From an uncultured Nocardioides sp. (GTDB lineage Bacteria > Actinomycetota > Actinomycetes > Propionibacteriales > Nocardioidaceae): DNA of 64,000 nucleotides. The translations under genes were made by a program, and so were the position numbers. Under the pieces are notes generated by a model. That model made no database searches and was not told where the DNA came from. It saw only the letters and a program-made list of their open reading frames with translations. Below are positions 1-64,000 of the stretch, in pieces. Numbering within the stretch: position 1 is the stretch's first letter; each line of letters opens with the position of its first letter. The stretch lies in the NCBI RefSeq assembly GCF_947489365.1, contig NZ_CANLDB010000007.1, positions 25,068 through 89,067 of the forward strand, in the 5' to 3' direction.

Positions 1-2
1 TG

Positions 3-161
3 CTGCGCCACGAGGACGTGCCGGCCGCCGTACGCCGGGAGCTCGCGCCGCGGTTCGCCGACGACCTCGCCCGCCTCCGGGTGGTCCTGCCGCCGTCGAC
101 CCGGCGACCCGCCTGGCTCGCGGAGGCGACGGCCGGACGCACCGGCGGTCCCGCGCGGTGA
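3..161 (+). CDS. 3' end of a probable sulfotransferase (partial, runs off the window)
   Basis: Frame 3 reads LRHEDVPAAVRRELAPRFADDLARL...PAWL, resembling sulfotransferase C-termini. Its TGA overlaps the next GTG (GTGA). Only 52 aa visible. Confidence 0.4.
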   Translation: MRHEDVPAAVRRELAPRFADDLARLRVVLPPSTRRPAWLAEATAGRTGGPAR

Positions 162-1327
162 GGGCCGCGGGACCGGCGCCGCCGCGCCGGCTGAGCATCG
201 ACGGCCGCTTCCTGCTCCAGGACGTCACGGGGGTGCAGCGGGTCGCGATCGAGCTCGTCCGCGCCCTCGACGCCCTCCTCGCCCGCGGCGCGCTCCCTGG
301 CCTCGAGGTCGTCCTGTGGGTGCCCCGCCGTGGCGAGCTCGTCACCACGCCGCACCTCGAGGCGGTCGAGCTGCGACGCGCCGGACGGCTGTCGTCGCAC
401 GCCTGGGAGCAGCTCGAGCTGCCGGGCCTGGTCGGCTCCGACCCGCTGCTGTGCCTGGGCAACCTCGCGCCCCTGGCGCTCCTGCTGGCGCGCCGCCGGC
501 AGGTCCACACGATGGTCCACGACCTGTCGTACGCCTACTTCCCGCAGGCCTACAGCCGCAGCTTCCGGCTGCTCTACTCCGCCCTCGTGCCGATCGTGCT
601 CGCGCGGTCGCACCGCGTCTTCACCGTCTCCGACAGCGAGCGCACCGCGATCCTGCGGCACCACCGGCGCCTCGTCGCACCCTCGCGCCTGACGGCCGTG
701 CAGAACGGCGGTGGGGAGGGCGCGGGGCTCGCCCGGCCGTCCGCGGACCACCGCTCGCTGGCCCCCGGCCACCCCGACGTCCCCGCCCGCGACCTCCGTG
801 AGCGGCGCTGCCTGTACGTCGGGTCGCTGACGCGGCGCAAGAACGCCGACGGCCTCGGGCGGGCCGCGGTGGAGCTGGTGGGAGCGGGCGACGTGGAGGT
901 CGTCGTGGTGGGCGGCACCGGAGCCGGCTTCGAGGCCTCGGGGGTCCACGTCCCGGCCCACCTCGCCGACCGGATCGGGCTCACGGGCCAGGTCAACGAC
1001 CCCGCCCGGCTGGAGGAGCAGTACCGGCGCGCGGCCGTCTTCCTCTTCCCGTCCCACTACGAGGCGTCCCCGCTGCCGCCGGTCGAGGCCATGCGGTTCG
1101 GCTGCCCCGTCGTCGCCGCCGACATCCCGAGCCTGCGGGAGCGTTGCGGCGACGCGGCCCTCTACTGCGACCCGCACGACGTGCCCGCCATGGTGCGCCA
1201 GGTGCGCCGGGTGCTCGACGACCCGGACCTCTGGGCCCGGCTCCAGGTGGCGGGCCTGGCCCGTGCCGCCCGCTACTCCTGGGAGTCCCAGGCCACGGCC
1301 GTGCTGCGCCACGTCGTCCCGGCCTGA
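158..1327 (+). CDS. Glycosyltransferase family 4 (GT-B)
   Basis: N-terminal DGRFL..TGVQR; C-terminal FLFPSHYEASPLPPVEAMRFGCPVVAADIP, the GT4 EX7E motif. Confidence 0.9.
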   Translation: MRAAGPAPPRRLSIDGRFLLQDVTGVQRVAIELVRALDALLARGALPGLEVVLWVPRRGELVTTPHLEAVELRRAGRLSSHAWEQLELPGLVGSDPLLCLGNLAPLALLLARRRQVHTMVHDLSYAYFPQAYSRSFRLLYSALVPIVLARSHRVFTVSDSERTAILRHHRRLVAPSRLTAVQNGGGEGAGLARPSADHRSLAPGHPDVPARDLRERRCLYVGSLTRRKNADGLGRAAVELVGAGDVEVVVVGGTGAGFEASGVHVPAHLADRIGLTGQVNDPARLEEQYRRAAVFLFPSHYEASPLPPVEAMRFGCPVVAADIPSLRERCGDAALYCDPHDVPAMVRQVRRVLDDPDLWARLQVAGLARAARYSWESQATAVLRHVVPA

Positions 1328-1373
1328 CCCCGCTCCGCCCGGGCGCGCGGGCGGGCCCGGCCGGGGCTGCGGC

Positions 1374-2465
1374 TCAGGCCCCGGCGCCGACCTGCGTGCG
1401 GTCGCCCGCGAGCAGCGCCCGGACGGTGCGCTGGAAGGCGGCCGTCGTCCATCGCGTGGCGTGCCGGCGGGTCCGCTCGGGGTCGTAGGAGCCGGGCAGG
1501 CGCTCGAGGGCCTCCAGGAACGCCTCCTGCGTCGGGGCCTCCGCGAACACGCCGGTCACACCCTCCACCATCGAGTCGAGGAACCCCCCGTCCCGCAGGA
1601 GGACGGCGGGGGTGCCGAAGCCGAACCCCTCCACGGGGGTGAGCCCGAAGTCCTCGTGCGACAGCGACACGACGGCCGTGGCGTTCGCGTACAGCCACCG
1701 CAGCTCGTCGTCCGAGACGTCCTGCAGGCGGGTGACGTTCCGCAGCGCCTCGACGCCGTCGTACCCGCCGACGACGACCAGCCGGGCCGTGCCGTGGCGG
1801 GCGACGGCCTCGGCGACGACGTCGATGTGCTTGTAGCCGCGAGCCCGCCCGACGCTCAGCAGGTAGCCCGGCTCGACGCCCGGCACCGGACGCCGGGGCC
1901 CGGACGGGTCGAGCGCGCTGGGCGGGTTCACCACGACGGCGTCGATGCCGTAGACCGCCTTGATCCGCCGGGCCACGGCGCTGGAGTTGGCGACGTAGAG
2001 GTCGGCGGACTCCGCGGCGTCACGGTCCCACCGCCGCAGCCGCGGCGACATCGAGCGCGCGGCCACCGCGACCGCCCGGGAACGGTCGCCGAAGTAGTCC
2101 TCGGCCTGGTAGAGCCAGCGCGCCGGGTTGTGGCAGTAGACGAGCTTGCGCACACCGGGTGGCACCCGCAGCCCGTGCGCCCAGCCCGAGCTGCTGCAGA
2201 TGACGGCCGACGAGCCCGGCGGCGTCATGCGGTCCCAGGCGTGCGCGAGCAGCGGGAAGGCCCGGCGCGGGTCGTGACGGAGCACGACGTACTTCTGCAG
2301 GTGGGAGGTCCGCACCGGGTGATCGCCGAACCCGGCGAACGTCCGGCGGGACTCGTGGAGGGACGTGACGAGGACCGAGTCGTCGAAGGCCTCGAGGAGC
2401 GTCAGGGCGACGCGCTCGGCGCCGCCTCGCTGCGTGCAGTAGTCGTGTGCGATGCAGACGGTCAT
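1374..2465 (-). CDS. Glycosyltransferase family 4
   Basis: IAHDYCTQRGGAERV start; HEDFGLTPVEGFGFGTP motif. Confidence 0.9.
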   Translation of the reverse strand: MTVCIAHDYCTQRGGAERVALTLLEAFDDSVLVTSLHESRRTFAGFGDHPVRTSHLQKYVVLRHDPRRAFPLLAHAWDRMTPPGSSAVICSSSGWAHGLRVPPGVRKLVYCHNPARWLYQAEDYFGDRSRAVAVAARSMSPRLRRWDRDAAESADLYVANSSAVARRIKAVYGIDAVVVNPPSALDPSGPRRPVPGVEPGYLLSVGRARGYKHIDVVAEAVARHGTARLVVVGGYDGVEALRNVTRLQDVSDDELRWLYANATAVVSLSHEDFGLTPVEGFGFGTPAVLLRDGGFLDSMVEGVTGVFAEAPTQEAFLEALERLPGSYDPERTRRHATRWTTAAFQRTVRALLAGDRTQVGAGA

Positions 2466-2496
2466 GGGTCACCTCGTCAGGTAGTCGTGCGCCGGG

Positions 2497-3417
2497 TCAG
2501 TCCCAGCCGAGGTCACGGCCGAGGCGCTCGGAGAGCGCCGCGTTGTGGGGCCGGTAGTACTCCGCGAGCCACGCGCGGGTCCGCGGGTCGATGGGCGGCT
2601 TCGACCGCTCGTTGTAGGTGCGCAGGTCGATCGCGGAGCACGGACGCAGCCCGAGGAAGCGCTGGACGCGCGCGAACTCCGCGGCCGGGTCGGCGTACAT
2701 GTCCTCGGCCCGCAGGACCAGCACCTGCTCCGGGGGGTAGGTGTCGAGCCACGTGCTCAGGTGCTCGAGGTAGCGACCGCGCGCCAGGTAGGTGAACTGG
2801 TCGTGCGCCAGCGAGTAGTAGGAGGGGTCGTGCCGCAGGCGCTCGTGGTCGACGTCCGCCAGGCGGGCCGGCTCGGCCTCGAGGGCGGCCTCGAAGGTCG
2901 GCATCGTCTCGGTGCCGGCCGAGACCCGGTCCCAGTAGTTCGAGTACGCCCGGCTCACCGGGTTCCGGAGGACGGCGAGGACCTTGGCCCCCGGCACCAC
3001 CGACCGGGCGCGGGCGGCGGCCGCCGGGTGGAACATGTAGTACGGGCTGGCCTCGCCCACGATCGCCCCCGGGTGCCGCGCGCGGGTGCGGGCGGTCGGG
3101 AAGTGGCCCCGGTACCAGTCCACGCCCTCGTGGAAGCCGATGTCGAAGAAGTGGGGGCTCTTCAACGGCTGGTACGACGGGAACATGCGCAGGTTGTCCG
3201 GGTGCTGGAGCAGCCAGTTGGTCAGCGACGACGTGCCGCCCTTCTTCGCCCCGATGATCAGGTAGTCGGGCAGGGGCCGCTGCGAACCGGTCGCGGCCCC
3301 GAACCGGCGGACGGCGGACTTCAGGGCGAGCTGGGCGGGCCGCGGCGTCGCCCGTCGGACGGCCCGGACCGACGCCGGCATCGCGACCCCCCGGACGGGG
3401 CGGACTGTCTGGGACAC
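2497..3417 (-). CDS. Sulfotransferase (Sulfotransfer_1/3 type)
   Basis: 5'-PSB loop PDYLIIGAKKGGTSSL, GEASPYY, 3'-PB motif VLRNPVSRAYS. Start re-assigned to GTG 3417 behind a GAGGAGG RBS. Confidence 0.9.
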   Translation of the reverse strand: MSQTVRPVRGVAMPASVRAVRRATPRPAQLALKSAVRRFGAATGSQRPLPDYLIIGAKKGGTSSLTNWLLQHPDNLRMFPSYQPLKSPHFFDIGFHEGVDWYRGHFPTARTRARHPGAIVGEASPYYMFHPAAAARARSVVPGAKVLAVLRNPVSRAYSNYWDRVSAGTETMPTFEAALEAEPARLADVDHERLRHDPSYYSLAHDQFTYLARGRYLEHLSTWLDTYPPEQVLVLRAEDMYADPAAEFARVQRFLGLRPCSAIDLRTYNERSKPPIDPRTRAWLAEYYRPHNAALSERLGRDLGWD

Positions 3418-3467
3418 GGGTGCCTCCTCGGCGGTCGATCGGTCGCTCGGGTCGGGTGCGGTCGGGT

Positions 3468-3501
3468 GGGGTCGGGGCGCGGGTCGGGGCGCGGGTCGGG
3501 G
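3468..3501 (+). repeat. Short G-rich tandem repeat (GGGTCGGGGCGC x2.75)
   Basis: GGGGTCGGGGCGC GGGTCGGGGCGC GGGTCGGGG, read directly in the intergenic region. Confidence 0.7.
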
Positions 3502-3559
3502 ACCCGGCACGGCGCGGTCGGCGCATGGGGTCGCCGTCGCGCCGTGCCGGGAGCTGGGC

Positions 3560-6046
3560 TCAGGGGGCGCGGAGGAACAGGGCTCCGCTCCCCCACTGGC
3601 GACCGTCGACGTCGGGGCCGCTGAGGACCGTGCCGGTCCCGACGGGTCCGTCCTGCCAGGCCACGGACCGCAGGGCCCCGTCGCTGCTGGCGTAGTGCAG
3701 GCGACCACCCGCCAGGAAGCCCCCGGTGACGCCGGCCCAGTCGATCCCCCCGGGCGAGCCGAGGGAGAACCGCACCGCGCCCACCACCGAGCTCTCCGGG
3801 GTGAAGTAGCGGTAGTAGAGCTGGTTCTGGCCGCGCAGCGTGTAGTAGAGACGCCCCGTCAGCCGGTCGAACCACATGCCCCGGACGCCGGCCAGCTCCG
3901 TGGAGAACTGGGTCAGCTCGTTCAGGTCGACGGTCCGGGGGGTGCCGAAGGTCGTGCCGTTGAACGGACGCCAGGTGAAGGTGCCGTCGGCCCACCCGGT
4001 GTAGAGGCGACCGTCGACCATGAAGGCGCCGCGCGCACTGCTCCAGTCGACCCCGCCCGAGCCCACCTGGGTGGTGCCGGTGGCGCCGGTCGTGGTCAAC
4101 CCCGTGCGGTAGACGTCGTCGGTGCTGGTGTCGATCGGCGTGACGTCGGTGCGCACGAGCTCGATCGCGCTGACGAGCGGGTTCTCGACCACGTGGGAGA
4201 AGTCGATGTCGACGTTGCCGTCGCTGGTCACGTCGAACGTCCGGGTGGTGCCCCTCGAGTCGCCGCCGGCGTCGGCGACGATGTCGTAGTCGTCGAGGAC
4301 CGTCGAGCCCTCCACCGCCACGTCGAACACCCGCTGCCCGACACCACCGGTGCCGCCGTAGCCGTTGGCGAAGGAGAGTCGGACCTGCACGGGCACCCCG
4401 GCGGGCACCGGGAAGTCCCACTGCATGCGCGGGTCGCCGTTCGGGTCCCACCGCTCGTCGGAGAAGACCTCGGTCGGGGTGGAGGCCGGGACCTGCGGGG
4501 TCCTGGTGAAGGCCTGGCCCCACGACGCGGCGGTGCTGCCGGTGCTGCGCAGCGGCGAGCTCGCGTCGAGGTCGGCCGCCCAGTCGGCGTAGGAGTCCGT
4601 GGCGGGGACGGCGGGGCCGCCCGCGTTGACGCGGTACAGGACCGGGCTCGGCCCCGTCGGGACGCCCCGGGTGCCCGCCAGGTAGGCGTCGCCCGGCAGG
4701 GAGCCGGTGTTGTCGGCGGGCACGGCCTTGCCGCCGGTCAGCGGCATCAGGCCCACCCTGCCGGTGGCCTCGTTGCCGAGGGTGTCGCCGTCGTGGGCCA
4801 CCCAGAGGCCCTGGTCGGTCGAGACGAAGCGGTTGACGCCCCACCGCAGGGGCAGCTTGCCCGCGTTGAAGGACAGCGGGAGACCGTTGCGGGGGTCGAG
4901 CGCCGCCATCCCCTTGCGGCCCACGGACCCGGGTCCGGCGGCGTCCCCGGCGAAGGGGTCGTTGGTCCAGCGGAAGTGCCCGCCGATGTAGACGGCCGAC
5001 CCGGTGACGTGGATCGCGTTGCTGGTGTCGCCGCCCATGTAGTCCACCCAGGTCGGCTGCTGCTCGGGCCCCGTCCGGTCGAGCTCGAAGCGGCTGATGG
5101 AGTCGCAGAGGGTGCCGGAGGCCACCCCGCCGTAGAACGCCCCGCCCGTGGCGACGGCGAACCACCTCCCGTCGGGCGAGACGTCGACCCCGAGCGTGTA
5201 CGTCGGGAAGTTCTGCGAGCACGCCATCGAGAAGCGGGAGGTCGACCAGTCGCTGACCGTCGCCTGGGCGGTCCCGGTGTTCACCACGGCCACCTGCACC
5301 CGGGGCTGCCCGGAGACGGTGCGGAAGTTGCCGATCGCGACGAGGCGCGAGCCGTCGGGCGTCATCGCGAACTTCTCGACGCCGACCCCGCGGTTGCCCG
5401 ACGGGATCGAGGCGGTCGGCGAGTCGCGGAAGACGTCGGCGAAGGTGACCTGGTCGAGGTGGTTCGTCACCGCCCCGGTGGCCGCGTCCAGGGCGACCAG
5501 GCCGACGCGGGGCGTGCTGCCCACGGTCTTGAAGTACCCGCCCACGTAGAGCCGGCCGTTGGCGACGTGCAGGTCCGTGACGATGTTGTCGAAGCCGGGC
5601 GACCGGAACGACGACATCACCTGGCCGGTGGTGACGTTGATGCGGGCGATCCGGTTGGTCCGCGCGACCCCGTCGACGTTCGAGAACTGCCCCCCGACGA
5701 AGACGCTGACGCCGTCGCCGGCGGGGACCACGTCCCAGACCCGGGTCGCGATGTCCGGCGTGAAGGTGGTGCTGATCCGGCCGCTGGAGTCGAAGGCGAC
5801 GATGTTCTCGCGGGTCACCGCGGTCCCGCCGCGCGGCCTGACCCGCGTGAAGCTGCCGCCGACGACGGTGGTGCCACCGACCGTGGCGACGCCGAAGGCC
5901 CCGGCACCGTCCTCGATCACCGGGACCGTGTCGGCCGGGTTGGTCGCGACCACCCGGTCGTGCTGGGTGCCCGCGTACGCGGGTGACAGGGTCGCGAGCA
6001 GCAGTGCCGCCCCCACCCCGGTGCAGAACGTCCTCGACCGCCGCAT
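3560..6046 (-). CDS. Secreted beta-propeller protein with a malectin-like carbohydrate-binding domain
   Basis: Signal peptide MRRSRTFCTGVGAALLLATLSPAYA; repeated VGGSF/YVGGYF/YIGGHF blades; malectin-like VLYRVNAGG...QVRLSFA...QRVFDVAVEG..VLDDYDIVADAGG. Start re-assigned to ATG 6046 (GAGGAG RBS). Confidence 0.75.
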   Translation of the reverse strand: MRRSRTFCTGVGAALLLATLSPAYAGTQHDRVVATNPADTVPVIEDGAGAFGVATVGGTTVVGGSFTRVRPRGGTAVTRENIVAFDSSGRISTTFTPDIATRVWDVVPAGDGVSVFVGGQFSNVDGVARTNRIARINVTTGQVMSSFRSPGFDNIVTDLHVANGRLYVGGYFKTVGSTPRVGLVALDAATGAVTNHLDQVTFADVFRDSPTASIPSGNRGVGVEKFAMTPDGSRLVAIGNFRTVSGQPRVQVAVVNTGTAQATVSDWSTSRFSMACSQNFPTYTLGVDVSPDGRWFAVATGGAFYGGVASGTLCDSISRFELDRTGPEQQPTWVDYMGGDTSNAIHVTGSAVYIGGHFRWTNDPFAGDAAGPGSVGRKGMAALDPRNGLPLSFNAGKLPLRWGVNRFVSTDQGLWVAHDGDTLGNEATGRVGLMPLTGGKAVPADNTGSLPGDAYLAGTRGVPTGPSPVLYRVNAGGPAVPATDSYADWAADLDASSPLRSTGSTAASWGQAFTRTPQVPASTPTEVFSDERWDPNGDPRMQWDFPVPAGVPVQVRLSFANGYGGTGGVGQRVFDVAVEGSTVLDDYDIVADAGGDSRGTTRTFDVTSDGNVDIDFSHVVENPLVSAIELVRTDVTPIDTSTDDVYRTGLTTTGATGTTQVGSGGVDWSSARGAFMVDGRLYTGWADGTFTWRPFNGTTFGTPRTVDLNELTQFSTELAGVRGMWFDRLTGRLYYTLRGQNQLYYRYFTPESSVVGAVRFSLGSPGGIDWAGVTGGFLAGGRLHYASSDGALRSVAWQDGPVGTGTVLSGPDVDGRQWGSGALFLRAP

Positions 6047-6296
6047 CTCGTGCTCCTCGTGTCCGGGGACGCGTCTCGCGCGTCCGGCTGTTCTCCTGTG
6101 TCGCGGTCGGCCCCCGGCGGCCCTGCGGCGATCACAGTGTTCGTGCGCGCCGCGCCGTCCGCGTGCCCGAAATCGATGAGATCCGGCGCCCGTCGCGACC
6201 CGCGCCGACCGGCCCCGGGCACCCCCGGGCACGCCTGTCGACCGACCCCCGGACGGGGCCGGTCGGGGCGTGGGGCCCGGTCTCGCCGGGCGGGGA

Positions 6297-6710
6297 TCAG
6301 GCGTCGCGGCGTCCGTAGTCGTCGCTCAGGCGACGGATGTCGTCCTCGCCCAGATAGGCGCCGCGCTGCACCTCGACGACGACGAGGTCGTCGCCCTCGG
6401 CGTTCGCGAGCCGGTGCGCCGCCCCCCGCGGGACGTCGACGCACTCACCGGGGCCGGCCACCCGGACCTCCCCGTCGAGGGTGCAGGTGGCGCGACCGCG
6501 CACCACGACCCAGTGCTCGCTGCGGTGCTCGTGGGTCTGGTACGACAGGCGCCGGCCGGGCAGGACGACCAGGCGCTTCACCTGGTAGCCGGGGCCCGTG
6601 TCGACGACGTGCCACGACCCCCACGGCCGCGTCTCCGACGCCGGCACCCGGGCGACCCCGGTGGCTCGGGCCAGCACGGTCTCGACGGTCTCGACGGTCT
6701 CGACGCTCAT
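6297..6710 (-). CDS. Stand-alone mannose-6-phosphate isomerase type II C-terminal cupin
   Basis: ETRPWGSW, RLSYQTHEHRSEHWVVV, EVQRGAYLGEDDIRRLSDDYGR. Confidence 0.9.
   Translation of the reverse strand: MSVETVETVETVLARATGVARVPASETRPWGSWHVVDTGPGYQVKRLVVLPGRRLSYQTHEHRSEHWVVVRGRATCTLDGEVRVAGPGECVDVPRGAAHRLANAEGDDLVVVEVQRGAYLGEDDIRRLSDDYGRRDA
6676..6702 (+). repeat. 9-bp in-frame tandem repeat ACGGTCTCG x3 (VET-VET-VET in the cupin N-terminus)
   Basis: Read directly from the sequence. Confidence 0.85.
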
Positions 6711-6746
6711 GGTTCCTCCCGGAGCCGGTGGGTGGTGGCGGTGCGG

Positions 6747-8162
6747 TCAGTAGGCGCCGCGGTGGCCGAGCACGGCCCCGACGGTGCGCCAGAGGATCGT
6801 GAGGTCGAGCCCCAGCGACCAGTTGTCGACGTAGGCGAGGTCGAGGCGGACCGTCTGCTCCCAGGACAGGTCCGAGCGGCCCGAGACCTGCCACAGGCCG
6901 GTCAGCCCGGGCTTCACGGCCAGGCGGCGCGTCGGGTCCACGTCGTACGCCGAGACCTCGGCGGGCAGCGCGGGGCGGGGTCCCACCAGCGACATCTCCC
7001 CGCGGACGACGTTGACGAGCTGCGGGAGCTCGTCGATCGAGTAGCGGCGGAGCCGGGCGCCGAGCGGGGTCACGCGGGGGTCTCGTCGCATCTTGAACAG
7101 CACGCCGCCGGCGCAGTCGTTGCGGGCGGCGAGGTCGTCGACGACGGTGTCGGCGCCGTCGGTCATCGTCCGGAACTTGAACATCGTGAAGGCGCGTCCG
7201 TCCCGGCCGACGCGCACCTGTCGGTAGATCGCCGGTCCGGTGGACCCGTGGCGCACCGCCAGGGCGACGCCGACCATCAGCGGGAGCGCGAGGGCGAGGA
7301 CCGACGCGGCGACGACGCGCTCCCCCACCTCCTTGACCCACCGGCGGGGTCCGTGGCTGGGCGCGGGCTGGACGTGCAGCATCCGCAGGCCCCCGGCGCG
7401 CACGAGCCGCGCCCGTGAGGGTGAGACGTCGAGGAGGCCGGTGCCGACGTACAGGTCGATGCCGGCGCTCTCGAGCGCCCAGGCGGACCGGCGCAGGCAG
7501 GCCGGGTCGAGTCGACCGCCCGGGGCGACGACGACGGTGGCGGCGCGACTGTCGAGGGCGGCGGCGGTGAGGTGGGTGAAGCCCGAGGTCACCGGCACCC
7601 CGAAGCCGACGCCCGGCTCGGCCTCCGGCAGGCAGACGCCGACGACCTCCCAGCGGCGGTCGGTGGCGGTGTGGAGCTCGACGAGGATGCGTACGACCTC
7701 GTCCGGCTCCCCCGCGAGCACGACGGGCTCCCTCCGCGTGTGCCGCCACGCCGCCGCGGCGACGCGGTGCGTGGTCGAGAGGGCCGTGACCGTCGCTGTC
7801 AGCAGCAGGAGCCGGCCCAGGTCCACGGCGGGGCCGACCACGACCGAGGACACCGCGGCCCCCAGGGCCAGCTGCGCCCCGCCGGCGCCGACGGTCCGGA
7901 CGGCGGTCGACTCGCGGCCGCCGCGGTAGGCGCCGGCACCGAGCAGCAGCCCGAGCCAGACCACCGGCAGCGCCCAGGCGTACGACGGCAGCGGGCCGTC
8001 GAGCCAGGCGAGCAGGGCCAGCGCGGCGACCGCACCACCTGTGTCCAGGGCGGGGCGCAGTCCGCGGGACCAGGAGCCTGCCCGCAGCCGTCGTCCCTGG
8101 CGTCGGACCTCGTCGGCCAGCGCCGGCGCCAGCGGGGTCGAGACCGGTGTCGTCGCGGTCAC
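6747..8162 (-). CDS. Polyprenyl glycosylphosphotransferase (priming sugar transferase, WcaJ/WbaP type)
   Basis: N-terminal TM helices; C-terminal FTMFKFRTM, DPRVTPLG..LRRYSIDELPQL.NV..GEMSLVGPRP, KPGLTGLWQVSGRS. Start approximate. Confidence 0.92.
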   Translation of the reverse strand: MTATTPVSTPLAPALADEVRRQGRRLRAGSWSRGLRPALDTGGAVAALALLAWLDGPLPSYAWALPVVWLGLLLGAGAYRGGRESTAVRTVGAGGAQLALGAAVSSVVVGPAVDLGRLLLLTATVTALSTTHRVAAAAWRHTRREPVVLAGEPDEVVRILVELHTATDRRWEVVGVCLPEAEPGVGFGVPVTSGFTHLTAAALDSRAATVVVAPGGRLDPACLRRSAWALESAGIDLYVGTGLLDVSPSRARLVRAGGLRMLHVQPAPSHGPRRWVKEVGERVVAASVLALALPLMVGVALAVRHGSTGPAIYRQVRVGRDGRAFTMFKFRTMTDGADTVVDDLAARNDCAGGVLFKMRRDPRVTPLGARLRRYSIDELPQLVNVVRGEMSLVGPRPALPAEVSAYDVDPTRRLAVKPGLTGLWQVSGRSDLSWEQTVRLDLAYVDNWSLGLDLTILWRTVGAVLGHRGAY

Positions 8163-8253
8163 CCCCACCACCCCTCCCCTGTGATCGGCATCCTGGAGTC
8201 GGCTCCCGGACGTCGACGTGGCGTCACAGTAGGAGCGCCCCGACCGGGGGGCA

Positions 8254-8269
8254 TGCCACAAATTGGGCA
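8254..8269. promoter_or_regulatory. Candidate 7-2-7 operator TGCCACA-AA-TTGGGCA upstream of the priming transferase
   Basis: Imperfect inverted repeat; 12/16 identical to the perfect site at 10693-10708. Confidence 0.5.
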
Positions 8270-8399
8270 TGTCCCGCGGCGCCGCGGACCGCCGCCCATG
8301 GCCGGGTCCAGCGCCCGGGCCCGCCCGGGCGCGCACCGGCGTCCGCCCGCTCCGAGGCGTGGAGGGGCGGACCGTCGGGGCCCCGGTGCCGGGGGCGGG

Positions 8400-9092
8400 T
8401 CAGGTGCGGGACATGCTCCAGCCCGCGCGGTGCGCGACACCGACGGCCGCCAGCTGCGAGGAGACCTCGAGCTTGGCGAGGATCGACTTCACCTGGGTGC
8501 GGACGGTCGCCTCCGCGACCACCGCCCGCTCCGCGATCTCGCGCACGGTCCTGCCCTCGACCAGGTGGTCCAGCACCTGCTGCTCGCGCCGCGTCAGCCT
8601 CCCGAGCCGGGTGTTGAGCTCGTCGACCTCCTGCCGCTGCTGGAAGTAGGTCCGCAGCAGGTCGTCCCGCTCCGCGACGGTCATCACGGGGAACCCCTCC
8701 TGCATGCGACGCACCCTCGTCACGACCTCGCGGAGCGGATGGCTCTTGGGGACCACCACCCGGGCGCCGTGGCGCAGGCACTCCCCCCAGCGTCCCCGGT
8801 CCGGCGACGCCGTCAGGACCACCACCTGCGCGCCGGCGCGCGCCAGCGGGCCGATCAGCCGCACCCCGTCCCCGGCGAGCCCGAGGTCGAGGTCGAGCAG
8901 GACGATCTGGGCCCGGGCCCGGAGGATCGTCGAGAGCAGCAGGGCGGTGGAGATCGTCTCGTCCACCGGGGGGTCGATGCGCCGGACGTCGAACCCCTCC
9001 GCCGACAGGGTCATGTCGAGGGCGTCCGCCAGCAGCACGTGGTCCTCCACGATGGCGAGGCGGCCCCTAGCTCGCGAGCCCGGCGACGGCAT
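8400..9092 (-). CDS. NarL/LuxR-family response regulator
   Basis: AIVEDH receiver start, VLLDLDL phospho-Asp, C-terminal LTRREQQVL...TVRTQVKSILAKLEV HTH. Start re-assigned to ATG 9092, overlapping the kinase end. Confidence 0.92.
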   Translation of the reverse strand: MPSPGSRARGRLAIVEDHVLLADALDMTLSAEGFDVRRIDPPVDETISTALLLSTILRARAQIVLLDLDLGLAGDGVRLIGPLARAGAQVVVLTASPDRGRWGECLRHGARVVVPKSHPLREVVTRVRRMQEGFPVMTVAERDDLLRTYFQQRQEVDELNTRLGRLTRREQQVLDHLVEGRTVREIAERAVVAEATVRTQVKSILAKLEVSSQLAAVGVAHRAGWSMSRT

Positions 9093-10521
9093 GGGCGGAG
9101 CTCCTGACGGCTGGTAGGTCCACGACGAAGGAGGCACCGGCGTCGGGGTCGTGCAGCAGTCGGAGGTGCCCTCCCTGGTCGGTCACGAGCTGTCGCGCGA
9201 CGTGGAGACCGATGCCCTGACCGGTGGAGCCCTGACCCCGGACGCCCCAGTCGAACAGCGAGTCGCGCAGGCCCGGCGCGATCCCCGGGCCGTCGTCGGA
9301 CACCACGATCTCGACGCGGTCGCGGCACGGCCGGACGTCGACGGACAGCCCCTCACCGCCGGCGTGGCAGGCGGAGTTCTCGAGGAGGATCCCGACGATC
9401 TCGGTGACGTCGTCGGGCCGTCCCCGCGCCTGCACCTCGCTCGGGCTCCACTCGATCTCCACTCCCCGGGCCCCCATCCGGGTGACGAGCGGGCGGATGG
9501 CCTCGTCCAGGTCGACGGGCTCCAGGGCCGAGGGGTCACGGGCGGCCAGCAGCCGCTCGAGCCGTGCGGTCTCCGACCCCAGCATCTCGGTGAGCCGTGC
9601 CCGGTGACCCGGGGTCATCGCCTCCGCGTCCTGGATCAGCGCCGACGCCGACGCGATCCCGGCGACGGTCGCCCCGATCTCGTGCAGCCGGGCCCGGTCG
9701 GCCCTGTCCTGCTCCTCGAGCTCGGCCAGACGCGCCCGCAGCCGAGCGACGACCTGGTGGCCCTCGCGGATCGAGTGGCGGAGCAGCGCGATGCTCGTGG
9801 CCAGCAGCAGGACCCCGGCCCAGACGTGGGAGACCGTGGTCAGGAGGTACGCCGACGGGCCGACGCCGAGACCGGGCGCGAGGTGCATCACGGTCTCGCC
9901 GACGACGAGGAGCGCGACGGCTCCCCCGAGCCGGGTGACCACCCATCCCGGGAGCCCGGGCACGCGGCTGATGCCCCTCGCCACCGCGAGACCGCCCACC
10001 AGGAGCGCCAGCGAGAGCACCACGACCACGGCGTACGTCGGCGACAGGGGTGGGGCCAGGTCGACGAGGACCCAGCGCAGCCCCGCGGTCCCCAGCCCGA
10101 GGGCCAGCCCGAGGAAGAACGGGTCCACGAGCAGGACGGCGCGCCGGACCGCGGTGGCCCCACCGAGGAGCGCCAGGCAGAGACCGACGTGCACGACCAG
10201 CATCCAGCCGGCGCCACGGGCCATCCGCTCGGGCTCGGCGACGTACAGCGTCTCGAGCAGCGCCGCCTGGGTCGCCACCGCGGTCACGGCGGCCACCAGC
10301 CACGCGACGGCCGGGTGGGTCGCCAGGCGCCAGTGGACGTAGAGGACCAGGGACACCCCCAGCCCGATGACGGCGACGTTCAGGCCACCGTGCGCCAGGA
10401 GGCGCTCGGCGGGCAGGTCGGGCTGCGTCGCTAGCAGCACCAGCGGCGCCGCGAGCACCGCGACGACGACGGCCGTGCCGCCCCCGCTCCAGACCCCGTT
10501 CGGCATGCTTCGGACACTCAT
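9067..10521 (-). CDS. Multi-TM membrane sensor histidine kinase
   Basis: About 8 hydrophobic segments; H-box ARLHEI, N-box ILLENS, VSDDGPGI, GQGIGL. Start re-assigned to ATG 10521 with an RBS. Confidence 0.88.
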   Translation of the reverse strand: MSVRSMPNGVWSGGGTAVVVAVLAAPLVLLATQPDLPAERLLAHGGLNVAVIGLGVSLVLYVHWRLATHPAVAWLVAAVTAVATQAALLETLYVAEPERMARGAGWMLVVHVGLCLALLGGATAVRRAVLLVDPFFLGLALGLGTAGLRWVLVDLAPPLSPTYAVVVVLSLALLVGGLAVARGISRVPGLPGWVVTRLGGAVALLVVGETVMHLAPGLGVGPSAYLLTTVSHVWAGVLLLATSIALLRHSIREGHQVVARLRARLAELEEQDRADRARLHEIGATVAGIASASALIQDAEAMTPGHRARLTEMLGSETARLERLLAARDPSALEPVDLDEAIRPLVTRMGARGVEIEWSPSEVQARGRPDDVTEIVGILLENSACHAGGEGLSVDVRPCRDRVEIVVSDDGPGIAPGLRDSLFDWGVRGQGSTGQGIGLHVARQLVTDQGGHLRLLHDPDAGASFVVDLPAVRSSAHAVAGLAS

Positions 10522-10692
10522 TGCTCCCCCTCGGATGCACCGACAGGGCCCCCCACCGACGACTTGCTTCCCCATGGCCGCGACGGACCCCGGAGCCGGG
10601 GCGCCGCCCTCACAGCGCCCGGCCCCTTTCTCCCCCCTGCAGTCCCGAGACGTGGCGGGACCCACGTTACGCCCCTCGATGAGGTCGTGGGA

Positions 10693-10708
10693 TACCCCAA
10701 ATGGGGTA
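10693..10708. promoter_or_regulatory. Perfect 7-2-7 inverted repeat TACCCCA-AA-TGGGGTA upstream of the TCS operon
   Basis: Perfect palindrome with an AT-richer core in GC-rich intergenic DNA; same geometry as NarL-family sites. Confidence 0.6.
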
Positions 10709-10989
10709 CGTCGCCCGACCACGACCACCGACCACCCTCCCGGACCCACCAGCCACCGGTCCGCCGCGCTGACGCGCGGGCGCCGTGACACGGGGGCGGG
10801 CCCCGAACGAGAGGGGGGATGTCCGAGGCCTGCGCCGCCCGGCCGACGCGACCGGTGACTGGTGAGCCGACCCGGGGGGCGCGGTCCGACCCACCTCCAC
10901 GGTGCGCCGCGGGAGCACCCCGCCGCATCCCAAGAGTTGGGGACCCTCGACCGGTGACCGGCCGGGCCGGGGCGCGGGCCGCCCGGAGG

Positions 10990-11847
10990 TCAGGCGGTGC
11001 CGTCGACCTCGGCGAGGAAGCCACGCAGCTCCTCGCAGAACACCTCCGGTGCCTCGAAGAACGGGAAGTGGGAGCCGCCCTCCTCCCGGGAGAAGATCCG
11101 CAGCCGGGCCCCGGGCACCTGGGCGGCGATCCACTCCTGGGACGCCGGCGCCACGTGGCTGACCTCGCCGCCGACGACCAGCGTCGGGACGTCGATGCGC
11201 GGCAGGACGTCGCGCCAGTCCTGCATGATGTGGTCGTTCAGCAGCTTGGCGCCGTACGGCATCGGCAGGAGCAGGTTCTGCTCGAGCAGCCAGTCGCGGT
11301 CGGCCTGCCCGAGGTCGGGGCTCAGCATCGAGGTGAGGAACGCTGCGCGGGCCGCCTCCGCCTCGGGCGTCAGCATCGCGGCCACGAAGGCCTCCGCGCC
11401 GGCGAAGTCGACGATGGCCCCGGCCTCGGCGGCCTCGGTGGCGTCGAGCCACGGCAGGATCGCGCAGACGCTCGGCTGGTCGACCAGGGTGGTCGACGCG
11501 AGCCGGCCGGTGCCGTGGGCGTCGACGTACGACCAGAGCACCGAGGCGCCGAGCGAGTGGCCCAGGGCGTGCACCGACGACAGCCCCAGGTCCTCGAGGA
11601 GCTCCGCGAGGTCGGCGGCCAGCGTGGCGACCCGGGCCCCGCCCTCGCTGCGACCGGACGCGCCGTGGTTGCGGTGGTCCAGGGTGATGACGCGTCGGTC
11701 GGGAGCCAGCAGCGCGGCCGCACGGTCGAAGACCGCCGCGGACTGCGACCAGCCGTGCAGGACGACGAGCGCCCGCTCGGGCGAGCCGGCGGGGTCCGAG
11801 TCGGTGTAGTGCAGCCGGGTGCCGTCGCGGGTGAGGAGCTCGGTCAT
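10990..11847 (-). CDS. Alpha/beta hydrolase (non-heme haloperoxidase/esterase-like)
   Basis: VVLHGWSQ, GHSLG nucleophile elbow, SHFPFFE. Start ATG 11847 is preceded by CATGCT-N7 (candidate leaderless promoter). Confidence 0.88.
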   Translation of the reverse strand: MTELLTRDGTRLHYTDSDPAGSPERALVVLHGWSQSAAVFDRAAALLAPDRRVITLDHRNHGASGRSEGGARVATLAADLAELLEDLGLSSVHALGHSLGASVLWSYVDAHGTGRLASTTLVDQPSVCAILPWLDATEAAEAGAIVDFAGAEAFVAAMLTPEAEAARAAFLTSMLSPDLGQADRDWLLEQNLLLPMPYGAKLLNDHIMQDWRDVLPRIDVPTLVVGGEVSHVAPASQEWIAAQVPGARLRIFSREEGGSHFPFFEAPEVFCEELRGFLAEVDGTA

Positions 11848-13151
11848 GGCGCCGAGCATGCGACGCCGGGCGTCACGTGACCACCGTCACCCGACGAGAG
11901 CGCCGGCCCGGTGTTCCTCCCGTTGTCGCAAGCCGCGAGGTCGGCCATCGCGAGCCCGACGTGGAGCGCGAGGCGGACCCGGCCGTCGTCCAGGTCGAGC
12001 CCGGCGAGCGTGCGGATCCGGTCGAGCCGGTAGTAGAGCGTCGTCCGGTGGACGTGCAGCTCGTCGGCCGCCGCCGGGATGTTGCCCGCCCGGTCGAGGA
12101 AGACACGCAGCGTGTGCACGAGGCGCCCGTCGGTGTCGACCCGCAGCAGCCGCTCCAGCTCGTCGGGCAGCACGGGCGCCCCGGGCGACCCGGCCCGGCC
12201 GACCTGCAGGAGCGCGGCGTGGACACCCAGGTCCTCCCACGCCGCGACCGGTCCCGGGACGGCCGTGCCCGCGCCACGGCTCGCGACGACGGCCTGCTCC
12301 CCCGACCGCCACGCCTCGCCCCAGCCGTGGTGCCCCGTCCCGACACCGACCACCGCGTCGAAGCGTCCGGCGGACAGCTCGTCCGCCCGGCGCACCAGGC
12401 CCTCGGCGTACGCCGTCACGACGGCACGCGGGAGGGGCTCGGCCGAGACGAGCAGGACGACGGCGTCGGTGTCGCGGACGGTGACGACCGTGCGCGCCGG
12501 GGTCCGGGCGTCCCGGAACCCGACCGCGTGGCGCAGCGCGGCCGCCGCGTGCGCGGGCTCCACCTCACGTCCGGGGTCGTGGCCCACCGCGGCGAGCACG
12601 AGGGCCTGCACGCAGGGGGTCGCGGCGGTGTCGAGCAGCCCTCCGGCGGCGCGGACCGCGTCGAGTCGGACGGCGGGCGCGGGGTCGAGCACCGCGTCGA
12701 GCAGGCTGTCCAGGGCGGCGTCCCGCGGCTCACGGTCCCGGTGCGCGGCCTCGGACCGCCCCGCCAGCAGGAGCACCGCGACCTCCTCGGCCACCGCGAC
12801 GACCTGGTGCACCTCCGCGGGGTCGAGGGTCCCCTCGGCGTCGACGACGAGCACCATGCCGAGCATCTCCCCGCGCCAGCGCACGGGCACGCAGAGCCGC
12901 GCGTGCATGCCGAGCGCGGGCTCGCCGGGGATGGTGCCGGGGCGGCTCCAGCGCCCCACTCCCTGTGCCAGGACGTGGCCGACCGCGCCGGCACCGGCCT
13001 GACGCTGCAGGATCGCCTCGGTCCGCACGCGGTCCTCGTCGCCGTAGTGGGGGCTCGCGCAGAGGAACCGCACGTCCGGGTCGTTGACCACGACCGAGCG
13101 CTGCAGGCGCTCGGCGAGCCCGTCGATCACCGCCTGCACCTGCGCCAGCAC
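11844..13151 (-). CDS. PucR/CdaR-family transcriptional regulator
   Basis: N-terminal LAERLQRSVVVND..; C-terminal LVHTLRVFLDRAGNIPAAADELHVHRTTLYYRLDRI HTH. Confidence 0.88.
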   Translation of the reverse strand: MLAQVQAVIDGLAERLQRSVVVNDPDVRFLCASPHYGDEDRVRTEAILQRQAGAGAVGHVLAQGVGRWSRPGTIPGEPALGMHARLCVPVRWRGEMLGMVLVVDAEGTLDPAEVHQVVAVAEEVAVLLLAGRSEAAHRDREPRDAALDSLLDAVLDPAPAVRLDAVRAAGGLLDTAATPCVQALVLAAVGHDPGREVEPAHAAAALRHAVGFRDARTPARTVVTVRDTDAVVLLVSAEPLPRAVVTAYAEGLVRRADELSAGRFDAVVGVGTGHHGWGEAWRSGEQAVVASRGAGTAVPGPVAAWEDLGVHAALLQVGRAGSPGAPVLPDELERLLRVDTDGRLVHTLRVFLDRAGNIPAAADELHVHRTTLYYRLDRIRTLAGLDLDDGRVRLALHVGLAMADLAACDNGRNTGPALSSGDGGHVTPGVACSAP

Positions 13152-13299
13152 GGCCGGAGCCTACGCAGCCTCCTACAGGGAGAGGAAGGCCGTCGTCCCG
13201 GGCTCGGCCCACGACGGGTGCCGACGCGTACCGCACGGGCCACGATGGACGGGCGACCCGTCCCCCGCCTCGTCGACGAGACCACCCCCCGGAGCCGCC

Positions 13300-14118
13300 G
13301 TGCCGACGTCCAACCCGACCGGCCGCTCCGGGGACCTCGAGGGCACCGTCGTGCTCGTGTGCGGGGCCGGCTCCAGCGGCGAGGCGGTGAGCAACGGCGA
13401 GGCCGCCGCGCGCACCTACGCCCGGGCCGGCGCCGCGGTCGCCTGCCTGGACCGCGACAGCGACGAGGCGGAGCGGGTCGCGGCCGAGATCGCCGCCGAG
13501 GGCGGGACCGCGCTGGCCCTGACCGCGGACGTCTGCCTCGAGGACGACGTCGCCCGGGCGGTGCGCCGGGTCGCGGAGGTCTGGGCCCCGCCGGCCGGCC
13601 TGCACAACAACGTCGGGGCGCCCGTGGTCGGCGACGTCCGCGAGCTCGACCGCGAGCGCTGGGACCAGGCCCTCGCCGTGAACCTCACGAGCTGCTACCT
13701 CACCGTCCGCCACGTGCTGCCCGCGATGCTCGACGCCGGCCGCGGCGCGATCGTCAACGTCTCCTCGACGGCGAGCATCCGCGCCACGGGCTACACCTAC
13801 CCCGCGTACAGCGCCGCCAAGGCCGGGGTGAACCAGCTGACCGTCTCCCTCGCCCTCACCTACGCCGACCGCGGGATCCGGGTCAACGCGGTGCTCCCCG
13901 GCCTCATCGACACCCCGCTGGTCGGCCGCTCCGTCGTCGAGGACGCCACGGCGCTGGACGAGCAGCGCGCCGCCCGGGCCGCGGCGAGCCCGACGGGGCG
14001 CATGGGCAGCCCCTGGGACGTCGCCGAGGCGGCGCTGTTCCTCATGAGCGACCGCGCGGCGTACGTCAACGGGGTGCTGCTGCCGGTCGACGGCGGGCTG
14101 AGCGCGCGCAGCACCTGA
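13300..14118 (+). CDS. Short-chain dehydrogenase/reductase
   Basis: VCGAGS..NG glycine-rich start, LHNNVG, YSAAK (YxxxK), NAVLPGLIDT, VNGVLLPVDGG. Start re-assigned to GTG 13300. Confidence 0.9.
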   Translation: MPTSNPTGRSGDLEGTVVLVCGAGSSGEAVSNGEAAARTYARAGAAVACLDRDSDEAERVAAEIAAEGGTALALTADVCLEDDVARAVRRVAEVWAPPAGLHNNVGAPVVGDVRELDRERWDQALAVNLTSCYLTVRHVLPAMLDAGRGAIVNVSSTASIRATGYTYPAYSAAKAGVNQLTVSLALTYADRGIRVNAVLPGLIDTPLVGRSVVEDATALDEQRAARAAASPTGRMGSPWDVAEAALFLMSDRAAYVNGVLLPVDGGLSARST

Positions 14119-14139
14119 GGGCCCGCGAGGGCGGCCCGG

Positions 14140-14172
14140 GTCAGGTCAGCGTCAGGTCAGCGTCAGGTCAGC
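14140..14172 (+). repeat. 11-bp tandem repeat GTCAGGTCAGC x3 spanning the permease stop codon
   Basis: Three exact copies at 14140, 14151 and 14162. Confidence 0.9.
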
Positions 14173-14974
14173 ACGTCCTTGCGCGCGAACACGACGTACG
14201 ACGCGCCGAGCAGCAGGACCGCCCAGCCGACGGACCAGGTGGCCCCGGTAGCCATCGCCGAGGCGTCGACGTCCGCGGCGAGGACGTCGGCCCAGGCGAA
14301 CTGGAAGTGCGTGGGCAGCGCGTCGCGGAGGTCGCCGAGCGCGTCGATGGTGTCGAGGATGCTGGAGACGATGGTGACCACCACCGCGGTGCCGACGGCG
14401 CCGAGCGGGGCGTCGGTGACGGTGCCGACGAAGAACGCGAGCGCGCCGACGAAGAGCAGGTTCACGAACAGGTACGCCACCGCGACGCCGAGACGCGGCC
14501 AGAGGTCGACCCACGCGATGGTCTCGCCCGCGAGGCCCCGGTAGGGCTCGGTGCCGTAGGCGACGAGGCCCACCAGCATCGTCCAGGCCGGCAGCAGCAC
14601 GAGGGCCACGGCGGTCGACAGCGCGGCGACGAGGAGCTTGACGCTCAGCAGCCGCGACCGCGGGACCGGCGCGGTGAGCAGGTAGCGCAACGACCCCCAG
14701 CTGGCCTCCGCAGGCACGGCGTCGCCCCAGAACAGCGCGACCACGACCACGAGCAGGAACCCGGTCGAGGCGAACAGCGTGAAGACCACGAGGTTCGGCG
14801 CCCCGGTCTGCGCGAGGTCGACGAAGGACGGCGCCCCGCCGGGCTCGTCGTCCCCGCCGAGCGAGAACGCGCCGACCAGCAGCAGCGGCAGGACGAGGAG
14901 GAACCCCAGGATCAGCCGGGTACGACGACGTCCGAGCTGGCGGCCGACCTCGGCGCGGAGCGGGAGCGGGCGGC

Positions 14975-14978
<4 letters not shown>
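14163..14978 (-). CDS. ABC-2 type transporter permease
   Basis: About 6 TM segments; GDAVPAEASWGSLRYLLTAPVPRSRLL..K motif; ends FARKDVLT. ATG 14978 overlaps the upstream stop (ATGA). Confidence 0.88.
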
Positions 14979-17743
<2,765 letters not shown>

Positions 17744-17816
17744 GGCCCGCTTGCGCCTCAGCTCCGGCCCCCGTCCATGACCCCAATCTAGGCGGCGGCT
17801 CCTGAGCCCCGGGCGG

Positions 17817-18473
17817 TCACGACAGCTCGCTGAAGCGCTCCACGTCCTCCTTGCGGCCCGAGACGATGACCAGGCAGTCCCGGGTCACGACGGTCTCCGC
17901 GGTCGCGTGGTGGAAGTCGGCACCGCGCTCCTTCACCCCGATCACCGTGACTCCGTGCCGGCGGCGTACGCCGGTCTCGCCGAGCGGGGTGTCGAGGATC
18001 GCCGCCGGGGGGTGCATCTTGACGATGGCGTAGCCGTCGTCGAGCTCGATGTAGTCGAGCAGCCGGCCGGCCACGAGGTGGGCGATGCGGCGGCCGGTGT
18101 CGTGCTCGGGCCGGACGACGTGGTCGACGCCGAGCTGCTCGAGGATCCTGGCGTGGGCAGCCGAGATGGCCTTCGCCCAGATCGAGGTCACGCCCAGCGT
18201 CCTCAGCACCGAGCAGGTGAGGATCGACGCCTCCAGGTTGGAGCCGATGCCGACGCAGACCCGCTGGAACTCGTCGATGCCGAGCTGGCGCAGGGCCTGC
18301 TCGTCGGTGGAGTCGGCGGCGACCGCGTGGGTGACCTCGCCCGACATGCGCTGGATGGTGTGCTCGCTGGAGTCGATGACCAGCACCTCGGTGCCCTGGG
18401 CCATCAGCTCGCGGGCGAGCGACTCCCCGAAGCGTCCGATGCCGATGACCGCCACGGCGTCCCTGTCTGCCAC
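17817..18473 (-). CDS. TrkA/KtrA-family K+ uptake regulatory subunit
   Basis: VIGIGRFG NAD-binding motif, VAADST, VVRPEHDTG, TrkA_C tail. Confidence 0.92.
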   Translation of the reverse strand: MADRDAVAVIGIGRFGESLARELMAQGTEVLVIDSSEHTIQRMSGEVTHAVAADSTDEQALRQLGIDEFQRVCVGIGSNLEASILTCSVLRTLGVTSIWAKAISAAHARILEQLGVDHVVRPEHDTGRRIAHLVAGRLLDYIELDDGYAIVKMHPPAAILDTPLGETGVRRRHGVTVIGVKERGADFHHATAETVVTRDCLVIVSGRKEDVERFSELS

Positions 18474-18506
18474 GGCCTCATCCAAGCAGGGCCGGGCCGG
18501 TCGGTG

Positions 18507-19877
18507 TCAGCCGATGAGGGGACGACCCTCTGGGTAGCGGTACAGGTTCGGACGGTCGCGCAGCGCCAGCGCGGAGACCAGCGTCAGGGCACCGATGCGA
18601 CCGACGAACATGAGCACGATCAGCAGGACGTGGGCGGAGCGCGGCAGGTCGGCCGTCCCGGCGACGGACAGCCCGGCGGTGGTGAACGCCGAGGCCGTCT
18701 CGAACGCCGCCACCTCCAGGTCGAGGTCGGTCAGCACCATCATCACGAGCGTCGCGCCGAGCAGGATGGTGAGCGTCAGCGTCGCGACGGCCAGCGCCTG
18801 GCGCTGGGTGCGGTCGCCGATGCGGCGCCCGGCGGTCTCCACGTCGCGCTGGCCCCGGACCTCGGCCAGGATCACGAGGCCGAGCAGCACCCAGGTGGTC
18901 ACCTTGATCCCGCCGCCGGCGCTCGCGGCACCGCCGCCGATGAACATGAGGATGGTCGTGACCAGGGCGGACTCGCCCGTGATGGCGCCGTAGTCGACGG
19001 TGGTGAGACCCGCCGAGCGCGGCATCACCGACATCGTGAAGCCCGCCAGCAGGCGGGTGCCGGCCGGCTCGCCGCCGAGGGTGGCGGGGTTGGTCCACTC
19101 GAACGCCGTCAGCGCGAGCCAGCCGAGCAGCAGCAGGGCGACCCAGCCGCCGAGCGTCATCTTGGTGTGGAGCGACCACTCCCGGACCGGCAGCACCCGC
19201 TTGCGCAGCTCCAGCAGGACCGGCAGCCCGATCGAGCCGAGGAAGACCCCGACGCAGACGGGGACGACGACGAGCGGGTCGCCGACGAAGCGGGCGAGGC
19301 TGTCGTCCCACAACGAGAACCCGGAGTTGTTGAACGACGACACCGCGTGGAACAGCCCGTACCAGAGGGCCCGGCCGAACGGCTCGTCGTACCCGAGCCA
19401 GAGCCGGAGGGTCAGGATCACGGTGAGCGTGGCCTCGATGACGGCCGTGACCTTGATCAGGCCGAAGAGGACCTCACGCACCTCGCCGAGACCGACGGTG
19501 TTGGTCTCGGCGACCGCGGTCAACCGGCTGCGCAGCCCGAGCCGCTTGGTCACCAGCAGGCCCAGCAGCGAGGCGAGCGCCATGATCCCGAACCCGCCGG
19601 CCTGGCAGAGCACCAGGATCATCACGTGCCCGAACGACGACCAGTACGTCGCGGTGTCGACGGAGGTCAGCCCGGTCACCGACACCGCGCTCGTGGCCGT
19701 GAAGAGCGCGTCGAAGAAGGACGGCGAGTCGGCACCGGCCCGCGAGACCGGCAGCAGGAGCACCACCGTGCCGACGGCGATGACACCGGCGAACCCGAGC
19801 ACGATCGCCGGACCCGGCCGGTCGGAGAGCCTCCGGCGGCGCCGGCGCCCGAACTGCTGCGACTCGAGCGTGCTCAT
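18507..19877 (-). CDS. TrkH/KtrB-family K+ uptake membrane subunit
   Basis: FTATSAVSVTGL, FHAVSSFNNSGF, MFIGGG..S.GGGIKVTT, FETASAFTTAGLS, MFVGRIG; ends YRYPEGRPLIG. Confidence 0.93.
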   Translation of the reverse strand: MSTLESQQFGRRRRRRLSDRPGPAIVLGFAGVIAVGTVVLLLPVSRAGADSPSFFDALFTATSAVSVTGLTSVDTATYWSSFGHVMILVLCQAGGFGIMALASLLGLLVTKRLGLRSRLTAVAETNTVGLGEVREVLFGLIKVTAVIEATLTVILTLRLWLGYDEPFGRALWYGLFHAVSSFNNSGFSLWDDSLARFVGDPLVVVPVCVGVFLGSIGLPVLLELRKRVLPVREWSLHTKMTLGGWVALLLLGWLALTAFEWTNPATLGGEPAGTRLLAGFTMSVMPRSAGLTTVDYGAITGESALVTTILMFIGGGAASAGGGIKVTTWVLLGLVILAEVRGQRDVETAGRRIGDRTQRQALAVATLTLTILLGATLVMMVLTDLDLEVAAFETASAFTTAGLSVAGTADLPRSAHVLLIVLMFVGRIGALTLVSALALRDRPNLYRYPEGRPLIG

Positions 19878-19892
19878 CCGTGGCGTCGCGGG

Positions 19893-20996
19893 TCAGTCGT
19901 CGGACTCGGTGGAGACGGTCTCCCCGTGGGTGCCGGGTCGCGGGGCCCAGGGCCGCTCCTGCGCCGGGCGGACGACGATCAGCCGGTCGCCGCGCGCCAG
20001 CCGGGTCACGACGGGGTCGAAGTAGCGGTAGACCTTCTCGTCGCGCACCACGGCGATGACCTGGTCCGGCACCGACTGCGGCGGGGAGCCGACCTCGGCG
20101 ACCAGCAGGTCGCGCTCGGCGACCTCGAGGCCCTCGCCGCGCGTCAGCAGGTCCTCCATCACCGTGCCGAGCGTCGGCGACAGGGTCGAGAGGCCCAGCA
20201 GCCGACCGACGGCGTCGGAGGAGGTGATGACGGAGTCGGCCCCGCTCTGCCGGACCAGCGGCACGTTCTCGTGCTCGCGGACCGCGACGACGATCTTCGC
20301 CTCGGGGTTGAGCTGGCGGACGGTGAGGGTGGCGAGCACGTTCGAGTCGTCGCGGTCGGTGGTGATGATGACCTGCGCGGCGTCGGCCACCCGGGCGCGA
20401 CGGAGCACCTCGCGCCGGGTCGCGTCGCCGACCACCACGGCGAAGCCGTCCTCGTGGGCGTCCTCGCGGGCGTGGGGGTCGGAGTCGACGACGACGACCT
20501 GCTCCCGCGCCAGCCCGTTGCCGATCAGGACGTCGACCGCGCTGCGGCCCTTCGTCCCGTAGCCGACGACCACCACGTGCTGTCCCATCCGTCTCCTCCA
20601 TCGCAGCACCCGCAGCGCCTCGCGGCCCTGCGAGGCGAGCACCTCGAGCGTCGTACCGATCAGCAGGACCAGGAAGGCGATGCGCAGCGGCGTGATCACG
20701 AACGCGTTGACCAACCTGGCCTGCTCGCTGGCGGGCGCGATGTCGCCGTACCCGGTCGTCGAGAGCGTGACGGTCGTGTAGTAGATCGCGTCGACGAGGC
20801 TGATCCGGTTGTCGGGGTCGCCGTTGTCGTTGTAGCCGCCGCGGTCGAAGTACACCAGCGCGACGGTGAGCACGAGGATCCCGAGCGCCAGGAGCAGCCG
20901 CTTGGCGAGCTGCCAGACCGGCGAGCTCTCCTGCTCGGGGAGGTCGACGCGACCCCGGTCGCCCGGGGCGGACACCTCCACGGGTTCACCGGCCAC
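19893..20996 (-). CDS. 2-TM potassium channel with RCK domain
   Basis: Selectivity filter TLSTTGYGDIAP; RCK motif VVVGYGTKG. Confidence 0.92.
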   Translation of the reverse strand: MAGEPVEVSAPGDRGRVDLPEQESSPVWQLAKRLLLALGILVLTVALVYFDRGGYNDNGDPDNRISLVDAIYYTTVTLSTTGYGDIAPASEQARLVNAFVITPLRIAFLVLLIGTTLEVLASQGREALRVLRWRRRMGQHVVVVGYGTKGRSAVDVLIGNGLAREQVVVVDSDPHAREDAHEDGFAVVVGDATRREVLRRARVADAAQVIITTDRDDSNVLATLTVRQLNPEAKIVVAVREHENVPLVRQSGADSVITSSDAVGRLLGLSTLSPTLGTVMEDLLTRGEGLEVAERDLLVAEVGSPPQSVPDQVIAVVRDEKVYRYFDPVVTRLARGDRLIVVRPAQERPWAPRPGTHGETVSTESDD

Positions 20997-21005
20997 GTGC
21001 GGAAC

Positions 21006-21386
21006 CTAGTCGACCACGGCGCCGTAGATCAGCACCCGCCCCGAGGCGTCGTCCGGATCGTCCGTCGCCTCGTCGGCGGGGGCGTCGGTGGTGCGGACCA
21101 CCACGAAGCGGAACTCGTCCCCCGCCGAGGGTCGTTCGGAGCCCGCGCTGCGCTCCCAGCGCCCGCAGAGCAGGTCGTCGTCGCCGCTCTCGTCGGCCAC
21201 GTCGGAGGCGGCCTCGTCGAGCGCCGCGACGTCGTCCCCCGAGAGGCACAGGACGCTGCCGGCGGCGTCGAAGGACTCCACGGTGCCCACGGTCCGCTCG
21301 GGTCCGTCGGGTCCGGCGACGACGCCGAGGAGGTAGCCCGCGAGGAGGATGAGAGCCCCCATGGCGACGGCGACCGGGGTCGGCAT
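21006..21386 (-). CDS. Hypothetical membrane-anchored protein
   Basis: N-terminal hydrophobic helix, then an acidic domain with two Cys. Codon usage is typical of the window. Confidence 0.6.
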   Translation of the reverse strand: MPTPVAVAMGALILLAGYLLGVVAGPDGPERTVGTVESFDAAGSVLCLSGDDVAALDEAASDVADESGDDDLLCGRWERSAGSERPSAGDEFRFVVVRTTDAPADEATDDPDDASGRVLIYGAVVD

Positions 21387-21405
21387 TCTGACGGTGCCCA
21401 CGTTT

Positions 21406-22431
21406 TCAGTCTGGCAGAGGCCCCTCGTCGTCCTGCGGGGGCTCCGTGCGGCGTCGCAGCGGGCGGCCGTTGACCGTACGGCGCAGGCGCGCGGCCAGCT
21501 CACGGCGCGCGGTGGCCGTCGACTTCTGGCCGATCACCTCGTCGAAGGCCGCGTTGACGGCCGCCCCGATGAGCACCGCGATGGCGAGCAGGTAGAGCCA
21601 CAGGAGCACGGCGATCGGCGCCGACAGGGGACCGTAGACCGAGCGCGACTCGGCGGCAGTCACGGTGAGCACCCACCGCAGCACCGAGGAGCCACCGACC
21701 CACACCAGCAGCGAGAACACGGCGCCGGGGAGGTTGAAGCTCCACTGCGTCCGCACCGGCACCGACACGTGGTACAGCGTGGCGAGGAAGCAGATGCACA
21801 CCACCAGGACCGTCGGCCAGTAGAACATCGCGAGGAACTCGAGCCGCTCGGGCAGCAGGCTGGTCACGAGCCGCGGCCCGGCGACGACCAGCGGGATGCC
21901 GAGCATGCCGGTGAGCAGCCCGAGCAGGTAAAGCCCGAACGACAGCATGCGGGTCGCCACGATCCCGCGCTGCCCGCCGAGCCCGTGCATGATCGTGATG
22001 GTGTCGACGAACACGTTGAGGGCACGCGAGCCCGACCACAGCGCGAGCACGAAGCCGATGGAGATGACGTCGGCGCGGCCGCCGGACAGCACCTCGTCGA
22101 TGGTGGGGGCGATGATCCGGTCGACCGCTGAGTCGGTCAGCGCCTGCGTCGACAGGTCGAGGACCGCCTGACGGACGTCCGTGACCTGGGCCGGCGGGAA
22201 CCGCTCCGAGACGAACCCGATGGCACCGGCGAGCGCGAAGACCAGCGGCGGCAGCGACAGCACCGCGAAGAACGCGGCCTCCCCCGCCAGGCCGGCGACG
22301 CGGTGCCGCAGGCACGACGCGACGGTCACCGTCACCAGGCGGCGGAGCAGGAACAGGGCGCGGGCGCCCCGCCCCTCCCGCGAGTCCTCCCCCGCGGCAG
22401 GCGCGGGCACAGCCCGACCACCTGCACTCAT
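21406..22431 (-). CDS. YihY/virulence factor BrkB family membrane protein
   Basis: LAGEAAFFAVLSLPPL, LWSGSRAL, YGPLSAPIAVLLWLYL...LIGAAVNA. Start re-assigned to ATG 22431. Confidence 0.9.
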   Translation of the reverse strand: MSAGGRAVPAPAAGEDSREGRGARALFLLRRLVTVTVASCLRHRVAGLAGEAAFFAVLSLPPLVFALAGAIGFVSERFPPAQVTDVRQAVLDLSTQALTDSAVDRIIAPTIDEVLSGGRADVISIGFVLALWSGSRALNVFVDTITIMHGLGGQRGIVATRMLSFGLYLLGLLTGMLGIPLVVAGPRLVTSLLPERLEFLAMFYWPTVLVVCICFLATLYHVSVPVRTQWSFNLPGAVFSLLVWVGGSSVLRWVLTVTAAESRSVYGPLSAPIAVLLWLYLLAIAVLIGAAVNAAFDEVIGQKSTATARRELAARLRRTVNGRPLRRRTEPPQDDEGPLPD

Positions 22432-22448
22432 GGACCTACGGTATCCGC

Positions 22449-24137
22449 ATGCACGCCCCCTCCGAGGTCTCCGGCGAGGGCTCCGCGCGCCTCTCGCCGC
22501 GGGTCGCCTCACGCACCGCGCCGAACCAGCCGCCGCCCCTCGTCGGGCACGACGTGGTGTCCGGCGACGCCGCCCTCGTCGACGCCGTACGCCGCCACGC
22601 GCGGGGCTCGGCCGACGACCTGCTGGCCGACCTCGGGCCGCTCGGTCGGCTCGCCGGGTCCGAGCAGGCCCGCGAGCACGGCCGCCTCGCCAACGAGCAC
22701 CCGCCCACGCTGCGGACGGTCGACCGGTACGGCAACCGGGTCGACGAGGTCGAGTTCCACCCCTCCTGGCACTGGCTGATGGAGCGCGGTGTCGGGTTCG
22801 GGCTCGGCGGCACCCCGTGGGCCGCCGCACCGGACGCGCCCGACGCGCACCTGCGCCGCGCGGCCGGCTTCCTGGCCTGGAGCCAGGTCGAGCCGGGTCA
22901 CGCCTGCCCGCTGTCCATGACGTACGCCGCCGTCCCGGCGCTGCGGGCGACCCCGGCGCTGGCCGCGACCTGGGAGCCCGCGCTCACCTCGACGTCGTAC
23001 GACCCGGGGCTGCGCCCGGTCGGCGAGAAGCTGGGCGCGCTGGCCGGGATGGGGATGACCGAGAAGCAGGGCGGCTCCGACGTCCGCGCCACCACGACGA
23101 CCGCGACCCCGGCCGGGGAGCACCACGTCCTCGACGGCCACAAGTGGTTCACCTCGGCGCCGATGAACGACGTGTTCCTCGTGCTGGCGCAGGCGCCGGG
23201 CGGGCTGTCGTGCTTCGTCGTCCCCCGGGTGCTGCCCGACGGGACCCGCAACCCGCTGGAGGTCGTGCGGCTGAAGGACAAGCTCGGCAACCGGTCGAAC
23301 GCCTCCGCGGAGCTCGAGCTCGACGGCACGCACGGGTGGCTGCTCGGCGAGGAGGGCCGCGGTGTCCGCACCATCCTTGCGATGGTCTCGGCGACCCGGC
23401 TGGACTGCGTGCTGGGCTCGGCGGCCCTGGTCCGCCGCTCGGTGGCGGAGGCGTCGTGGCACGTCGCGCACCGCTCGGCCTTCGGGCGCCGGCTGGCCGA
23501 CGCCCCCCTGATGCGCAACGTGGTCGCCGACCTCGCGGTGGAGTCCGAGGCCGCCACCGCGCTCGCGCTGCGGCTCGCCACCGCCGTCGACCGCGACGAC
23601 CCGCTGCTGCGGATCGGGCTGCCGCTGGCGAAGTTCTGGGTGTGCAAGCGCACCCCGGCGGTCGTCGCCGAGGCGCTGGAGTGCCTGGGGGGCAACGGCT
23701 ACGTCGAGGAGTCCGGCATGCCGCTGCTGTTCCGCGAGTCGCCGTTGAACTCGGTGTGGGAGGGCTCCGGCAACGTCAACGCCCTCGACGTGCTGCGGGC
23801 ACTGGGTCGTGAGCCCGCCGCGCTCGACGCCTGGGTCGACGAGGTCGGCCGGGCCCGCGGCGCGGACGCCCGCCTCGACCGGGCGGTCGACGACGTGCTC
23901 GGCCTGCTGGGCGAGCTGCTCGCCGACCCCGTGGGCGCCGAGGGCCTCGCCCGCCGGCTCGCCGGGCGGATGGCCGCCTGCCTGCAGGGGGCGCTGCTCG
24001 TCACCGGCGGGCAGGAGGAGGTGGCCGACGTCTTCTGCGCCTCCCGGCTGGCCCCGACCACCGACGGCACCTTCGGCGCCCTCACCTCGGGCGACCACGC
24101 CGCGATCGTCGAGCGCACCACCCCCGTCGTCGCATGA
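22449..24137 (+). CDS. AidB-like acyl-CoA dehydrogenase
   Basis: NQPPPL start, CPLSMTYA, GMGMTEKQGGSDV, LKDKLGNRSNASAE, ECLGGNGYVEE, NSVWEGSGNVNALD. Confidence 0.92.
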   Translation: MHAPSEVSGEGSARLSPRVASRTAPNQPPPLVGHDVVSGDAALVDAVRRHARGSADDLLADLGPLGRLAGSEQAREHGRLANEHPPTLRTVDRYGNRVDEVEFHPSWHWLMERGVGFGLGGTPWAAAPDAPDAHLRRAAGFLAWSQVEPGHACPLSMTYAAVPALRATPALAATWEPALTSTSYDPGLRPVGEKLGALAGMGMTEKQGGSDVRATTTTATPAGEHHVLDGHKWFTSAPMNDVFLVLAQAPGGLSCFVVPRVLPDGTRNPLEVVRLKDKLGNRSNASAELELDGTHGWLLGEEGRGVRTILAMVSATRLDCVLGSAALVRRSVAEASWHVAHRSAFGRRLADAPLMRNVVADLAVESEAATALALRLATAVDRDDPLLRIGLPLAKFWVCKRTPAVVAEALECLGGNGYVEESGMPLLFRESPLNSVWEGSGNVNALDVLRALGREPAALDAWVDEVGRARGADARLDRAVDDVLGLLGELLADPVGAEGLARRLAGRMAACLQGALLVTGGQEEVADVFCASRLAPTTDGTFGALTSGDHAAIVERTTPVVA

Positions 24138-25132
24138 CCCGCTACCTCGCCCTGCGGGAGCCCTCGGCCAACCACGTCTACACGCGGGCGGCGGGCCGCC
24201 TGGCGTTGGCCGAGCTCGCCCTGCTCTGCCCCGAGGTCACCGACGTGGCCCCGGTCGAGCTCGCGGGCATCCAGTACCTCGGCTTCGACGCCGACGAGGT
24301 GCCCGAGCGGATCGGCCACCACTCCGCGCTCCTCGCCCTGTACGCCCTCGAGGACGGCGACCTGCTGCGGCCGGTGGCCGTCGAGCGGCCCGAGCTGCTG
24401 GACGACGACCTCGTGACCATCCCGAAGTACCCCGGCAAGACCAACGAGCAGTTCACGCGGTTGATGCTGAACCTCGCCCTGGCGGCCGTCCGGCGCCCGC
24501 CGGGGCGCCGCCGGGTGCTCGACCCGATGTGCGGGCGCGGGACGACCCTCACCACCGCGGTCCGCCTCGGCCACGAGGCGGTCGGGGTCGACCGCGACCC
24601 CAAGGCCCTCGACGCGACCGCGGCGTTCCTCAAGACCTACCTGCGGCGCGGCCGGGTCAAGCACACCGCCGACGTCACCCCGATCCGCCGCGACGGCCGG
24701 CGCATCGGCCGCCGGCTCGACGTCGCGCTGACGCCGCCGACCCTGCAGGAGCGGATCTCGCTGGCCCTGCTCGAGGGCGACGGGCGCCGCTCCGACGAGC
24801 TGTGCGGCCGCCGGGGCTTCGACGCGGTCGTCCTCGACGCCCCGTACGGCGTGGTGCACGGCGCCCGCCGCGGCTCCGACGCCGCCGCCCGGGAGCGCTC
24901 CCCCGCCTCGCTGCTGGCCGAGTCCGTGCCGGTCTGGGCCGCACAGCTGCACCGCGGCGGGGCGCTCGCGATCGCCTGGAACACGCACACCATGAGCCGG
25001 GAGGACCTCACGACGACGGTGCGCGAGGCCGGGCTCGAACCGCTGGACAGCGGCCCGTGGCTCGACCTCGCGCACCGGGTGGACTCCTCGATCCACCGCG
25101 ACCTGCTGGTCGCGGTGCGACCTGTGGACTAG
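24134..25132 (+). CDS. TRM11-like amino-methyltransferase (SAM-dependent), target unknown
   Basis: YPGKTNEQFT, motif I VLDPMCGRGTT, motif IV DAPYG. ATGA-coupled to the ACAD. Confidence 0.75.
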   Translation: MTRYLALREPSANHVYTRAAGRLALAELALLCPEVTDVAPVELAGIQYLGFDADEVPERIGHHSALLALYALEDGDLLRPVAVERPELLDDDLVTIPKYPGKTNEQFTRLMLNLALAAVRRPPGRRRVLDPMCGRGTTLTTAVRLGHEAVGVDRDPKALDATAAFLKTYLRRGRVKHTADVTPIRRDGRRIGRRLDVALTPPTLQERISLALLEGDGRRSDELCGRRGFDAVVLDAPYGVVHGARRGSDAAARERSPASLLAESVPVWAAQLHRGGALAIAWNTHTMSREDLTTTVREAGLEPLDSGPWLDLAHRVDSSIHRDLLVAVRPVD

Positions 25133-26529
25133 CTCTTCGCCAGCGTGGGCGTCGTCCCCGTCGTCCGGGTCGGGGCGTCCTCGACCATCGGGGCGTCGTC
25201 GCCGTGGTCGTCGACCATCGTCGACTCGTCGAAGGGCAGGTCGCCCCGCAGGACGCTGTCGAAGCGGGCGCGGTCGATGCCGCCGGTCCAGTGGCCGATG
25301 AGCACCGTGGCGACGGCGTTGCCGGCGAAGTTGGTCAGCGCGCGGGCCTCGGACATGAACCGGTCGATGCCGACGATGAAGCCGACGCCGTCCACCAGGT
25401 CGGGACGGTGGGACTGCAGGCCACCGGCGAGGACGGCCATGCCGGAGCCGGTGACGCCGGCGGCCCCCTTCGCGGCGATCATCATGAACAGCAGCAGGCC
25501 GACCTGCTCACCGATGCTCAGCGGGTCGCCGAGGGCGTCGGCGATGAAGAGCGACGCCATCGTCAGGTAGATCGCGGTGCCGTCGAGGTTGAACGAGTAG
25601 CCGGTCGGGATGACGACGCCGACGGTGGTCTTGTCGATGCCGGCGTGCTCGAGCTTGGCGATCACCCGGGGCAGGGCGGACTCGGACGACGAGGTGGCGA
25701 GGATCAGCAGGAACTCGCGGCCGAGGTACTTCAGCAGGCCGAAGATGCCGACGCCGGTGGCGGCCTTGAGCAGCGTGCCGAGGACGACGAGGACGAACAG
25801 CAGGCAGGTGATGTAGAAGCCGATCATCAACACGCCGAGGCTGGCCAGCGCGCTGACGCCGCCCTGGCCGGTGACGGCGGCGATCGCGCCGAAGGCGCCG
25901 ACGGGGGCCGCCCACATGATCATGGCGAGGACGCGGAAGACGACCTTCTGCAGGTGCCCGATGACGGTCAGGACCGGCTTGCCGGCGCTGCCCATCCGCT
26001 GCAGCGCGAAGCCGACGAGCAGGGCGACGAAGAGGGTCTGCAGGACGCTGCCGGAGGTCAGCGCGGAGAACAGCGAGGTCGGGATGATCCCGAGCAGGAA
26101 CTCGGTGGTGCTGGCGTGGCCGTCCGCGGCCTTGGACTGGCCCTCGGCGGCGAGCTCCGAGGTCAGGTTCAGCCCTGAGCCCGGGTCGAGCAGGTTGCCG
26201 ACGACGAGGCCGATCGCGAGGGCGACGGTGGACATCACGAGGAAGTAGCCGAGCGCCATGCCGCCGACCTTGCCGACCTTGGTCGCGCTGGCCACGGAGC
26301 CGACCCCGAGGACGATCGTGCAGAAGATGACCGGCTGGATCATCATCTTGATCAGGTTGATGAACCCGTCGCCGATCGGCTCGAGCTGCACCGCGAAGCC
26401 CGGTGCGACGAGCCCGACGAGGATGCCCAACGCCACCGCGGCGATGACGGCGAGGTAGAGGGCGTGCGAGGCGCGGGCGGAGGAGCGCTTCGGCTGCCCC
26501 TTCTGCTGCCCCGTGTGCGTGGTGGCCAT
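25129..26529 (-). CDS. dctA: C4-dicarboxylate:cation symporter (DAACS family)
   Basis: FINLIKMMIQPVIFCTIVLG, ILATSSSESALP, GYSFNLDGTAIY, AKGAAGVTG, GIDRFMSEARALTNFAGNAVAT. Start re-assigned to ATG 26529. Confidence 0.93.
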   Translation of the reverse strand: MATTHTGQQKGQPKRSSARASHALYLAVIAAVALGILVGLVAPGFAVQLEPIGDGFINLIKMMIQPVIFCTIVLGVGSVASATKVGKVGGMALGYFLVMSTVALAIGLVVGNLLDPGSGLNLTSELAAEGQSKAADGHASTTEFLLGIIPTSLFSALTSGSVLQTLFVALLVGFALQRMGSAGKPVLTVIGHLQKVVFRVLAMIMWAAPVGAFGAIAAVTGQGGVSALASLGVLMIGFYITCLLFVLVVLGTLLKAATGVGIFGLLKYLGREFLLILATSSSESALPRVIAKLEHAGIDKTTVGVVIPTGYSFNLDGTAIYLTMASLFIADALGDPLSIGEQVGLLLFMMIAAKGAAGVTGSGMAVLAGGLQSHRPDLVDGVGFIVGIDRFMSEARALTNFAGNAVATVLIGHWTGGIDRARFDSVLRGDLPFDESTMVDDHGDDAPMVEDAPTRTTGTTPTLAKS

Positions 26530-26646
26530 GGGTTGTTCCCTTCGTTCGCGACCGCCGCGGACGTGGCGGTCGTCACGCACTCTGGTCGCGGCTGTGAGCC
26601 CGGTCACCCTTGTGGTCGTTGAGTTCGCGGGCGGCATGATGACCCC

Positions 26647-28263
26647 ATGGGCGCCCGGGGCTGGTCGGTCGCACGCCAGGTGCTGCTGCTCCAGGTCGTG
26701 CTGGTCGTGACGACCGTGCTGGTCACCGCCGGCCTCGCGGCGTACGACGCCCAGCGCGACGCCCGCGCCGCCGCGACGGAGCGGGCGGTCGCGGTCGCCC
26801 GCGCCGTGGCCGACTCCCCCGCCGTGACCCAGGCGCTGCGTCGCCCCGACCCGAGCGCGACCCTGCAGCCCTTCGCGGAGTCGGTGCGCACCGACGCCGA
26901 CGTCGACTTCGTGACGATCATGACGACGGAGGGGATCCGGTGGACGCACCCGGACCCCGACCTCATCGGCGAGCGGTTCGTCGGCGACCTCGGCGACGCT
27001 CCGCGGGGCGGCGTCCTCACCCAGGAGTTCGAGGGCACGCTGGGTCCGTCGATGCGGGCCGTCGTGCCTGTCCGCGGCGACGCGGGTCCGGTGGCGCTGG
27101 TGTCGGTCGGGATCACGGTCGAGTCGATCCGACGCAGCCTGGGCGACGACCTCGCGCTCGTCGGCGTCGCTGCGCTCGTCGTCCTCGCCCTCGGCCTGGT
27201 CGGCTCCGCCCTGGTGCACCGACGGGTGCGCCGGCAGACCCACGGGCTGGGCGAGCGGGAGATCACCCGGATGTACGAGTACTACAGTGCCGTCCTGGGC
27301 GCGGTCCGCGAGGGCCTGCTGCTGCTGGACCGGGACGGCCGTGTCCAGCAGGTCAACGCCGAGGCGAGGCGGCTCCTGTCGCTTCCCGAGGACGCCGCGG
27401 GCCGGCCGCTGAGCGACCTCGACCTGCCGCCCGGGCTGGTCGACGCCGCCACCGGCGGGGACACCTCCCCCGACGACCTCTACCTGGTCGGCGACCGGGT
27501 GCTGCTGGTGAGCACGTCGGCGGCCACCTGGCAGGACAGCGAGGTCGGCTCCGTCGTCACCCTGCGCGACCACACCGAGCTGCGGGCAGTGACCGGCGAG
27601 CTGGACGCCGTCCGCGGGCTGACGGAGTCGCTGCGGGCGCAGAGCCACGAGTCGGCCAACCTGCTGCACACCGTGGTGTCCCTGCTGGAGACCGGACGCG
27701 TCGAGGAGGCGGTGGACCTGGTGACCGAGGAGCTGCAGCTGGCGCAGCTGCTCACCGACCAGGTGATCGAGTCCGTCGGGGACCCCGTCGTCGCCGCCCT
27801 GCTGCTCGGCAAGCTCGCCCAGGCGACGGAGCGGGGTGTCGCGCTGGAGGTCTCGGGCGACCTCGGCGCCGGCGGCGAGGTCCCCCGGGAGGTGTCGCGG
27901 GACCTGGTCACCGTGGTCGGCAACCTCGTGGACAACGCCTTCGACGCGGTCTCGGGCGAGGAGACCCGCCGGGTCCGGGTCGAGCTCGGCGGCGCCGAGG
28001 CGGTGCGGGTCGTCGTCGGTGACAACGGGCCCGGGTTCGACGAGGACGCCGTGTCCCACGCGCTCGAGCGGGGCTGGAGCACGAAGGCCGGTGGCGACGC
28101 CGTCGGCCGCGGTCTCGGCCTCGCGCTCGTCGCCGCCGCGGCGCGCCGCCACGGCGGCGAGGTCACCCTGGGCCGCTCCGACCTCGGGGGCGCCCGGATC
28201 GAGGTCGTCATGGCGCCGGCACCGAGCGCCGCGCCCGCCGTCCCGCTGGCGGGCCGGTCGTGA
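26647..28263 (+). CDS. CitA/DcuS-family sensor histidine kinase
   Basis: sCache periplasmic domain (DFVTIM..GIRWTHP), PAS region, LRAQSHE, VGNLVDNAFDA, GWSTK, GRGLGL. Confidence 0.92.
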   Translation: MGARGWSVARQVLLLQVVLVVTTVLVTAGLAAYDAQRDARAAATERAVAVARAVADSPAVTQALRRPDPSATLQPFAESVRTDADVDFVTIMTTEGIRWTHPDPDLIGERFVGDLGDAPRGGVLTQEFEGTLGPSMRAVVPVRGDAGPVALVSVGITVESIRRSLGDDLALVGVAALVVLALGLVGSALVHRRVRRQTHGLGEREITRMYEYYSAVLGAVREGLLLLDRDGRVQQVNAEARRLLSLPEDAAGRPLSDLDLPPGLVDAATGGDTSPDDLYLVGDRVLLVSTSAATWQDSEVGSVVTLRDHTELRAVTGELDAVRGLTESLRAQSHESANLLHTVVSLLETGRVEEAVDLVTEELQLAQLLTDQVIESVGDPVVAALLLGKLAQATERGVALEVSGDLGAGGEVPREVSRDLVTVVGNLVDNAFDAVSGEETRRVRVELGGAEAVRVVVGDNGPGFDEDAVSHALERGWSTKAGGDAVGRGLGLALVAAAARRHGGEVTLGRSDLGGARIEVVMAPAPSAAPAVPLAGRS

Positions 28264-28979
28264 GCGCCGTGAGCGTGCGCGTGCTCGTCGTGGAGGACGA
28301 GCCGATCGCCGCCGAGACCCACGTGTCGTACGTCGGCCGGGTGCCGGGCTTCACCGCCGTCGGCTCCGCGGCGTCGCTCGGCGAGGCGGTGCGGGTGCTC
28401 GAGGCCGAGCAGGCCGCGGGCCGCCCGGTGGACCTGCTGCTCCTCGACCTCCACCTGCCCGACGGGCACGGCCTGGCCCTGCTCACGCGGCTCCGCGCCA
28501 CCGGCCACTGGTGCGACGTCATCGCCGTCACCTCGGCGCGTGACGCGGACGTCGTACGCCGGGCGGTGGCGCAGGGCGTGGCGCTCTACCTGCTGAAGCC
28601 GTTCACCTTCGCGACGTTCCGCTCCAAGCTGCAGCGGTACGCCGAGTACCGCGGCAGCCTCGTCACCGACGGCACGGAGGTGGTGCAGGACGAGATCGAC
28701 CGCGCCTTCGGCACCCTGCGCTCACCGGTCTCGGACGCGCTGCCGAAGGGCATGAGCCCCGAGACGCTGAGTCGGGTCACCGCCGCGGTGCGCGAGGCCG
28801 CCGGTGCAGCCGCCGGGGGCGCTGGGGGCCTGTCGGCCAGCGAGGTCGCCGCCGTCACCGGCGCCTCCCGGGTCACGGCCCGCCGCTACCTCGAGCACCT
28901 CGCCGAGTCGGGCGCCCTCGAGCGCCGCCCCCGCTACGGCGCCGGCCGCCCCGAGCTGGAGTACCGCTGGCGCTCCTGA
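28260..28979 (+). CDS. CitB/DcuR-family response regulator
   Basis: VLVVEDE, LLLDLHLPDG, YLLKPF, GASRVTARRYLEHL...YGAGRPELEY. GTGA-coupled to the kinase. Confidence 0.92.
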   Translation: MSAVSVRVLVVEDEPIAAETHVSYVGRVPGFTAVGSAASLGEAVRVLEAEQAAGRPVDLLLLDLHLPDGHGLALLTRLRATGHWCDVIAVTSARDADVVRRAVAQGVALYLLKPFTFATFRSKLQRYAEYRGSLVTDGTEVVQDEIDRAFGTLRSPVSDALPKGMSPETLSRVTAAVREAAGAAAGGAGGLSASEVAAVTGASRVTARRYLEHLAESGALERRPRYGAGRPELEYRWRS

Positions 28980-29029
28980 CGGCTCCCCCGCTCCTGGGCC
29001 GCTTCGTCCCACGGGCCCCATCTGCCTCA

Positions 29030-29240
29030 GGTTTCACGGGTTGGCTGGTGAAACCCCGACTGGGCTGACGAAGTTTCGTCCGCCAGGTCGGGGTTTCGTA
29101 CGCCCGGCGACGCCGCCGCCGATCCGGCGGTCCCACGAACCTCACGAGCCACACAGGCCCCACGGACCTCGGGGTTTCACCAGCCGGCTGGTGAAACCCC
29201 GACCGGGCCGACGAAACTTCGCCAGCCAGGTCGGGGTTTC
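29030..29240. repeat. Two direct copies of a 68-bp palindromic REP-like element (29030-29097, 29173-29240)
   Basis: Manual alignment gives 58/68 identity. Copy 2 contains a perfect 34-bp palindrome at 29169-29202 (TCGGGGTTTCACCAGCCGGCTGGTGAAACCCCGA). Confidence 0.85.
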
Positions 29241-29287
29241 ATCGCCGGGCGCTCCCGGAGGTCGAGCGGGAGCGACGCGGGCGCGGG

Positions 29288-30730
29288 TCAGGACAGGTCG
29301 ATGCCCGGGTAGAGCGGGTGGGCGTCGAGCAGGTCGGCGGCCTCGGCGCGGACCTTCTCGGCGACGCCGTCGGCCAGGCGGTACGTCGCCTTCGACGGCG
29401 CGCCGGCCTTCGTCGTCCCCGGCTCGGTCTGGGTGAGCACCTGGGTGACGAGCTCGGCGACGGCGTCGAACTCGTCCTTGCCGAAGCCGCGGGTGGTCAG
29501 CGCGGGGCTGCCGAAGCGGATACCGGAGGTGTACCAGGCGCCGTTCGGGTCGGCCGGGACCGAGTTGCGGTTGGTGACGATGCCGGCCTCCAGCAGCGCG
29601 GCCTCGGCCTGGCGGCCGGTGAGGCCGTAGCCGGAGACGTCGAGCAGCACGAGGTGGTTGTCGGTGCCGCCGGTGACGAGCTTCGCGTCGCGGCGGTTGA
29701 ACCCCTCGGCGAGCGACTGGGCGTTGTCGGCGACCTGCTGGGCGTAGGTGCGGAACGAGTCCTGGCGCGCCTCGGCGAACGCGACGGCCTTCGCGGCCAT
29801 GACGTGCGACAGCGGTCCGCCGAGGACCATCGGGCAACCGCGGTCGACGCTGGGCGCGTACTCCTCGGTGGCCAGCACCATGCCGCCGCGCGGGCCGCGC
29901 AGCGACTTGTGGGTCGTGGTCGTGACGAGGTGGGCGTGCGGCACCGGGTCCTCGTTCCCGGTGAACACCTTGCCGGCCACGAGGCCGGCGAAGTGCGCCA
30001 TGTCGACCATGAGGGTGGCGCCGACCTCGTCGGCGATCTCGCGCATCTTCGCGAAGTCCACGCGGCGCGGGTACGCGGAGTAGCCGGCGACGAGCACCAG
30101 CGGCTTGAACTCGCGGGCCTTGGCCGCGACGGCGTCGTAGTCGAGCAGGCCCGTCTCCGGGTCCGTGCCGTACTGCTGCTGGTGGAACATCTTCCCGGAG
30201 ATGTTCGGGCGGAAGCCGTGGGTGAGGTGGCCACCGGCGTCGAGGCTCATGCCGAGCAGGCGCTGCTCGCCGAACTTCCGGCGCAGCGTCTCCCAGTCGG
30301 CCTCGGAGAGCTCGTTCACGTTCTTCAGACCAGCGTCGGCCAGCGTGGGCTGCTCGATGCGGTGGGCCAGGATCGACCAGAAGGCGACGAGGTTGGCGTC
30401 GATGCCCGAGTGCGGCTGGACGTAGGCGTACTCGGCCCCGAACAGCTCACGGGCGTGCTCGGCGGCGAGCGACTCGACGGTGTCGACGTTCTGGCAACCG
30501 GCGTAGAAGCGGTGGCCGACCGTGCCCTCGGCGTACTTGTCGGAGAACCAGGTGCCCATCGTCATCAGCACGGCGGGCGAGGCGTAGTTCTCCGAGGCGA
30601 TGAGCTTCAGCGACCCCCGCTGGTCGGCGAGCTCGGCGCGGGTGGCCTCGGCGATCCGCGGCTCGACGGAGGCAATCACCTCCAGCGCCTGGGAGTACGC
30701 GGAGCTGGTCAGGGCGTTCACGTCGGCCAT
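29288..30730 (-). CDS. glyA: Serine hydroxymethyltransferase
   Basis: [62 protein letters not shown]. Start ATG 30730 is preceded by TACGCT-N7. Confidence 0.97.
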
Positions 30731-30808
30731 GGCTCCCAGCGTAGGTCCACGCCGGCCCTGGGCGGGAGTCGTGGGTTTCCCCTGGGGTCCCGCGGGCATC
30801 GTGTCGGC

Positions 30809-31243
30809 ATGCCGACCGCACCTCGTGCCCTCCTCCCGGTGGCGTCCGCTGCCGCCGGCGCGGCACTCCTCGTCTCGTGCAGCAGCGCCCCGCCGGAGCT
30901 CTCGGAGGCCATGGAGGCCGTCTGTGACGAGGGCACGATCTCCGAGCCGGAGCCCTACCCCTACCCCGACTCCGAGCCCGAGGACTGGGCCGAGCCGGTG
31001 GAGGAGCTGCGCTGCGACCACAGCGAGCTCACCCTGTCCGGTGACGTGTACGACGAGGATCCGTCGGACCGCCTGCAGGGCGTGTCCGACAGCGTGGAGT
31101 CCGGCGACGGGGGCGACTACTGGACGGCTGTCGCCGAGGGCGACGGACGGTGGGTCGTCGTGAGCTTCAGCGCGGCGCCGAGCGACGAGGACCCGGAGTT
31201 CCTCGACCCGCTGAAGGACATGGGCTTCGAGGTCGACGAGTGA
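30809..31243 (+). CDS. Small acidic lipoprotein
   Basis: [24 protein letters not shown] with lipobox LVSC. It is the 3' part of track ORF 29318..31243. Confidence 0.75.
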
Positions 31244-31365
31244 CGGCGAGACGGTCCCGCGGCCGTGAGGTCCTCCCCCTGGACGACGGGGAGGCCGACA
31301 TGCGCTTGCTCGAACCGCTTGAGGACGACGGGTGGGAGATCGGTCTCGGGTACCCGGAGGAGTGA
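31240..31365 (+). pseudogene. Possible remnant paralogous to the lipoprotein C-terminus, or a 21-aa small ORF from ATG 31300
   Basis: Reads ...[26 protein letters not shown] versus the lipoprotein end [19 protein letters not shown]. Confidence 0.3.
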
Positions 31366-31383
31366 GTCGTCGCAGGGCGCCGT

Positions 31384-31433
31384 GTCCACATGATGGACTC
31401 GCCGTCCGCATCATGAGATCTCAAGTTGTGAGC
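31384..31433. promoter_or_regulatory. Three 15-bp 5-5-5 operator-like boxes upstream of the sulfite reductase operon
   Basis: GTCCA-catga-TGGAC (31384-98, perfect), GTCCG-catca-TGAGA (31404-18), TCTCA-agttg-TGAGC (31419-33). Confidence 0.55.
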
Positions 31434-31461
31434 ACGGTGTCCGGAGGGTGAGACTGACTCC

Positions 31462-31551
31462 ATGATCTCGCCGGTGACGCACGCCCATCTCGTGGCGCGT
31501 CGCCACGTGGACCTCGGGCGCACCCGCTCCGCGATGTGTCCGTCCTCCTGA
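31462..31551 (+). CDS. Putative Cys-containing leader peptide MISPVTHAHLVARRHVDLGRTRSAMCPSS (29 aa)
   Basis: Translated by hand; below the ORF-track cut-off. Carries the LxxRRHVDLxRxxSAxC pattern seen in actinobacterial leaders ahead of sulfur-assimilation genes. Confidence 0.8.
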   Translation: MISPVTHAHLVARRHVDLGRTRSAMCPSS

Positions 31552-31623
31552 GGCGCCGACCCGCACCCCCGCGCCCGACACCGCCGTCGGGCCTCCTGCG
31601 ACCTGATCGAGGACTTCCTCCGC

Positions 31624-33342
31624 ATGCCTGACCTCCGGTACAAGCCCGAGCCCGCGAAGCACACCGAGATCCCGCGCCCCAAGCGCGCCGAGGGTCAGTG
31701 GGCGCTCGGGTACACCGAGCCGCTGAACAAGAACGAGCAGTCCAAGAAGGACGACGACCCGCTGAACGTGCGGGACCGCATCCTCCACATCTACTCGAAG
31801 CGCGGCTTCGACTCGATCGACCCGGCCGACCTCCGCGGCCGCTTCCGCTGGATGGGGCTCTACACCCAGCGCAAGCCCGGCATCGACGGCGGCAAGACCG
31901 CCGTCCTCGAGGAGGAGGAGCTGGACGACCGCTACTTCATGCTGCGGGTCCGCTCCGACGGGCAGCTGCTCACGCCGGCCGCCGTCCGGGCCCTGGGCAC
32001 CATCGGCGTCGACTTCGCGCGCGACACCGCGGACGTCACCGACCGCGAGAACATCCAGTACCACTGGATCCGCATCGAGGACGTCCCCGAGATCTGGAAC
32101 CGCCTCGACGAGGCGGGCCTGTCCAGCCTCGAGGCCTGCGGTGACTCGCCGCGTCCCTTCCTGGGCTCGCCCGTCGCCGGGGTCGCGGCCGACGAGATCA
32201 TCGACGGCACCTCCGCGCTCGACGAGATCCGCGCCCGTTTCATCGGCGACCCGGCGTTCTCGAACTTCCCGCGGAAGTTCAAGACCGCGCTGACCGGCCA
32301 CCCGAGCCACGACGTCTCCCCCGAGACCAACGACGTGGCCTTCGTCGGCACCGTCCACCCCGAGCACGGCCCCGGCTTCGACGTCTGGGTCGGCGGCGGT
32401 CTGTCGACGAACCCCAAGCTCGCCGTGCCGCTCGGCGTCTGGATCCCGACCGACGAGGTCGCCGACGTGTGGGCCGGCGTCGCGGGCATCTTCCGCGACT
32501 ACGGCTACCGCCGCCTGCGCTCCAAGGCCCGCCTGAAGTTCCTCGTCGCCGACTGGGGCGGGGAGAAGTTCCGCGAGGTCCTCGAGAAGGAGTACCTCGG
32601 CCGCGAGCTCGTCTCCTGCCCCTCGCCGCCCTCGCCGGGCACCGTGCGCGACCACATCGGCGTCCACGACCAGAAGGACGGCCTCAAGTACGTCGGCCTC
32701 GCCCCGACCGCCGGCCGGGTCTCGGGCACGCTGCTGGCCGGCCTCGCCGACCTCATGGAGAAGCACGGTGTCGCCGGGGCGCGCCTGACGCCGTACCAGA
32801 AGATCGTGCTGATCGGTGTCCCGCCTGCCGCGGTCGACGCGCTGCTGGACGACCTCGACGAGCTCGGCCTGACCGCCCGGCCCTCGCAGTGGCGACGCAG
32901 CACGATGGCCTGCACGGGCATCGAGTTCTGCAAGCTCGCGATCGTCGACACCAAGGACCGCGCCCGCGACCTGGTCGCCGAGCTCGAGCGTCGCTTCCCC
33001 GACCTCGACACCCCGATCACCGTCAACGTCAACGGCTGCCCCAACGCCTGCGCCCGCACCCAGGTCGCGGACATCGGCCTCAAGGGCCAGCTCGTCACGG
33101 TGGACGGCGAACAGGTCGAGGGCTTCCAGGTCCACCTCGGCGGCGCCGCCGGCCTCGACGCGGTCTTCGGGCGCAAGCTCCGGGCCCACAAGGTCACCAG
33201 CGCCGGGCTGGACGACTACATCACCGCCGTCGTGAGCAGCTACCTCGCCGACCGGGCCGACGGCGGCGAGTCCTTCGCCGCCTGGGTCGCCCGGGCCGAC
33301 GAGGAATTGCTGCGGGGTGACAAGACGCTGGAGAACGCATGA
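31624..33342 (+). CDS. sirA: Ferredoxin-dependent sulfite (nitrite/sulfite family) reductase
   Basis: RFRWMGLYTQ, FMLRVRSDGQ, TDRENIQYHW, ACGDSPR, PRKFKTA, MACTGIEFCK, NGCPNAC siroheme/4Fe-4S ligands. cysH and the chelatase downstream favour sulfite as substrate. Confidence 0.92.
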   Translation: MPDLRYKPEPAKHTEIPRPKRAEGQWALGYTEPLNKNEQSKKDDDPLNVRDRILHIYSKRGFDSIDPADLRGRFRWMGLYTQRKPGIDGGKTAVLEEEELDDRYFMLRVRSDGQLLTPAAVRALGTIGVDFARDTADVTDRENIQYHWIRIEDVPEIWNRLDEAGLSSLEACGDSPRPFLGSPVAGVAADEIIDGTSALDEIRARFIGDPAFSNFPRKFKTALTGHPSHDVSPETNDVAFVGTVHPEHGPGFDVWVGGGLSTNPKLAVPLGVWIPTDEVADVWAGVAGIFRDYGYRRLRSKARLKFLVADWGGEKFREVLEKEYLGRELVSCPSPPSPGTVRDHIGVHDQKDGLKYVGLAPTAGRVSGTLLAGLADLMEKHGVAGARLTPYQKIVLIGVPPAAVDALLDDLDELGLTARPSQWRRSTMACTGIEFCKLAIVDTKDRARDLVAELERRFPDLDTPITVNVNGCPNACARTQVADIGLKGQLVTVDGEQVEGFQVHLGGAAGLDAVFGRKLRAHKVTSAGLDDYITAVVSSYLADRADGGESFAAWVARADEELLRGDKTLENA

Positions 33343-33500
33343 GCTCCTCGCGTGCGGCCTCGCCGTTCCACTGCCCGTACTGCGCCGAGACGGACCTCTG
33401 GCCACGTGAGGAGACCGGCGGCTGGGAGTGCCGGGCCTGCCTGCGGGCCTTCGCGGTGACCTTCCTCGGCCAGATCACCCCGTCCGGCGGTGCGCGATGA
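33339..33500 (+). CDS. 53-aa four-Cys zinc-ribbon-like protein (CPYC...CRAC)
   Basis: MSSSRAASPFHCPYCAETDLWPREETGGWECRACLRAFAVTFLGQITPSGGAR. ATGA overlaps at both ends; absent from the ORF track. Confidence 0.85.
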   Translation: MSSSRAASPFHCPYCAETDLWPREETGGWECRACLRAFAVTFLGQITPSGGAR

Positions 33501-34243
33501 CCACGGCCACCACCCAGGCCGCCCGGGACTTCAAGGGCACCCACACCGAGGGCCGCAGCTCCGAGGAGCTGCGCGAGCTGGTCAGTCACATGGGCGCCGA
33601 GCTCGAGCTCGCCCCCGCGGAACAGATCATCGAGTGGGCCGTCGCCACCTTCGGGGCGCGCTTCTGCGTCACCGCCTCGATGGCGGACGGCGTGCTGTCC
33701 CACGTCGCCTCCCGCGTCGCCCCCGGGGTCGACGTCGTCTTCCTCGACACCGGCTACCACTTCGTCGAGACCATCGGCACCCGCGACGCGGTGGCCGCGA
33801 CGCTGCCCGTCAACGTCATCAGCGCCACGCCCGAGCTGACCGTGGCCGAGCAGGACGAGAAGTACGGCAAGGACCTGTTCCGCCGCGACCCCGACGCCTG
33901 CTGCGCCATGCGCAAGGTCGCGCCGCTGAGCCGGATGCTGTCCGGGTACGACGCCTGGGCCACCGGCATGCGCCGTGCCGAGACCCGCAACCGGGTCGTC
34001 GCCCCCGTCATCGGCTGGGACGCCCGCAAGCAGAAGGTCAAGGTCTCCCCCCTCGCCCGCTGGTCCGACGAGGACGTGGACCGGTACGTCGCCGAGAACA
34101 ACGTGCTGGTGAACCCGCTGGTGCACGACGGCTTCCCGTCGATCGGCTGCGAGCCCTGCACCCGCCGCGTCGCCCCGGGCGAGGACGCCCGCAGCGGCCG
34201 CTGGGCCGGCACCTCGAAGACCGAGTGCGGCATCCACCTCTGA
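33497..34243 (+). CDS. cysH: (Phospho)adenylyl-sulfate reductase
   Basis: FLDTGYHF.ET, DACCAMRKV, PLARWS, GFPSIGCEPCT, SGRWAGTSKTECGIHL. The CC/CxxC motifs indicate the 4Fe-4S APS-reductase type. Confidence 0.95.
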   Translation: MTTATTQAARDFKGTHTEGRSSEELRELVSHMGAELELAPAEQIIEWAVATFGARFCVTASMADGVLSHVASRVAPGVDVVFLDTGYHFVETIGTRDAVAATLPVNVISATPELTVAEQDEKYGKDLFRRDPDACCAMRKVAPLSRMLSGYDAWATGMRRAETRNRVVAPVIGWDARKQKVKVSPLARWSDEDVDRYVAENNVLVNPLVHDGFPSIGCEPCTRRVAPGEDARSGRWAGTSKTECGIHL

Positions 34244-34305
34244 GCTGGCCCGACTCGACCCACCCATCCCACCCGGCACCCGCCACCGCCCGACAGGAGA
34301 CCGCG

Positions 34306-35049
34306 ATGACAGCTCCCGCGCTCGTCGCCCTCGCCCACGGCAGCGACGACCCCCGCTCGCGGAGGTCCGTCGCGGACCTCGTCGCCGAGGTCCGGCGCTC
34401 CCGCCCCGACCTCCGCGTCGAGTCCGCCGCGCTGGAGCACGGCGGCCCGACGCTGCTCGAGGTCGTCGCCCGCCTCGCGGCCGACGGGGTCGAGGAGGCG
34501 GTCGTCGTGCCGCTGCTGCTCACCGAGCCGCACCTGTGCGGTGCCGACGTCGACGCCGCGATCGCCGTCGCCGCCGTCCGGCACCCCGGCGTCCGGCTGC
34601 GCGCCTCGGCGGTGCTGGGCCTCGAGCCGGCGTTCCTCGAGGTCCTCGACGTGCGGCTGCGCGACAGCCTCGCCGCCGCCCGGGTCTGCGAGCTCGACGC
34701 GCTCGTGCTCGCCGCGTCGGGCACCAGCGACCACCTGACCAACGCGGCCGTCGCCCGCCTGGCGCGGCTGTGGGGCACCCACCACAAGCTGCCTGTCACC
34801 GCGGCGTACGCCGCCTCCGCCCCGCCGGCGACCGGCGAGGCCGTCCGGGCGTTCCGCGGGGAGGGACGACGCCACATCGCCGTCGGATCGCTGTTCCTGA
34901 CCCCGGGCTTCCTGCACGACCGGGCCTCCGAGCTCGCCCTCGAGGCCGGCGCCGTCGCCGTCTCGGCCCCGCTCGGCGCGCACCCCGAGGTCGCCCGCGT
35001 CGTCCTCGCCCGGTACGCCGTCGGCGCGGTGGAGCTCGTCCCCGTCTAG
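34306..35049 (+). CDS. sirB: Sirohydrochlorin chelatase (CbiX/SirB family)
   Basis: VALAHGSDDPRS, VVVPLLL, duplicated CbiX-like halves, PLGAHPEVA. Confidence 0.85.
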   Translation: MTAPALVALAHGSDDPRSRRSVADLVAEVRRSRPDLRVESAALEHGGPTLLEVVARLAADGVEEAVVVPLLLTEPHLCGADVDAAIAVAAVRHPGVRLRASAVLGLEPAFLEVLDVRLRDSLAAARVCELDALVLAASGTSDHLTNAAVARLARLWGTHHKLPVTAAYAASAPPATGEAVRAFRGEGRRHIAVGSLFLTPGFLHDRASELALEAGAVAVSAPLGAHPEVARVVLARYAVGAVELVPV

Positions 35050-35060
35050 GGCCCCGAGGT

Positions 35061-35101
35061 GGTCGAGCGGGGAGGAGCCCCGCGACGACCGCGTCGCGAC
35101 C
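35061..35101. terminator. Hairpin or REP-like element between convergent genes
   Basis: GGTCG...CGACC ends enclosing GCGGGG-AGGAG-CCCCGC. Confidence 0.45.
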
Positions 35102-35113
35102 GCCGGTCTCCGT

Positions 35114-35494
35114 TCAGCGGACGAGGATCTCCAGGAGCCGCTCCAGGCACGCCTGCGGGTCGTCGGCGACGCCGCCGTGGACGGGCCCCGGCCGCAGGAC
35201 GGTGCTGCGCGGCGCCTTGAGGTAGCCGAACCGGCTGCTGCGGGTGCCGCGGGCGGGCTCTCCCCCGGTCCCCGGGTCGCCCGCGCAGACCGCGTCGACG
35301 AACCGCAGCGCGGTCTCGACGTCCACGGGGTCCACGGAGGGGTCCAGGGCCCGGAGACGGTCGGCGTCGACGTGCCAGGCCGCGGCGAGCAGGTCGGCGT
35401 CCTGGCTGTGGAGCACCACGCCGACGTTCAGGAACTCCTCACGGTGCGCGCGGGGCACGCAGCGCAGGACGACGTACTCGTACGCCGCGCTCAC
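35114..35494 (-). CDS. DUF3037-domain protein
   Basis: YEYVVLRCVPRAHREEFLNVGVVL...RFGYLKAPRSTVLRPGPVHGG. GTG 35494 overlaps the kinase stop. Confidence 0.85.
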   Translation of the reverse strand: MSAAYEYVVLRCVPRAHREEFLNVGVVLHSQDADLLAAAWHVDADRLRALDPSVDPVDVETALRFVDAVCAGDPGTGGEPARGTRSSRFGYLKAPRSTVLRPGPVHGGVADDPQACLERLLEILVR

Positions 35495-36270
35495 GCCTCG
35501 CCCCCGGGGAGCCACTGGCGGGTGCCGAGGCGCGCGGTGAGGAACGCGACGTACGCCGCCCGCAGCGCCGCCGGGTCCTCGGCGCCGGGCACCGGGTCGA
35601 GCCAGGCGTCGGGCACGCGGGCGAGGACGCCCTCCAGGCGCTCCGTGGTCAGCAACGAACCGAGCTCCTCGTCGAGCTCGCGGGCGCGCCCGGCGTGGGT
35701 GGTGAGCAGGTGGTCGCTCGCGTCCCAGCGCTGGGCCGCGAAGCGGGCGGGGTCGCCGACGCCGCCGGGCCAGGAGTGGTGGAAGTACAACGCCGCGCCG
35801 TGGTCGATCACCCACAGGCGCCGGTGCCACCACAGCAGGTTCGGGTTGCGCCAGCTGCGGTCGACGTTGGCGCACAGCGCGTCGAGCCACAGCACGCGGG
35901 CGGCGACGTCGGGCTCGGCGGCCGCCTGGCCGTCGTACCCGAAGGCGCCGGGGAGGAAGTCCACGCCCAGGTTGAGCCCGACGCTGGCGCGCAGCAGGTC
36001 CTGGACCTCCTCGTCGGCCTCGTACCGGGTCAGCGCCTTGGTGAGGTCGACCGTGACCTGCCGCGGGGTGGCCAGGCCGATGGCCTCGGCGATGCCGGCC
36101 ACCACCACCTCGGCCACGAGGACCCGCGGGCCCTGGCCGGCGCCGCGGTACTTCACGACGTAGGTGCCGAGGTCGTCGGCCTCCATCAGGCCCGGCAGCG
36201 ACCCGCCCTCCCGGAGCGGGGCGACGTACCGGGTCGCGGAGACGGCGGCGAGCGCCCCCTCCCCGGTCAC
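35491..36270 (-). CDS. HipA-like (HipA_2) kinase
   Basis: RYVAPLREGGSLPGLMEADD..YVVKYRGAGQG; catalytic NVDRSWRNPNL and IDHG motifs. Confidence 0.85.
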   Translation of the reverse strand: MTGEGALAAVSATRYVAPLREGGSLPGLMEADDLGTYVVKYRGAGQGPRVLVAEVVVAGIAEAIGLATPRQVTVDLTKALTRYEADEEVQDLLRASVGLNLGVDFLPGAFGYDGQAAAEPDVAARVLWLDALCANVDRSWRNPNLLWWHRRLWVIDHGAALYFHHSWPGGVGDPARFAAQRWDASDHLLTTHAGRARELDEELGSLLTTERLEGVLARVPDAWLDPVPGAEDPAALRAAYVAFLTARLGTRQWLPGGEA

Positions 36271-37106
36271 GAGATCGGGTCCTGCTCGAGCAGCCGGCGC
36301 CGCTCACCCTCGACGTCGACCTGTGCGGGCGGCCAGACGGGCGCCATCTCCGCGAGGGTGTCGCGCAGCAGGTGGGCCACGGCCAGGTTGCGGTACCACT
36401 TGCGGTCGGCCGGGACGACGAACCACGGGGCGACCTCGGTGCTGGTGCGCTCCAGCGCGGTCTCGTAGGCCGCCACGTAGTCGGACCACCGGGCCCGGTC
36501 GTCGATGTCGGAGGTGGCGAGCTTCCACTGCTTCGTGGGGTCGTCCATCCGGGACAGCAGGCGCTCCTTCTGCTCCTCGGGCGAGATCAGGAGCAGGCAC
36601 TTCACGACCCGGGTCCCCGACTCCACCACCTCGGCCTCGAAGTCGTTGATCGCGCCGTAGCGGCGCTCGATCTCGGTGTCGTCGGCGAGCGAGCGGACCT
36701 TGGCGGCCAGGACGTCCTCGTAGTGGGAGCGGTCGAACACCCCGACCTGACCGGCGGCCGGCAGCGCCCGGCGGATGCGCCAGAGGAAGTCGTGGGCGAG
36801 CTCCTCGTCGGTCGGGGCGCCGAAGCCGGTGATCCGCAGGCCCTGCGGGTCGACGAGCCCGGCCACGTGACGGACGGTGCCGCCCTTGCCGGCGGTGTCC
36901 ATGCCCTGCAGCACGAGCAGCACGCTGCGCGTCGAGCCGGTCACCCGCTCCGCGAACAGCCGCTCCTGCAGGTCGCCGAGGTCCGGCGCCAGCGCGGCCA
37001 GGGCCTCGCGCCCGGCCGCCTTGTCCCCCTCGAACCCGGGCGTGGCCCGGGTGTCGTACGAGGACAGGTCGACGGCGCCGGGCGGGAGGCGGAGCAGCTC
37101 GAGCAT
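36267..37106 (-). CDS. ppk2: Polyphosphate kinase 2 family protein
   Basis: Walker A LQGMDTAGKGG, HDFLWR, VFDRSHYEDV, ERLLSRMDDPTKQWK, PWFVVPADRKWYRN. Start ATG 37106 follows TAGGGT-N7. Confidence 0.93.
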   Translation of the reverse strand: MLELLRLPPGAVDLSSYDTRATPGFEGDKAAGREALAALAPDLGDLQERLFAERVTGSTRSVLLVLQGMDTAGKGGTVRHVAGLVDPQGLRITGFGAPTDEELAHDFLWRIRRALPAAGQVGVFDRSHYEDVLAAKVRSLADDTEIERRYGAINDFEAEVVESGTRVVKCLLLISPEEQKERLLSRMDDPTKQWKLATSDIDDRARWSDYVAAYETALERTSTEVAPWFVVPADRKWYRNLAVAHLLRDTLAEMAPVWPPAQVDVEGERRRLLEQDPIS

Positions 37107-37137
37107 GCCGATCACCCTAGGGCGCACCCCGGGGCGG

Positions 37138-37672
37138 TCAGGTGGCGATCTCCTCGGGCAGGTCCGCGGCGTCCGCGCGGTCCTCGGCCAGGACCTCCCG
37201 GACCACGGCGTACGCGACCCCCGGTGGGTGCCCCTTGCGGGCGAGCATCCCGACCAGCCGCTGGGTGGCCCTGGCGGTCTCCACCCCGCGGACCGAGCGC
37301 AGGCGGCGCCGGACCAGGACCCGGGCCGCCTCGCGCTCGTCGTCGGGGTCGAGCTCGTCGAGGGCGGTGCGGACGTCGTCGTCCGCCACCCCCTTGCGGC
37401 GCAGCTCCGCCGACAGCGCACGGCGGGCGAGGCCCTTGCCCGGACCGCGACTCGCGACCCAGGCCCGGGCGAACGCCTCGTCGTCGATCAGGCCGACCTC
37501 GGTGAACCGGTCGAGCAGGCGCTCGGCCACGTCGTCGGGGACGTCCTTGGCCGCCAGCTTGTCCGCCAGCTGCGACCGGCTCCTCGCCTGCGCGGTGAGC
37601 TGGTTCAGCAGGATCGAGCGGGCCCGCTCCTCAGCCTCGGCCTCGGTCTCGACCCGCTCACCCGACGCGGGC

Positions 37673-37689
<17 letters not shown>
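37138..37689 (-). CDS. recX: Regulatory protein RecX
   Basis: [35 protein letters not shown]; lies directly downstream of recA. Confidence 0.93.
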
Positions 37690-38725
<1,036 letters not shown>

Positions 38726-38777
38726 GGTCCACTCCGTCCTCGGGTCTGCCGGCCGGGCATCTGCCGACCTGTCCGCG

Positions 38778-38800
38778 ACGTTAGGTGCGGCCACCGACAA
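38778..38800 (-). promoter_or_regulatory. RecA-NDp / PafBC-type DNA-damage promoter of recA
   Basis: Minus strand reads TTGTCGGTG-GCCGCACC-TAACGT, matching the mycobacterial consensus tTGTCRgtg-N8-TAnnnT. Confidence 0.85.
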
Positions 38801-38867
38801 CGGCCGGGACACCGTCCCGGCGCTGTGGAGAACTCGACCCGTCGTCCGCCTGTGGACACCACAGTAA

Positions 38868-38881
38868 CGAACAGATGTTCG
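38868..38881. promoter_or_regulatory. LexA (SOS) box of recA
   Basis: CGAAC-AGAT-GTTCG, the actinobacterial consensus, next to a minus-strand -10 TACTGT at 38861-38866. Confidence 0.9.
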
Positions 38882-38895
38882 ACGCGGCAGGAGCG

Positions 38896-39378
38896 CTACG
38901 GCGTGTCGGGGCGTGTCTGGTCGCGCCGGTCGGCAGGCGCCTCGTCCAGCGGGGCGCTGAGGTCCTCCGGGCGCGAGCGGCGACGCGCCGAGCGCACCAG
39001 CGCCCCCGCGAGGACCAGCCCCAGGACGACGCCGACCAGCACCAGGTAGCCGGTCGTGTAGTCCCGGTCCAGCAGCGTCGGGTTGTCGGGCAGCGCACCG
39101 AACCGGCCGAGGAACGGCACGGCCAGCACGGTGACCGTGGCCAGGACGACGAAGGCCACCCCGGCCGGCGCTCGCCACGACGCCGGCAGCAGCCGGCCCA
39201 GCAGCGCGAGGACGAGCAGGGCCAGCGGCGCCAGGAGCAGGTCGTGCACCAGCGCTCCCCCGACCAGCCACACCAGGGCGGACGGCAGGTCGTCGAGACG
39301 GTCGTGGACCAGCAGGAAGCCGCCGTACGCCGCGACGGCGGTGCCGACGACGGCCAGGACGAGACGCCCGGCGCTCAC
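38896..39378 (-). CDS. Small 4-TM membrane protein
   Basis: Hydrophobic helices with LVHDLLLAP and [14 protein letters not shown]-coupled to the oxidoreductase; it is the 3' part of track ORF 38896..40467. Confidence 0.8.
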
Positions 39379-40544
39379 AGCGTCTCCAACCGGGTGACCC
39401 ACTTGGTCTGAAGGACGCCGGGCCGGTTCGGGGCGATGATCCGGCAGGGGTAGCCGTGGTCCGGCGACAGCGTCTCCCCGTTGACCTCGAGGGCGAGCAG
39501 CGTGAGGGGGTCGTCGGCGAAGTTCGCAGGCAGCCGCGACGTCGAGAACGCGCCCCGCGTCTGCAGGGAGTAGACGCCGACGTCGGCGCCGCTGGTGCCG
39601 ACCAGCGCCATGACGTCGCTCATGCGGGGTCCGGTCCAGGTGGCCGAGGCGCTCCACCCCTCGACGCAGGCGATCGGCAGCTCGACCGTCTGCTGCGGCA
39701 GCGCGCGCAGGTCGTCGAGCGTGAGACGCCGTCCGGAGTCGCCCCGGAGCACGGTGAGCCGCCAGGACGACCCGGTGGCCTCCTCGCTCACGCCCGCCGC
39801 GACGGCGGTGCGGTTGATCGGCAGGCCCTGCGGCCCGTCGCCGGTGCGGACCCCGAGCACGGAGACCTTCCGCAGCAGCGGGACGGTGGCGCCGGCGGTG
39901 GCCACGACGGCGACGGTCGCGGCGAGCCAGGTGCTGCGCAGCAGGCCGCGTCGGCTCATCACGCCGTCCCGCGAGTGCTCCACGTCGTACGGCGGCGGGT
40001 GGTCGGGGTCGTCCTCCTCGACGTCGCGGGCGTACGCGCCGCGGATGGCCGGCAGCTTGAGCGCGACGTGGACGACGATCGCGCCGATCGCCAGCCACGC
40101 CACGGCGTAGTGGGTGGGCCGGAAGGAGAACTCCCACGGGTACCACTGGGTGGAGTTCATCAGCCCGGTGACGAGCTGGAAGACGCCGGAGGCGACGAGC
40201 ACCAGCGTCGCGAGCCGCTCGAGCCCGTGGACGACGGCCGCCCGCGGCGGCCACGCGACGACCCGCCCGAACAGGCGCGGGTAGACGGTCCACAGCTTGA
40301 CGAGCAGCAGCGGGATCGCGGCGGTGCCGGTGATGACGTGCAGCCCCTGCGTCACGCGGTAGCCCCAGGCCGGCCGCGTGGGGAAGGCCACCAGCGGGTC
40401 CGGCACCTGGGCCCAGTGGCTGACCAGGCCCGTCAGGAAGCAGATCCCGAAGGTGATGCCGAGCCACGTGCCGACGCGCGCGGCGACGGCCGGGCTGTGC
40501 AACCGGGAGGTGAAGTCCGTCTGCGAGGGCGTGCGGACGGCCAC
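39375..40544 (-). CDS. Cytochrome-b-like TM domain fused to a sulfite-oxidase/MsrP-family molybdopterin domain
   Basis: Four TM His (LVSHW, GLHV, PTHY, VVHV); internal SRRGLL; Mo-ligand PIACVEGWS; [22 protein letters not shown]. Confidence 0.85.
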
Positions 40545-40555
40545 GGGCGCTGTCC

Positions 40556-41236
40556 TCAGCTCGACGAGACGAGCACGGTGAACCACCGGTCGCCGTGCTG
40601 GTGGAACTCCTGGACGGACAGGCCCACCTCGGCGGCCACCTCGTCGACGGCGTCCGTGCCGACGACGGACCAGCGGAACGGACGGCTGCGCAGGCCGCCG
40701 GACTCCAGGCAGGCCCACATGGTCACGAAGCCCGCACCGGGCGGGGAGAGCTCGACGACGACCCGACCCCCGGGGTCGAGCAGCTCCTTGATCCGTCCGA
40801 GGAGCGCGATGGGGTCCCCGCCGATGCCGATGTTGCCGTCGGCGAGCAGCGCGGTCTGCCAGCGGCCCTCGCCGGGCAGGGTGTCGAAGACGTTGCGGAC
40901 GATCGCGGACACGCCGCGGTCCCGGGTCTGCAGGACCGCCTCGTGGACGACGTCGATGCCCAGCACGGTGTGGCCGACCTCGGAGAGGTGCTCGGCCATC
41001 CGGCCGGGGCCGCAACCGATGTCGAGGGTCGGGCCCTCGCACAGCGCGAGCAGCGCGCGGTCGGCCTCGTCGGCCTCGCGCTTCCACTCGGAGACCGGCA
41101 GGTGCTCGGGGGCGTCGCCGATGCCGACGACGGTGCAGGCCTCACCGCGCAGGGCGGCGGCGAAGACGTTGGTGAAGGAGGCGTCGGAGGTGACGCCGGC
41201 GTCGGCCAGGACGTCGTCCGCGGGCTCGAGGCTCAT
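40556..41236 (-). CDS. Class I SAM-dependent methyltransferase
   Basis: TLDIGCGPGR motif I, VLGID, LLADGNIGIGGD. ATGA-coupled to the DUF2064 gene. Confidence 0.88.
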   Translation of the reverse strand: MSLEPADDVLADAGVTSDASFTNVFAAALRGEACTVVGIGDAPEHLPVSEWKREADEADRALLALCEGPTLDIGCGPGRMAEHLSEVGHTVLGIDVVHEAVLQTRDRGVSAIVRNVFDTLPGEGRWQTALLADGNIGIGGDPIALLGRIKELLDPGGRVVVELSPPGAGFVTMWACLESGGLRSRPFRWSVVGTDAVDEVAAEVGLSVQEFHQHGDRWFTVLVSSS

Positions 41237-41949
41237 CGGGTGGCACCCACGTCCGTCGAGCCGACCCGGGCGGCGAGGCCGGCCCAGGCCCGGGCGAACT
41301 CCCCGTCGGGGGCGAGGCCGACGACGGCCTCGGCGTCGGCGACGGTGTCGACGTCGCGCAGGACCGGCAGGTCGGCCACCTCGACGCCCGCGGCGACGAG
41401 CGCCGCACGCGTGTCGGCGTACGTCGTGGGTGTCGACATCGGCACCGGCGCCAGGCTGGCGGCCCGGGCGGGGTCGCGCAGCGCGAGCACCCACCAGCCG
41501 CCGTCCTCGGCGGGCCCGAGGGCTGCCTCCGCGGTGTCGAGGGTCGCGGCGGCGGCGCGCAGCGCGGCCCCCGTGACCTGGGGCGTGTCCATCCCGATCT
41601 GCACCGTCGTCCCTCCCGCGCCCGACGCGTCGATCGCGTGGGCGGTGTCCTCGTGGGCGGCGGCGATCCGCTCACCCAGCTGCTCGCCGCGCTGCGGCAC
41701 CACGTGCCAGCCAGCGACGGCGGCGGTCAGCTCCTCACCGCGCACCGCCGCGGCCAGGTCCCCCTCGAGCGCGAGGTGGCAGTGCTCGGCGCCGAACGCG
41801 TCGGTCGCGGCGCGCAGGGTGTCCAGCAGCGAGGCGGCGGCCACCTCGGCGGCCTCCTCGAGGCCGATGTCGGCCCCCAGGCGCGTCTTCACGGCACCGG
41901 CCACCGGCGCCTTCGCCAGGACCAGGGCGTGGGCCTGCCACGTCGTCAT
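41233..41949 (-). CDS. DUF2064/TIGR04282-family GT-A fold protein (nucleotidyltransferase-like, Rv0540-like)
   Basis: LVLAKAPVAGAVKTRL, PQRG..LGERI..A, QIGMDTPQ, LGPAEDGGWW, LRDVDTVADA. Confidence 0.88.
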   Translation of the reverse strand: MTTWQAHALVLAKAPVAGAVKTRLGADIGLEEAAEVAAASLLDTLRAATDAFGAEHCHLALEGDLAAAVRGEELTAAVAGWHVVPQRGEQLGERIAAAHEDTAHAIDASGAGGTTVQIGMDTPQVTGAALRAAAATLDTAEAALGPAEDGGWWVLALRDPARAASLAPVPMSTPTTYADTRAALVAAGVEVADLPVLRDVDTVADAEAVVGLAPDGEFARAWAGLAARVGSTDVGATR

Positions 41950-42635
41950 GAGAGCACCTTCCAGAAATCCCGAGCCGTCCGCACCGTTCCGGTGACCGAC
42001 CCGGAGACCTTGGAGCGGGTGCCCTCGGCGCGGGGGTGGTAGCCGACGTCGTGCTCGCTCACCCGCCAACCGTGCAGGGTCACCTTCTGCAACAGCTCGA
42101 CAGGATAACCGAAGCGCCTGTCCTTCACGTCAAGGTCGAGCAACTCCTGCCGCCGGCACACCCGCATGGGGGCGATGTCGTGGGCGTCCATGCGGATGCG
42201 GCGGCGCAGCCAGGCGACGATCAGCTGGTTGCCGGCACGCGCGTGCCAGGGCCACACGCCCCGTCGTACGGGGCGGCGTCGGCCGACGGACATGTCCGCC
42301 CGGCCGGCGCGCACGTCGTCCAGCAGGACCAGCAGCTCGTCGGGGTCGAAGGACCCGTCGCCGTCCATGACGGCGAGGAACTCGCGGGTCGCCGCCTCGA
42401 CGCCGGCGTGGACGGCGGCGCCGTACCCGGGCACGGTCTCGCGGACGACGAGGGCGCCGTGCTCGGCGGCCACCGCCGCGGTGTCGTCGGTGGAGTTGTT
42501 GTCGACGACGATGACGGAGAAGGCGCCCGGGATCCGGGGCAGGAGACCGCGCAGCGCCGGGCCCTCGTCCTTGCAGGGCAGGACGAGATCGCAGCAGGGC
42601 TGCTCGCCCGACGACTGCTTCTCGGTCGACGACAT
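41946..42635 (-). CDS. GT2 polyprenyl-phosphate glycosyltransferase (Rv0539-like)
   Basis: LVLPCKDEG, VVDNNSTDDT, GYGAAVHAG, MDGDGS, YHPRAEGTRSKVSG. Start ATG 42635 follows TAGGTT-N7. Confidence 0.9.
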   Translation of the reverse strand: MSSTEKQSSGEQPCCDLVLPCKDEGPALRGLLPRIPGAFSVIVVDNNSTDDTAAVAAEHGALVVRETVPGYGAAVHAGVEAATREFLAVMDGDGSFDPDELLVLLDDVRAGRADMSVGRRRPVRRGVWPWHARAGNQLIVAWLRRRIRMDAHDIAPMRVCRRQELLDLDVKDRRFGYPVELLQKVTLHGWRVSEHDVGYHPRAEGTRSKVSGSVTGTVRTARDFWKVLS

Positions 42636-42686
42636 GAGGGACAACCTATGTCGGACGCGGTTGGAGCATCTCCTAGGCTCCCCGGC

Positions 42687-44096
42687 ATGTCGACCACCCG
42701 GCGAGCCGACGAGACCTCGACCACGCCGGAGGCGGCCTCCGCCCGGGGCGCCGCCCTCGGTCTCGGTGTGACCCTGGTCATCATGGCAGCCTCCACCGCC
42801 GTCCCGCTGCTGACGGGGTGGCAGGTGTGGACGCACTCGACGATCGAGGGTCGCGAGTTCCCGCCGCTGCACTCCCGCTGGTCGCCCAACGTCGGCCCGG
42901 GGACCATCCCCGCCGTCGTCATTGCCCTGGCCGCCCTCGTCGGCGCGCGACGGGTCGCGGAGCGGTTGTCGTGGCGTCCGCTGCTGGCCGTCGCGTTCGT
43001 CGTCGGGCTGGCCTGGATGCTGTCCCTGGCGTACGTCGACGGCTCGTCCGGGATCTCGCGGGTGCTCGGCAACCCGTACGAGTACCTCATCACCGCCCGG
43101 GAGATCGACGACATCCCGGCGATGATCGACGGGTTCACCGAGCGGATCCCGTACGCCCACCCGCAGAACTGGGTGGTCCACATCGCCGGCCACCCGCCGG
43201 GGATGTTCCTGTACTTCGTGTGGCTCGACCGCCTCGGGCTGGGTGACGACTGGACGGCCGGGATCATCGTGACCGTCGCCGCCGCCACCACTCCCCTGGC
43301 CCTGATGGTGGCGATGAGGGCGCTCGGCGCCGAGGCGATGGTGCGCCGCGCCCTGCCCTTCCTCGTGCTCGGGCCGGCCGCCCTGTTCGCCGCGGTCTCC
43401 GCCGACGCGCTCATCGCGGTCACCGCCTCCTGGGGCCTGGCCCTGATGGCGATCGCGGGCACGCGCGCCTCCCGCGGCGCGATGGCCGCCTGGGCCGTCG
43501 CGGCGGGGCTGACGCTCGGCTGGACCGTGATGACGTCCTGGGGCATCGGCCTGATCGGCATCCTCGCGCTGACGATCCTGTGGCTGACCCGGTCGTGGTG
43601 GCTGTTCCCCGTGATCGCCGCCAGCGCGCTGGTCGTGGTCCTCGTCTTCTCGTTCTACGGCTTCCACTGGTGGGAGGCCTTCCCCGTCCTGCAGGAGCGC
43701 TACTGGGACGGTCTCGCCGCCGACCGCCCCGCGGCGTACTGGATGTGGGGCAACCTCGGCGCCCTCGCGTACGCCGCCGGACCCGCCGTCGGCGCCGGCC
43801 TCGGCCGGCTCGCCACGATGCGGCCCTCGCGGTTCGACGAGGTGGCCGCCGACACGGGCACGGACCGCCGCGCGGTCGCGGTGACCGTGGCCCTGTCGCT
43901 GGCGATGACCGCCGTCGTCCTCGCCGCCGACCTGTCACGCATGAGCAAGGCCGAGGTCGAGCGGATCTGGCTGCCGTTCGTGCCGTGGCTCCTGCTCGCC
44001 ACCGCCCTGCTCCCCGCCCGCTGGCGCACGCCCCTGCTCGGGCTCGGCATGGTCGTGGCGCTCGTCGTCCAGCACCTCTTCTACACGTCCTGGTAG
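42687..44096 (+). CDS. Polytopic GT-C-type membrane glycosyltransferase (Rv0541c/MtxT-like)
   Basis: About 11-12 TM segments; EYL, HIAGHPPG, SADA, DLSRMSKAEVERIWLPF loop motifs. Start ATG 42687 follows TAGGCT-N7. Confidence 0.75.
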   Translation: MSTTRRADETSTTPEAASARGAALGLGVTLVIMAASTAVPLLTGWQVWTHSTIEGREFPPLHSRWSPNVGPGTIPAVVIALAALVGARRVAERLSWRPLLAVAFVVGLAWMLSLAYVDGSSGISRVLGNPYEYLITAREIDDIPAMIDGFTERIPYAHPQNWVVHIAGHPPGMFLYFVWLDRLGLGDDWTAGIIVTVAAATTPLALMVAMRALGAEAMVRRALPFLVLGPAALFAAVSADALIAVTASWGLALMAIAGTRASRGAMAAWAVAAGLTLGWTVMTSWGIGLIGILALTILWLTRSWWLFPVIAASALVVVLVFSFYGFHWWEAFPVLQERYWDGLAADRPAAYWMWGNLGALAYAAGPAVGAGLGRLATMRPSRFDEVAADTGTDRRAVAVTVALSLAMTAVVLAADLSRMSKAEVERIWLPFVPWLLLATALLPARWRTPLLGLGMVVALVVQHLFYTSW

Positions 44097-44175
44097 GTCG
44101 CGCGGCCCGCCGCGGTCGGTGAGTCACACGCGTCCCTCTGGGCGCGGTGGTCACTCTGGTCTCAGAAGCCTTCGG

Positions 44176-44205
44176 GGGGTTTCACCAGCCGACCCGTGAA
44201 ACCCC
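44176..44205. repeat. Third copy of the GGGGTTTCAC...GTGAAACCCC palindromic element
   Basis: 27/30 identical to 29171-29200; lies between convergent genes. Confidence 0.85.
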
Positions 44206-44261
44206 GGCCGACGCCCCACGAGCCCCAAGAAACCCACACGCCCCACGCGCCCCAGCAGCGG

Positions 44262-45305
44262 TCAGCTGCGCAGCGGCGCCGTGGCGAAGGCGGCGAGGCC
44301 CTCGGTGGGGCCGACCTGGGCGGTGAAGCCGAGGTCGGCGGCAGCGCGGGCCGGGGAGGCGACGATGTGGCGGACGTCGCCGAGGCGGTACTGGCCGGTG
44401 ACGACCGGCTCGATCCCGCTGCCGGTGCCGGCGGCGACGCGGCGGGCGACGTCGAGGATCGCCACGGGCTCCCCCGAGCACACGTTGTACGCCGCGTGGG
44501 ACTGCGTCGGCGCCTCCCGCACGGCGTCGATCGACAGCACGTTCATGCGCGCCACGTCGTCGACGTGGACGAAGTCGCGCATCTGCCCACCGTCCTCGTA
44601 GACCGTGGGGGCCTCGCCGCGCTCCAGGGCGGACCGGAACATCGCCGCCACCCCCGAGTACGGCGTGTCGCGGGGCATGCCGGGGCCGTAGACGTTGTGG
44701 TAGCGCAGCGAGACCGCCGCGGCGCCCGCCTGCCGCACCCACGCGACCGCGTAGTGCTCCTGGGCGACCTTGGACGCGGCGTAGCTGCTGCGGGGGTCGA
44801 GGCGGGCGTCCTCGTCGACGGGCTCCCACCCGAGCGGCTCGCCGCAGACGGGACAGGGGTTCTCGAAGGCCCCGCCGTCGAGGGCGTCGGTGGTGCGGGT
44901 GCCGGGCAGCTGGTGGCCGTGCGTGGCGCAGGCGTAGCGCCCCTCGCCGTACACGACCATCGAGGACGCCTGCACGAGCCGGTCGACGCCGTGCTCGGTC
45001 ATCGCCGCCATGAGGACGGCGGTGCCGAGGTCGTTGTGGCCGGCGTACTCGGGCATGTCCGCGACGGTGACCCCGGCGCCGACCATGGCCGCCTGGTGGC
45101 ACACGACGTCGATGCCGTCGAGCAGCTCGCCCCAGGCGCCGGCGTCGCGGACGTCGAGCTGGTGGACGCCCTCGGGCGCGGTGGCCGAGCCGTGGGCCGC
45201 GGGCAGCATGAGGTCCACGCCGACGACCTCGTCGCCGCGGGCGGTCAGCTGGTCGGTGATCCTCGCGCCGATGAAACCGGCGGCGCCGGTGAGCAGGACG
45301 CGCAT
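44262..45305 (-). CDS. NAD-dependent epimerase/dehydratase (extended SDR, Rv0536-like)
   Basis: VLLTGAAGFIG, CHQAAMVG, ASSMVVYGEG, YAASK, LRYHNVYGP, RDFVHV. TGATG-coupled to the phosphorylase. Confidence 0.92.
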   Translation of the reverse strand: MRVLLTGAAGFIGARITDQLTARGDEVVGVDLMLPAAHGSATAPEGVHQLDVRDAGAWGELLDGIDVVCHQAAMVGAGVTVADMPEYAGHNDLGTAVLMAAMTEHGVDRLVQASSMVVYGEGRYACATHGHQLPGTRTTDALDGGAFENPCPVCGEPLGWEPVDEDARLDPRSSYAASKVAQEHYAVAWVRQAGAAAVSLRYHNVYGPGMPRDTPYSGVAAMFRSALERGEAPTVYEDGGQMRDFVHVDDVARMNVLSIDAVREAPTQSHAAYNVCSGEPVAILDVARRVAAGTGSGIEPVVTGQYRLGDVRHIVASPARAAADLGFTAQVGPTEGLAAFATAPLRS

Positions 45306-46123
45306 CAGCGGCCCGGGATCTCGTAGGTGACGTCGACGCCGTCGGTCCAAGCGGCGCACGAGCAGCCGTCCGGGTCGGGCAGGTCGCCGATGGTGGCGCC
45401 CAGCAGCTCCTTGAGCCGCTCGATGCGCGAGGCGAAGAGCGCGAACACCTCGTCCTGGGAGACGCCCGAGCCCTCCTCGACGCCGGCGTCCATGTCGGTG
45501 ACCAGCGCGACCGCGGAGTAGCACATGGTCATCTCGCGGGCGAGGACCGCCTCGGGGTGGCCGGTCATGTTGACCAGCGTCCAGCCCTGCGCGGCGTAGT
45601 GCTGCGACTCGGCGCGGGTGGAGAAGCGGGGGCCCTCGATGACGACCATCGTGCCGCCGTGGGCGACGTCGTCGCCCTGCACGGCGGCGGAGAGCCGCGC
45701 GCAGTACGGGTCTGCGAAGGGCAGGTGCACCGCGCCGGTCTCGACGTACGACTGGGTGCGGGTGAAGGTGCGGTCGACGAGCTGGTCGGGGACGACGATG
45801 TCGCCCGGTGCCACCTCGGTGCGCAGACCGCCGACGGCGCAGGGCGCCAGCACCTGGCGGACGCCGAGGGAGCGCAGCGCCCAGAGGTTCGCGCGGTAGT
45901 TGATCGCGTGGGGCGGGTAGGCGTGGTGCTGCCCGTGGCGCGGGAGGAAGGCCGCCGACCGCCCGTTGACGGTGCCGATCGCGATCGACGACGACGGGTC
46001 GCCGTACGGCGTGGAGACGGTGTGCTCGACGGGGTCGTCCAGGAAGGAGTAGAAGCCGGTCCCGCCGATGACGGCGACGTCGGCGGTGGGCTGCACGCTG
46101 GGCTCGACGGAAGGGGTGCTCAC
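45305..46123 (-). CDS. mtnP: S-methyl-5'-thioadenosine phosphorylase
   Basis: VIGGTGFY, TPYGDPS, FLPRHG.HH.YPPH.INYRANLWAL, IEGPRFSTRAES, NMTGHPEA.LARE, LVTDMD. Start re-assigned to GTG 46123. Confidence 0.93.
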   Translation of the reverse strand: MSTPSVEPSVQPTADVAVIGGTGFYSFLDDPVEHTVSTPYGDPSSSIAIGTVNGRSAAFLPRHGQHHAYPPHAINYRANLWALRSLGVRQVLAPCAVGGLRTEVAPGDIVVPDQLVDRTFTRTQSYVETGAVHLPFADPYCARLSAAVQGDDVAHGGTMVVIEGPRFSTRAESQHYAAQGWTLVNMTGHPEAVLAREMTMCYSAVALVTDMDAGVEEGSGVSQDEVFALFASRIERLKELLGATIGDLPDPDGCSCAAWTDGVDVTYEIPGR

Positions 46124-46149
46124 GGGCGGAACTCTGCCAGCAGCGGCGC

Positions 46150-46344
46150 TCAGCGCTGGGACGCGGGCAGTCCGAGGACCTCCCACACGGCGGCCCACAC
46201 CTGCTTCGGGGGCACGCCGTCGGCCAGCGCCTGGTGGGGCGTGCGGCCGTCGAGGGCGGCGATGACGGTCCGTCCGGCCCAGAAGTCGGCGTAGCCGTCG
46301 CCCAGGGCCTCCCGCAGGCGCGCGTCCAGCTCCGTGTGCCTCAC
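46150..46344 (-). CDS. DUF3046 family small protein
   Basis: MRHTEL..RL.EALG..YA..WA...VIAALDGRT..QAL..GVPPKQVWAAVWEVLGLP. It is the 3' end of track ORF 46150..48426. Confidence 0.88.
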   Translation of the reverse strand: MRHTELDARLREALGDGYADFWAGRTVIAALDGRTPHQALADGVPPKQVWAAVWEVLGLPASQR

Positions 46345-46406
46345 GCCCGACATCTTCCCAGCCGGGGCCAGGGGCGCCCAGGGGCCGGTGTTGCGATGAT
46401 GGCCGG

Positions 46407-46916
46407 ATGCCCGGCTACGCCACCCGCTCCGCGACCGAGCGCGACCTCGCCGCGATCGCCTCGATCTACAACCACGCCGTGGAGCACAGCCACTCCACCT
46501 TCGACCTCGAACCACCGGACCTGGACTACTGGCGGGCACGCCTCGACGGTCAGCACCCCGGGGACCACCTGCTGGTCGCCGTGACCGAGGACGACGACGT
46601 GGTCGGCTACGCCTACTCCTGGTCGTTCCGCCCGCGGCCGGCGTACGACTACACCCGCGAGACCTCGATCTACCTCGACAACTCCGTGCGCGGCCAGGGG
46701 ATCGGCCGGATGCTCTACCCGGCGCTGCTGCAGACCATGGCCGTCTCCGGGGTCCACACCGCCATCGCCGCCGTCGCGCTGCCGAACCCCTCCAGCGAGC
46801 GGCTGCACGTCGCCTGCGGCTTCGAGCACGTCGGCACCTTCCGCGGCGTCGGCTGGAAGTTCGGCGGCTGGATCGACATGGCCTTCTACCAGCGGATGCT
46901 CGTGACCCTCCCCTGA
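46407..46916 (+). CDS. GNAT N-acetyltransferase (Pat/MddA family)
   Basis: IYNHAV..S.STFD..PP, FRPRPAYDYT.ETSIYL, RGQGIG..LY, VGWKFGGWID. Confidence 0.88.
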   Translation: MPGYATRSATERDLAAIASIYNHAVEHSHSTFDLEPPDLDYWRARLDGQHPGDHLLVAVTEDDDVVGYAYSWSFRPRPAYDYTRETSIYLDNSVRGQGIGRMLYPALLQTMAVSGVHTAIAAVALPNPSSERLHVACGFEHVGTFRGVGWKFGGWIDMAFYQRMLVTLP

Positions 46917-46994
46917 CCTGCGTCGACCGGAGCCGGACCGGCACGACGGGCCGGCCTGGGTACCCCCTCGGGTGCGCGGACGTCCCGGCGCGGC

Positions 46995-47016
46995 TGTCGG
47001 TGGTGTCGGAGAGGAT
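46995..47016 (+). promoter_or_regulatory. PafBC-type (RecA-NDp) promoter of lhr
   Basis: TGTCGGTG-GTGTCGGA-GAGGAT, then 6 nt to the GTG start. The -10 has one mismatch to TAnnnT. Confidence 0.7.
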
Positions 47017-47022
47017 GGTCGG

Positions 47023-50000
47023 GTGAGCGACGAGCAGGCGGCGCTGGAGGCGTTCAGCCCCGCCACGCGGACGTGGTTCGCGGCGGCGTTCGCGGAGCCC
47101 ACCCCGGCGCAGGCGGGGGCCTGGGCGGCGATCCGGAGCGGACGCCACGCCCTCGTCGTCGCCCCGACGGGGTCGGGCAAGACGCTGTCGGCGTTCCTGT
47201 GGTCGCTGGACCGCCTGCTGACCACCGCTCCTCCCGAGGAGGCGCAGCACCGCTGCCGGGTGCTGTACGTCTCCCCGCTGAAGGCGCTGGCCGTGGACGT
47301 CGAGCGCAACCTCCGCGCGCCCCTGGCGGGGATCGGCCACACCGCCGACCGCCTCGGCGAGACGCTCCGCGACGTCGCGGTGGGCCTCCGCTCCGGGGAC
47401 ACCTCGGCCGCCGACCGTCGCAGCCTCGCGAGCCGGCCGCCGGACATCCTCATCACGACGCCGGAGTCGCTGTTCCTCATGCTGACCTCGCAGGCGCGGG
47501 AGTCGCTGCGGGGCGTCGAGACCGTGGTCGTCGACGAGGTCCACGCGGTCGCCGGCACCAAGCGCGGCGCCCACCTCGCGCTCACCCTCGAGCGCCTCGA
47601 CGGGCTGCTCGAGCGGCCCGCGCAGCGCATCGGGCTGTCGGCGACGGTGCGACCCCACGAGGAGGTCGCCCGCTTCCTCGGCGGGACGGCGCCCGTCGAG
47701 GTCGTCGCCCCGCCCACGACCAAGGAGTGGGACCTCACGGTTGTCGTCCCCGTGGCCGACATGGCCCAGCCCGCGCCGTACGACGACTCGCGGCTCGCCG
47801 CGCCGCCGTCCCCGCCGCCGGCCGAGCCACCCGCGGAGGACGCGGCGCCGGCGCCCGAGGAGGACTCCGACCCGTTCGCCGACCTCTTCGGCGGCTCCGG
47901 GCCGGGCCCGGGGAGGAACGCGCCGGGCACGCCCGCCGACCCCGAGCGCTCGGGGTCGCTGTGGCCCCACGTCGAGCGCAGCGTCCACGACCTCGTCGTG
48001 GCGCACTCCTCGACGATCGTGTTCGCCAACTCCCGGCGCCTCGCGGAGCGGCTGACCGCGAAGCTCAACGAGATCGCCGCCACCGACGCGGGCCTCGCGG
48101 CCGACGACGCGGCCGACCCGGACCTCCCCGCCGCGCAGAACCCGGGGCAGTCCGGGACCGCCCCCGGCGCGGCCCCGCTGGTGGCCAAGGCGCACCACGG
48201 GTCGGTGTCGAAGGAGCAGCGCGCCGTCATCGAGGACGAGCTGAAGCGCGGCGTCCTGCCCTGCGTGGTCGCCACCTCCAGCCTGGAGCTGGGCATCGAC
48301 ATGGGCGCCGTCGACCTCGTCGTCCAGGTGGAGTCGCCGCCGTCGGTGGCCAGTGCCCTGCAGCGCGTCGGCCGCGCGGGCCACCAGGTCGGCGAGGTCT
48401 CGCGCGGCGTCCTGTACCCCAAGCACCGCGGCGACCTCGCCCAGACCGCCGTCGCCGTCCAGCGGATGCGGTCAGGCGCGATCGAGTCCATGCGGGTGCC
48501 CGCCAATCCGCTCGACGTGCTGGCCCAGCAGGTCGTCGCCATGACCGCGCTGGACGCCTGGGACGTCGAGGAGCTCTACGCGCTGGTACGCCGCAGCGCC
48601 CCGTTCTCCCAGCTGCCCCGCGGCGCCTTCGAGGCCACCCTCGACCTGCTCAGCGGGCGCTACCCGTCCGAGGAGTTCTCCGAGCTGCGCCCCCGCATCG
48701 TGTGGGACCGCGTCGCCGGCACCCTGACGGGCCGCCCCGGCGGGCAGCGGCTCGCGGTCACCAGCGGTGGCACCATCCCCGACCGCGGCATGTTCGGCGT
48801 GTTCCTCGCCGGCGGCGAGGGTCCCGGCCGCCGGGTCGGCGAGCTCGACGAGGAGATGGTCTACGAGTCCCGCGTCGGTGACGTCTTCGCCCTCGGGGCC
48901 ACCAGCTGGCGCATCGAGGACATCTCCCACGACCGCGTGCTGGTCACCCCGGCGCCGGGTGTGCCGGGCCGGTTGCCGTTCTGGCGCGGCGACTCCCTGG
49001 GCCGTCCCTCCGAGCTCGGGGAGGCGATCGGCGCCTACACCCGCGAGCTCGCCGGCATGGCGCCCGACACGGCCCGCGCACGCGCCCGGGAGAACGACCT
49101 CGACGAGTGGGCCGCCGACAACCTGGTGACCTACCTGAACGAGCAGACCGCCGCGATCCCGACGCTGCCCAGCGACCGGTCGCTCGTCGTCGAGCGGTTC
49201 CGCGACGAGCTGGGCGACTGGCGCCTGGTCCTCCACTCGCCGTACGGCACCCCCGTGCACGCCCCCTGGGCGCTCGCGATCAACGCCCGCATGCGCGAGC
49301 GGTACGGCGTCGACGGACAGGCGGTCGCCTCGGACGACGGCATCGTCATCCGGGTCCCCGACACCGACGCCGAGCCGCCCGGCGGCGACCTCGTCGTCTT
49401 CGAGCCCGACGAGATCGAGGACATCGTCACCACCGAGGTCGGCTCGTCGTCGCTGTTCGCGTCACGCTTCCGCGAGTGCGCCGCCCGGGCCCTGCTGCTC
49501 CCCCGCCGCGACCCCGGACGCCGCTCCCCGCTGTGGCAGCAGCGCCAGCGCGCCGCCCAGCTGCTCGAGGTCGCCGTCCGCTACCCGTCGTTCCCGATCG
49601 TGCTCGAGGCGGTCCGCGAGTGCCTCCAGGACGTGTACGACCTGCCCGGCCTCGTCGGGCTGATGCGCCGCGTGGACCGGCGCGAGGTGTCGGTCTCGGA
49701 CGCGGAGACGTCGTCACCGTCGCCCTTCGCGCGGACGCTGCTGTTCGGCTACGTCGCGCAGTTCGTCTACGAGGGCGACTCGCCCCTCGCCGAGCGGCGC
49801 GCCGCGGCGCTGTCCCTCGACCCCGGGCTCCTCGCCGAGCTGCTCGGCCGGGCCGAGCTCCGGGAGCTGCTGGACCCCGACGTCCTCGCCGAGGTCGAGG
49901 CCGAGCTGCAGCGGCTGGCCGAGGACCGGCGCTGCCGCGACGCCGAGGCGGTCGTCGACATGCTGCGGCTGCTGGGCCCGCTGACGCTCGAGGAGGTCGC

Positions 50001-51783
50001 CGCGCGCAGCGTCGAGGAGGCCGGCACCGACGAGGTCGCGGCGTGGCTGGCCGACCTGGCGAAGGCGCGACGTGTGGTCGAGGTGCGTGTCGCCGGCGAG
50101 GCCCGCTGGTGCGTCGTAGAGGACGTCGCCCGCCTGCGCGACGGCCTCGGCGTCCCGGTCCCGCCCGGCACGCCGTCCGCGTTCACCGACCCCGTCGAGG
50201 ACCCCATCGGCGACCTGGTCTCCCGCTACGCCCGCAGCCACGGCCCGTTCACCGCCGACGAGGTCGCGGTCCGGCTCGGCCTCGGCACCGCCGTCGTACG
50301 CCAGGCCCTCACGCGCCTCGCCGCCTCCGGGCGCGTCGTCGACGGCGAGTTCCGCCCCGCCGGGGCCGGCACCGAGTGGTGCGACGCCGAGGTGCTGCGC
50401 AAGCTGCGGCGCCGCTCCCTGGCCCGGCTCCGCAAGGAGGTCGAACCCGTCGACCCCCAGGCGCTGGCCCGCTTCACCGCCGCCTGGCAGCACGTCGTCG
50501 TCCCCGCCACGGGGCGCCGCCGCGGCGGCCGCGCGGGCCTGCGGGGCACGGACGGCGTCCTGACCGCCGTCGAGCAGCTCGCCGGCACCCCCGTCCCGGC
50601 CTCCGCGCTGGAGTCGCTGGTCCTGCCGGCCCGGGTCTCGGACTACTCCCCCGCGATGCTCGACGAGCTCACCGCCTCGGGCGAGGTCGTGTGGTCCGGG
50701 CACGGCTCGCTGGCCGGGTCCGACGGGTGGGTCTCGCTGCACCCCGCCGACATCGCCCCTCTGACGCTGCCCGACCACGAGGCGGCCGCGGCCCTGGAGG
50801 GCAGCGAGCTCGCCGAGCAGGTGCTCGAGGCGCTCGAGCCCGGCGGCGCCTGGTTCTTCCGCCAGCTCGCCGACGCGATCGGCAGCACGGACGACACCGC
50901 CCTCGCCGCCGCGCTCTGGGACCTGGTGTGGGCCGGGCGGGTCAGCAACGACACGCTCGCCCCGCTGCGCGCCCTCGTGGGCGGCGGGCGGACCTCCCAC
51001 CGCAGCCGACGGGCGCCCGCCCGGACCCGCGCGCGCCGGCCCGGCCGTCCCGGTCGCGGCGGACCCGGGGCGGTGGCGCGCTCCGGCCCCCCGGAGACCG
51101 TCGGCCGGTGGGCCGCCCTCCCCGCGCTCGACGACGACCCGACCCGCCGCGCCCACGCCGCGGCGGAGAACCTCCTCGAGCGGTACGGCGTCGTCGTCCG
51201 CGGGTCGGTCGTCAACGAGCGGGTGCCCGGTGGGTTCTCCGGGGTCTACAAGATCCTCTCCGCGTTCGAGGAGTCCGGCCGCTGCCGCCGCGGCTACTTC
51301 GTCGAGGGCCTCGGGGCCGCCCAGTTCGGCACCGCAGGGTCCGTGGACCGGCTGCGGACCTTCGCCGAGCTCGCCCCCGACGCCGAGCCCGTCGCCGTGG
51401 CCCTCGCCGCGACCGACCCGGCCAGCCCGTACGGCGCGGCCCTGGCGTGGCCGGACCGGGAGACCGGCGAGGACGGCGCGACCGGCACGGGACACCGCCC
51501 GGGCCGCAAGGCCGGCGCGATGGTGGTGACCGTCGACGGCGCCCTCGTGCTGTACGTCGAGCGCGGCGGCCGAACCCTGCTGACGTGGAGCGACGACCCG
51601 CAGGTCCTGAACCCGGCGGCCGCGGCGCTCGCCGACGCCGTCGCCGCGGGCTCGCTGGGCCGGCTCACGGTCGAGAAGGCCGACGGCGCCCAGCTGCTGG
51701 GGGCCGGCACCACCCCGTTGCGGGAGGCGTTGGACGCGGCGGGGTTCGTGTCGACCCCGCGAGGCCTGCGACTGCGGTCCTGA
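47023..51783 (+). CDS. lhr: Large helicase-related protein Lhr (full length, with C-terminal domain)
   Basis: APTGSGKT, SPLKALAVD, ILITTPESL, VDEVH, LSAT, HHGS, ATSSLELGID, QRVGRAGH; C-terminal LLERYGVV, GYFVEGLGAAQF, DPASPYG. Start re-assigned to GTG 47023. Confidence 0.95.
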   Translation: MSDEQAALEAFSPATRTWFAAAFAEPTPAQAGAWAAIRSGRHALVVAPTGSGKTLSAFLWSLDRLLTTAPPEEAQHRCRVLYVSPLKALAVDVERNLRAPLAGIGHTADRLGETLRDVAVGLRSGDTSAADRRSLASRPPDILITTPESLFLMLTSQARESLRGVETVVVDEVHAVAGTKRGAHLALTLERLDGLLERPAQRIGLSATVRPHEEVARFLGGTAPVEVVAPPTTKEWDLTVVVPVADMAQPAPYDDSRLAAPPSPPPAEPPAEDAAPAPEEDSDPFADLFGGSGPGPGRNAPGTPADPERSGSLWPHVERSVHDLVVAHSSTIVFANSRRLAERLTAKLNEIAATDAGLAADDAADPDLPAAQNPGQSGTAPGAAPLVAKAHHGSVSKEQRAVIEDELKRGVLPCVVATSSLELGIDMGAVDLVVQVESPPSVASALQRVGRAGHQVGEVSRGVLYPKHRGDLAQTAVAVQRMRSGAIESMRVPANPLDVLAQQVVAMTALDAWDVEELYALVRRSAPFSQLPRGAFEATLDLLSGRYPSEEFSELRPRIVWDRVAGTLTGRPGGQRLAVTSGGTIPDRGMFGVFLAGGEGPGRRVGELDEEMVYESRVGDVFALGATSWRIEDISHDRVLVTPAPGVPGRLPFWRGDSLGRPSELGEAIGAYTRELAGMAPDTARARARENDLDEWAADNLVTYLNEQTAAIPTLPSDRSLVVERFRDELGDWRLVLHSPYGTPVHAPWALAINARMRERYGVDGQAVASDDGIVIRVPDTDAEPPGGDLVVFEPDEIEDIVTTEVGSSSLFASRFRECAARALLLPRRDPGRRSPLWQQRQRAAQLLEVAVRYPSFPIVLEAVRECLQDVYDLPGLVGLMRRVDRREVSVSDAETSSPSPFARTLLFGYVAQFVYEGDSPLAERRAAALSLDPGLLAELLGRAELRELLDPDVLAEVEAELQRLAEDRRCRDAEAVVDMLRLLGPLTLEEVAARSVEEAGTDEVAAWLADLAKARRVVEVRVAGEARWCVVEDVARLRDGLGVPVPPGTPSAFTDPVEDPIGDLVSRYARSHGPFTADEVAVRLGLGTAVVRQALTRLAASGRVVDGEFRPAGAGTEWCDAEVLRKLRRRSLARLRKEVEPVDPQALARFTAAWQHVVVPATGRRRGGRAGLRGTDGVLTAVEQLAGTPVPASALESLVLPARVSDYSPAMLDELTASGEVVWSGHGSLAGSDGWVSLHPADIAPLTLPDHEAAAALEGSELAEQVLEALEPGGAWFFRQLADAIGSTDDTALAAALWDLVWAGRVSNDTLAPLRALVGGGRTSHRSRRAPARTRARRPGRPGRGGPGAVARSGPPETVGRWAALPALDDDPTRRAHAAAENLLERYGVVVRGSVVNERVPGGFSGVYKILSAFEESGRCRRGYFVEGLGAAQFGTAGSVDRLRTFAELAPDAEPVAVALAATDPASPYGAALAWPDRETGEDGATGTGHRPGRKAGAMVVTVDGALVLYVERGGRTLLTWSDDPQVLNPAAAALADAVAAGSLGRLTVEKADGAQLLGAGTTPLREALDAAGFVSTPRGLRLRS

Positions 51784-51807
51784 GCGCGGCCCTCTGCGAG
51801 CGGTCGC

Positions 51808-52110
51808 TCAGGCGGCGCTGGCGCTGGGGACGCGCCGCGGAGCGGGGATGACGATCGGCGTGGGCACGCGTGCGGCCTCCTCGACGGCGGTCAGCTCGCT
51901 GACCTCCCGCAGGACGTCGGACAGCGCCACGTCGAGCGCCGCGCACAGCGACGCCAGCAGCTCGGAGGACGCCTCCTTGCGGCCGCGCTCGACCTCGGAG
52001 ATGTAGCCCAGGCTCACCCTCGCGTCGGCCGAGACCTGGCGCAACGTGAGGCCGCGCTCGGTGCGCAGGCGACGGAGGACCTGACCCAGCAGGCTGCGGA
52101 ACACCACCAC
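51808..52110 (-). CDS. clgR: XRE-family HTH regulator ClgR
   Basis: [41 protein letters not shown], in the conserved position between pgsA and recA. GAGGAGG RBS precedes GTG 52110. Confidence 0.85.
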
Positions 52111-52236
52111 GGGGTCCTCCTCTCCACGTCGCCGACTTCCCGAGTGTTCTCGCAACGCTACTAGAGGCCCGGTTCTTCCCGACGCCGCCCGGTCACCCGG
52201 GCCCGGTCGCGGCACCGGTGGTGGCGGCTGGATGAG

Positions 52237-52301
52237 CTGCCGTTTCGTCACAAACGGCAGTTCCCGGCCGGTTCTGCCTTCCGTTTGTGACAAAACGGCA
52301 G
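52237..52301. repeat. Inverted doublet of a palindromic unit CTGCCGTTT-N6-AAACGGCAG (REP/BIME-like)
   Basis: 52237-52260 is a hairpin; 52281-52301 is its reverse complement with one mismatch. Confidence 0.75.
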
Positions 52302-52430
52302 CGCAGCTGCCCGTGCTCGGGAGGCCGGGCGGCGAGGCCGGGCGGTCCTCCGGACGCGGCAGGAGCCGCCCCCCGAGGGGGACGGCTCCTGTCGTGCAGC
52401 GGGTGGGGCGCCTGGATCAGCGCACCCCGG

Positions 52431-55400
52431 TCAGCGGGCCGCGACCACCCGGAAGGTGAGCGACTGCGGGCCGGCGTCGTTGACCACGGCGTCGTCAGCG
52501 CTGTCGAAGGTCACCTCGACCGTCTTCGCGCCCGGCCCGAACGTGCGGGTGAGCTTGAAGCGGCCGTTGGCGTCGACCTCACCGGAACCGAGGACGCGAC
52601 CGTCGCGGGTCACGGTGACCGTGCCGGTCACGGGCAGTGCCGTGCCGTCGCGCTCGGCCTGGACCCGGGTGACGATGTTCGTCGGCTGACCGGCGACCGC
52701 CGGACGGGGGTTGGCCACGACCTTGAGGGTCGGGTCCACCGGCTCGTCGATCGGCGGCTCCTCGCCCGCGGCGACCGGGACGGTCACCGTCGTGCCACTG
52801 GGGCCGGCGACGAAGTCGACCACCGAGCCCTCGGGGGCGTCGGCGGGGACGTCGACGCTGACCTGCGAGGTGCCACCGGACACGGTCCCGACCTGACCCA
52901 GGTCGGTCTCGGTGCCGTCCGGGGCGACCAGCGTGGCGGTCACCGTCGTGTTCGCCGGCGAGCCGGCGGACTTCATGTCGAGACGGCTCAGGGTGAACGT
53001 CTCGGTCGTGCCCGGGGTCAGCTCGGCCGGCAGCCCGGTCTCGTCCACCTGCTGGCGGGCGAAGTCGGGAGCGATCGGCTCGCTGCCGTCGCCCTGCGAG
53101 ACGTCCTGCAGGTAGCCGATCCACACGTCACGGTCGATCAGACCCGTGTCGCGGGCGTCGCCCTCGGTGAAGGCGGTGAAGTTGTCACCGCCGGCGGCGA
53201 GGAACGAGAAGGTCGAGACCGTGTAGGTCTCGGCCGGGTCCACCGCCTCGCCGTCGATCCGGACGGACGTGATGCGCTCACCCTCGGGGGCGGTGCGGTC
53301 CATCGTGACCTGGACGTTGTCCGACAGCCCCAGGTGCAGGTAGGGACGGTCCGCCCCGGCCGGCTGGAACTGCTGCTCCATGACCGCGAGCAGCTGCTCG
53401 CCCGTGAGGTCCACCAGCGACACGTTGTTGGTGAACGGCAGGACCGAGTTGGCCTCCGCGTACGTCACCACGCCGTCGGTGTTCTCCGGGTTGTTCGCCG
53501 TGTTGCCGGCGAACGTGAGGTCGGCCCGCAGGCCGCCCGGGTTGACGATGCCGAGGTCCGGCGTGCCGGCGCTCTCGGGCAGCCCGTCGCGCAGGGCGTT
53601 GCCGACGAGGTCGCCGACGGTGGACTCCTCGCCCCGGTCCTCGCCCCCGCTGGAGGTCCGGGCCCGGGTGATGTCGGCCGTGATCCGACCGACGGGGACG
53701 TTGCCGACGACGGCGGCGTCCGAGATCGCCTGGTCGACGATCTGCTGGACCTCGCGGACCACCGGGTAGCGGTTCACCAGGTCGGCGCGGGGGGTGGTGA
53801 TGCGGTCACGGACCCCGATGGCCTGGGTGGTGACCTCGCCCGACTCGCGGTCGAAGGTCAGGGTCACCCGGCCGACGTGCTCGCCGTACTGGCCGGCCTG
53901 CACGATGGCGCGACCACGCGGGGCGCCGTTGGGCTGACGCAGCGCGTAGACCTGGTGGGTGTGACCGTTGAAGATCGCGTCGATCTCGTCGCTCACCCCG
54001 GCCAGCTGCTGGAACTCGCTGTCGGGAGACGTGGCGGCGACCGCCTCGTCGTACGTGGCGGTCTCGGCGAAGCCCTGGCCACCGGCGTGGGCCAGCAGCA
54101 CCAGGACGTCGGCCTCGCCGTTGGAGTCGTCGCCGTCGGAGAGCTGGGCGGCGACCCGGTCGGCCGCCTCGGCGGCGTCACCGAACTCGAGGCCCTCGAT
54201 GCCGGCCGGGCTGACCAGCGACGGGGTCTCCTGCGTCACGACGCCGATGGCGCCGATGGTGACGCCGTCGATCTCGTACGTCGCATACTCCGGAAGCGCC
54301 GGGGTGGTGGTGCCCTCCTCGTAGACGTTCGCCCCGAGGTAGGGGTAGTCGACGAGCTTGTCACCCTCGACGCCCACCCGGCCGACCAGGTCGTCGTACC
54401 CGGCGTCGAACTCGTGGTTGCCCACCGAGGAACCCGCCAGGCCGAGCGCGTTGAACACGTCGAAGGTCGGCTCGTCGTCGTTGATCGCCGAGTTGAACTC
54501 CGAGGCGCCGTACAGGTCGCCGTTGCCGAGCAGGAGCGTGTGGTCACGACCGCCGGGCAGGTTCGTGCGCATCTGCTCGATCGTGCCGGCGAACTGCGCC
54601 GTGCCGGTCTGGCTGCCGTCCGTGGCGGTCGAGTTGTTGATGCGACCGTGGAAGTCGTTGACGCTCAGGATGTTCAGGTCGACCGTCGGGTCGTCCTCGA
54701 GCGGCTGGATCCCCACGACCATCGGGTCGTGGTCGGAGGCCCGGAACACGTTGTCCTCGTAGAACAGCGTCCGGTTGTAGTTGTACCGGCTGTACTCGAA
54801 GGCGATGGACTCACCGGAGTTGATCGACCAGTAGTCGGCGCCGGTGACGAGCGCGCGGGCGGCGTCGTTGGCGACGAAGTGGTCCAGCGAGCCGGACAGC
54901 CCGGAGAACGAGTACGAGTAGTCGTTCGGCTGGTCCGAGTTGATCTTGCTGTAGCCCTCGTCGTAGAGGACCTGCATCGGGTCCTCCTGCGTGTAGGAGT
55001 TGAAGTCACCCGTGAGGAAGACGGCCTCCACGCCCCGGTCGGCCGTGAACTCGTCCACGAAGGCCGCGAGGGCCGTCGCCTGCCGGGTGCGGTCGCCGTT
55101 GTAGCCGCCCTGCCCGGTGTCGGTGTTGTCGCCGCTGGCACCCGAGGTGCTCTTCGACTTGAAGTGGTTCACGACGACGGCGAAGTCGCCGGCGGGACCG
55201 CTGCCCACGGGGCGGAACACCTGGGCCATGGGCTCCCGGGCGTTCGCGAAGACGGGCTCGTCGCCGATGGAGGCCGACGCACCGACCGTGCGGACCGCGG
55301 CCCGCTTGTAGATGATCGCGTTGCGGATCACGTCCTGGTCGGCGACCGACGGCAGCTGCGAGGCGTCCGGGCTGGGCACGAACGCCCAGGTGCCGGCGCC

Positions 55401-57284
55401 GGCCGAGGCGTTGAGGGCGTCGACGAGCTCGCCGACCGCGAAGTCGCGGTCCTTGCCGAACTTGGCCGAGTTCTCGATCTCCTCGAGGGCGACGACCTCG
55501 GCGTTGGTGCCGAGGATGCCCTTGACGATCTTGACCTCCTGGCGGGCCAGGTTGGCCTCGTTCCAGGCGCCGCGCGGGCCGGCCGGCGTGCAGCTGTCGA
55601 CCGTGATCGGGTTGCCCTGGCGGTCGGTGAACGCGTCGCAGTCGGCCGGGCCCTCGTCGATCCACTCCACGCCCGTGGTCGGGAAGTAGTTGAGGACGTT
55701 GAAGGTGGCCAGCTGCACCGCACCGCCGACGTTGCGGGGGGCGGCGTTGGCGCTGCGCGTGTTGGTGAAGGTCGCCGGCGCGGTGTCGTTGCCGGTGATC
55801 CGGCTGCGCGGCTGGAACTTCCACACGTTGTTGCGGTAGTCCATGACGACCGGCTGCGTGATCGTCGCCCGCGAGCCGACCCGGATCGGGTTGGCCTTGG
55901 TCAGGTAGGGCAGCGGGACGCTCTTCTGCGTGCTCGTGTAGTTCACGCTCGCGCCGTCGTCGAGATTGATCCGACGGTTGGCGTTGGACGCGTTCGCCGC
56001 GGCGATGGCCGCGGTCTCCTGCGCGTCGATCGTCTCGGTCGGCTGCACCAGCGGCGTGGTGCCGGTGGCGAGGCCGACTTCGCCGAACGAGTTGATGTTG
56101 AAGGTGTCGGTCACCGTGAAGGCCACGGAGGACGCCGGCAGGACCAGCATGCTCTCGATCGTCTCGCGCGCCGCGTTGCTGCCCGGGTACGTCGAGAAGG
56201 TGGTCGGCGTGACGGCCGGGAGGGCGGTGTCGAGCGCGGTGACGGAGCCGTCGGCGCCCGGGGTGATCTGGGTCAGCCCGCCGAACTCACCGGCGGTGCC
56301 GGTGACCTCGACCGAGTCGCCCACGGCGGGGTAGCTGGAGAACCCGGAGCTGCCGCCGTACACGAAGATCGCGTCGGAGGCGGTCCGGGAGGCGAGCGCC
56401 CCACCGGTGCCGCCGGTCTGGATGACGAAGCCGTTGAAGCCGCCCGTCGGGTACGCCGCGGTGACGACGCCCTCGGTGGTGACGGTCTGCCCGGCGTACT
56501 CGGTCGAGGAGCCGGTGCCCTGGATCTCGGCGATCGTCAGCTCCTCCGGCGGGAGCGGCGGGGCGGTGGTGTCCCCCGCGGCGGCGTCGGGCGCCGGGGC
56601 GGCGGAGGTGAAGTCGGGCGCGTTGTCGTCGGAGTCGACACCCTCGGTCGCACGGACGGCGGCCAGGGCGTTGCCGAGGGCCTCGCCGGTGGCGTTCTTC
56701 TCGTAGCTCGTGGTGGCGGTGTTGCTCGCGCCGTAGCCCACCATGTCGACGACCCCGGAGGTCGCCGACAGGTCACCGGTGGCGGTGACCGCGCTCGTGC
56801 TGCTCGCGAGGATCACCTGACCGCCGCTCGAGCCCATCGGCAGCGCGTTGCCACCGTCCTGGTCGGGCGACAGGGCCGTGCCCGTCGCGCCCGGGTTGCT
56901 GACCTTGACCAGGAAGCTGTCGTTCGCCGGGACCTGCTGGGCCGCGTCGAGCGGCAGCACCGAGGGCGTCTGGGTCGACGGGTTGAAGGCCGCCGGGCGG
57001 TACTGGAGGCTCATGCCGGCCAGGCGGATCGGCTCGTCCGTGGGGTTGAACAGCTCGACGTAGTCGGCGTTCAGCGGTGCGCCGCTGTTGCCTCCCCCGC
57101 CGTACACCTCGTTGATGACCAGGCCGGAGCCGTCGGGCTCCGCCGCGGCCGGGGCGACGGTGGTCACCGCGAGGCCGGAGGTGGCGACGGCGAGGCCGGC
57201 GAGGCCCGCCAGGAGGCGCCGGGTTCGGCGCCGTGGGCTGGTGGTCGCGCCGGGGGGCGCGGCGGAGGGGGGTGCGAGGGTCAC
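52431..57284 (-). CDS. Secreted ExeM/NucH-family endonuclease fused to a 5'-nucleotidase (LTD-OB-EEP-metallophosphatase-5'NT_C-Ig)
   Basis: Signal peptide; LVINEVYGGGG (LTD); TIAEIQG; ATFNVLNYF, VVNHFKSK, GDFNSY, GSLDH, ASDHDP (EEP); NDFHG, GNHEFD, FNGHTH, GIVNPGGLRAD, VLPFTN (nucleotidase). Confidence 0.92.
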   Translation of the reverse strand: MTLAPPSAAPPGATTSPRRRTRRLLAGLAGLAVATSGLAVTTVAPAAAEPDGSGLVINEVYGGGGNSGAPLNADYVELFNPTDEPIRLAGMSLQYRPAAFNPSTQTPSVLPLDAAQQVPANDSFLVKVSNPGATGTALSPDQDGGNALPMGSSGGQVILASSTSAVTATGDLSATSGVVDMVGYGASNTATTSYEKNATGEALGNALAAVRATEGVDSDDNAPDFTSAAPAPDAAAGDTTAPPLPPEELTIAEIQGTGSSTEYAGQTVTTEGVVTAAYPTGGFNGFVIQTGGTGGALASRTASDAIFVYGGSSGFSSYPAVGDSVEVTGTAGEFGGLTQITPGADGSVTALDTALPAVTPTTFSTYPGSNAARETIESMLVLPASSVAFTVTDTFNINSFGEVGLATGTTPLVQPTETIDAQETAAIAAANASNANRRINLDDGASVNYTSTQKSVPLPYLTKANPIRVGSRATITQPVVMDYRNNVWKFQPRSRITGNDTAPATFTNTRSANAAPRNVGGAVQLATFNVLNYFPTTGVEWIDEGPADCDAFTDRQGNPITVDSCTPAGPRGAWNEANLARQEVKIVKGILGTNAEVVALEEIENSAKFGKDRDFAVGELVDALNASAGAGTWAFVPSPDASQLPSVADQDVIRNAIIYKRAAVRTVGASASIGDEPVFANAREPMAQVFRPVGSGPAGDFAVVVNHFKSKSTSGASGDNTDTGQGGYNGDRTRQATALAAFVDEFTADRGVEAVFLTGDFNSYTQEDPMQVLYDEGYSKINSDQPNDYSYSFSGLSGSLDHFVANDAARALVTGADYWSINSGESIAFEYSRYNYNRTLFYEDNVFRASDHDPMVVGIQPLEDDPTVDLNILSVNDFHGRINNSTATDGSQTGTAQFAGTIEQMRTNLPGGRDHTLLLGNGDLYGASEFNSAINDDEPTFDVFNALGLAGSSVGNHEFDAGYDDLVGRVGVEGDKLVDYPYLGANVYEEGTTTPALPEYATYEIDGVTIGAIGVVTQETPSLVSPAGIEGLEFGDAAEAADRVAAQLSDGDDSNGEADVLVLLAHAGGQGFAETATYDEAVAATSPDSEFQQLAGVSDEIDAIFNGHTHQVYALRQPNGAPRGRAIVQAGQYGEHVGRVTLTFDRESGEVTTQAIGVRDRITTPRADLVNRYPVVREVQQIVDQAISDAAVVGNVPVGRITADITRARTSSGGEDRGEESTVGDLVGNALRDGLPESAGTPDLGIVNPGGLRADLTFAGNTANNPENTDGVVTYAEANSVLPFTNNVSLVDLTGEQLLAVMEQQFQPAGADRPYLHLGLSDNVQVTMDRTAPEGERITSVRIDGEAVDPAETYTVSTFSFLAAGGDNFTAFTEGDARDTGLIDRDVWIGYLQDVSQGDGSEPIAPDFARQQVDETGLPAELTPGTTETFTLSRLDMKSAGSPANTTVTATLVAPDGTETDLGQVGTVSGGTSQVSVDVPADAPEGSVVDFVAGPSGTTVTVPVAAGEEPPIDEPVDPTLKVVANPRPAVAGQPTNIVTRVQAERDGTALPVTGTVTVTRDGRVLGSGEVDANGRFKLTRTFGPGAKTVEVTFDSADDAVVNDAGPQSLTFRVVAAR

Positions 57285-57405
57285 TCGGGAGGCCTTTCGG
57301 GCACGGGTACGTCGTCGACGGGGAAGTCGTCTCGGACAGTAATCGCGTCCACCGACACCGTGGCCGTCCAGCAGGTAACGGTCAGGTGTCGATTGGTCTA
57401 GACCA

Positions 57406-58026
57406 CTACTGCACGCGCTTCGAGCTGGTGCGCGCGGTGTCCTGACGGGCCCGCCAGACGTCGCGGAAGAACTCGTAGCCGGACCAGAGCGTCATCACCA
57501 CGGCGGCGGCCAGGACGGCCTGGGTGACGTAGAAGAGGATCTCGCCGGGCAGGTCGAGCGACCCGTCGACCTGGCGCAGCGGCAGGCTCAGGCCGCCGAG
57601 CGCCAGGGCCTGCAGGGTGGTCTTCACCTTGCCGCTCTGCGCGGCCGGCAGCACGACCCGGCGCAGCAGGGACAGGCGCAGCAGGGTCACCGACCACTCG
57701 CGCAGCAGCACGAGGATCGTCACGGCCCACCAGACGTCCCCGACGATGCTGAGGCCGATGAAGGCCATCCCGGTCAGCGCCTTGTCGGCGATCGGGTCGG
57801 CGATCTTGCCGAAGTCGGTGACCTGGCCGCGGGCGCGTGCCAGGTCGCCGTCGATCTTGTCGGTGATCATCGCGGCGGCGAAGAGCACGAAGGCCACGGT
57901 GCGCCAGGTCACGGACTCGCCGCCGTCGACGAGCAGGGCGGCGCCGAAGAACGGCACCATCGCGATCCGCAGCGCCGTCAGGGCGTTGGGGAGGTTGAAG
58001 TTGCTGACCTTCGCCTGTTGGGTCAC
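57406..58026 (-). CDS. pgsA: CDP-diacylglycerol--glycerol-3-phosphate 3-phosphatidyltransferase
   Basis: [37 protein letters not shown]. Confidence 0.95.
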
Positions 58027-59522
58027 GGGCCCACCGGCTCGGCGACCAGGTCCGCGCCCGCGGAGTCGACGACGACGGCGTCCACGAGGTCACCGACGGC
58101 GTGGCCGGTGCCGGTCAGCAGCACGGTGCCGTCGACGTCCGGGCCCTGGTGCTCGGCCCGGCCCTCGGCGCCGTCCTCGCCGAGCGACTCGACCAGCACG
58201 CTCACCGACTCACCGATGCGCTCCTCGGCGCGCTGCGCCGTGAGCTGCTCCACCAGGGCGGTGACGTGGTCGACGCGGGCGGCGACCTCGTCGGCGTCGT
58301 GCTTGCCGTCGAGGCCGGCGGCCTCCGTGCCGTCCTCGTCGGAGTAGCCGAAGACACCGGTGACGTCGAGGCGGGCGGCGACCAGGAAGTCGCACAGCGT
58401 CTCGAGGTCGTCCTCGGTCTCGCCGGGGAAGCCGACGATGACGTTGGAGCGGACGCCGGCCAACGGCGCGGCGGCCCGCACCTGATCGAGCAGGCCCAGG
58501 AACGCCTCGGAGTCACCGAAGCGGCGCATGCGCCGCAGCACCGGCCCGGAGGCGTGCTGGAAGGACAGGTCGTAGTACGGCACGACCCCCGGGGTGCCCG
58601 CGAGCGCCGCGACCAGTCCCGGGCGGGTCTCGGCGGGCTGCAGGTACGACACCCGCACCCGGTCGACGCCGTCGACGGCCGCGAGCTCGGGCAGCAGGGT
58701 CTCGAGCAGCCGCAGGTCGCCCAGGTCCTTGCCGTACGACGTGGTGTTCTCGCTGACGAGGAACAGCTCACGCACGCCCTCGCCGGCCAGCCAGCGGGCC
58801 TCGGTGAGGACGTCGGCGGGGCGACGCGACACGAAGGAGCCACGGAAGGCCGGGATCGCGCAGAAGGTGCAGCGCCGGTCGCAGCCGGACGCCAGCTTGA
58901 GCGGCGCGGTCGGGCCGGACTCGAGGCGTCGGCGCACCGTCCGCGGGCCGCTCGCCGGGGCGAGGCCCTCGGGGAGGTCGGGGGCGTCGAGGACGTCCGC
59001 GCCGGTGGCCGCACCCTGGTGACCGGGGACGCTCACGGTGGAGGCGTCGCGGTCGACCGGGGAGATCGGCAGCAGCCTGCGCCGGTCGCCCGGGGTGTGG
59101 GCGACGTGCTGCTCACCGGCCAGGATCGAGCGGAGGCGGGCGGCGATGTCGGGGTAGTCGTCGAACGAGAGCACCGCGTCGGCCTCGGGCAGCTCGCCGG
59201 CGAGCTGCTCGCCGTACCGCTCGGCGAGGCAGCCGACCGCGACGACGGCGCGGGTGACGCCGTCCTCCTTCAGGTCGGCGGCGGCCAGCAGGGTGTCGAC
59301 GCTGTCCTTCTTGGCCGACTCCACGAAGCCGCAGGTGTTCACCACGACGGTGCCGGCCTCGGCCGGGTCGGTGACGAGCCGGAACCCGTCGGCCTCGAGC
59401 CGTCCGGCGAGCTCCTCGGAGTCCACCTCGTTGCGGGCGCAGCCCAGGGTGAGCACGGCGACGTCGAGGAGGCCCGGGGCCCCGGTCGACGTCTGGGTCG
59501 GCTGGCTGGTGGTGGTCGTCAT
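58023..59522 (-). CDS. rimO: Ribosomal protein uS12 methylthiotransferase
   Basis: [32 protein letters not shown] radical-SAM triad, [13 protein letters not shown] tail. Start re-assigned to ATG 59522. Confidence 0.95.
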
Positions 59523-59607
59523 GGCGATCACCCAGTATGACGGCCGGGCCGGGTCCGCCCCAATGCGCGGCCCGGCCGTCTGCTCGGGCCCCGGTCCTCC
59601 GCGGGGC

Positions 59608-61575
59608 TCAGCGCGGGACCAGGGTGTCGCTGGCGGGCTGACCGGCCTCGCCGAGGCGACCGTTGTCGCGGCCGTCGAGCGTGGTCTCGATCGCCCCGCC
59701 GTCGGAGGACTCGATGCGGACCGGCGGCGCGAGCTCGAGCTCGGTGCTCTCCCCCATGGCGAGGTCGCCGGTGTACTGGATGTCACCCTGCCCGTCGGTG
59801 ATCGTGACCGTCGCGCCGCCGGCCACGGCGGTGACGACGAGCGGCACCGGCTCGGCGACGGGGGCCGGGGACGCGGGCCCGGCGGACCCGTTGAGCGACG
59901 GGACCGGGGCCAGGTCGACCGGGTCGTCCAGCACGAGGCGGGCGATGGACCAGGCGAGCACGACGACCATCACCGCGGCGACGAGCACCGTCCACGACGG
60001 CCCGCCGCGGGTGCCCCGGATGGAGCCGTGCGAGCCGGTGGCCAGCTCGGCCGCGAAGACGCGGCGCGGGTCGATCGGGGCGTCGGAGTAGCGCTCGTCG
60101 TACCGCGCGAGCAGCGGGGCGGCGTCCACGCCGAGGACCCGCGCCAGGGTGCGGAGGTGGCCACGGGCGTAGAAGTCGCCGCCGCAGGGCGCGAAGTCGT
60201 CGACCTCGATGGACTCGATCACGTGGGGCCGGATGCGCGTGCGCTCGGCGAGCTGGTCGACCGACAGCGACAGCCGGGTGCGGGCGGCGGCGAGCTCGGG
60301 CCCGACGACGGGGTCCGCGGCGGGCTCCACGTCGAAGTCGTCGATGGCCAGGGGCTCGACCGGGGCGCCGCCCCGGGCGATCGGGCGGACCCGGGCGCCC
60401 CAGACCTCGTCGTCACCGACGAGGTCGACGCTGCCCGGACGCCGCAGCTCGCGGACCTCGGGCAACGCGCCGGCCGTCTCCGTCCGGGTCGCGACGGGGT
60501 CGGCGTGGCGGACCTCGCTGCGCGCGGCACCGCGGCGGTCACGGGCCGGCTCGGGGGTCGCGGTGACCTCCTCGGTGTCCTCGACCTCGTGGTCGACCTC
60601 GTGCTCGACCTGGTCGCCGACCGCCGGTCGGGACTCCTCGCGGTCCGCGGCATCGCGGTCCTCGACCCCGCGGTCGTCGTCGCGGTCGTCGTCGAGCTCG
60701 TCGCGCTCGTCGTCGCGGTCGGACAGCCAGGCGATGAACCGGGCGATCGTCGGGCGGGGGTCGCGGACGCGGCGCTCGGCCGGGCCCTGCCCGTCGTCCT
60801 CGGTCGGCTCGTCCTGCTCGAGGGGCTCGTCACGGTCCAGGGGCTCGAGCGGCTCGGGCTCGGCGACCGGGGCGACGGGGGTGGTCGCCGCCGCGGTGGG
60901 CTCGGTGACGACCCGGGGCTCGGCGTCGGGAGTGACCTCGACGACCTGGGTGTCGGAGCCGGCGAGGCCACGGAGGACGTCGCCGACCTCGTCGGCGGAG
61001 ACGCCGGACAGGCGGGTGGAGAGGCTCAGCGGGACGGCGAACGGCGCGCCGTGGAGGCGCGCGGCGACCCCGGCGTGGCGGCGGCCCGAGCGGTCGAGGC
61101 CCTCGAGCAGCGGGGTGGTGGCCCGCGGGACCAGGACGATCCGGCCGTCGCGGCCGAGGCCGCGACGGGGGTGGTGCTCGATGCGGTCGAGGCCCCGCCA
61201 GGGCAGGCCCTCCCAGGTGCGGCCGAGGCGGACGCGGACGCCGTGGGCGTCGGCGACGAGCAGCGGCGTCCGGGCGTCGAGCAGGCTCCACAGCCAGGCG
61301 ACCGCGAGGACCGCGGTGACGCCGGTGAGCGCCCAGTCCAGCGGCGCGCCGGTCGTGGTGGCCCGCCCGAGGTAGGCGATGGCGACCGCCGCGGCCACCA
61401 CCCCCACGACCCCGGCGAGAACCCGGTTGCGCCGGACCTCGACCACCCGTGGCTCCGGTCGCTCCGCGGGGCCGTGGGCCCGCGAGCCCTCGCCCTCGCC
61501 GTCGACCGCCGTCATGGAGGTCGCGGGCGCACCCGTGGTGACCCCGTGGTCCTCGAACCGCTCTGCTGCACCCAT
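59608..61575 (-). CDS. RodZ-like protein (HTH + TM + DUF4115) with a long N-terminal 2-TM/soluble extension
   Basis: [53 protein letters not shown]; lies between ftsK and rimO; TGATG-coupled to ftsK. Confidence 0.85.
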
Positions 61576-64000
61576 CACTGCTCTCCCTGCACCGTGGCGA
61601 TGACGCCGTCGACCTCGTCGGGCTTCACGAGCACGTCCCGCGCCTTGGAGCCCTCGCTGGGCCCCACGACGCCACGGCTCTCCAGGATGTCCATCAGTCG
61701 TCCGGCCTTCGCGAACCCGACGCGCAGCTTGCGCTGCAGCATCGAGGTCGAGCCGAACTGCGTGGAGACGACGAGCTCGATGGCCTGGACCACCAGCTCG
61801 AGGTCGTCGCCGATGTCGTCGTCCAGCTCGCGCTTGGACGTCGCGGCGACGGTGACGTCCTCGCGGTACGTCGGTGTCAGCTGCTCCTTGCAGTGCGCGA
61901 CCACCTGGGCGATCTCGCCCTCGGTCACCCACGAGCCCTGCACGCGGACCGGCTTCGAGGCCCCCATCGGCAGGAACAGGCCGTCACCCTGGCCCACGAG
62001 CTTCTCCGCGCCCGGCTGGTCGAGGATGACCCGGCTGTCGGCCAGCGAGGAGGTCGCGAACGCGAGCCGCGACGGCACGTTGGCCTTGATCAGGCCGGTG
62101 ACGACGTCCACCGAGGGGCGCTGGGTGGCGAGGATCAGGTGGATCCCCGCGGCCCGCGCCAGCTGGGTGATGCGGACGACGGCGTCCTCGACGTCGCGCG
62201 GCGCCACCATCATCAGGTCGGCGAGCTCGTCGACGACGACGCAGAGGTACGGGTACGGCGTGAGCTCGCGCTCGCTGCCCGGCGGCACCTCGACCTTGCC
62301 CGCACGCACGGCGCGGTTGAAGTCGTCGATGTGGCGGAACCCGAAGTTGGCGAGGTCGTCGTACCGCATGTCCATCTCGCGCACGACCCACGCCAGCGCC
62401 TCGGCGGCCTTCTTCGGGTTGGTGATGATCGGGGTGATGAGGTGCGGGATGCCCTCGTAGGCGTTCAGCTCGACCCGCTTGGGATCGACCAGGATCATCC
62501 GCACCTCGTCGGGCGTGGAGCGCATCAGCACCGAGGTGATCATCGAGTTGATGAAGCTCGACTTGCCGGAGCCGGTGGCGCCGGCGACCAGCAGGTGCGG
62601 CATCTTCGCGAGGTTCGCGACGACGAAACCGCCCTCGACGTCCTTCCCGAGCCCCGCGACCATCGGGTGGTGGTCGCCGCGGGCGACGTTCGAGCGGAGC
62701 ACGTCGCCGAGGGAGACGATCTCCTTGTCGAGGTTCGGGATCTCGATCCCGATCGCCGACTTGCCCGGGATGGGCGACAGGATCCGGACGTCGGCGCTGG
62801 CGACGGCGTACGCGATGTTCTTGCTCAGCGCGGTGACCTTCTCCACCTTCACCGCGGGGCCGAGCTCGACCTCGTAGCGGGTGACCGTCGGGCCGCGGGT
62901 GTAGCCGGTGACGGTGGCGTCGATGGTGAACTCGCTCATCACCTGCGTGAGGCGGTCGACCACGGCGTCGCTGGCCTTCGACCGCGCCTTGTGCACCGAA
63001 CCGGGCTTCAGGACCTCGTGGTTCGGCAGGGAGTAGGTGACGTCGCCGGACAGCGCGAGCTGCTCGACGCGCTGCGGCAGGTCCGCGTGCGGCGGCGGCT
63101 CCAGGTCGACCTTCTCCTCCGGCTCGGCCCGCGCGCCGGGGCGGCGGCGGGGCGAGGTCGGGGTGGGCTCGGCGGCCACGAGGTCGAGCGCGGGGTCCAC
63201 GGAGGCGTGCCCGTCGTCGGGGGCGACGTCGGCCACGGCGTCCGGGGACCCGGTGGCCGGCCCGTCCCAGTCGTCGTCGAGCTCCTGCGCGACGTCGAGG
63301 GGGTCGCGCCCGGTACGACGACCGCGGCGGGGGGTGGGCTCGGCGAGCACCGGCGAGTCGTAGGCGGGGTCGCCGTCCCAGGGGTCCAGCTCGGGCTCGT
63401 CGTGGTCGTGGCGGTCCGCGCCGGGGGTCATGCCCATGAGGCGCTCGTAGCCCTCGCGCAGCCGCGTCGGCACCCGGTGGACCGGGGTGGCGGTGATGAC
63501 GAGGAGACCGAACAGGGCGAGGAGGACCAGCAGCGGCACCACCAGGTACGGCGTCCGCAGCAGGTCGAGCAGCAGGCTCGCGACCACGAAGCCGACGGCG
63601 CCGCCGCCCTCACGGAGCGGGGTGGCGTCGCCGAGCACGGGCTGCGGGTCGCCCGCGGCGATGTGGACGACGCCGAGGACGCCGAAGGCCAGCGCGGTCC
63701 ACCCGATGACCTGGCGGCCCACGGGGCCGTTGCGCTCGGGGTCGCGCATCGTGCGCCAGCCCATCGCGACCAGCATCAGCGGCACGAGCCAGCCGACGGT
63801 GCCGACGGAGCCGGTGACGATCGTGCGGACCAGCTCCATCGCCCCGCCGGGCAGCTGGAACCAGACGCCGGTGGCCACGACCAGCGCGAGGCCGACCATG
63901 AGCAGCCCGGCGCCGTCGCGGCGGTGCTCGGGCTCGAGCTCGCGGGCGCCGTGGCCGGCCCGTCGCACGACGGAGGCGACGGCGGTGGCCGCACCGCTCC
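61575..64000 (-). CDS. ftsK: DNA translocase FtsK (5' end outside the window)
   Basis: [59 protein letters not shown], gamma-domain [21 protein letters not shown]. Confidence 0.97.

What the first reader, a model, noticed from the sequence alone, without database searches (positions are those of the whole stretch)
38896..46123. Expanded methylthio-sugar (MTX-like) surface-modification cluster with three extra genes: best novel-system candidate
Seen: eight clustered genes, mostly with overlapping stop/start codons: MTA phosphorylase, NAD epimerase, GT-C, GT2, DUF2064, methyltransferase, Mo-oxidoreductase and a small membrane protein. Established (from recall): the first five match the functional set of the M. 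tuberculosis Rv0535/0536/0539/0540/0541c cluster, which makes the 5-methylthioxylose cap of lipoarabinomannan. The proposed route is MTA to methylthioribose-1-P, nucleotide activation, epimerisation, polyprenyl-P loading, then GT-C transfer. Inference: this organism puts a methylthiopentose or a derivative on an unknown surface acceptor, since a LAM acceptor is not something I can assume for this host. The three extra coupled genes extend the chemistry beyond the mycobacterial pathway.
Basis: partly seen in the sequence, partly recalled or inferred. Interest (0 to 1): 0.85.

Follow-up and report, generated by a model that had tools for sequence, protein, structure and literature searches.

The report
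Methylthio-sugar capping cluster with Mo-reductase module
A Nocardioides genome carries the actinobacterial gene set for putting a methylthio-sugar on the cell surface (known from the tuberculosis bacillus), joined to a conserved methyltransferase and an outward-facing molybdenum enzyme that may repair the sugar's sulfur after oxidation.

Summary
The eight genes are real and sit exactly at 38896-46123, between DUF3046 and recA. Five match the M. tuberculosis methylthioxylose (MTX) set by function: MTA phosphorylase, SDR epimerase, DUF2064, a Dpm1-like GT2, and a 469-aa protein confirmed as GT-C by fold.

The three "extra" genes are not special to this genome. Among 64 related loci with full flanks, the methyltransferase lies beside the core in 59 and the Mo enzyme in 54. 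This holds through several gene-order rearrangements and in Nocardioidaceae, Microbacteriaceae, Mycobacteriales (including environmental Mycobacterium) and Solirubrobacterales. A small membrane ORF follows the Mo gene in 59 of 66 loci. The eight-gene form is therefore the common one, and M. tuberculosis looks reduced.

The Mo enzyme belongs to the Sco3746 family: haem-b membrane domain, internal Tat motif, exported Moco domain. It shares the E. coli MsrP active-site motif.

Best reading: an MTX-type capping pathway plus a menaquinol-driven, outward-facing reductase that returns the sulfoxide sugar (MSX) to MTX. The methyltransferase's substrate is unknown.

Direct comparison with Rv0535-Rv0541c was not possible. 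I rate it a new variant of a known kind, of moderate interest.

The parts
45305..46123 (-). S-methyl-5'-thioadenosine phosphorylase (MTAP). It would make 5-methylthioribose-1-phosphate from MTA.
   Evidence: NCBIfam NF005876 at 399 bits (cut-off 306) and TIGR01694; Pfam PNP_UDP_1. Present in 51 of 64 related loci.
44262..45305 (-). NAD-dependent SDR sugar-nucleotide epimerase (GalE3-like). It carries a Cys-x2-His...Cys-x2-Cys insertion at about residues 126-154.
   Evidence: Pfam Epimerase 4e-46. Best PDB matches are MoeE5 and GalE-type epimerases. Its start overlaps the MTAP stop by 4 nt. Present in 60 of 64 loci. Insertion conservation.
42687..44096 (+). GT-C-fold polytopic glycosyltransferase (MtxT-like). 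It is predicted to transfer the sugar from a polyprenyl-phosphate donor on the outer face of the membrane.
   Evidence: No Pfam or NCBIfam hit. AlphaFold pLDDT 90.8, pTM 0.92. Foldseek top hits are ArnT, AftA, STT3/PglB/AglB, Pmt, Emb, ALG3/9 and PimE. Homologues are named 'methylthioxylose transferase' by JGI. The family has 1230 clusters at 50% identity. Invariant residues include D240 and E423-x-E425-R-I-W.
41946..42635 (-). Soluble GT2 polyprenyl-phosphate sugar synthase (MtxS/Dpm1-like). An alternative TTG start lies at 42644.
   Evidence: Pfam Glycos_transf_2. Best NCBIfam hits are AglJ, dolichyl-P-hexose transferase and PpgS. PDB match is Pyrococcus DPMS 5mlz. Present in 61 of 64 loci.
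41233..41949 (-). DUF2064 protein, the candidate nucleotidyltransferase that would activate methylthioribose-1-P.
   Evidence: Pfam DUF2064 3.6e-25. NCBIfam TIGR04282 at 120 bits (below the 134 cut-off) and CofC guanylyltransferase 8e-7. PDB 3cgx 'putative nucleotide-diphospho-sugar transferase' 2.6e-11. 4-nt overlap with GT2. Present in 62 of 64 loci.
40556..41236 (-). Class I SAM-dependent methyltransferase of a distinct subfamily; the acceptor is unknown.
   Evidence: Several Pfam Methyltransf families. Conserved DxGCGPGR, LGxD and LLaDGNxGxGGDP motifs. The nearest PDB entries are uncharacterised class I MTases 9khp/9klx. 4-nt overlap with DUF2064. Present in 59 of 64 loci. Retained in M. 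vanbaalenii, where the Mo enzyme is absent.
39375..40544 (-). Sco3746-family membrane oxidoreductase: four TM helices with conserved His (haem b), an internal twin-arginine motif (SRRGLLR, R198-R199), TM5, and an exported SUOX-fold Moco domain with Cys293.
   Evidence: Pfam Oxidored_molyb 9e-25 and Ni_hydr_CYTB 3.5e-6. Topology; invariant residues. PDB profile hits are SUOX family only. AlphaFold and Foldseek. E. coli MsrP aligns with a shared CVE(A/G)WS motif. The architecture is described in PMC5449189.
38896..39378 (-). Small 4-TM membrane protein, the obligate partner of the Mo enzyme. Its conserved residues (W37, H45-D46, P88, LxRxY) lie on the predicted outer face.
   Evidence: 4-nt overlap with the Mo gene. 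No Pfam or PDB family. A small multi-TM ORF with the HD motif follows the Mo gene in 59 of 66 loci. It is absent wherever the Mo gene is absent.
42636..42686 (.). 51-nt divergent intergenic region between GT2 and GT-C. It presumably holds both promoters, possibly for leaderless transcripts.
   Evidence: Sequence read. No sigma-70 consensus was found, which is expected at this GC content.
44235..44250 (-). Weak terminator-like hairpin after the SDR gene, in the convergent gap with the GT-C gene.
   Evidence: It is the only terminator-like site in 38600-46500.

Best explanation
This is the full actinobacterial version of the methylthiopentose (MTX-type) glycan-capping system, in three transcription units. 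Cytoplasmic steps (inferred from domains and from the published Mtb model): MTAP converts MTA to 5-methylthioribose-1-P; DUF2064, a CofC/MobA-like nucleotidyltransferase fold, activates it to a nucleotide sugar; the SDR epimerises it; and the soluble GT2 loads it onto polyprenyl phosphate. After flipping, the GT-C protein transfers the sugar to an envelope acceptor. That acceptor is unknown in Nocardioides; mannosides of lipoglycans or O-mannosylated proteins are the obvious candidates. A conserved accessory module is attached. The first part is a class I SAM methyltransferase, translationally coupled to DUF2064, which most likely tailors the sugar precursor (acceptor unknown). The second is a Sec/Tat-inserted haem-b/Moco oxidoreductase of the Sco3746 family with its small 4-TM partner. 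I propose that the Mo enzyme takes electrons from menaquinol through haem b and reduces the methylsulfinyl form of the sugar (MSX) back to the thioether (MTX) on the outer face of the membrane. This is the chemistry MsrP performs on methionine sulfoxide, and it would make the cap a renewable antioxidant. What is shown: gene content, folds, topology motifs, and conserved linkage. What is inferred: every enzymatic step, the identity of the sugar, the acceptor, and the substrate of the Mo enzyme. My confidence is about 0.8 for the core pathway assignment, about 0.85 that the three genes form a genuinely linked accessory module, and about 0.3 for the MSX-reductase function.
For: Core: domain assignments; GT-C fold; the JGI name 'methylthioxylose transferase' on homologues from Nocardioides and Mycolicibacterium; reciprocal best matches with the M. 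vanbaalenii locus, which is flanked by menE-like, DUF3349 and glyoxalase genes; and MtxS=Rv0539, MtxT=Rv0541c in the literature (PMC8780516, PMC12088412). Linkage of the accessory genes: among 64 loci with at least 8 kb on both sides, MTase is present in 59 and MoOx in 54, against GT2 61, DUF2064 62 and MTAP 51. They stay linked through at least five different gene orders, in Nocardioidaceae, Microbacteriaceae, Mycobacteriales, Amycolatopsis, Stackebrandtia and Solirubrobacterales. A small TM ORF follows MoOx in 59 of 66 loci. Mo enzyme: invariant RR motif before TM5, His69/145/159 and Cys293, matching the Sco3746 family, whose Moco domain was shown to be Tat-exported (PMC5449189). It is SUOX-fold only. 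E. coli MsrP aligns at 96% probability with the shared CVE(A/G)WS...W(I/T)G active-site segment. Chemistry: Mtb LAM carries both MTX and MSX (PMC8531672); MsrA reduces MSX in vitro, according to a review citing Stalford 2009 (PMC6400530); an antioxidant role for MTX has been proposed (PMC10503756). MSX has the same CH2-S(O)-CH3 group as methionine sulfoxide. From established redox potentials, sulfoxide reduction by menaquinol is downhill, whereas thioether oxidation with menaquinone as acceptor is uphill.
Against: No Mtb protein could be compared directly, so orthology to Rv0535-Rv0541c is indirect. No chemistry is known for any non-mycobacterial carrier, so the sugar could be a derivative. 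The 80 loci are the best 80 of at least 587 matches, so they are biased towards relatives of the query. Linkage does not identify a substrate: the Mo enzyme could serve general envelope repair or sulfite detoxification. It also occurs unlinked, as Rv0218 in Mtb and in phyla unlikely to have MTX (PMC5449189). Its membrane domain is unrelated to MsrQ. The fold search cannot separate reductase-type from oxidase-type SUOX domains, and it also matches the non-catalytic pterin-binding protein PruR. The MTase has no informative relative. Some clusters lack the module altogether (L012, L019, L044, Mtb), so it is dispensable for making the cap.
Confidence: 0.6

Rival explanations
1. The MTase, Mo enzyme and small membrane protein form an independent envelope-maintenance module that merely travels with the MTX genes. 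The Mo enzyme would be the actinobacterial equivalent of MsrPQ, repairing methionine sulfoxide in exported proteins, or a sulfite:menaquinone oxidoreductase. It would have no specific action on the sugar.
For: Family members occur unlinked to MTX genes: Rv0218 in Mtb, and Sco3746 homologues in Firmicutes, Chloroflexi and Euryarchaeota. The best sequence and fold matches include true sulfite oxidases and dehydrogenases. The module is dispensable, being absent in L012, L019, L044 and L082.
Against: Linkage to the MTX core survives at least five rearranged gene orders across distant families, which is hard to explain without a shared function. The active-site segment is of the MsrP type (CVEGWS), and HMMER did not align the sulfite-oxidase Cys segment. 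A general repair enzyme would not be expected inside a sugar operon, translationally coupled downstream of DUF2064-MTase.
Confidence: 0.25
2. In genomes that carry the methyltransferase, the final sugar is not MTX itself but a methylated derivative: an O-methyl-methylthiopentose, or an S-methylated dimethylsulfonium pentose. M. tuberculosis, lacking the MTase, makes the plain form. This is compatible with the best explanation and refines it.
For: The MTase is as tightly linked as the core genes (59 of 64). It overlaps DUF2064 by 4 nt and is kept in M. vanbaalenii, Rhodococcus ruber and Williamsia, where the Mo enzyme is gone. It has an intact SAM motif I and an invariant Gly-rich DGNxGxGGDP loop that could bind a phosphate-bearing substrate. 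Weak PDB relatives include sugar-modifying MTases such as GenN, CcbJ and TcaB9.
Against: There are no chemical data. The PDB similarities are generic class I matches. The acceptor could equally be the glycan acceptor, a lipid or a quinone.
Confidence: 0.3
3. The Mo enzyme is biosynthetic. It deliberately oxidises the thioether to the sulfoxide, so MSX is the intended end product.
For: MSX is abundant on Mtb LAM. SUOX-family enzymes catalyse oxygen-atom transfer to sulfur, as in sulfite oxidases.
Against: From established potentials, thioether oxidation with a haem-b/menaquinone acceptor is thermodynamically uphill. Mtb makes MSX although its MTX cluster has no Mo enzyme. The active-site motif matches the reductase MsrP.
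Confidence: 0.07
4. The small 4-TM protein is the flippase for the polyprenyl-phosphate sugar, like GtrA, ArnE/F or Rv3789 in other three-component glycan-modification systems, and is not a partner of the Mo enzyme.
For: Its size and four TM helices resemble small lipid-sugar flippases. The cluster otherwise lacks a flippase candidate.
Against: No GtrA or other family match. It always directly follows the Mo gene, usually overlapping it by 4 nt, and it disappears together with the Mo gene while GT2 and GT-C remain (L082, L075, L078, L066, L043). Its conserved residues lie on the outer face.
Confidence: 0.08
5. The DUF2064/GT2 pair works in an arsenosugar-type pathway, as the NCBIfam TIGR04282/TIGR04283 names suggest, and not on a methylthio sugar.
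For: DUF2064 hits TIGR04282 (120 bits) and GT2 weakly hits TIGR04283. Both pathways process a 5'-substituted 5'-deoxyadenosine.
Against: Both scores are below the curated cut-offs (134 and 182). There is no radical-SAM ArsS or ArsM-type gene in the cluster, whereas an equivalog-level MTAP is present. The GT-C homologues carry the MtxT label.
Confidence: 0.02

Closest known systems
M. tuberculosis MTX capping cluster Rv0535 (pnp), Rv0536 (galE3), Rv0539 (MtxS), Rv0540 (DUF2064), Rv0541c (MtxT); Angala et al. 2017, cited in PMC8780516, PMC10675199 and PMC12088412
   Same: The same five functional types are clustered: MTAP, SDR epimerase, GT2 polyprenyl-P-sugar synthase, DUF2064 and a GT-C transferase. 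The GT-C family carries the MtxT label in JGI annotation. Environmental mycobacterial loci link the two ends of the family.
   Different: The host is a non-mycolate Nocardioides with no established LAM acceptor. The cluster lies between DUF3046 and recA. It carries three further conserved genes (MTase, Sco3746-type Mo enzyme, small TM partner) that, by Rv numbering and my recollection, are absent between Rv0540 and Rv0541c. It lacks equivalents of the Mtb membrane genes Rv0537c and Rv0538 (recollection). The product has not been determined.
Sco3746 family of polytopic Moco-binding proteins inserted by Sec and Tat together (Tooke et al., eLife 2017, PMC5449189); Rv0218 of M. tuberculosis (PMC5800017)
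   Same: Five TM helices, conserved TM histidines for haem b, an invariant twin-arginine motif directly before TM5, and a C-terminal Moco domain with a conserved Cys.
   Different: Only the biogenesis of that family was studied and no function is known. Here the gene sits in a sugar-capping operon with an obligate small TM partner, which suggests a substrate.
E. coli MsrPQ (YedYZ), the periplasmic methionine-sulfoxide reductase system
   Same: An exported SUOX-fold Moco domain with the same CVE(A/G)WS...W(I/T)G cysteine segment, wired to a membrane haem-b protein and the quinone pool. The proposed substrate group, CH2-S(O)-CH3, is the same.
   Different: It is fused into one polypeptide. The membrane domain is unrelated to MsrQ and to cyt b561 YodB. 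The catalytic domain is much shorter, about 165 aa. It has an extra small TM partner. The proposed substrate is a glycan-borne sugar, not a protein.
Three-component polyprenyl-phosphate sugar modification systems (GtrA/GtrB/GtrC; ArnC/ArnE-F/ArnT; mycobacterial PpgS/Rv3789/Rv3779)
   Same: A cytoplasmic GT2 loads a sugar on polyprenyl phosphate and a GT-C enzyme transfers it outside. ArnT is the best structural match of the GT-C, and PpgS and AglJ are among the best GT2 matches.
   Different: No recognisable GtrA or SMR-type flippase. The sugar donor comes from MTA salvage rather than central sugar-nucleotide metabolism.
Arsenosugar-associated TIGR04282/TIGR04283 (DUF2064 + GT2) pair
   Same: The same two-protein cassette acts downstream of a 5'-substituted 5'-deoxyadenosine, which supports the idea that DUF2064 and GT2 handle 5-deoxy-5-X-pentoses.
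   Different: Scores are below both curated cut-offs. There is no radical-SAM ArsS. MTAP and GT-C are present instead.

Membership tests
MTX (methylthioxylose) capping gene cluster | Clustered MTAP, SDR epimerase, DUF2064, GT2 polyprenyl-P-sugar synthase and GT-C transferase | tested here: met
   All five lie within 38896-46123. The same set occurs in 50-62 of 64 related loci.
MTX (methylthioxylose) capping gene cluster | GT-C and DUF2064 proteins are orthologues of Rv0541c (MtxT) and Rv0540 | tested here: inconclusive
   Mtb sequences could not be reached: the genome scan kept only the best 80 loci, and the mycobacterial profile search listed only Mycolicibacterium at 73% identity or more. 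Indirect support comes from the JGI 'methylthioxylose transferase' label, reciprocal best matches to M. vanbaalenii, and that locus's menE-like, DUF3349 and glyoxalase flanks.
MTX (methylthioxylose) capping gene cluster | The product is 5-deoxy-5-methylthio-xylofuranose attached to mannoside caps of lipoarabinomannan | not testable with these tools
   This needs GC-MS or NMR of envelope glycans from wild type and GT-C/GT2 mutants. The acceptor in Nocardioides is unknown.
GT-C glycosyltransferase superfamily | Polytopic membrane protein with the GT-C fold | tested here: met
   AlphaFold pLDDT 90.8, pTM 0.92. The top Foldseek hits are all GT-C enzymes at probability 1.00 with TM-score 0.39-0.43: ArnT 5f15, AftA 8if8, STT3, AglB, PglB, Pmt, Emb, ALG3/9 and PimE.
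GT-C glycosyltransferase superfamily | Catalytic acidic residue in the first extracytoplasmic loop | tested here: inconclusive
   The first loop (residues 44-72) has no conserved acidic residue. Conserved acids are D118 (85%), E132 (95%), D240, E423 and E425 (all 100%). The catalytic residue cannot be assigned.
Sco3746 family (dual Sec/Tat polytopic Moco proteins) | Five TM helices with a twin-arginine motif directly before TM5 | tested here: met
   TM segments at 19-37, 64-82, 104-122, 146-164 and 206-224, with SRRGLLR at 197-203. R198-R199 are at least 90% conserved in 66 orthologues and invariant in the nine-sequence set A2. The definition is in PMC5449189.
Sco3746 family (dual Sec/Tat polytopic Moco proteins) | Conserved TM histidines for haem b, and a C-terminal Moco domain with a cysteine ligand | tested here: met
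   H69, H145 and H159 are invariant (H43 within Nocardioides). C293 is invariant in [10 protein letters not shown]. Pfam Oxidored_molyb 9e-25; SUOX fold. Cofactor binding itself was not tested.
MsrPQ (YedYZ) methionine-sulfoxide reductase system | MsrP-type Moco catalytic domain | tested here: met
   hhalign against E. coli MsrP: probability 96.3%, E 1.8e-9, 128 columns, shared CVE(A/G)WS...W(I/T)G segment. NCBIfam MsrP is only 3.4e-7, far below its cut-off. This is a resemblance, not equivalog membership.
MsrPQ (YedYZ) methionine-sulfoxide reductase system | A separate MsrQ (ferric-reductase-type) haem-b membrane subunit | tested here: not met
   The membrane domain is fused and shows no similarity to E. 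coli MsrQ (E 0.26) or YodB (E 0.63). So this is not a member of MsrPQ, although it may work like it.
MsrPQ (YedYZ) methionine-sulfoxide reductase system | Sulfoxide reductase activity | not testable with these tools
   This needs an enzyme assay with menadiol or benzyl viologen and MSX-glycoside, Met-O and sulfite.
Arsenosugar TIGR04282/TIGR04283 system | Scores above the curated cut-offs and an associated radical-SAM ArsS | tested here: not met
   TIGR04282 scores 120 against a cut-off of 134, and TIGR04283 scores 28.6 against 182. No radical-SAM gene is in the cluster.
GtrA-type small flippase (for the 160-aa protein) | Match to the GtrA family or a related small flippase family | tested here: not met
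   No such hit for 11 orthologues in Pfam at E up to 1, and none in the PDB. The gene is lost together with the Mo gene, not with GT2 or GT-C.

The most novel reading that the evidence does not exclude
The Sco3746/Rv0218-type Mo enzyme and its small partner are a dedicated, menaquinol-powered repair system for an oxidised glycan. On the outer face of the membrane it would reduce methylsulfinyl-pentose caps back to methylthio-pentose, so the cap acts as a renewable antioxidant shield across soil Actinomycetota. That would be the first enzymatic redox repair of a carbohydrate. It would assign a function to an orphan Mo-enzyme family that includes Rv0218, reported as required in vivo. It would also explain why both MTX and MSX are found on mycobacterial LAM.
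Probability: 0.3. Interest if true: 0.8.

Novelty: new variant of a known kind. Interest (0 to 1): 0.55.

Why it matters
MTX is a rare sugar that matters for tuberculosis diagnostics and for how LAM interacts with the host, yet its biological role is unsettled. This analysis makes three points. First, the Mtb five-gene cluster appears to be a trimmed version of an eight-gene system that is widespread in soil actinobacteria. Second, the trimmed-off part includes an outward-facing Mo enzyme with MsrP-like active-site features, and Mtb keeps a relative elsewhere as Rv0218. Third, natural variants exist with and without each accessory gene.

Together these give a concrete, testable idea for two open questions: what MTX/MSX is for, and what the Sco3746/Rv0218 family does. 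They also point to tractable non-pathogenic organisms (Nocardioides, Rhodococcus, Mycolicibacterium) in which to test it.

If the idea is wrong, the finding is still a correct annotation of a conserved but ordinary glycan-modification locus.

Tried and rejected
1. Direct comparison with Rv0535-Rv0541c failed. The primary paper (PMC5357196) and a review (PMC5831173) are not held. The single genome scan kept the best 80 loci and M. tuberculosis was not among them. My last homologue search, with a mycobacterial GT-C profile, returned only Mycolicibacterium/Mycobacterium spp. at 73% identity or more.

Sequence and profile searches of the PDB gave only uncharacterised class I MTases, and a literature search for the closest entries (9KHP/9KLX) found nothing.

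3. No transcriptome exists for this organism, so operon structure rests on overlaps and spacing.

4. The promoter scan found nothing, which is uninformative at 74% GC.

5. The small membrane protein has no family in Pfam, NCBIfam or the PDB. I rejected the flippase idea because the gene is lost together with the Mo gene.

6. I considered whether the 'MTase' might be an MTA-generating aminopropyl or aminocarboxypropyl transferase. Nothing supports it: the protein has a canonical methyltransferase motif I.

7. I rejected the arsenosugar reading because the scores are below cut-off and there is no ArsS gene.

8. I tested whether the membrane domain of the Mo enzyme is MsrQ- or YodB-like. It is not.

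9. Literature searches for this cluster outside mycobacteria, or for DUF2064 function, were unproductive.

Full report
**Observation.** The window is about 74% G+C, so raw ORF lists are full of spurious frames. Third-position GC phasing resolves eight genes between 38896 and 46123:
- MTAP, 45305-46123(-)
- SDR epimerase, 44262-45305(-)
- a 469-aa polytopic protein, 42687-44096(+)
- GT2, 41946-42635(-), with an alternative start at 42644
- DUF2064, 41233-41949(-)
- class I SAM methyltransferase, 40556-41236(-)
- a membrane/Oxidored_molyb fusion, 39375-40544(-)
- a 160-aa 4-TM protein, 38896-39378(-)

Pfam and NCBIfam support all of these except the 469-aa and 160-aa proteins. MTAP reaches equivalog level (399 bits against a cut-off of 306). 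Four junctions overlap by 4 nt. The 469-aa gene is on the opposite strand, 51 nt from GT2.

The set is flanked by DUF3046 (46150-46353) and by recA (37673-38725). recA has its own SOS box, TCGAACATCTGTTCG, at 38868-38882, so the cluster is not part of the recA unit.

**The GT-C candidate.** It has no family hit, but a 40-sequence alignment gave an AlphaFold model with pLDDT 90.8 and pTM 0.92. Its best PDB matches are all GT-C enzymes: ArnT, AftA, STT3/PglB/AglB, Pmt, Emb, ALG3/9 and PimE. The closest named relative is from Nocardioides sp. CFH 31398 (88% identity), which identifies the host genus. Several JGI homologues are labelled 'methylthioxylose transferase'. The family is large, with 1230 clusters at 50% identity.

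**The core pathway.** The literature held here confirms that Rv0539 is MtxS, which makes the polyprenyl-P-MTX donor, and that Rv0541c is MtxT. The primary paper was not available. DUF2064 resembles CofC-type nucleotidyltransferases and PDB 3cgx. GT2 resembles dolichyl/polyprenyl-P-sugar synthases. The SDR resembles GalE- and MoeE5-type epimerases.

I could not obtain Mtb sequences, so I used a proxy. A mycobacterial GT-C profile retrieved many Mycolicibacterium proteins, some also labelled 'methylthioxylose transferase'. The M. vanbaalenii locus has GT-C, MTase, DUF2064 and GT2, with SDR and MTAP further along. It lies next to AMP-binding (menE-like), DUF3349 and glyoxalase genes, as I recall the Rv0541c-Rv0546c region of Mtb does. 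Each of its proteins is the reciprocal best match of the corresponding window gene, at 40-64% identity. The core assignment is therefore well supported but indirect.

**The three extra genes.** A profile scan of one genome per species returned 80 loci from Nocardioides, Marmoricola, Agromyces, Microbacterium, Leifsonia, Humibacter, Rhodococcus, Gordonia, Williamsia, Nocardia, Mycobacterium/Mycolicibacterium, Amycolatopsis, Actinopolyspora, Stackebrandtia, Solirubrobacterales and Acidimicrobiaceae.

A tblastn survey of the 64 loci with at least 8 kb on both sides gave these counts:

| Gene | Loci with the gene (of 64) |
|---|---|
| GT2 | 61 |
| DUF2064 | 62 |
| SDR | 60 |
| MTAP | 51 |
| MTase | 59 |
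| Mo enzyme | 54 |
| small TM | 42 |

The small gene evolves fast, so tblastn undercounts it. An ORF scan finds a 142-177-aa multi-TM ORF with the same HD motif directly after the Mo gene in 59 of 66 loci.

Linkage persists through at least five gene orders: Nocardioides type, Microbacteriaceae type, Solirubrobacterales type, Rhodococcus fascians type and Mycolicibacterium type. The MTase and Mo genes stay adjacent when relocated.

Losses are nested: all three genes (L012, L019, L044), or the Mo gene and its partner only (L043, L066, L075, L078, L082). Within Mycobacteriaceae there are eight-gene clusters (L071, L077, L079), a cluster with MTase only (M. vanbaalenii), and, by Rv numbering and my recollection, none of the three in M. 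tuberculosis. The eight-gene form is therefore the common one, not an expansion peculiar to this window.

**The Mo enzyme.** Hydropathy and charge give four TM helices, a cytoplasmic loop ending in SRRGLLR, a fifth TM helix, and a C-terminal domain outside the membrane. Across 66 orthologues, R198-R199, H69, H145, H159 and C293 (in [10 protein letters not shown]) are at least 90% conserved, and all are invariant in the nine-sequence set A2.

This is the architecture of the Sco3746 family: five TMDs, two predicted b haems, and a Moco domain whose Tat-dependent export was shown experimentally. Its function was never addressed (PMC5449189). Mtb has an unlinked member, Rv0218, described as multi-TM with a C-terminal molybdopterin domain and reported as required in vivo (PMC5800017).

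PDB profile hits are confined to the SUOX family. The AlphaFold model (Mo domain pLDDT above 90) matches sulfite oxidases and dehydrogenases, YedY/MsrP, nitrate reductase, and the small pterin-binding PruR proteins. E. coli MsrP, taken from K-12, aligns with the family profile at 96% probability and shares the cysteine segment: rCVEaWSmvvpWiG against [14 protein letters not shown]. Sulfite oxidases aligned only downstream of the cysteine. The membrane domain is unrelated to MsrQ and to YodB.

**Proposed mechanism.** Mtb LAM carries both MTX and its sulfoxide MSX (PMC8531672). MsrA reduces MSX in vitro (PMC6400530, citing Stalford 2009), but MsrA is cytoplasmic. MTX has been proposed to act as an antioxidant (PMC10503756). 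MSX carries the same methyl sulfoxide group as methionine sulfoxide.

An outward-facing, haem-b-wired enzyme with an MsrP-like active site, genetically tied to the MTX genes, is therefore a natural candidate for a menaquinol:MSX reductase. From established potentials, reduction is the favourable direction with menaquinol. I put this at about 0.3.

The small partner's conserved residues lie on the predicted outer face, and it is lost together with the Mo gene. I therefore treat it as a subunit or adaptor and not as the lipid-sugar flippase.

The methyltransferase has canonical SAM motifs and an invariant DGNxGxGGDP loop but no informative relative. Its tight coupling to DUF2064, and its retention where the Mo enzyme is lost, suggest a cytoplasmic tailoring step on the sugar precursor. 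The product in MTase-bearing species may therefore be a methylated derivative.

**Caveats.**
- The 80 loci are the best of at least 587 matches and are biased towards the query's relatives.
- Linkage does not prove a substrate.
- The Mo family also exists outside MTX contexts.
- No chemistry exists for any non-mycobacterial carrier.
- The Mtb comparison is indirect.
- Statements about Rv gene order, the sulfite-oxidase CAGNRR motif and the Angala 2017 abstract come from my own recollection.

**Verdict.** The core is a member of a known pathway type whose conservation in other actinomycetes was, as I recall, already noted by its discoverers. The new element is the widely conserved accessory module, not described in the literature I could search, and the hypothesis it suggests. 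I rate it a new variant of a known kind, with interest 0.55.

Noticed in passing
window 38868-38882 (- strand): A LexA/SOS-box-like palindrome, TCGAACATCTGTTCG, lies 14 nt after the stop of the small membrane gene and about 140 nt upstream of recA. recA therefore has its own damage-inducible promoter directly abutting the cluster.
   Followed up: partly
window 46150-46353 and 37673-38725; loci L016, L023, L027, L036 against the others: DUF3046 and recA, usually neighbours in actinobacteria (my recollection), are separated here by the 7.4-kb cluster. Among the 64 full-flank loci the commonest gene order (16 loci) has the cluster between them. In a few Nocardioidaceae DUF3046 sits next to recA and the cluster lies beyond it, which implies a local rearrangement.
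   Followed up: partly
window 44262-45305 (-), residues about 126-154 of the SDR: The epimerase has an insertion with a Cys-x2-His...Cys-x2-Cys pattern that looks like a zinc site. It is conserved in about 75% of 70 orthologues and replaced by D/G/D/T in the rest. Such a site is not typical of GalE-type enzymes.
   Followed up: partly
loci L002, L005, L037, L041, L048, L059, L060, L065, L068: A second subtype of the Mo enzyme (N-terminus WRSPLRGPWLTS..., 37-42% identical to the window's) comes with its own diverged MTase and small TM ORF. It is still adjacent to the MTX core but in different positions.
   Followed up: partly
loci L019, L044, L012 (no accessory genes); L043, L066, L075, L078, L082 (MTase only): These are natural variants lacking the whole accessory module, or only the Mo enzyme and its partner. 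In L019 and L044, recA follows DUF2064 directly. They are ready-made comparators for chemistry.
   Followed up: partly
loci L009 (Nocardioides aequoreus), L064 (Actinopolyspora), L013: These GT-C family members (42-50% identical) have none of the cluster genes within 10 kb. The family therefore includes paralogues or unlinked copies, and GT-C presence alone does not imply the pathway.
   Followed up: no
Foldseek hits 7kom, 7kp2, 7kos, 7rkb against the Mo domain (window 39375-40050): The short (about 165 aa) Mo domain matches the small periplasmic pterin-binding PruR proteins with the highest target-normalised TM-scores (0.63-0.76). The family keeps the Mo-ligand Cys, but this is a reminder that minimal SUOX domains can be non-catalytic binders.
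   Followed up: no
window 31552-34243 (+): Sulfite reductase (NIR_SIR) and PAPS reductase genes lie 5-7 kb from the cluster, and CbiX follows in the relative L001. This sulfur-assimilation neighbourhood is probably coincidental.
   Followed up: no
window 35491-37127 (-): A HipA_2-like kinase and a PPK2 polyphosphate kinase lie just beyond recX. In L001 a DUF3037 gene accompanies the HipA_2 gene, which may be a toxin-antitoxin-like pair.
   Followed up: no
window 46972-51783 (+) and 52431-57491 (-): There is a 1603-aa Lhr-type helicase with all four Lhr winged-helix domains, and a 1686-aa protein with LTD, metallophosphatase and 5'-nucleotidase domains. The ORF at 29288-31420 (710 aa) matches SHMT only in its C-terminal part (best stretch residues 386-657) and is probably over-extended.
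   Followed up: no

Follow-up and report, generated by a model that had tools for sequence, protein, structure and literature searches.

A haem-molybdenum membrane oxidoreductase linked to methylthio-sugar genes in Nocardioides and other Actinobacteria, and its possible role in sulfoxide reduction

The methylthio sugar MTX of M. tuberculosis reportedly depends on five genes, described by Angala et al. in 2017: Rv0535 (MTAP), Rv0536 (epimerase), Rv0539 (MtxS), Rv0540 and Rv0541c (MtxT). To our knowledge, MTX/MSX chemistry is established in M. tuberculosis only. The sugar is made from 5'-methylthioadenosine (MTA) via a decaprenyl-phosphate donor and a GT-C enzyme acting outside the cell (PMC11127046), and its sulfoxide form, MSX, is present on lipoarabinomannan (LAM) (PMC8531672). 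Oxaziridine probes specific for thioethers have also been published (PMC12088412).

Two systems are of particular relevance for comparison with the locus described here. The first is MsrPQ (YedYZ), the methionine sulfoxide reductase system of the E. coli periplasm, in which a membrane haem-b protein passes electrons to a SUOX-fold Mo enzyme that Tat has exported from the cytoplasm; the two are separate polypeptides. The second is Sco3746 of S. coelicolor, a polytopic haem-MoCo protein whose membrane insertion takes both Sec and Tat (Tooke et al., eLife 2017; PMC5449189). Five TMDs were found by Cys labelling, reporters fused after TMD5 were exported in an RR/Tat-dependent manner, and the twin-arginine was required for Tat export (PMC5449189). 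The published work on Sco3746 concerns biogenesis only, and the analogy of this type of protein to MsrPQ was already drawn there (PMC5449189); the fused haem-Mo architecture is thus previously described, in 2017, and we claim no novelty for it. The literature that we searched contained no paper tying the Sco3746 family to MTX and none proposing a sulfoxide cycle. A related interest comes from Rv0218 of M. tuberculosis, which, unlike the protein studied here, lies outside the MTX cluster. It is reported to be required for growth in the mouse spleen and to be linked to TB meningitis (PMC5800017), and its annotation reads possible sulfite oxidase (PMC2936551).

The window analysed is a stretch of 64,000 nucleotides from an uncultured Nocardioides sp. 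It carries on the minus strand, at 39375..40544, a whole gene for a 389-aa haem-b/Moco membrane oxidoreductase, which we refer to as MoOx and assign to the Sco3746 family on the basis of sequence, alignment and model. Its start codon is the GTG at 40544, immediately preceded by GAGGAC, and the TGA of the upstream gene is 11 nt away. In the AF2 model (pLDDT 90.4, pTM 0.87) helices are found at residues of about 18-46, 61-92, 100-133, 141-171 and 198-224, in agreement with the hydropathy scan. Residues 1-171 (40032..40544, minus strand) make up a four-helix cytochrome-b-like domain with five histidines, H43, H69, H106, H145 and H159, as indicated by a weak PF01292 match, by His conservation and by the helices. 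H69, H145 and H159 do not vary among 26 diverse homologues, H43 is retained in at least 90% of them, and H106 is variable. A variable His at the position equivalent to H106 is the same pattern as described for the Sco3746 family (PMC5449189). The His-bearing N-terminal domain of four helices, proposed originally from the sequence, was thus borne out by model, hydropathy and conservation alike.

The same prediction had called this domain MsrQ-like and, taken as homology, that part failed. The hhalign comparison with E. coli MsrQ gave a probability of 0.1 and PF01794 was found in 0 of 26 family members, so that MsrQ homology was rejected. PF01292 matched 11 of the 26 weakly, at E<0.01, and reached 27.4 bits on MoOx itself, under the gathering threshold of 30.1. 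Foldseek returned a weak match to HyaC (4gd3_A, probability 0.66). The domain weakly resembles cytochrome b of the HyaC/FdnI type, with which it has in common four helices carrying His ligands. Compared with the four-His dihaem pattern of these proteins, however, the positions in MoOx correspond only partly. The His partner on the inner side is located on helix 3 and is variable.

Upstream of TMD5 there is an internal twin-arginine motif, SRRGLL (S197-L202; 39939..39956, minus strand), in which R198 and R199 are invariant in 26/26 homologues. TMD5 itself (39873..39938, minus strand) is rich in Ala, Thr and Gly and is followed by R225-K226, as for Tat-inserted TMDs, judged from hydropathy and the published criteria (PMC5449189). 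The rest of the protein, residues 225-389 (39378..39872, minus strand), is according to Pfam, Foldseek and hhalign a compact SUOX-fold Mo domain without the dimerisation domain, predicted to be extracytoplasmic. PF00174 covers residues 257-387 with an E value of 9e-25. Within it, ACVEGWS (39651..39671, minus strand) holds the invariant C293, the presumed Mo-ligand Cys, and aligns without gaps to CVEAWS of MsrP, while in HGYPCR (39441..39458, minus strand) H363, G364, P366 and R368 are invariant among the 26 aligned homologues. These motifs are conserved characters of the family and not products of chance. The twin-arginine motif before a hydrophobic helix, the Mo domain with its ACVEGWS and HGYPxR signatures, and the fusion of a haem-type membrane domain to a Mo domain in one protein were accordingly all present as first proposed.

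MoOx and the membrane part of Sco3746 (residues 1-272) share 39% identity (E 1e-36), and the Cys-labelled positions of Sco3746 fall in loops of MoOx when transferred by pairwise alignment. Both proteins have five TMDs with conserved His in the TMDs, a twin-arginine immediately before a weakly hydrophobic TMD5, positive charges thereafter and a C-terminal Mo domain. Sco3746 differs in its longer first outer loop and belongs to a separate subfamily, with no more than 36-43% identity to any of the 80 close relatives of MoOx, those from Streptomyces included. Because experiments gave the homologous Sco3746 five TMDs, the last of them handled by Tat, the Mo domain of MoOx should lie outside the membrane and its N-terminus would, by the same analogy, be cytoplasmic. 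The outward-facing Mo domain of the original prediction is in this way supported by homology together with the topology experiments on Sco3746 (PMC5449189).

Whether the Mo domain is closer to MsrP or to sulfite oxidases was considered from several sides. The description of it as MsrP-like held in part: MoOx has, like MsrP, the CVE[GA]WS Cys motif and no dimerisation domain (PF03404 had no match in Pfam), and hhalign against E. coli MsrP gave a probability of 97% at 28% identity with CVEGWS and CVEAWS aligned gaplessly. It did not hold as equivalog membership, as the NCBIfam model for MsrP, NF003767, scored 29.9 bits against a cutoff of 207 and covered only residues 343-386, and Foldseek showed no preference for YedY. 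Sulfite oxidases, SorA, SoxC, SorT and YedY matched about equally, YedY no better than the sulfite oxidases. The domain is also small, about 165 aa, compared with 334 aa for the full precursor of E. coli MsrP and roughly 290 aa for the mature enzyme. In addition, MsrPQ is divided over two polypeptides and MoOx is one, with a haem domain unrelated to MsrQ and with a thio-sugar pathway as its genomic partner.

The lack of preference for MsrP in sequence and fold searches counts against a sulfoxide reductase. In a different reading, MoOx would be a sulfite:menaquinone dehydrogenase detoxifying extracytoplasmic sulfite. In searches by sequence and by fold the top matches are sulfite oxidases and dehydrogenases, and the oxidation of sulfite to menaquinone is downhill. 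However, the post-Cys loop of sulfite oxidases with the sulfite-binding R190 is absent from MoOx in the alignment, and so is the dimerisation domain, which supplies R450, another sulfite-binding Arg. The NCBIfam scores are far under the respective cutoffs for SoxC (40.9/420), SorT (22.3/570) and SorA (17.3/600). The gapless CVE[GA]WS, the missing R190 loop and the missing dimerisation domain speak for a reductase over a sulfite oxidase. The annotation of Rv0218 as possible sulfite oxidase (PMC2936551) is in line with the sulfite reading, which we nevertheless regard as very improbable.

The genes around MoOx are those of an MTX-type cluster. Directly upstream, at 40556..41239 on the minus strand, is a class I SAM-dependent methyltransferase (MT) identified by Pfam, NCBIfam and PDB, the matches in PDB and NCBIfam being generic class I ones only. 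It is preceded by a DUF2064/TIGR04282 protein of Rv0540 type, a putative sugar nucleotidyltransferase (41233..41949, minus strand; Pfam, NCBIfam), whose gene has ATGA overlaps at both ends, and by a GT2 polyprenyl-phosphate sugar synthase-like protein of Rv0539/MtxS type (41946..42644, minus strand; Pfam, NCBIfam). At the MtxT position, on the plus strand at 42687..44096, there is a polytopic membrane protein of Rv0541c type, presumed to be a GT-C from its position and from synteny with M. goodii. It had no family match in Pfam or NCBIfam, a profile search against PDB sequences was likewise empty, and a single-sequence model reached a pLDDT of only 46; it shares 39% identity with its M. goodii counterpart in the Rv0541c position, and an LVDG motif in an early loop is invariant in the alignment. 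Further on follow an SDR sugar epimerase of Rv0536/GalE3 type with an uncertain exact start (44262..45350, minus strand; family match) and an S-methyl-5'-thioadenosine phosphorylase (MTAP) of Rv0535 type (45305..46123, minus strand; NCBIfam), the latter at equivalog level (NF005876, 399 bits against 306; TIGR01694, 276.6 against 274.85). On the other side of MoOx the gene memS (38896..39378, minus strand) encodes a 160-aa four-TM protein with a weak DUF2231 match, and its GTG start overlaps the TGA stop of MoOx (GTGA).

The cluster genes in the window are translationally coupled; RNA-seq evidence of co-transcription was sought, and the runs carrying the sequence were DNA or metagenome only. 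Within 6 kb the window has the complete set of five gene types from the M. tuberculosis pathway (MTAP, SDR epimerase, DUF2064, GT2 and the polytopic membrane protein), one gene per type, so that the placement of MoOx among MTX-like genes was confirmed. Compared with the M. tuberculosis pathway, the cluster is extended by MT, MoOx and memS, and in most relatives by an OmpR-type two-component system as well. At a distance of 5-8 kb from MoOx the window also contains sulfite reductase, cysH and cbiX.

Linkage was counted at 80 genome loci of close MoOx relatives and in a subset of 58 with full flanks. Among the 80, DUF2064 was found at 71, GT2 and memS at 69 each, MT at 66, the GT-C-like gene and the epimerase at 60 each and MTAP at 45. 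The corresponding figures for the 58 full-flank loci were 56 (DUF2064), 55 (GT2), 53 (MT), 52 (epimerase), 48 each (memS and the GT-C-like gene) and 38 (MTAP). The full-flank loci span at least six families: Nocardioidaceae, Dermatophilaceae, Mycobacteriaceae, Pseudonocardiaceae, Micromonosporaceae and, for the last, Streptomyces. The Sco3746 locus has matching neighbours, i.e., memS, MT, DUF2064, GT2, a two-component system and an epimerase, and M. goodii has the full cluster with MT-MoOx-memS included. Set against the M. tuberculosis gene order, the M. goodii cluster is syntenic with the Rv0539-Rv0545c region, and menE-like, DUF3349 and PHO4 genes come after it. The original prediction was to fall if homologues of MoOx were not linked to MTX-like genes; the linkage, present with DUF2064 at 56/58 loci, at the Sco3746 locus and in M. 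goodii, is real and deep. The sulfur-assimilation neighbours, which would suit a sulfite dehydrogenase, are in contrast confined to Nocardioides loci sharing recA synteny (8-13 loci), while the MTX genes are conserved everywhere. With the missing loop and dimerisation domain, the low scores and this Nocardioides-limited distribution, sulfite dehydrogenation was rejected as the leading model.

Since MoOx almost always adjoins genes for methylthio-sugar decoration, it may plausibly serve to re-reduce the oxidised sugar. The mechanism that fits best is a sulfoxide reductase that draws on menaquinol and has the methylsulfinyl sugar as its substrate; we hold it as a tentative model, possible but at somewhat under an even chance. 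Helices 1-4 would be inserted by Sec and should bind one or two haems b, the candidate ligand pairs being H69/H145 towards the outside and H106/H159 towards the inside. The Mo domain is presumably folded and loaded with Moco before it leaves the cytoplasm; SRRGLL and the weakly hydrophobic fifth helix would then hand it to Tat, so that it ends outside. The cluster, for its part, would convert 5'-methylthioadenosine to a polyprenyl-phosphate-linked 5-methylthio-pentose of MTX type and then place it on an envelope glycan. Electrons would pass from menaquinol over haem b to Mo, where oxygen would be stripped from extracellular CH3-S(O)-CH2- groups and the thioether restored. The enzyme would chiefly act on the sugar in its methylsulfinyl form, either on the glycan or on the lipid-linked donor, and exposed methionine sulfoxide, chemically the same group, may be a second substrate. 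The potential of the sulfoxide/thioether couple is about +160 mV and that of menaquinone about -74 mV; sulfoxide reduction driven by menaquinol is therefore downhill, and oxidation of a thioether to menaquinone uphill.

Another reading takes MoOx as a general reductase of protein methionine sulfoxide in the envelope, an actinobacterial counterpart of MsrPQ in one polypeptide. The thio-sugar genes would then adjoin only through a shared regulon for oxidative stress in the envelope, and the sugar would not be a substrate. The MsrP-type Cys motif and the absence of a dimerisation domain agree with this, as do the frequent presence of the OmpR-type two-component system in the cluster (hprRS adjoins msrPQ in E. 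coli) and two Williamsia loci with MoOx-memS but no MTX genes in the flanks available, an observation that also counts against the sugar as substrate. The analogy to MsrPQ drawn by Tooke et al. (PMC5449189) points in the same direction. We consider this reading unlikely, however, because the adjacency is tight and often translationally coupled across several families and both subfamilies, beyond what is usual for co-regulation, and MoOx scores below the MsrP equivalog level.

The sulfoxide reductase model leaves the conserved MT and memS without a part in the proposed cycle, which counts against it. The two genes travel with MoOx (among the 80 loci: MT 66, MoOx 80, memS 69), and the known MTA-based pathway does not account for MT, as the methyl group is present on MTA from the start. 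Alternatively, MT, MoOx and memS may form a biosynthetic tailoring module that acts on the sugar or its lipid carrier and gives a product unlike that of M. tuberculosis, with MoOx performing a required redox step, instead of repair, on the lipid-linked or glycan-bound sugar. The M. tuberculosis MTX cluster is not known to have these three genes between the Rv0540-type and Rv0541c-type genes, and in M. goodii the block is present at that place. Nevertheless, we give such a module little credence: there is no evident chemistry to couple a cytoplasmic SAM enzyme to an outward Mo centre, MoOx is retained without MT at several loci (Dermatophilaceae and others), and oxidation of a thioether to menaquinone is thermodynamically unfavourable.

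Reduction of the methylsulfinyl sugar, the mechanism we prefer, faces further difficulties from the mycobacteria. MTX/MSX chemistry is established in M. tuberculosis, yet its MTX cluster, also judged from the synteny with M. goodii, is not known to include MoOx, MT or memS. M. goodii, a close relative of M. smegmatis, has the full cluster. M. smegmatis, however, gave no thioether labelling (PMC12088412).

The conserved linkage brings together two puzzles, the role of the MTX cap and its sulfoxide on lipoarabinomannan and the function of haem-molybdenum proteins of the Sco3746/Rv0218 type. In a wider version of the model, Actinobacteria that decorate their envelope with methylthio-pentose would possess a Mo reductase devoted to this sugar, facing outward and fed by menaquinol, which would turn the oxidised methylsulfinyl form back into the thioether, and the glycan coat would be a rechargeable oxidant sink; memS, MT and the two-component system would act as a support and control module, and Rv0218 would be the unlinked counterpart in M. 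tuberculosis. We put this forward as a doubtful proposition, more apt to fail than to hold. If it is true, sulfoxide repair would for the first time be known for a carbohydrate, extending from proteins to glycans, and there would be a reason why making a thioether sugar pays. If it is false, the linkage still narrows the search for the function of the Sco3746 family to the thio-sugar pathway. As to Rv0218 as an orthologue of MoOx, a search with a mycobacterial MoOx homologue gave at least 120 matches; those listed were all from fast-growing or environmental mycobacteria, and M. tuberculosis was not among the matches listed. The adjacency to recA/recX was rejected as meaningful, being confined to loci of Nocardioides type (17-18/80). 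The four-TM protein memS has two conserved motifs, W..G...HD..AP and N..LLDR.Y..G.

The MoOx gene (39375-40544, minus strand) encodes a protein of 389 aa, whose closest named relative, from Nocardioides, was 88% identical. The upstream gene stops 11 nt before its GTG start, which is preceded by a Shine-Dalgarno-like GAGGAC; the G+C content of the window is about 74%. In Pfam searches residues 257-387 matched PF00174, the molybdopterin-binding oxidoreductase domain (E 9e-25), and the N-terminal half matched two families, both below threshold, prokaryotic cytochrome b561/Ni_hydr_CYTB (27.4 vs 30.1 bits) and DUF4405. A confident AlphaFold2 model based on 26 homologues (pLDDT 90.4, pTM 0.87) comprised five long helices (18-46, 61-92, 100-133, 141-171 and 198-217) and, after them, a domain of mixed alpha/beta type, and five helices were also obtained by a hydropathy scan. 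All motifs listed in the original prediction were present, which confirms that observation, SRRGLL, ACVEGWS and HGYPCR mapping to the expected nucleotide coordinates. Since H69, H145, H159, R198, R199, C293, H363, G364, P366 and R368 were invariant across the 26-sequence alignment, these motifs were regarded as family characters and not as chance occurrences; H43 was nearly invariant and H106 variable. TMD5 is rich in Ala, Thr and Gly and is followed by R225-K226.

The fusion of a membrane haem domain with a Mo domain is not new, having been described before. The MoOx-type family came to light when membrane proteins were screened for an internal Tat motif, with Sco3746 from S. coelicolor as the example and with E. 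coli MsrP/MsrQ remarked on as a split version of the same arrangement (Tooke et al., eLife 2017, PMC5449189). Sco3746 was predicted to contain five TMDs, with a twin-Arg motif immediately preceding TMD5, and a MoCo domain at the C-terminus; conserved His in TMD2-4 of the family were predicted to serve two haems b, except that the His opening TMD3 is not conserved. Experimentally, export of reporters fused after TMD5 needed both an intact RR motif and functional Tat machinery, insertion of the first helices did not need Tat, and cysteine labelling was consistent with five TMDs and a cytoplasmic N-terminus; TMD5 is weakly hydrophobic with positive charges after it (PMC5449189). Aligned with residues 1-272 of Sco3746, taken from the supplement of that paper, MoOx showed 39% identity (E 1e-36), and the labelled cytoplasmic and external positions fell in the expected MoOx loops. 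Because of this homology to an experimentally mapped protein, the Mo domain is predicted with good support to face outward, as had been proposed, and the five-TMD topology and Sec/Tat assembly route, shown in the homologue only, would apply to MoOx by analogy. MoOx is a Sco3746-type haem-MoCo protein with a gene neighbourhood also like that of the founding member, although Sco3746 itself falls into another subfamily and shares 36-43% identity with each of the 80 MoOx relatives analysed, the Streptomyces ones included.

As statements of homology, the labels "MsrQ-like" and "MsrP-like" had to be abandoned. The MoOx-family profile matched E. coli MsrQ with a probability of 0.1 and PF01794 (ferric-reductase family) was matched by none of the 26 family members, which rules out the haem domain as an MsrQ homologue. 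PF01292 was weakly matched by 11 of the 26, and the sole Foldseek match of this domain was hydrogenase-1 cytochrome b (4gd3_A), at low confidence (probability 0.66). Against the NCBIfam equivalogs MoOx fell far under every cutoff examined, namely MsrP (29.9 vs 207 bits), SoxC (40.9 vs 420), SorT (22.3 vs 570) and SorA (17.3 vs 600). Its Mo domain has the fold of sulfite oxidase (SUOX); chicken and plant sulfite oxidase, SorA, SoxC, SorT, YedY/MsrP and nitrate reductase were retrieved with similar Foldseek E-values (1e-8 to 1e-6), with PruR, a group of small pterin-binding proteins, ranking next, and a profile search of PDB sequences placed sulfite oxidases on top (63 bits) and YedY below (43 bits). 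MoOx is a member of neither MsrP nor MsrQ. A sulfite:menaquinone dehydrogenase would fit this raw similarity ranking best, but it agrees with neither the active-site layout nor the conserved context, and we consider it very improbable. CVEGWS of MoOx aligned with CVEAWS of MsrP without gaps (hhalign probability 97%). Sulfite oxidase differs in an extra loop after the Cys, which contains the sulfite-binding R190, and in a dimerisation domain, which contributes another sulfite-binding Arg, R450; MoOx has neither. In these three local features, the Cys motif, the missing loop and the missing dimerisation domain, the Mo domain resembles MsrP more than the sulfite enzymes, and it is reasonable to suppose, by analogy, that MoOx works like MsrPQ.

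The gene lies in a minus-strand cluster beginning at about 46.1 kb with an S-methyl-5'-thioadenosine phosphorylase (MTAP) assigned at equivalog level (399 vs 306 bits). Toward 38.9 kb follow an SDR sugar epimerase, a polytopic membrane protein of about 470 aa on the opposite strand with no family match, a GT2 polyprenyl-phosphate sugar synthase-like protein, a DUF2064/TIGR04282 protein, a class I SAM methyltransferase (MT; 40556-41239), MoOx and finally memS (38896-39378), a four-TM protein of 160 aa with a weak DUF2231 match and the conserved motifs W..G...HD..AP and N..LLDR.Y..G, which could be a partner subunit of MoOx. ATGA overlaps join GT2 to DUF2064 and DUF2064 to MT, and a GTGA overlap joins MoOx to memS, so that the overlapping genes fit a single translationally coupled transcript. 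These gene types are those of the 5-methylthio-xylofuranose (MTX) pathway of M. tuberculosis, the full five-gene list of which was reportedly given by Angala et al. in 2017. The pathway starts from 5'-methylthioadenosine (MTA) and has an extracytoplasmic GT-C as its last step (PMC11127046); MtxS (Rv0539) produces the polyprenyl-P-MTX donor, transfer is by MtxT (Rv0541c) (PMC12088412), and the sulfoxide form of MTX (MSX) has been documented on LAM (PMC8531672).

A scan of one genome per species yielded at least 595 MoOx relatives; the best 80 (50-64% identity) were taken with 10-kb flanks, complete in 58 loci, and neighbours were counted by tblastn with the window's cluster proteins. The linkage to MTX-type genes, on which the original prediction depended, clearly held in these homologues: DUF2064 was found in 71 of the 80 loci (56 of the 58 with full flanks), GT2 in 69 (55), memS in 69 (48), MT in 66 (53), the MtxT-like membrane protein in 60 (48), the epimerase in 60 (52) and MTAP in 45 (38). 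The loci came from Nocardioidaceae, Dermatophilaceae/Intrasporangiaceae, Mycobacteriaceae, Gordonia, Pseudonocardiaceae, Micromonosporaceae and Streptomyces. The Sco3746 locus in S. lividans comprised a membrane protein, MoOx, a 161-aa protein, MT, DUF2064, GT2, a response regulator with kinase, and the epimerase. The exceptions comprised three contigs that were truncated and two loci from Williamsia, where MoOx-memS was free of MTX-type genes over 10 kb on the upstream side and 4-5 kb on the downstream side; Rv0218-Rv0219 of M. tuberculosis presumably shows a similar unlinked arrangement. Such a conserved place in MTX-type clusters is apparently undescribed in the literature searched. MoOx itself is ordinary; its importance lies in this linkage, through which the roles of MTX/MSX and of Rv0218-type proteins, both long unknown, become directly testable by experiment.

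With family membership, motifs, conserved neighbourhood and the adjoining MTA-based thio-sugar pathway observed for the protein itself, MoOx may be a menaquinol-driven reductase of the cluster's methylsulfinyl sugar, a reading we favour over its rivals and hold as possible while stopping short of calling it probable. Haem(s) b would be reduced by menaquinol, electrons would pass from haem to Mo outside the membrane, and the Mo centre would take the oxygen off a methyl sulfoxide, presumably the methylsulfinyl form of the cluster's own sugar, since this is the sole sulfoxide that the cluster predicts. Sulfoxide/thioether couples lie at about +160 mV and menaquinone at about -74 mV, so sulfoxide reduction would be favourable and thioether oxidation via a quinone-linked b-haem would not. 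Methylsulfinyl sugar and methionine sulfoxide present the identical CH3-S(O)-CH2- group; that MoOx is a general envelope Met-SO reductase, merely co-regulated with the thio-sugar genes, seems unlikely to us. Two-component genes were cluster members in most relatives, an OmpR-type response regulator occurring in 50 and a histidine kinase in 39 of 83 loci, at positions differing between families (for example 13888-15845 in L081, 6251-7953 in the M. goodii contig L084, about 11800-13440 in L003); at E<1e-5 the window held no homologue of this pair. A two-component system, hprRS, likewise adjoins msrPQ in E. coli.

Several observations weaken the sugar-sulfoxide reading, itself apparently undescribed in the literature searched. 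The cycle gives no role to MT or memS; MT gave only generic database matches, an MTA-derived sugar has its methyl group already, and the M. tuberculosis cluster presumably has no MT. A biosynthetic tailoring module, in which MoOx acts with the still unexplained methyltransferase and memS, is unlikely in our judgement. MTX/MSX chemistry is known to be proven in M. tuberculosis only, and the cluster there appears to lack MoOx. In M. goodii the order was RR/HK, GT2, DUF2064, a 209-aa protein, MoOx, a 161-aa protein and an opposite-strand 451-aa membrane protein, then a menE-like gene, DUF3349 and PHO4; we take this to be syntenic with H37Rv Rv0539-Rv0545c, so that M. tuberculosis would have an equivalent cluster from which the MT-MoOx-memS block is missing. 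M. goodii is a close relative of M. smegmatis. A probe study found no thioether labelling in M. smegmatis (PMC12088412), and the full cluster in M. goodii sits poorly with this; the explanation would be either a difference between the two species or a cluster product that is not an exposed thioether. M. tuberculosis does encode Rv0218, which might be an orthologue of MoOx; it is described as spanning the membrane several times and ending in a molybdopterin domain (PMC5800017), and is annotated as a possible sulfite oxidase (PMC2936551).

Between memS and recA, 14 nt past the memS stop, lies TCGAACATCTGTTCGT (about 38867-38882, minus strand), which fits the actinobacterial LexA/SOS box pattern TCGAAC-N4-GTTCG upstream of recA. 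As this box-like element follows memS, the layout suggests that the thio-sugar operon stops before recA, which would be under its own SOS-controlled promoter; only loci of Nocardioides type (17-18 of 80) shared the recA/recX adjacency of the window. At 5-8 kb from the MoOx gene the window encodes sulfite reductase, PAPS reductase (cysH) and CbiX, followed by a DUF3037/HipA-like kinase pair and PPK2 (31624-35049, plus; 35114-37100, minus); these neighbours were common to Nocardioides-type loci alone, the sulfur-assimilation genes to only 8-13 loci. The stretches 46972-51783 (plus), 52431-57284 (minus) and 57406-63968 (minus) are an ordinary housekeeping context, with a large Lhr-type helicase and a 1617-aa protein with lamin-tail and 5'-nucleotidase C-terminal domains, then a CDP-alcohol phosphatidyltransferase, a MiaB-like radical-SAM methylthiotransferase, an HTH_25 (RodZ-like) protein and FtsK.
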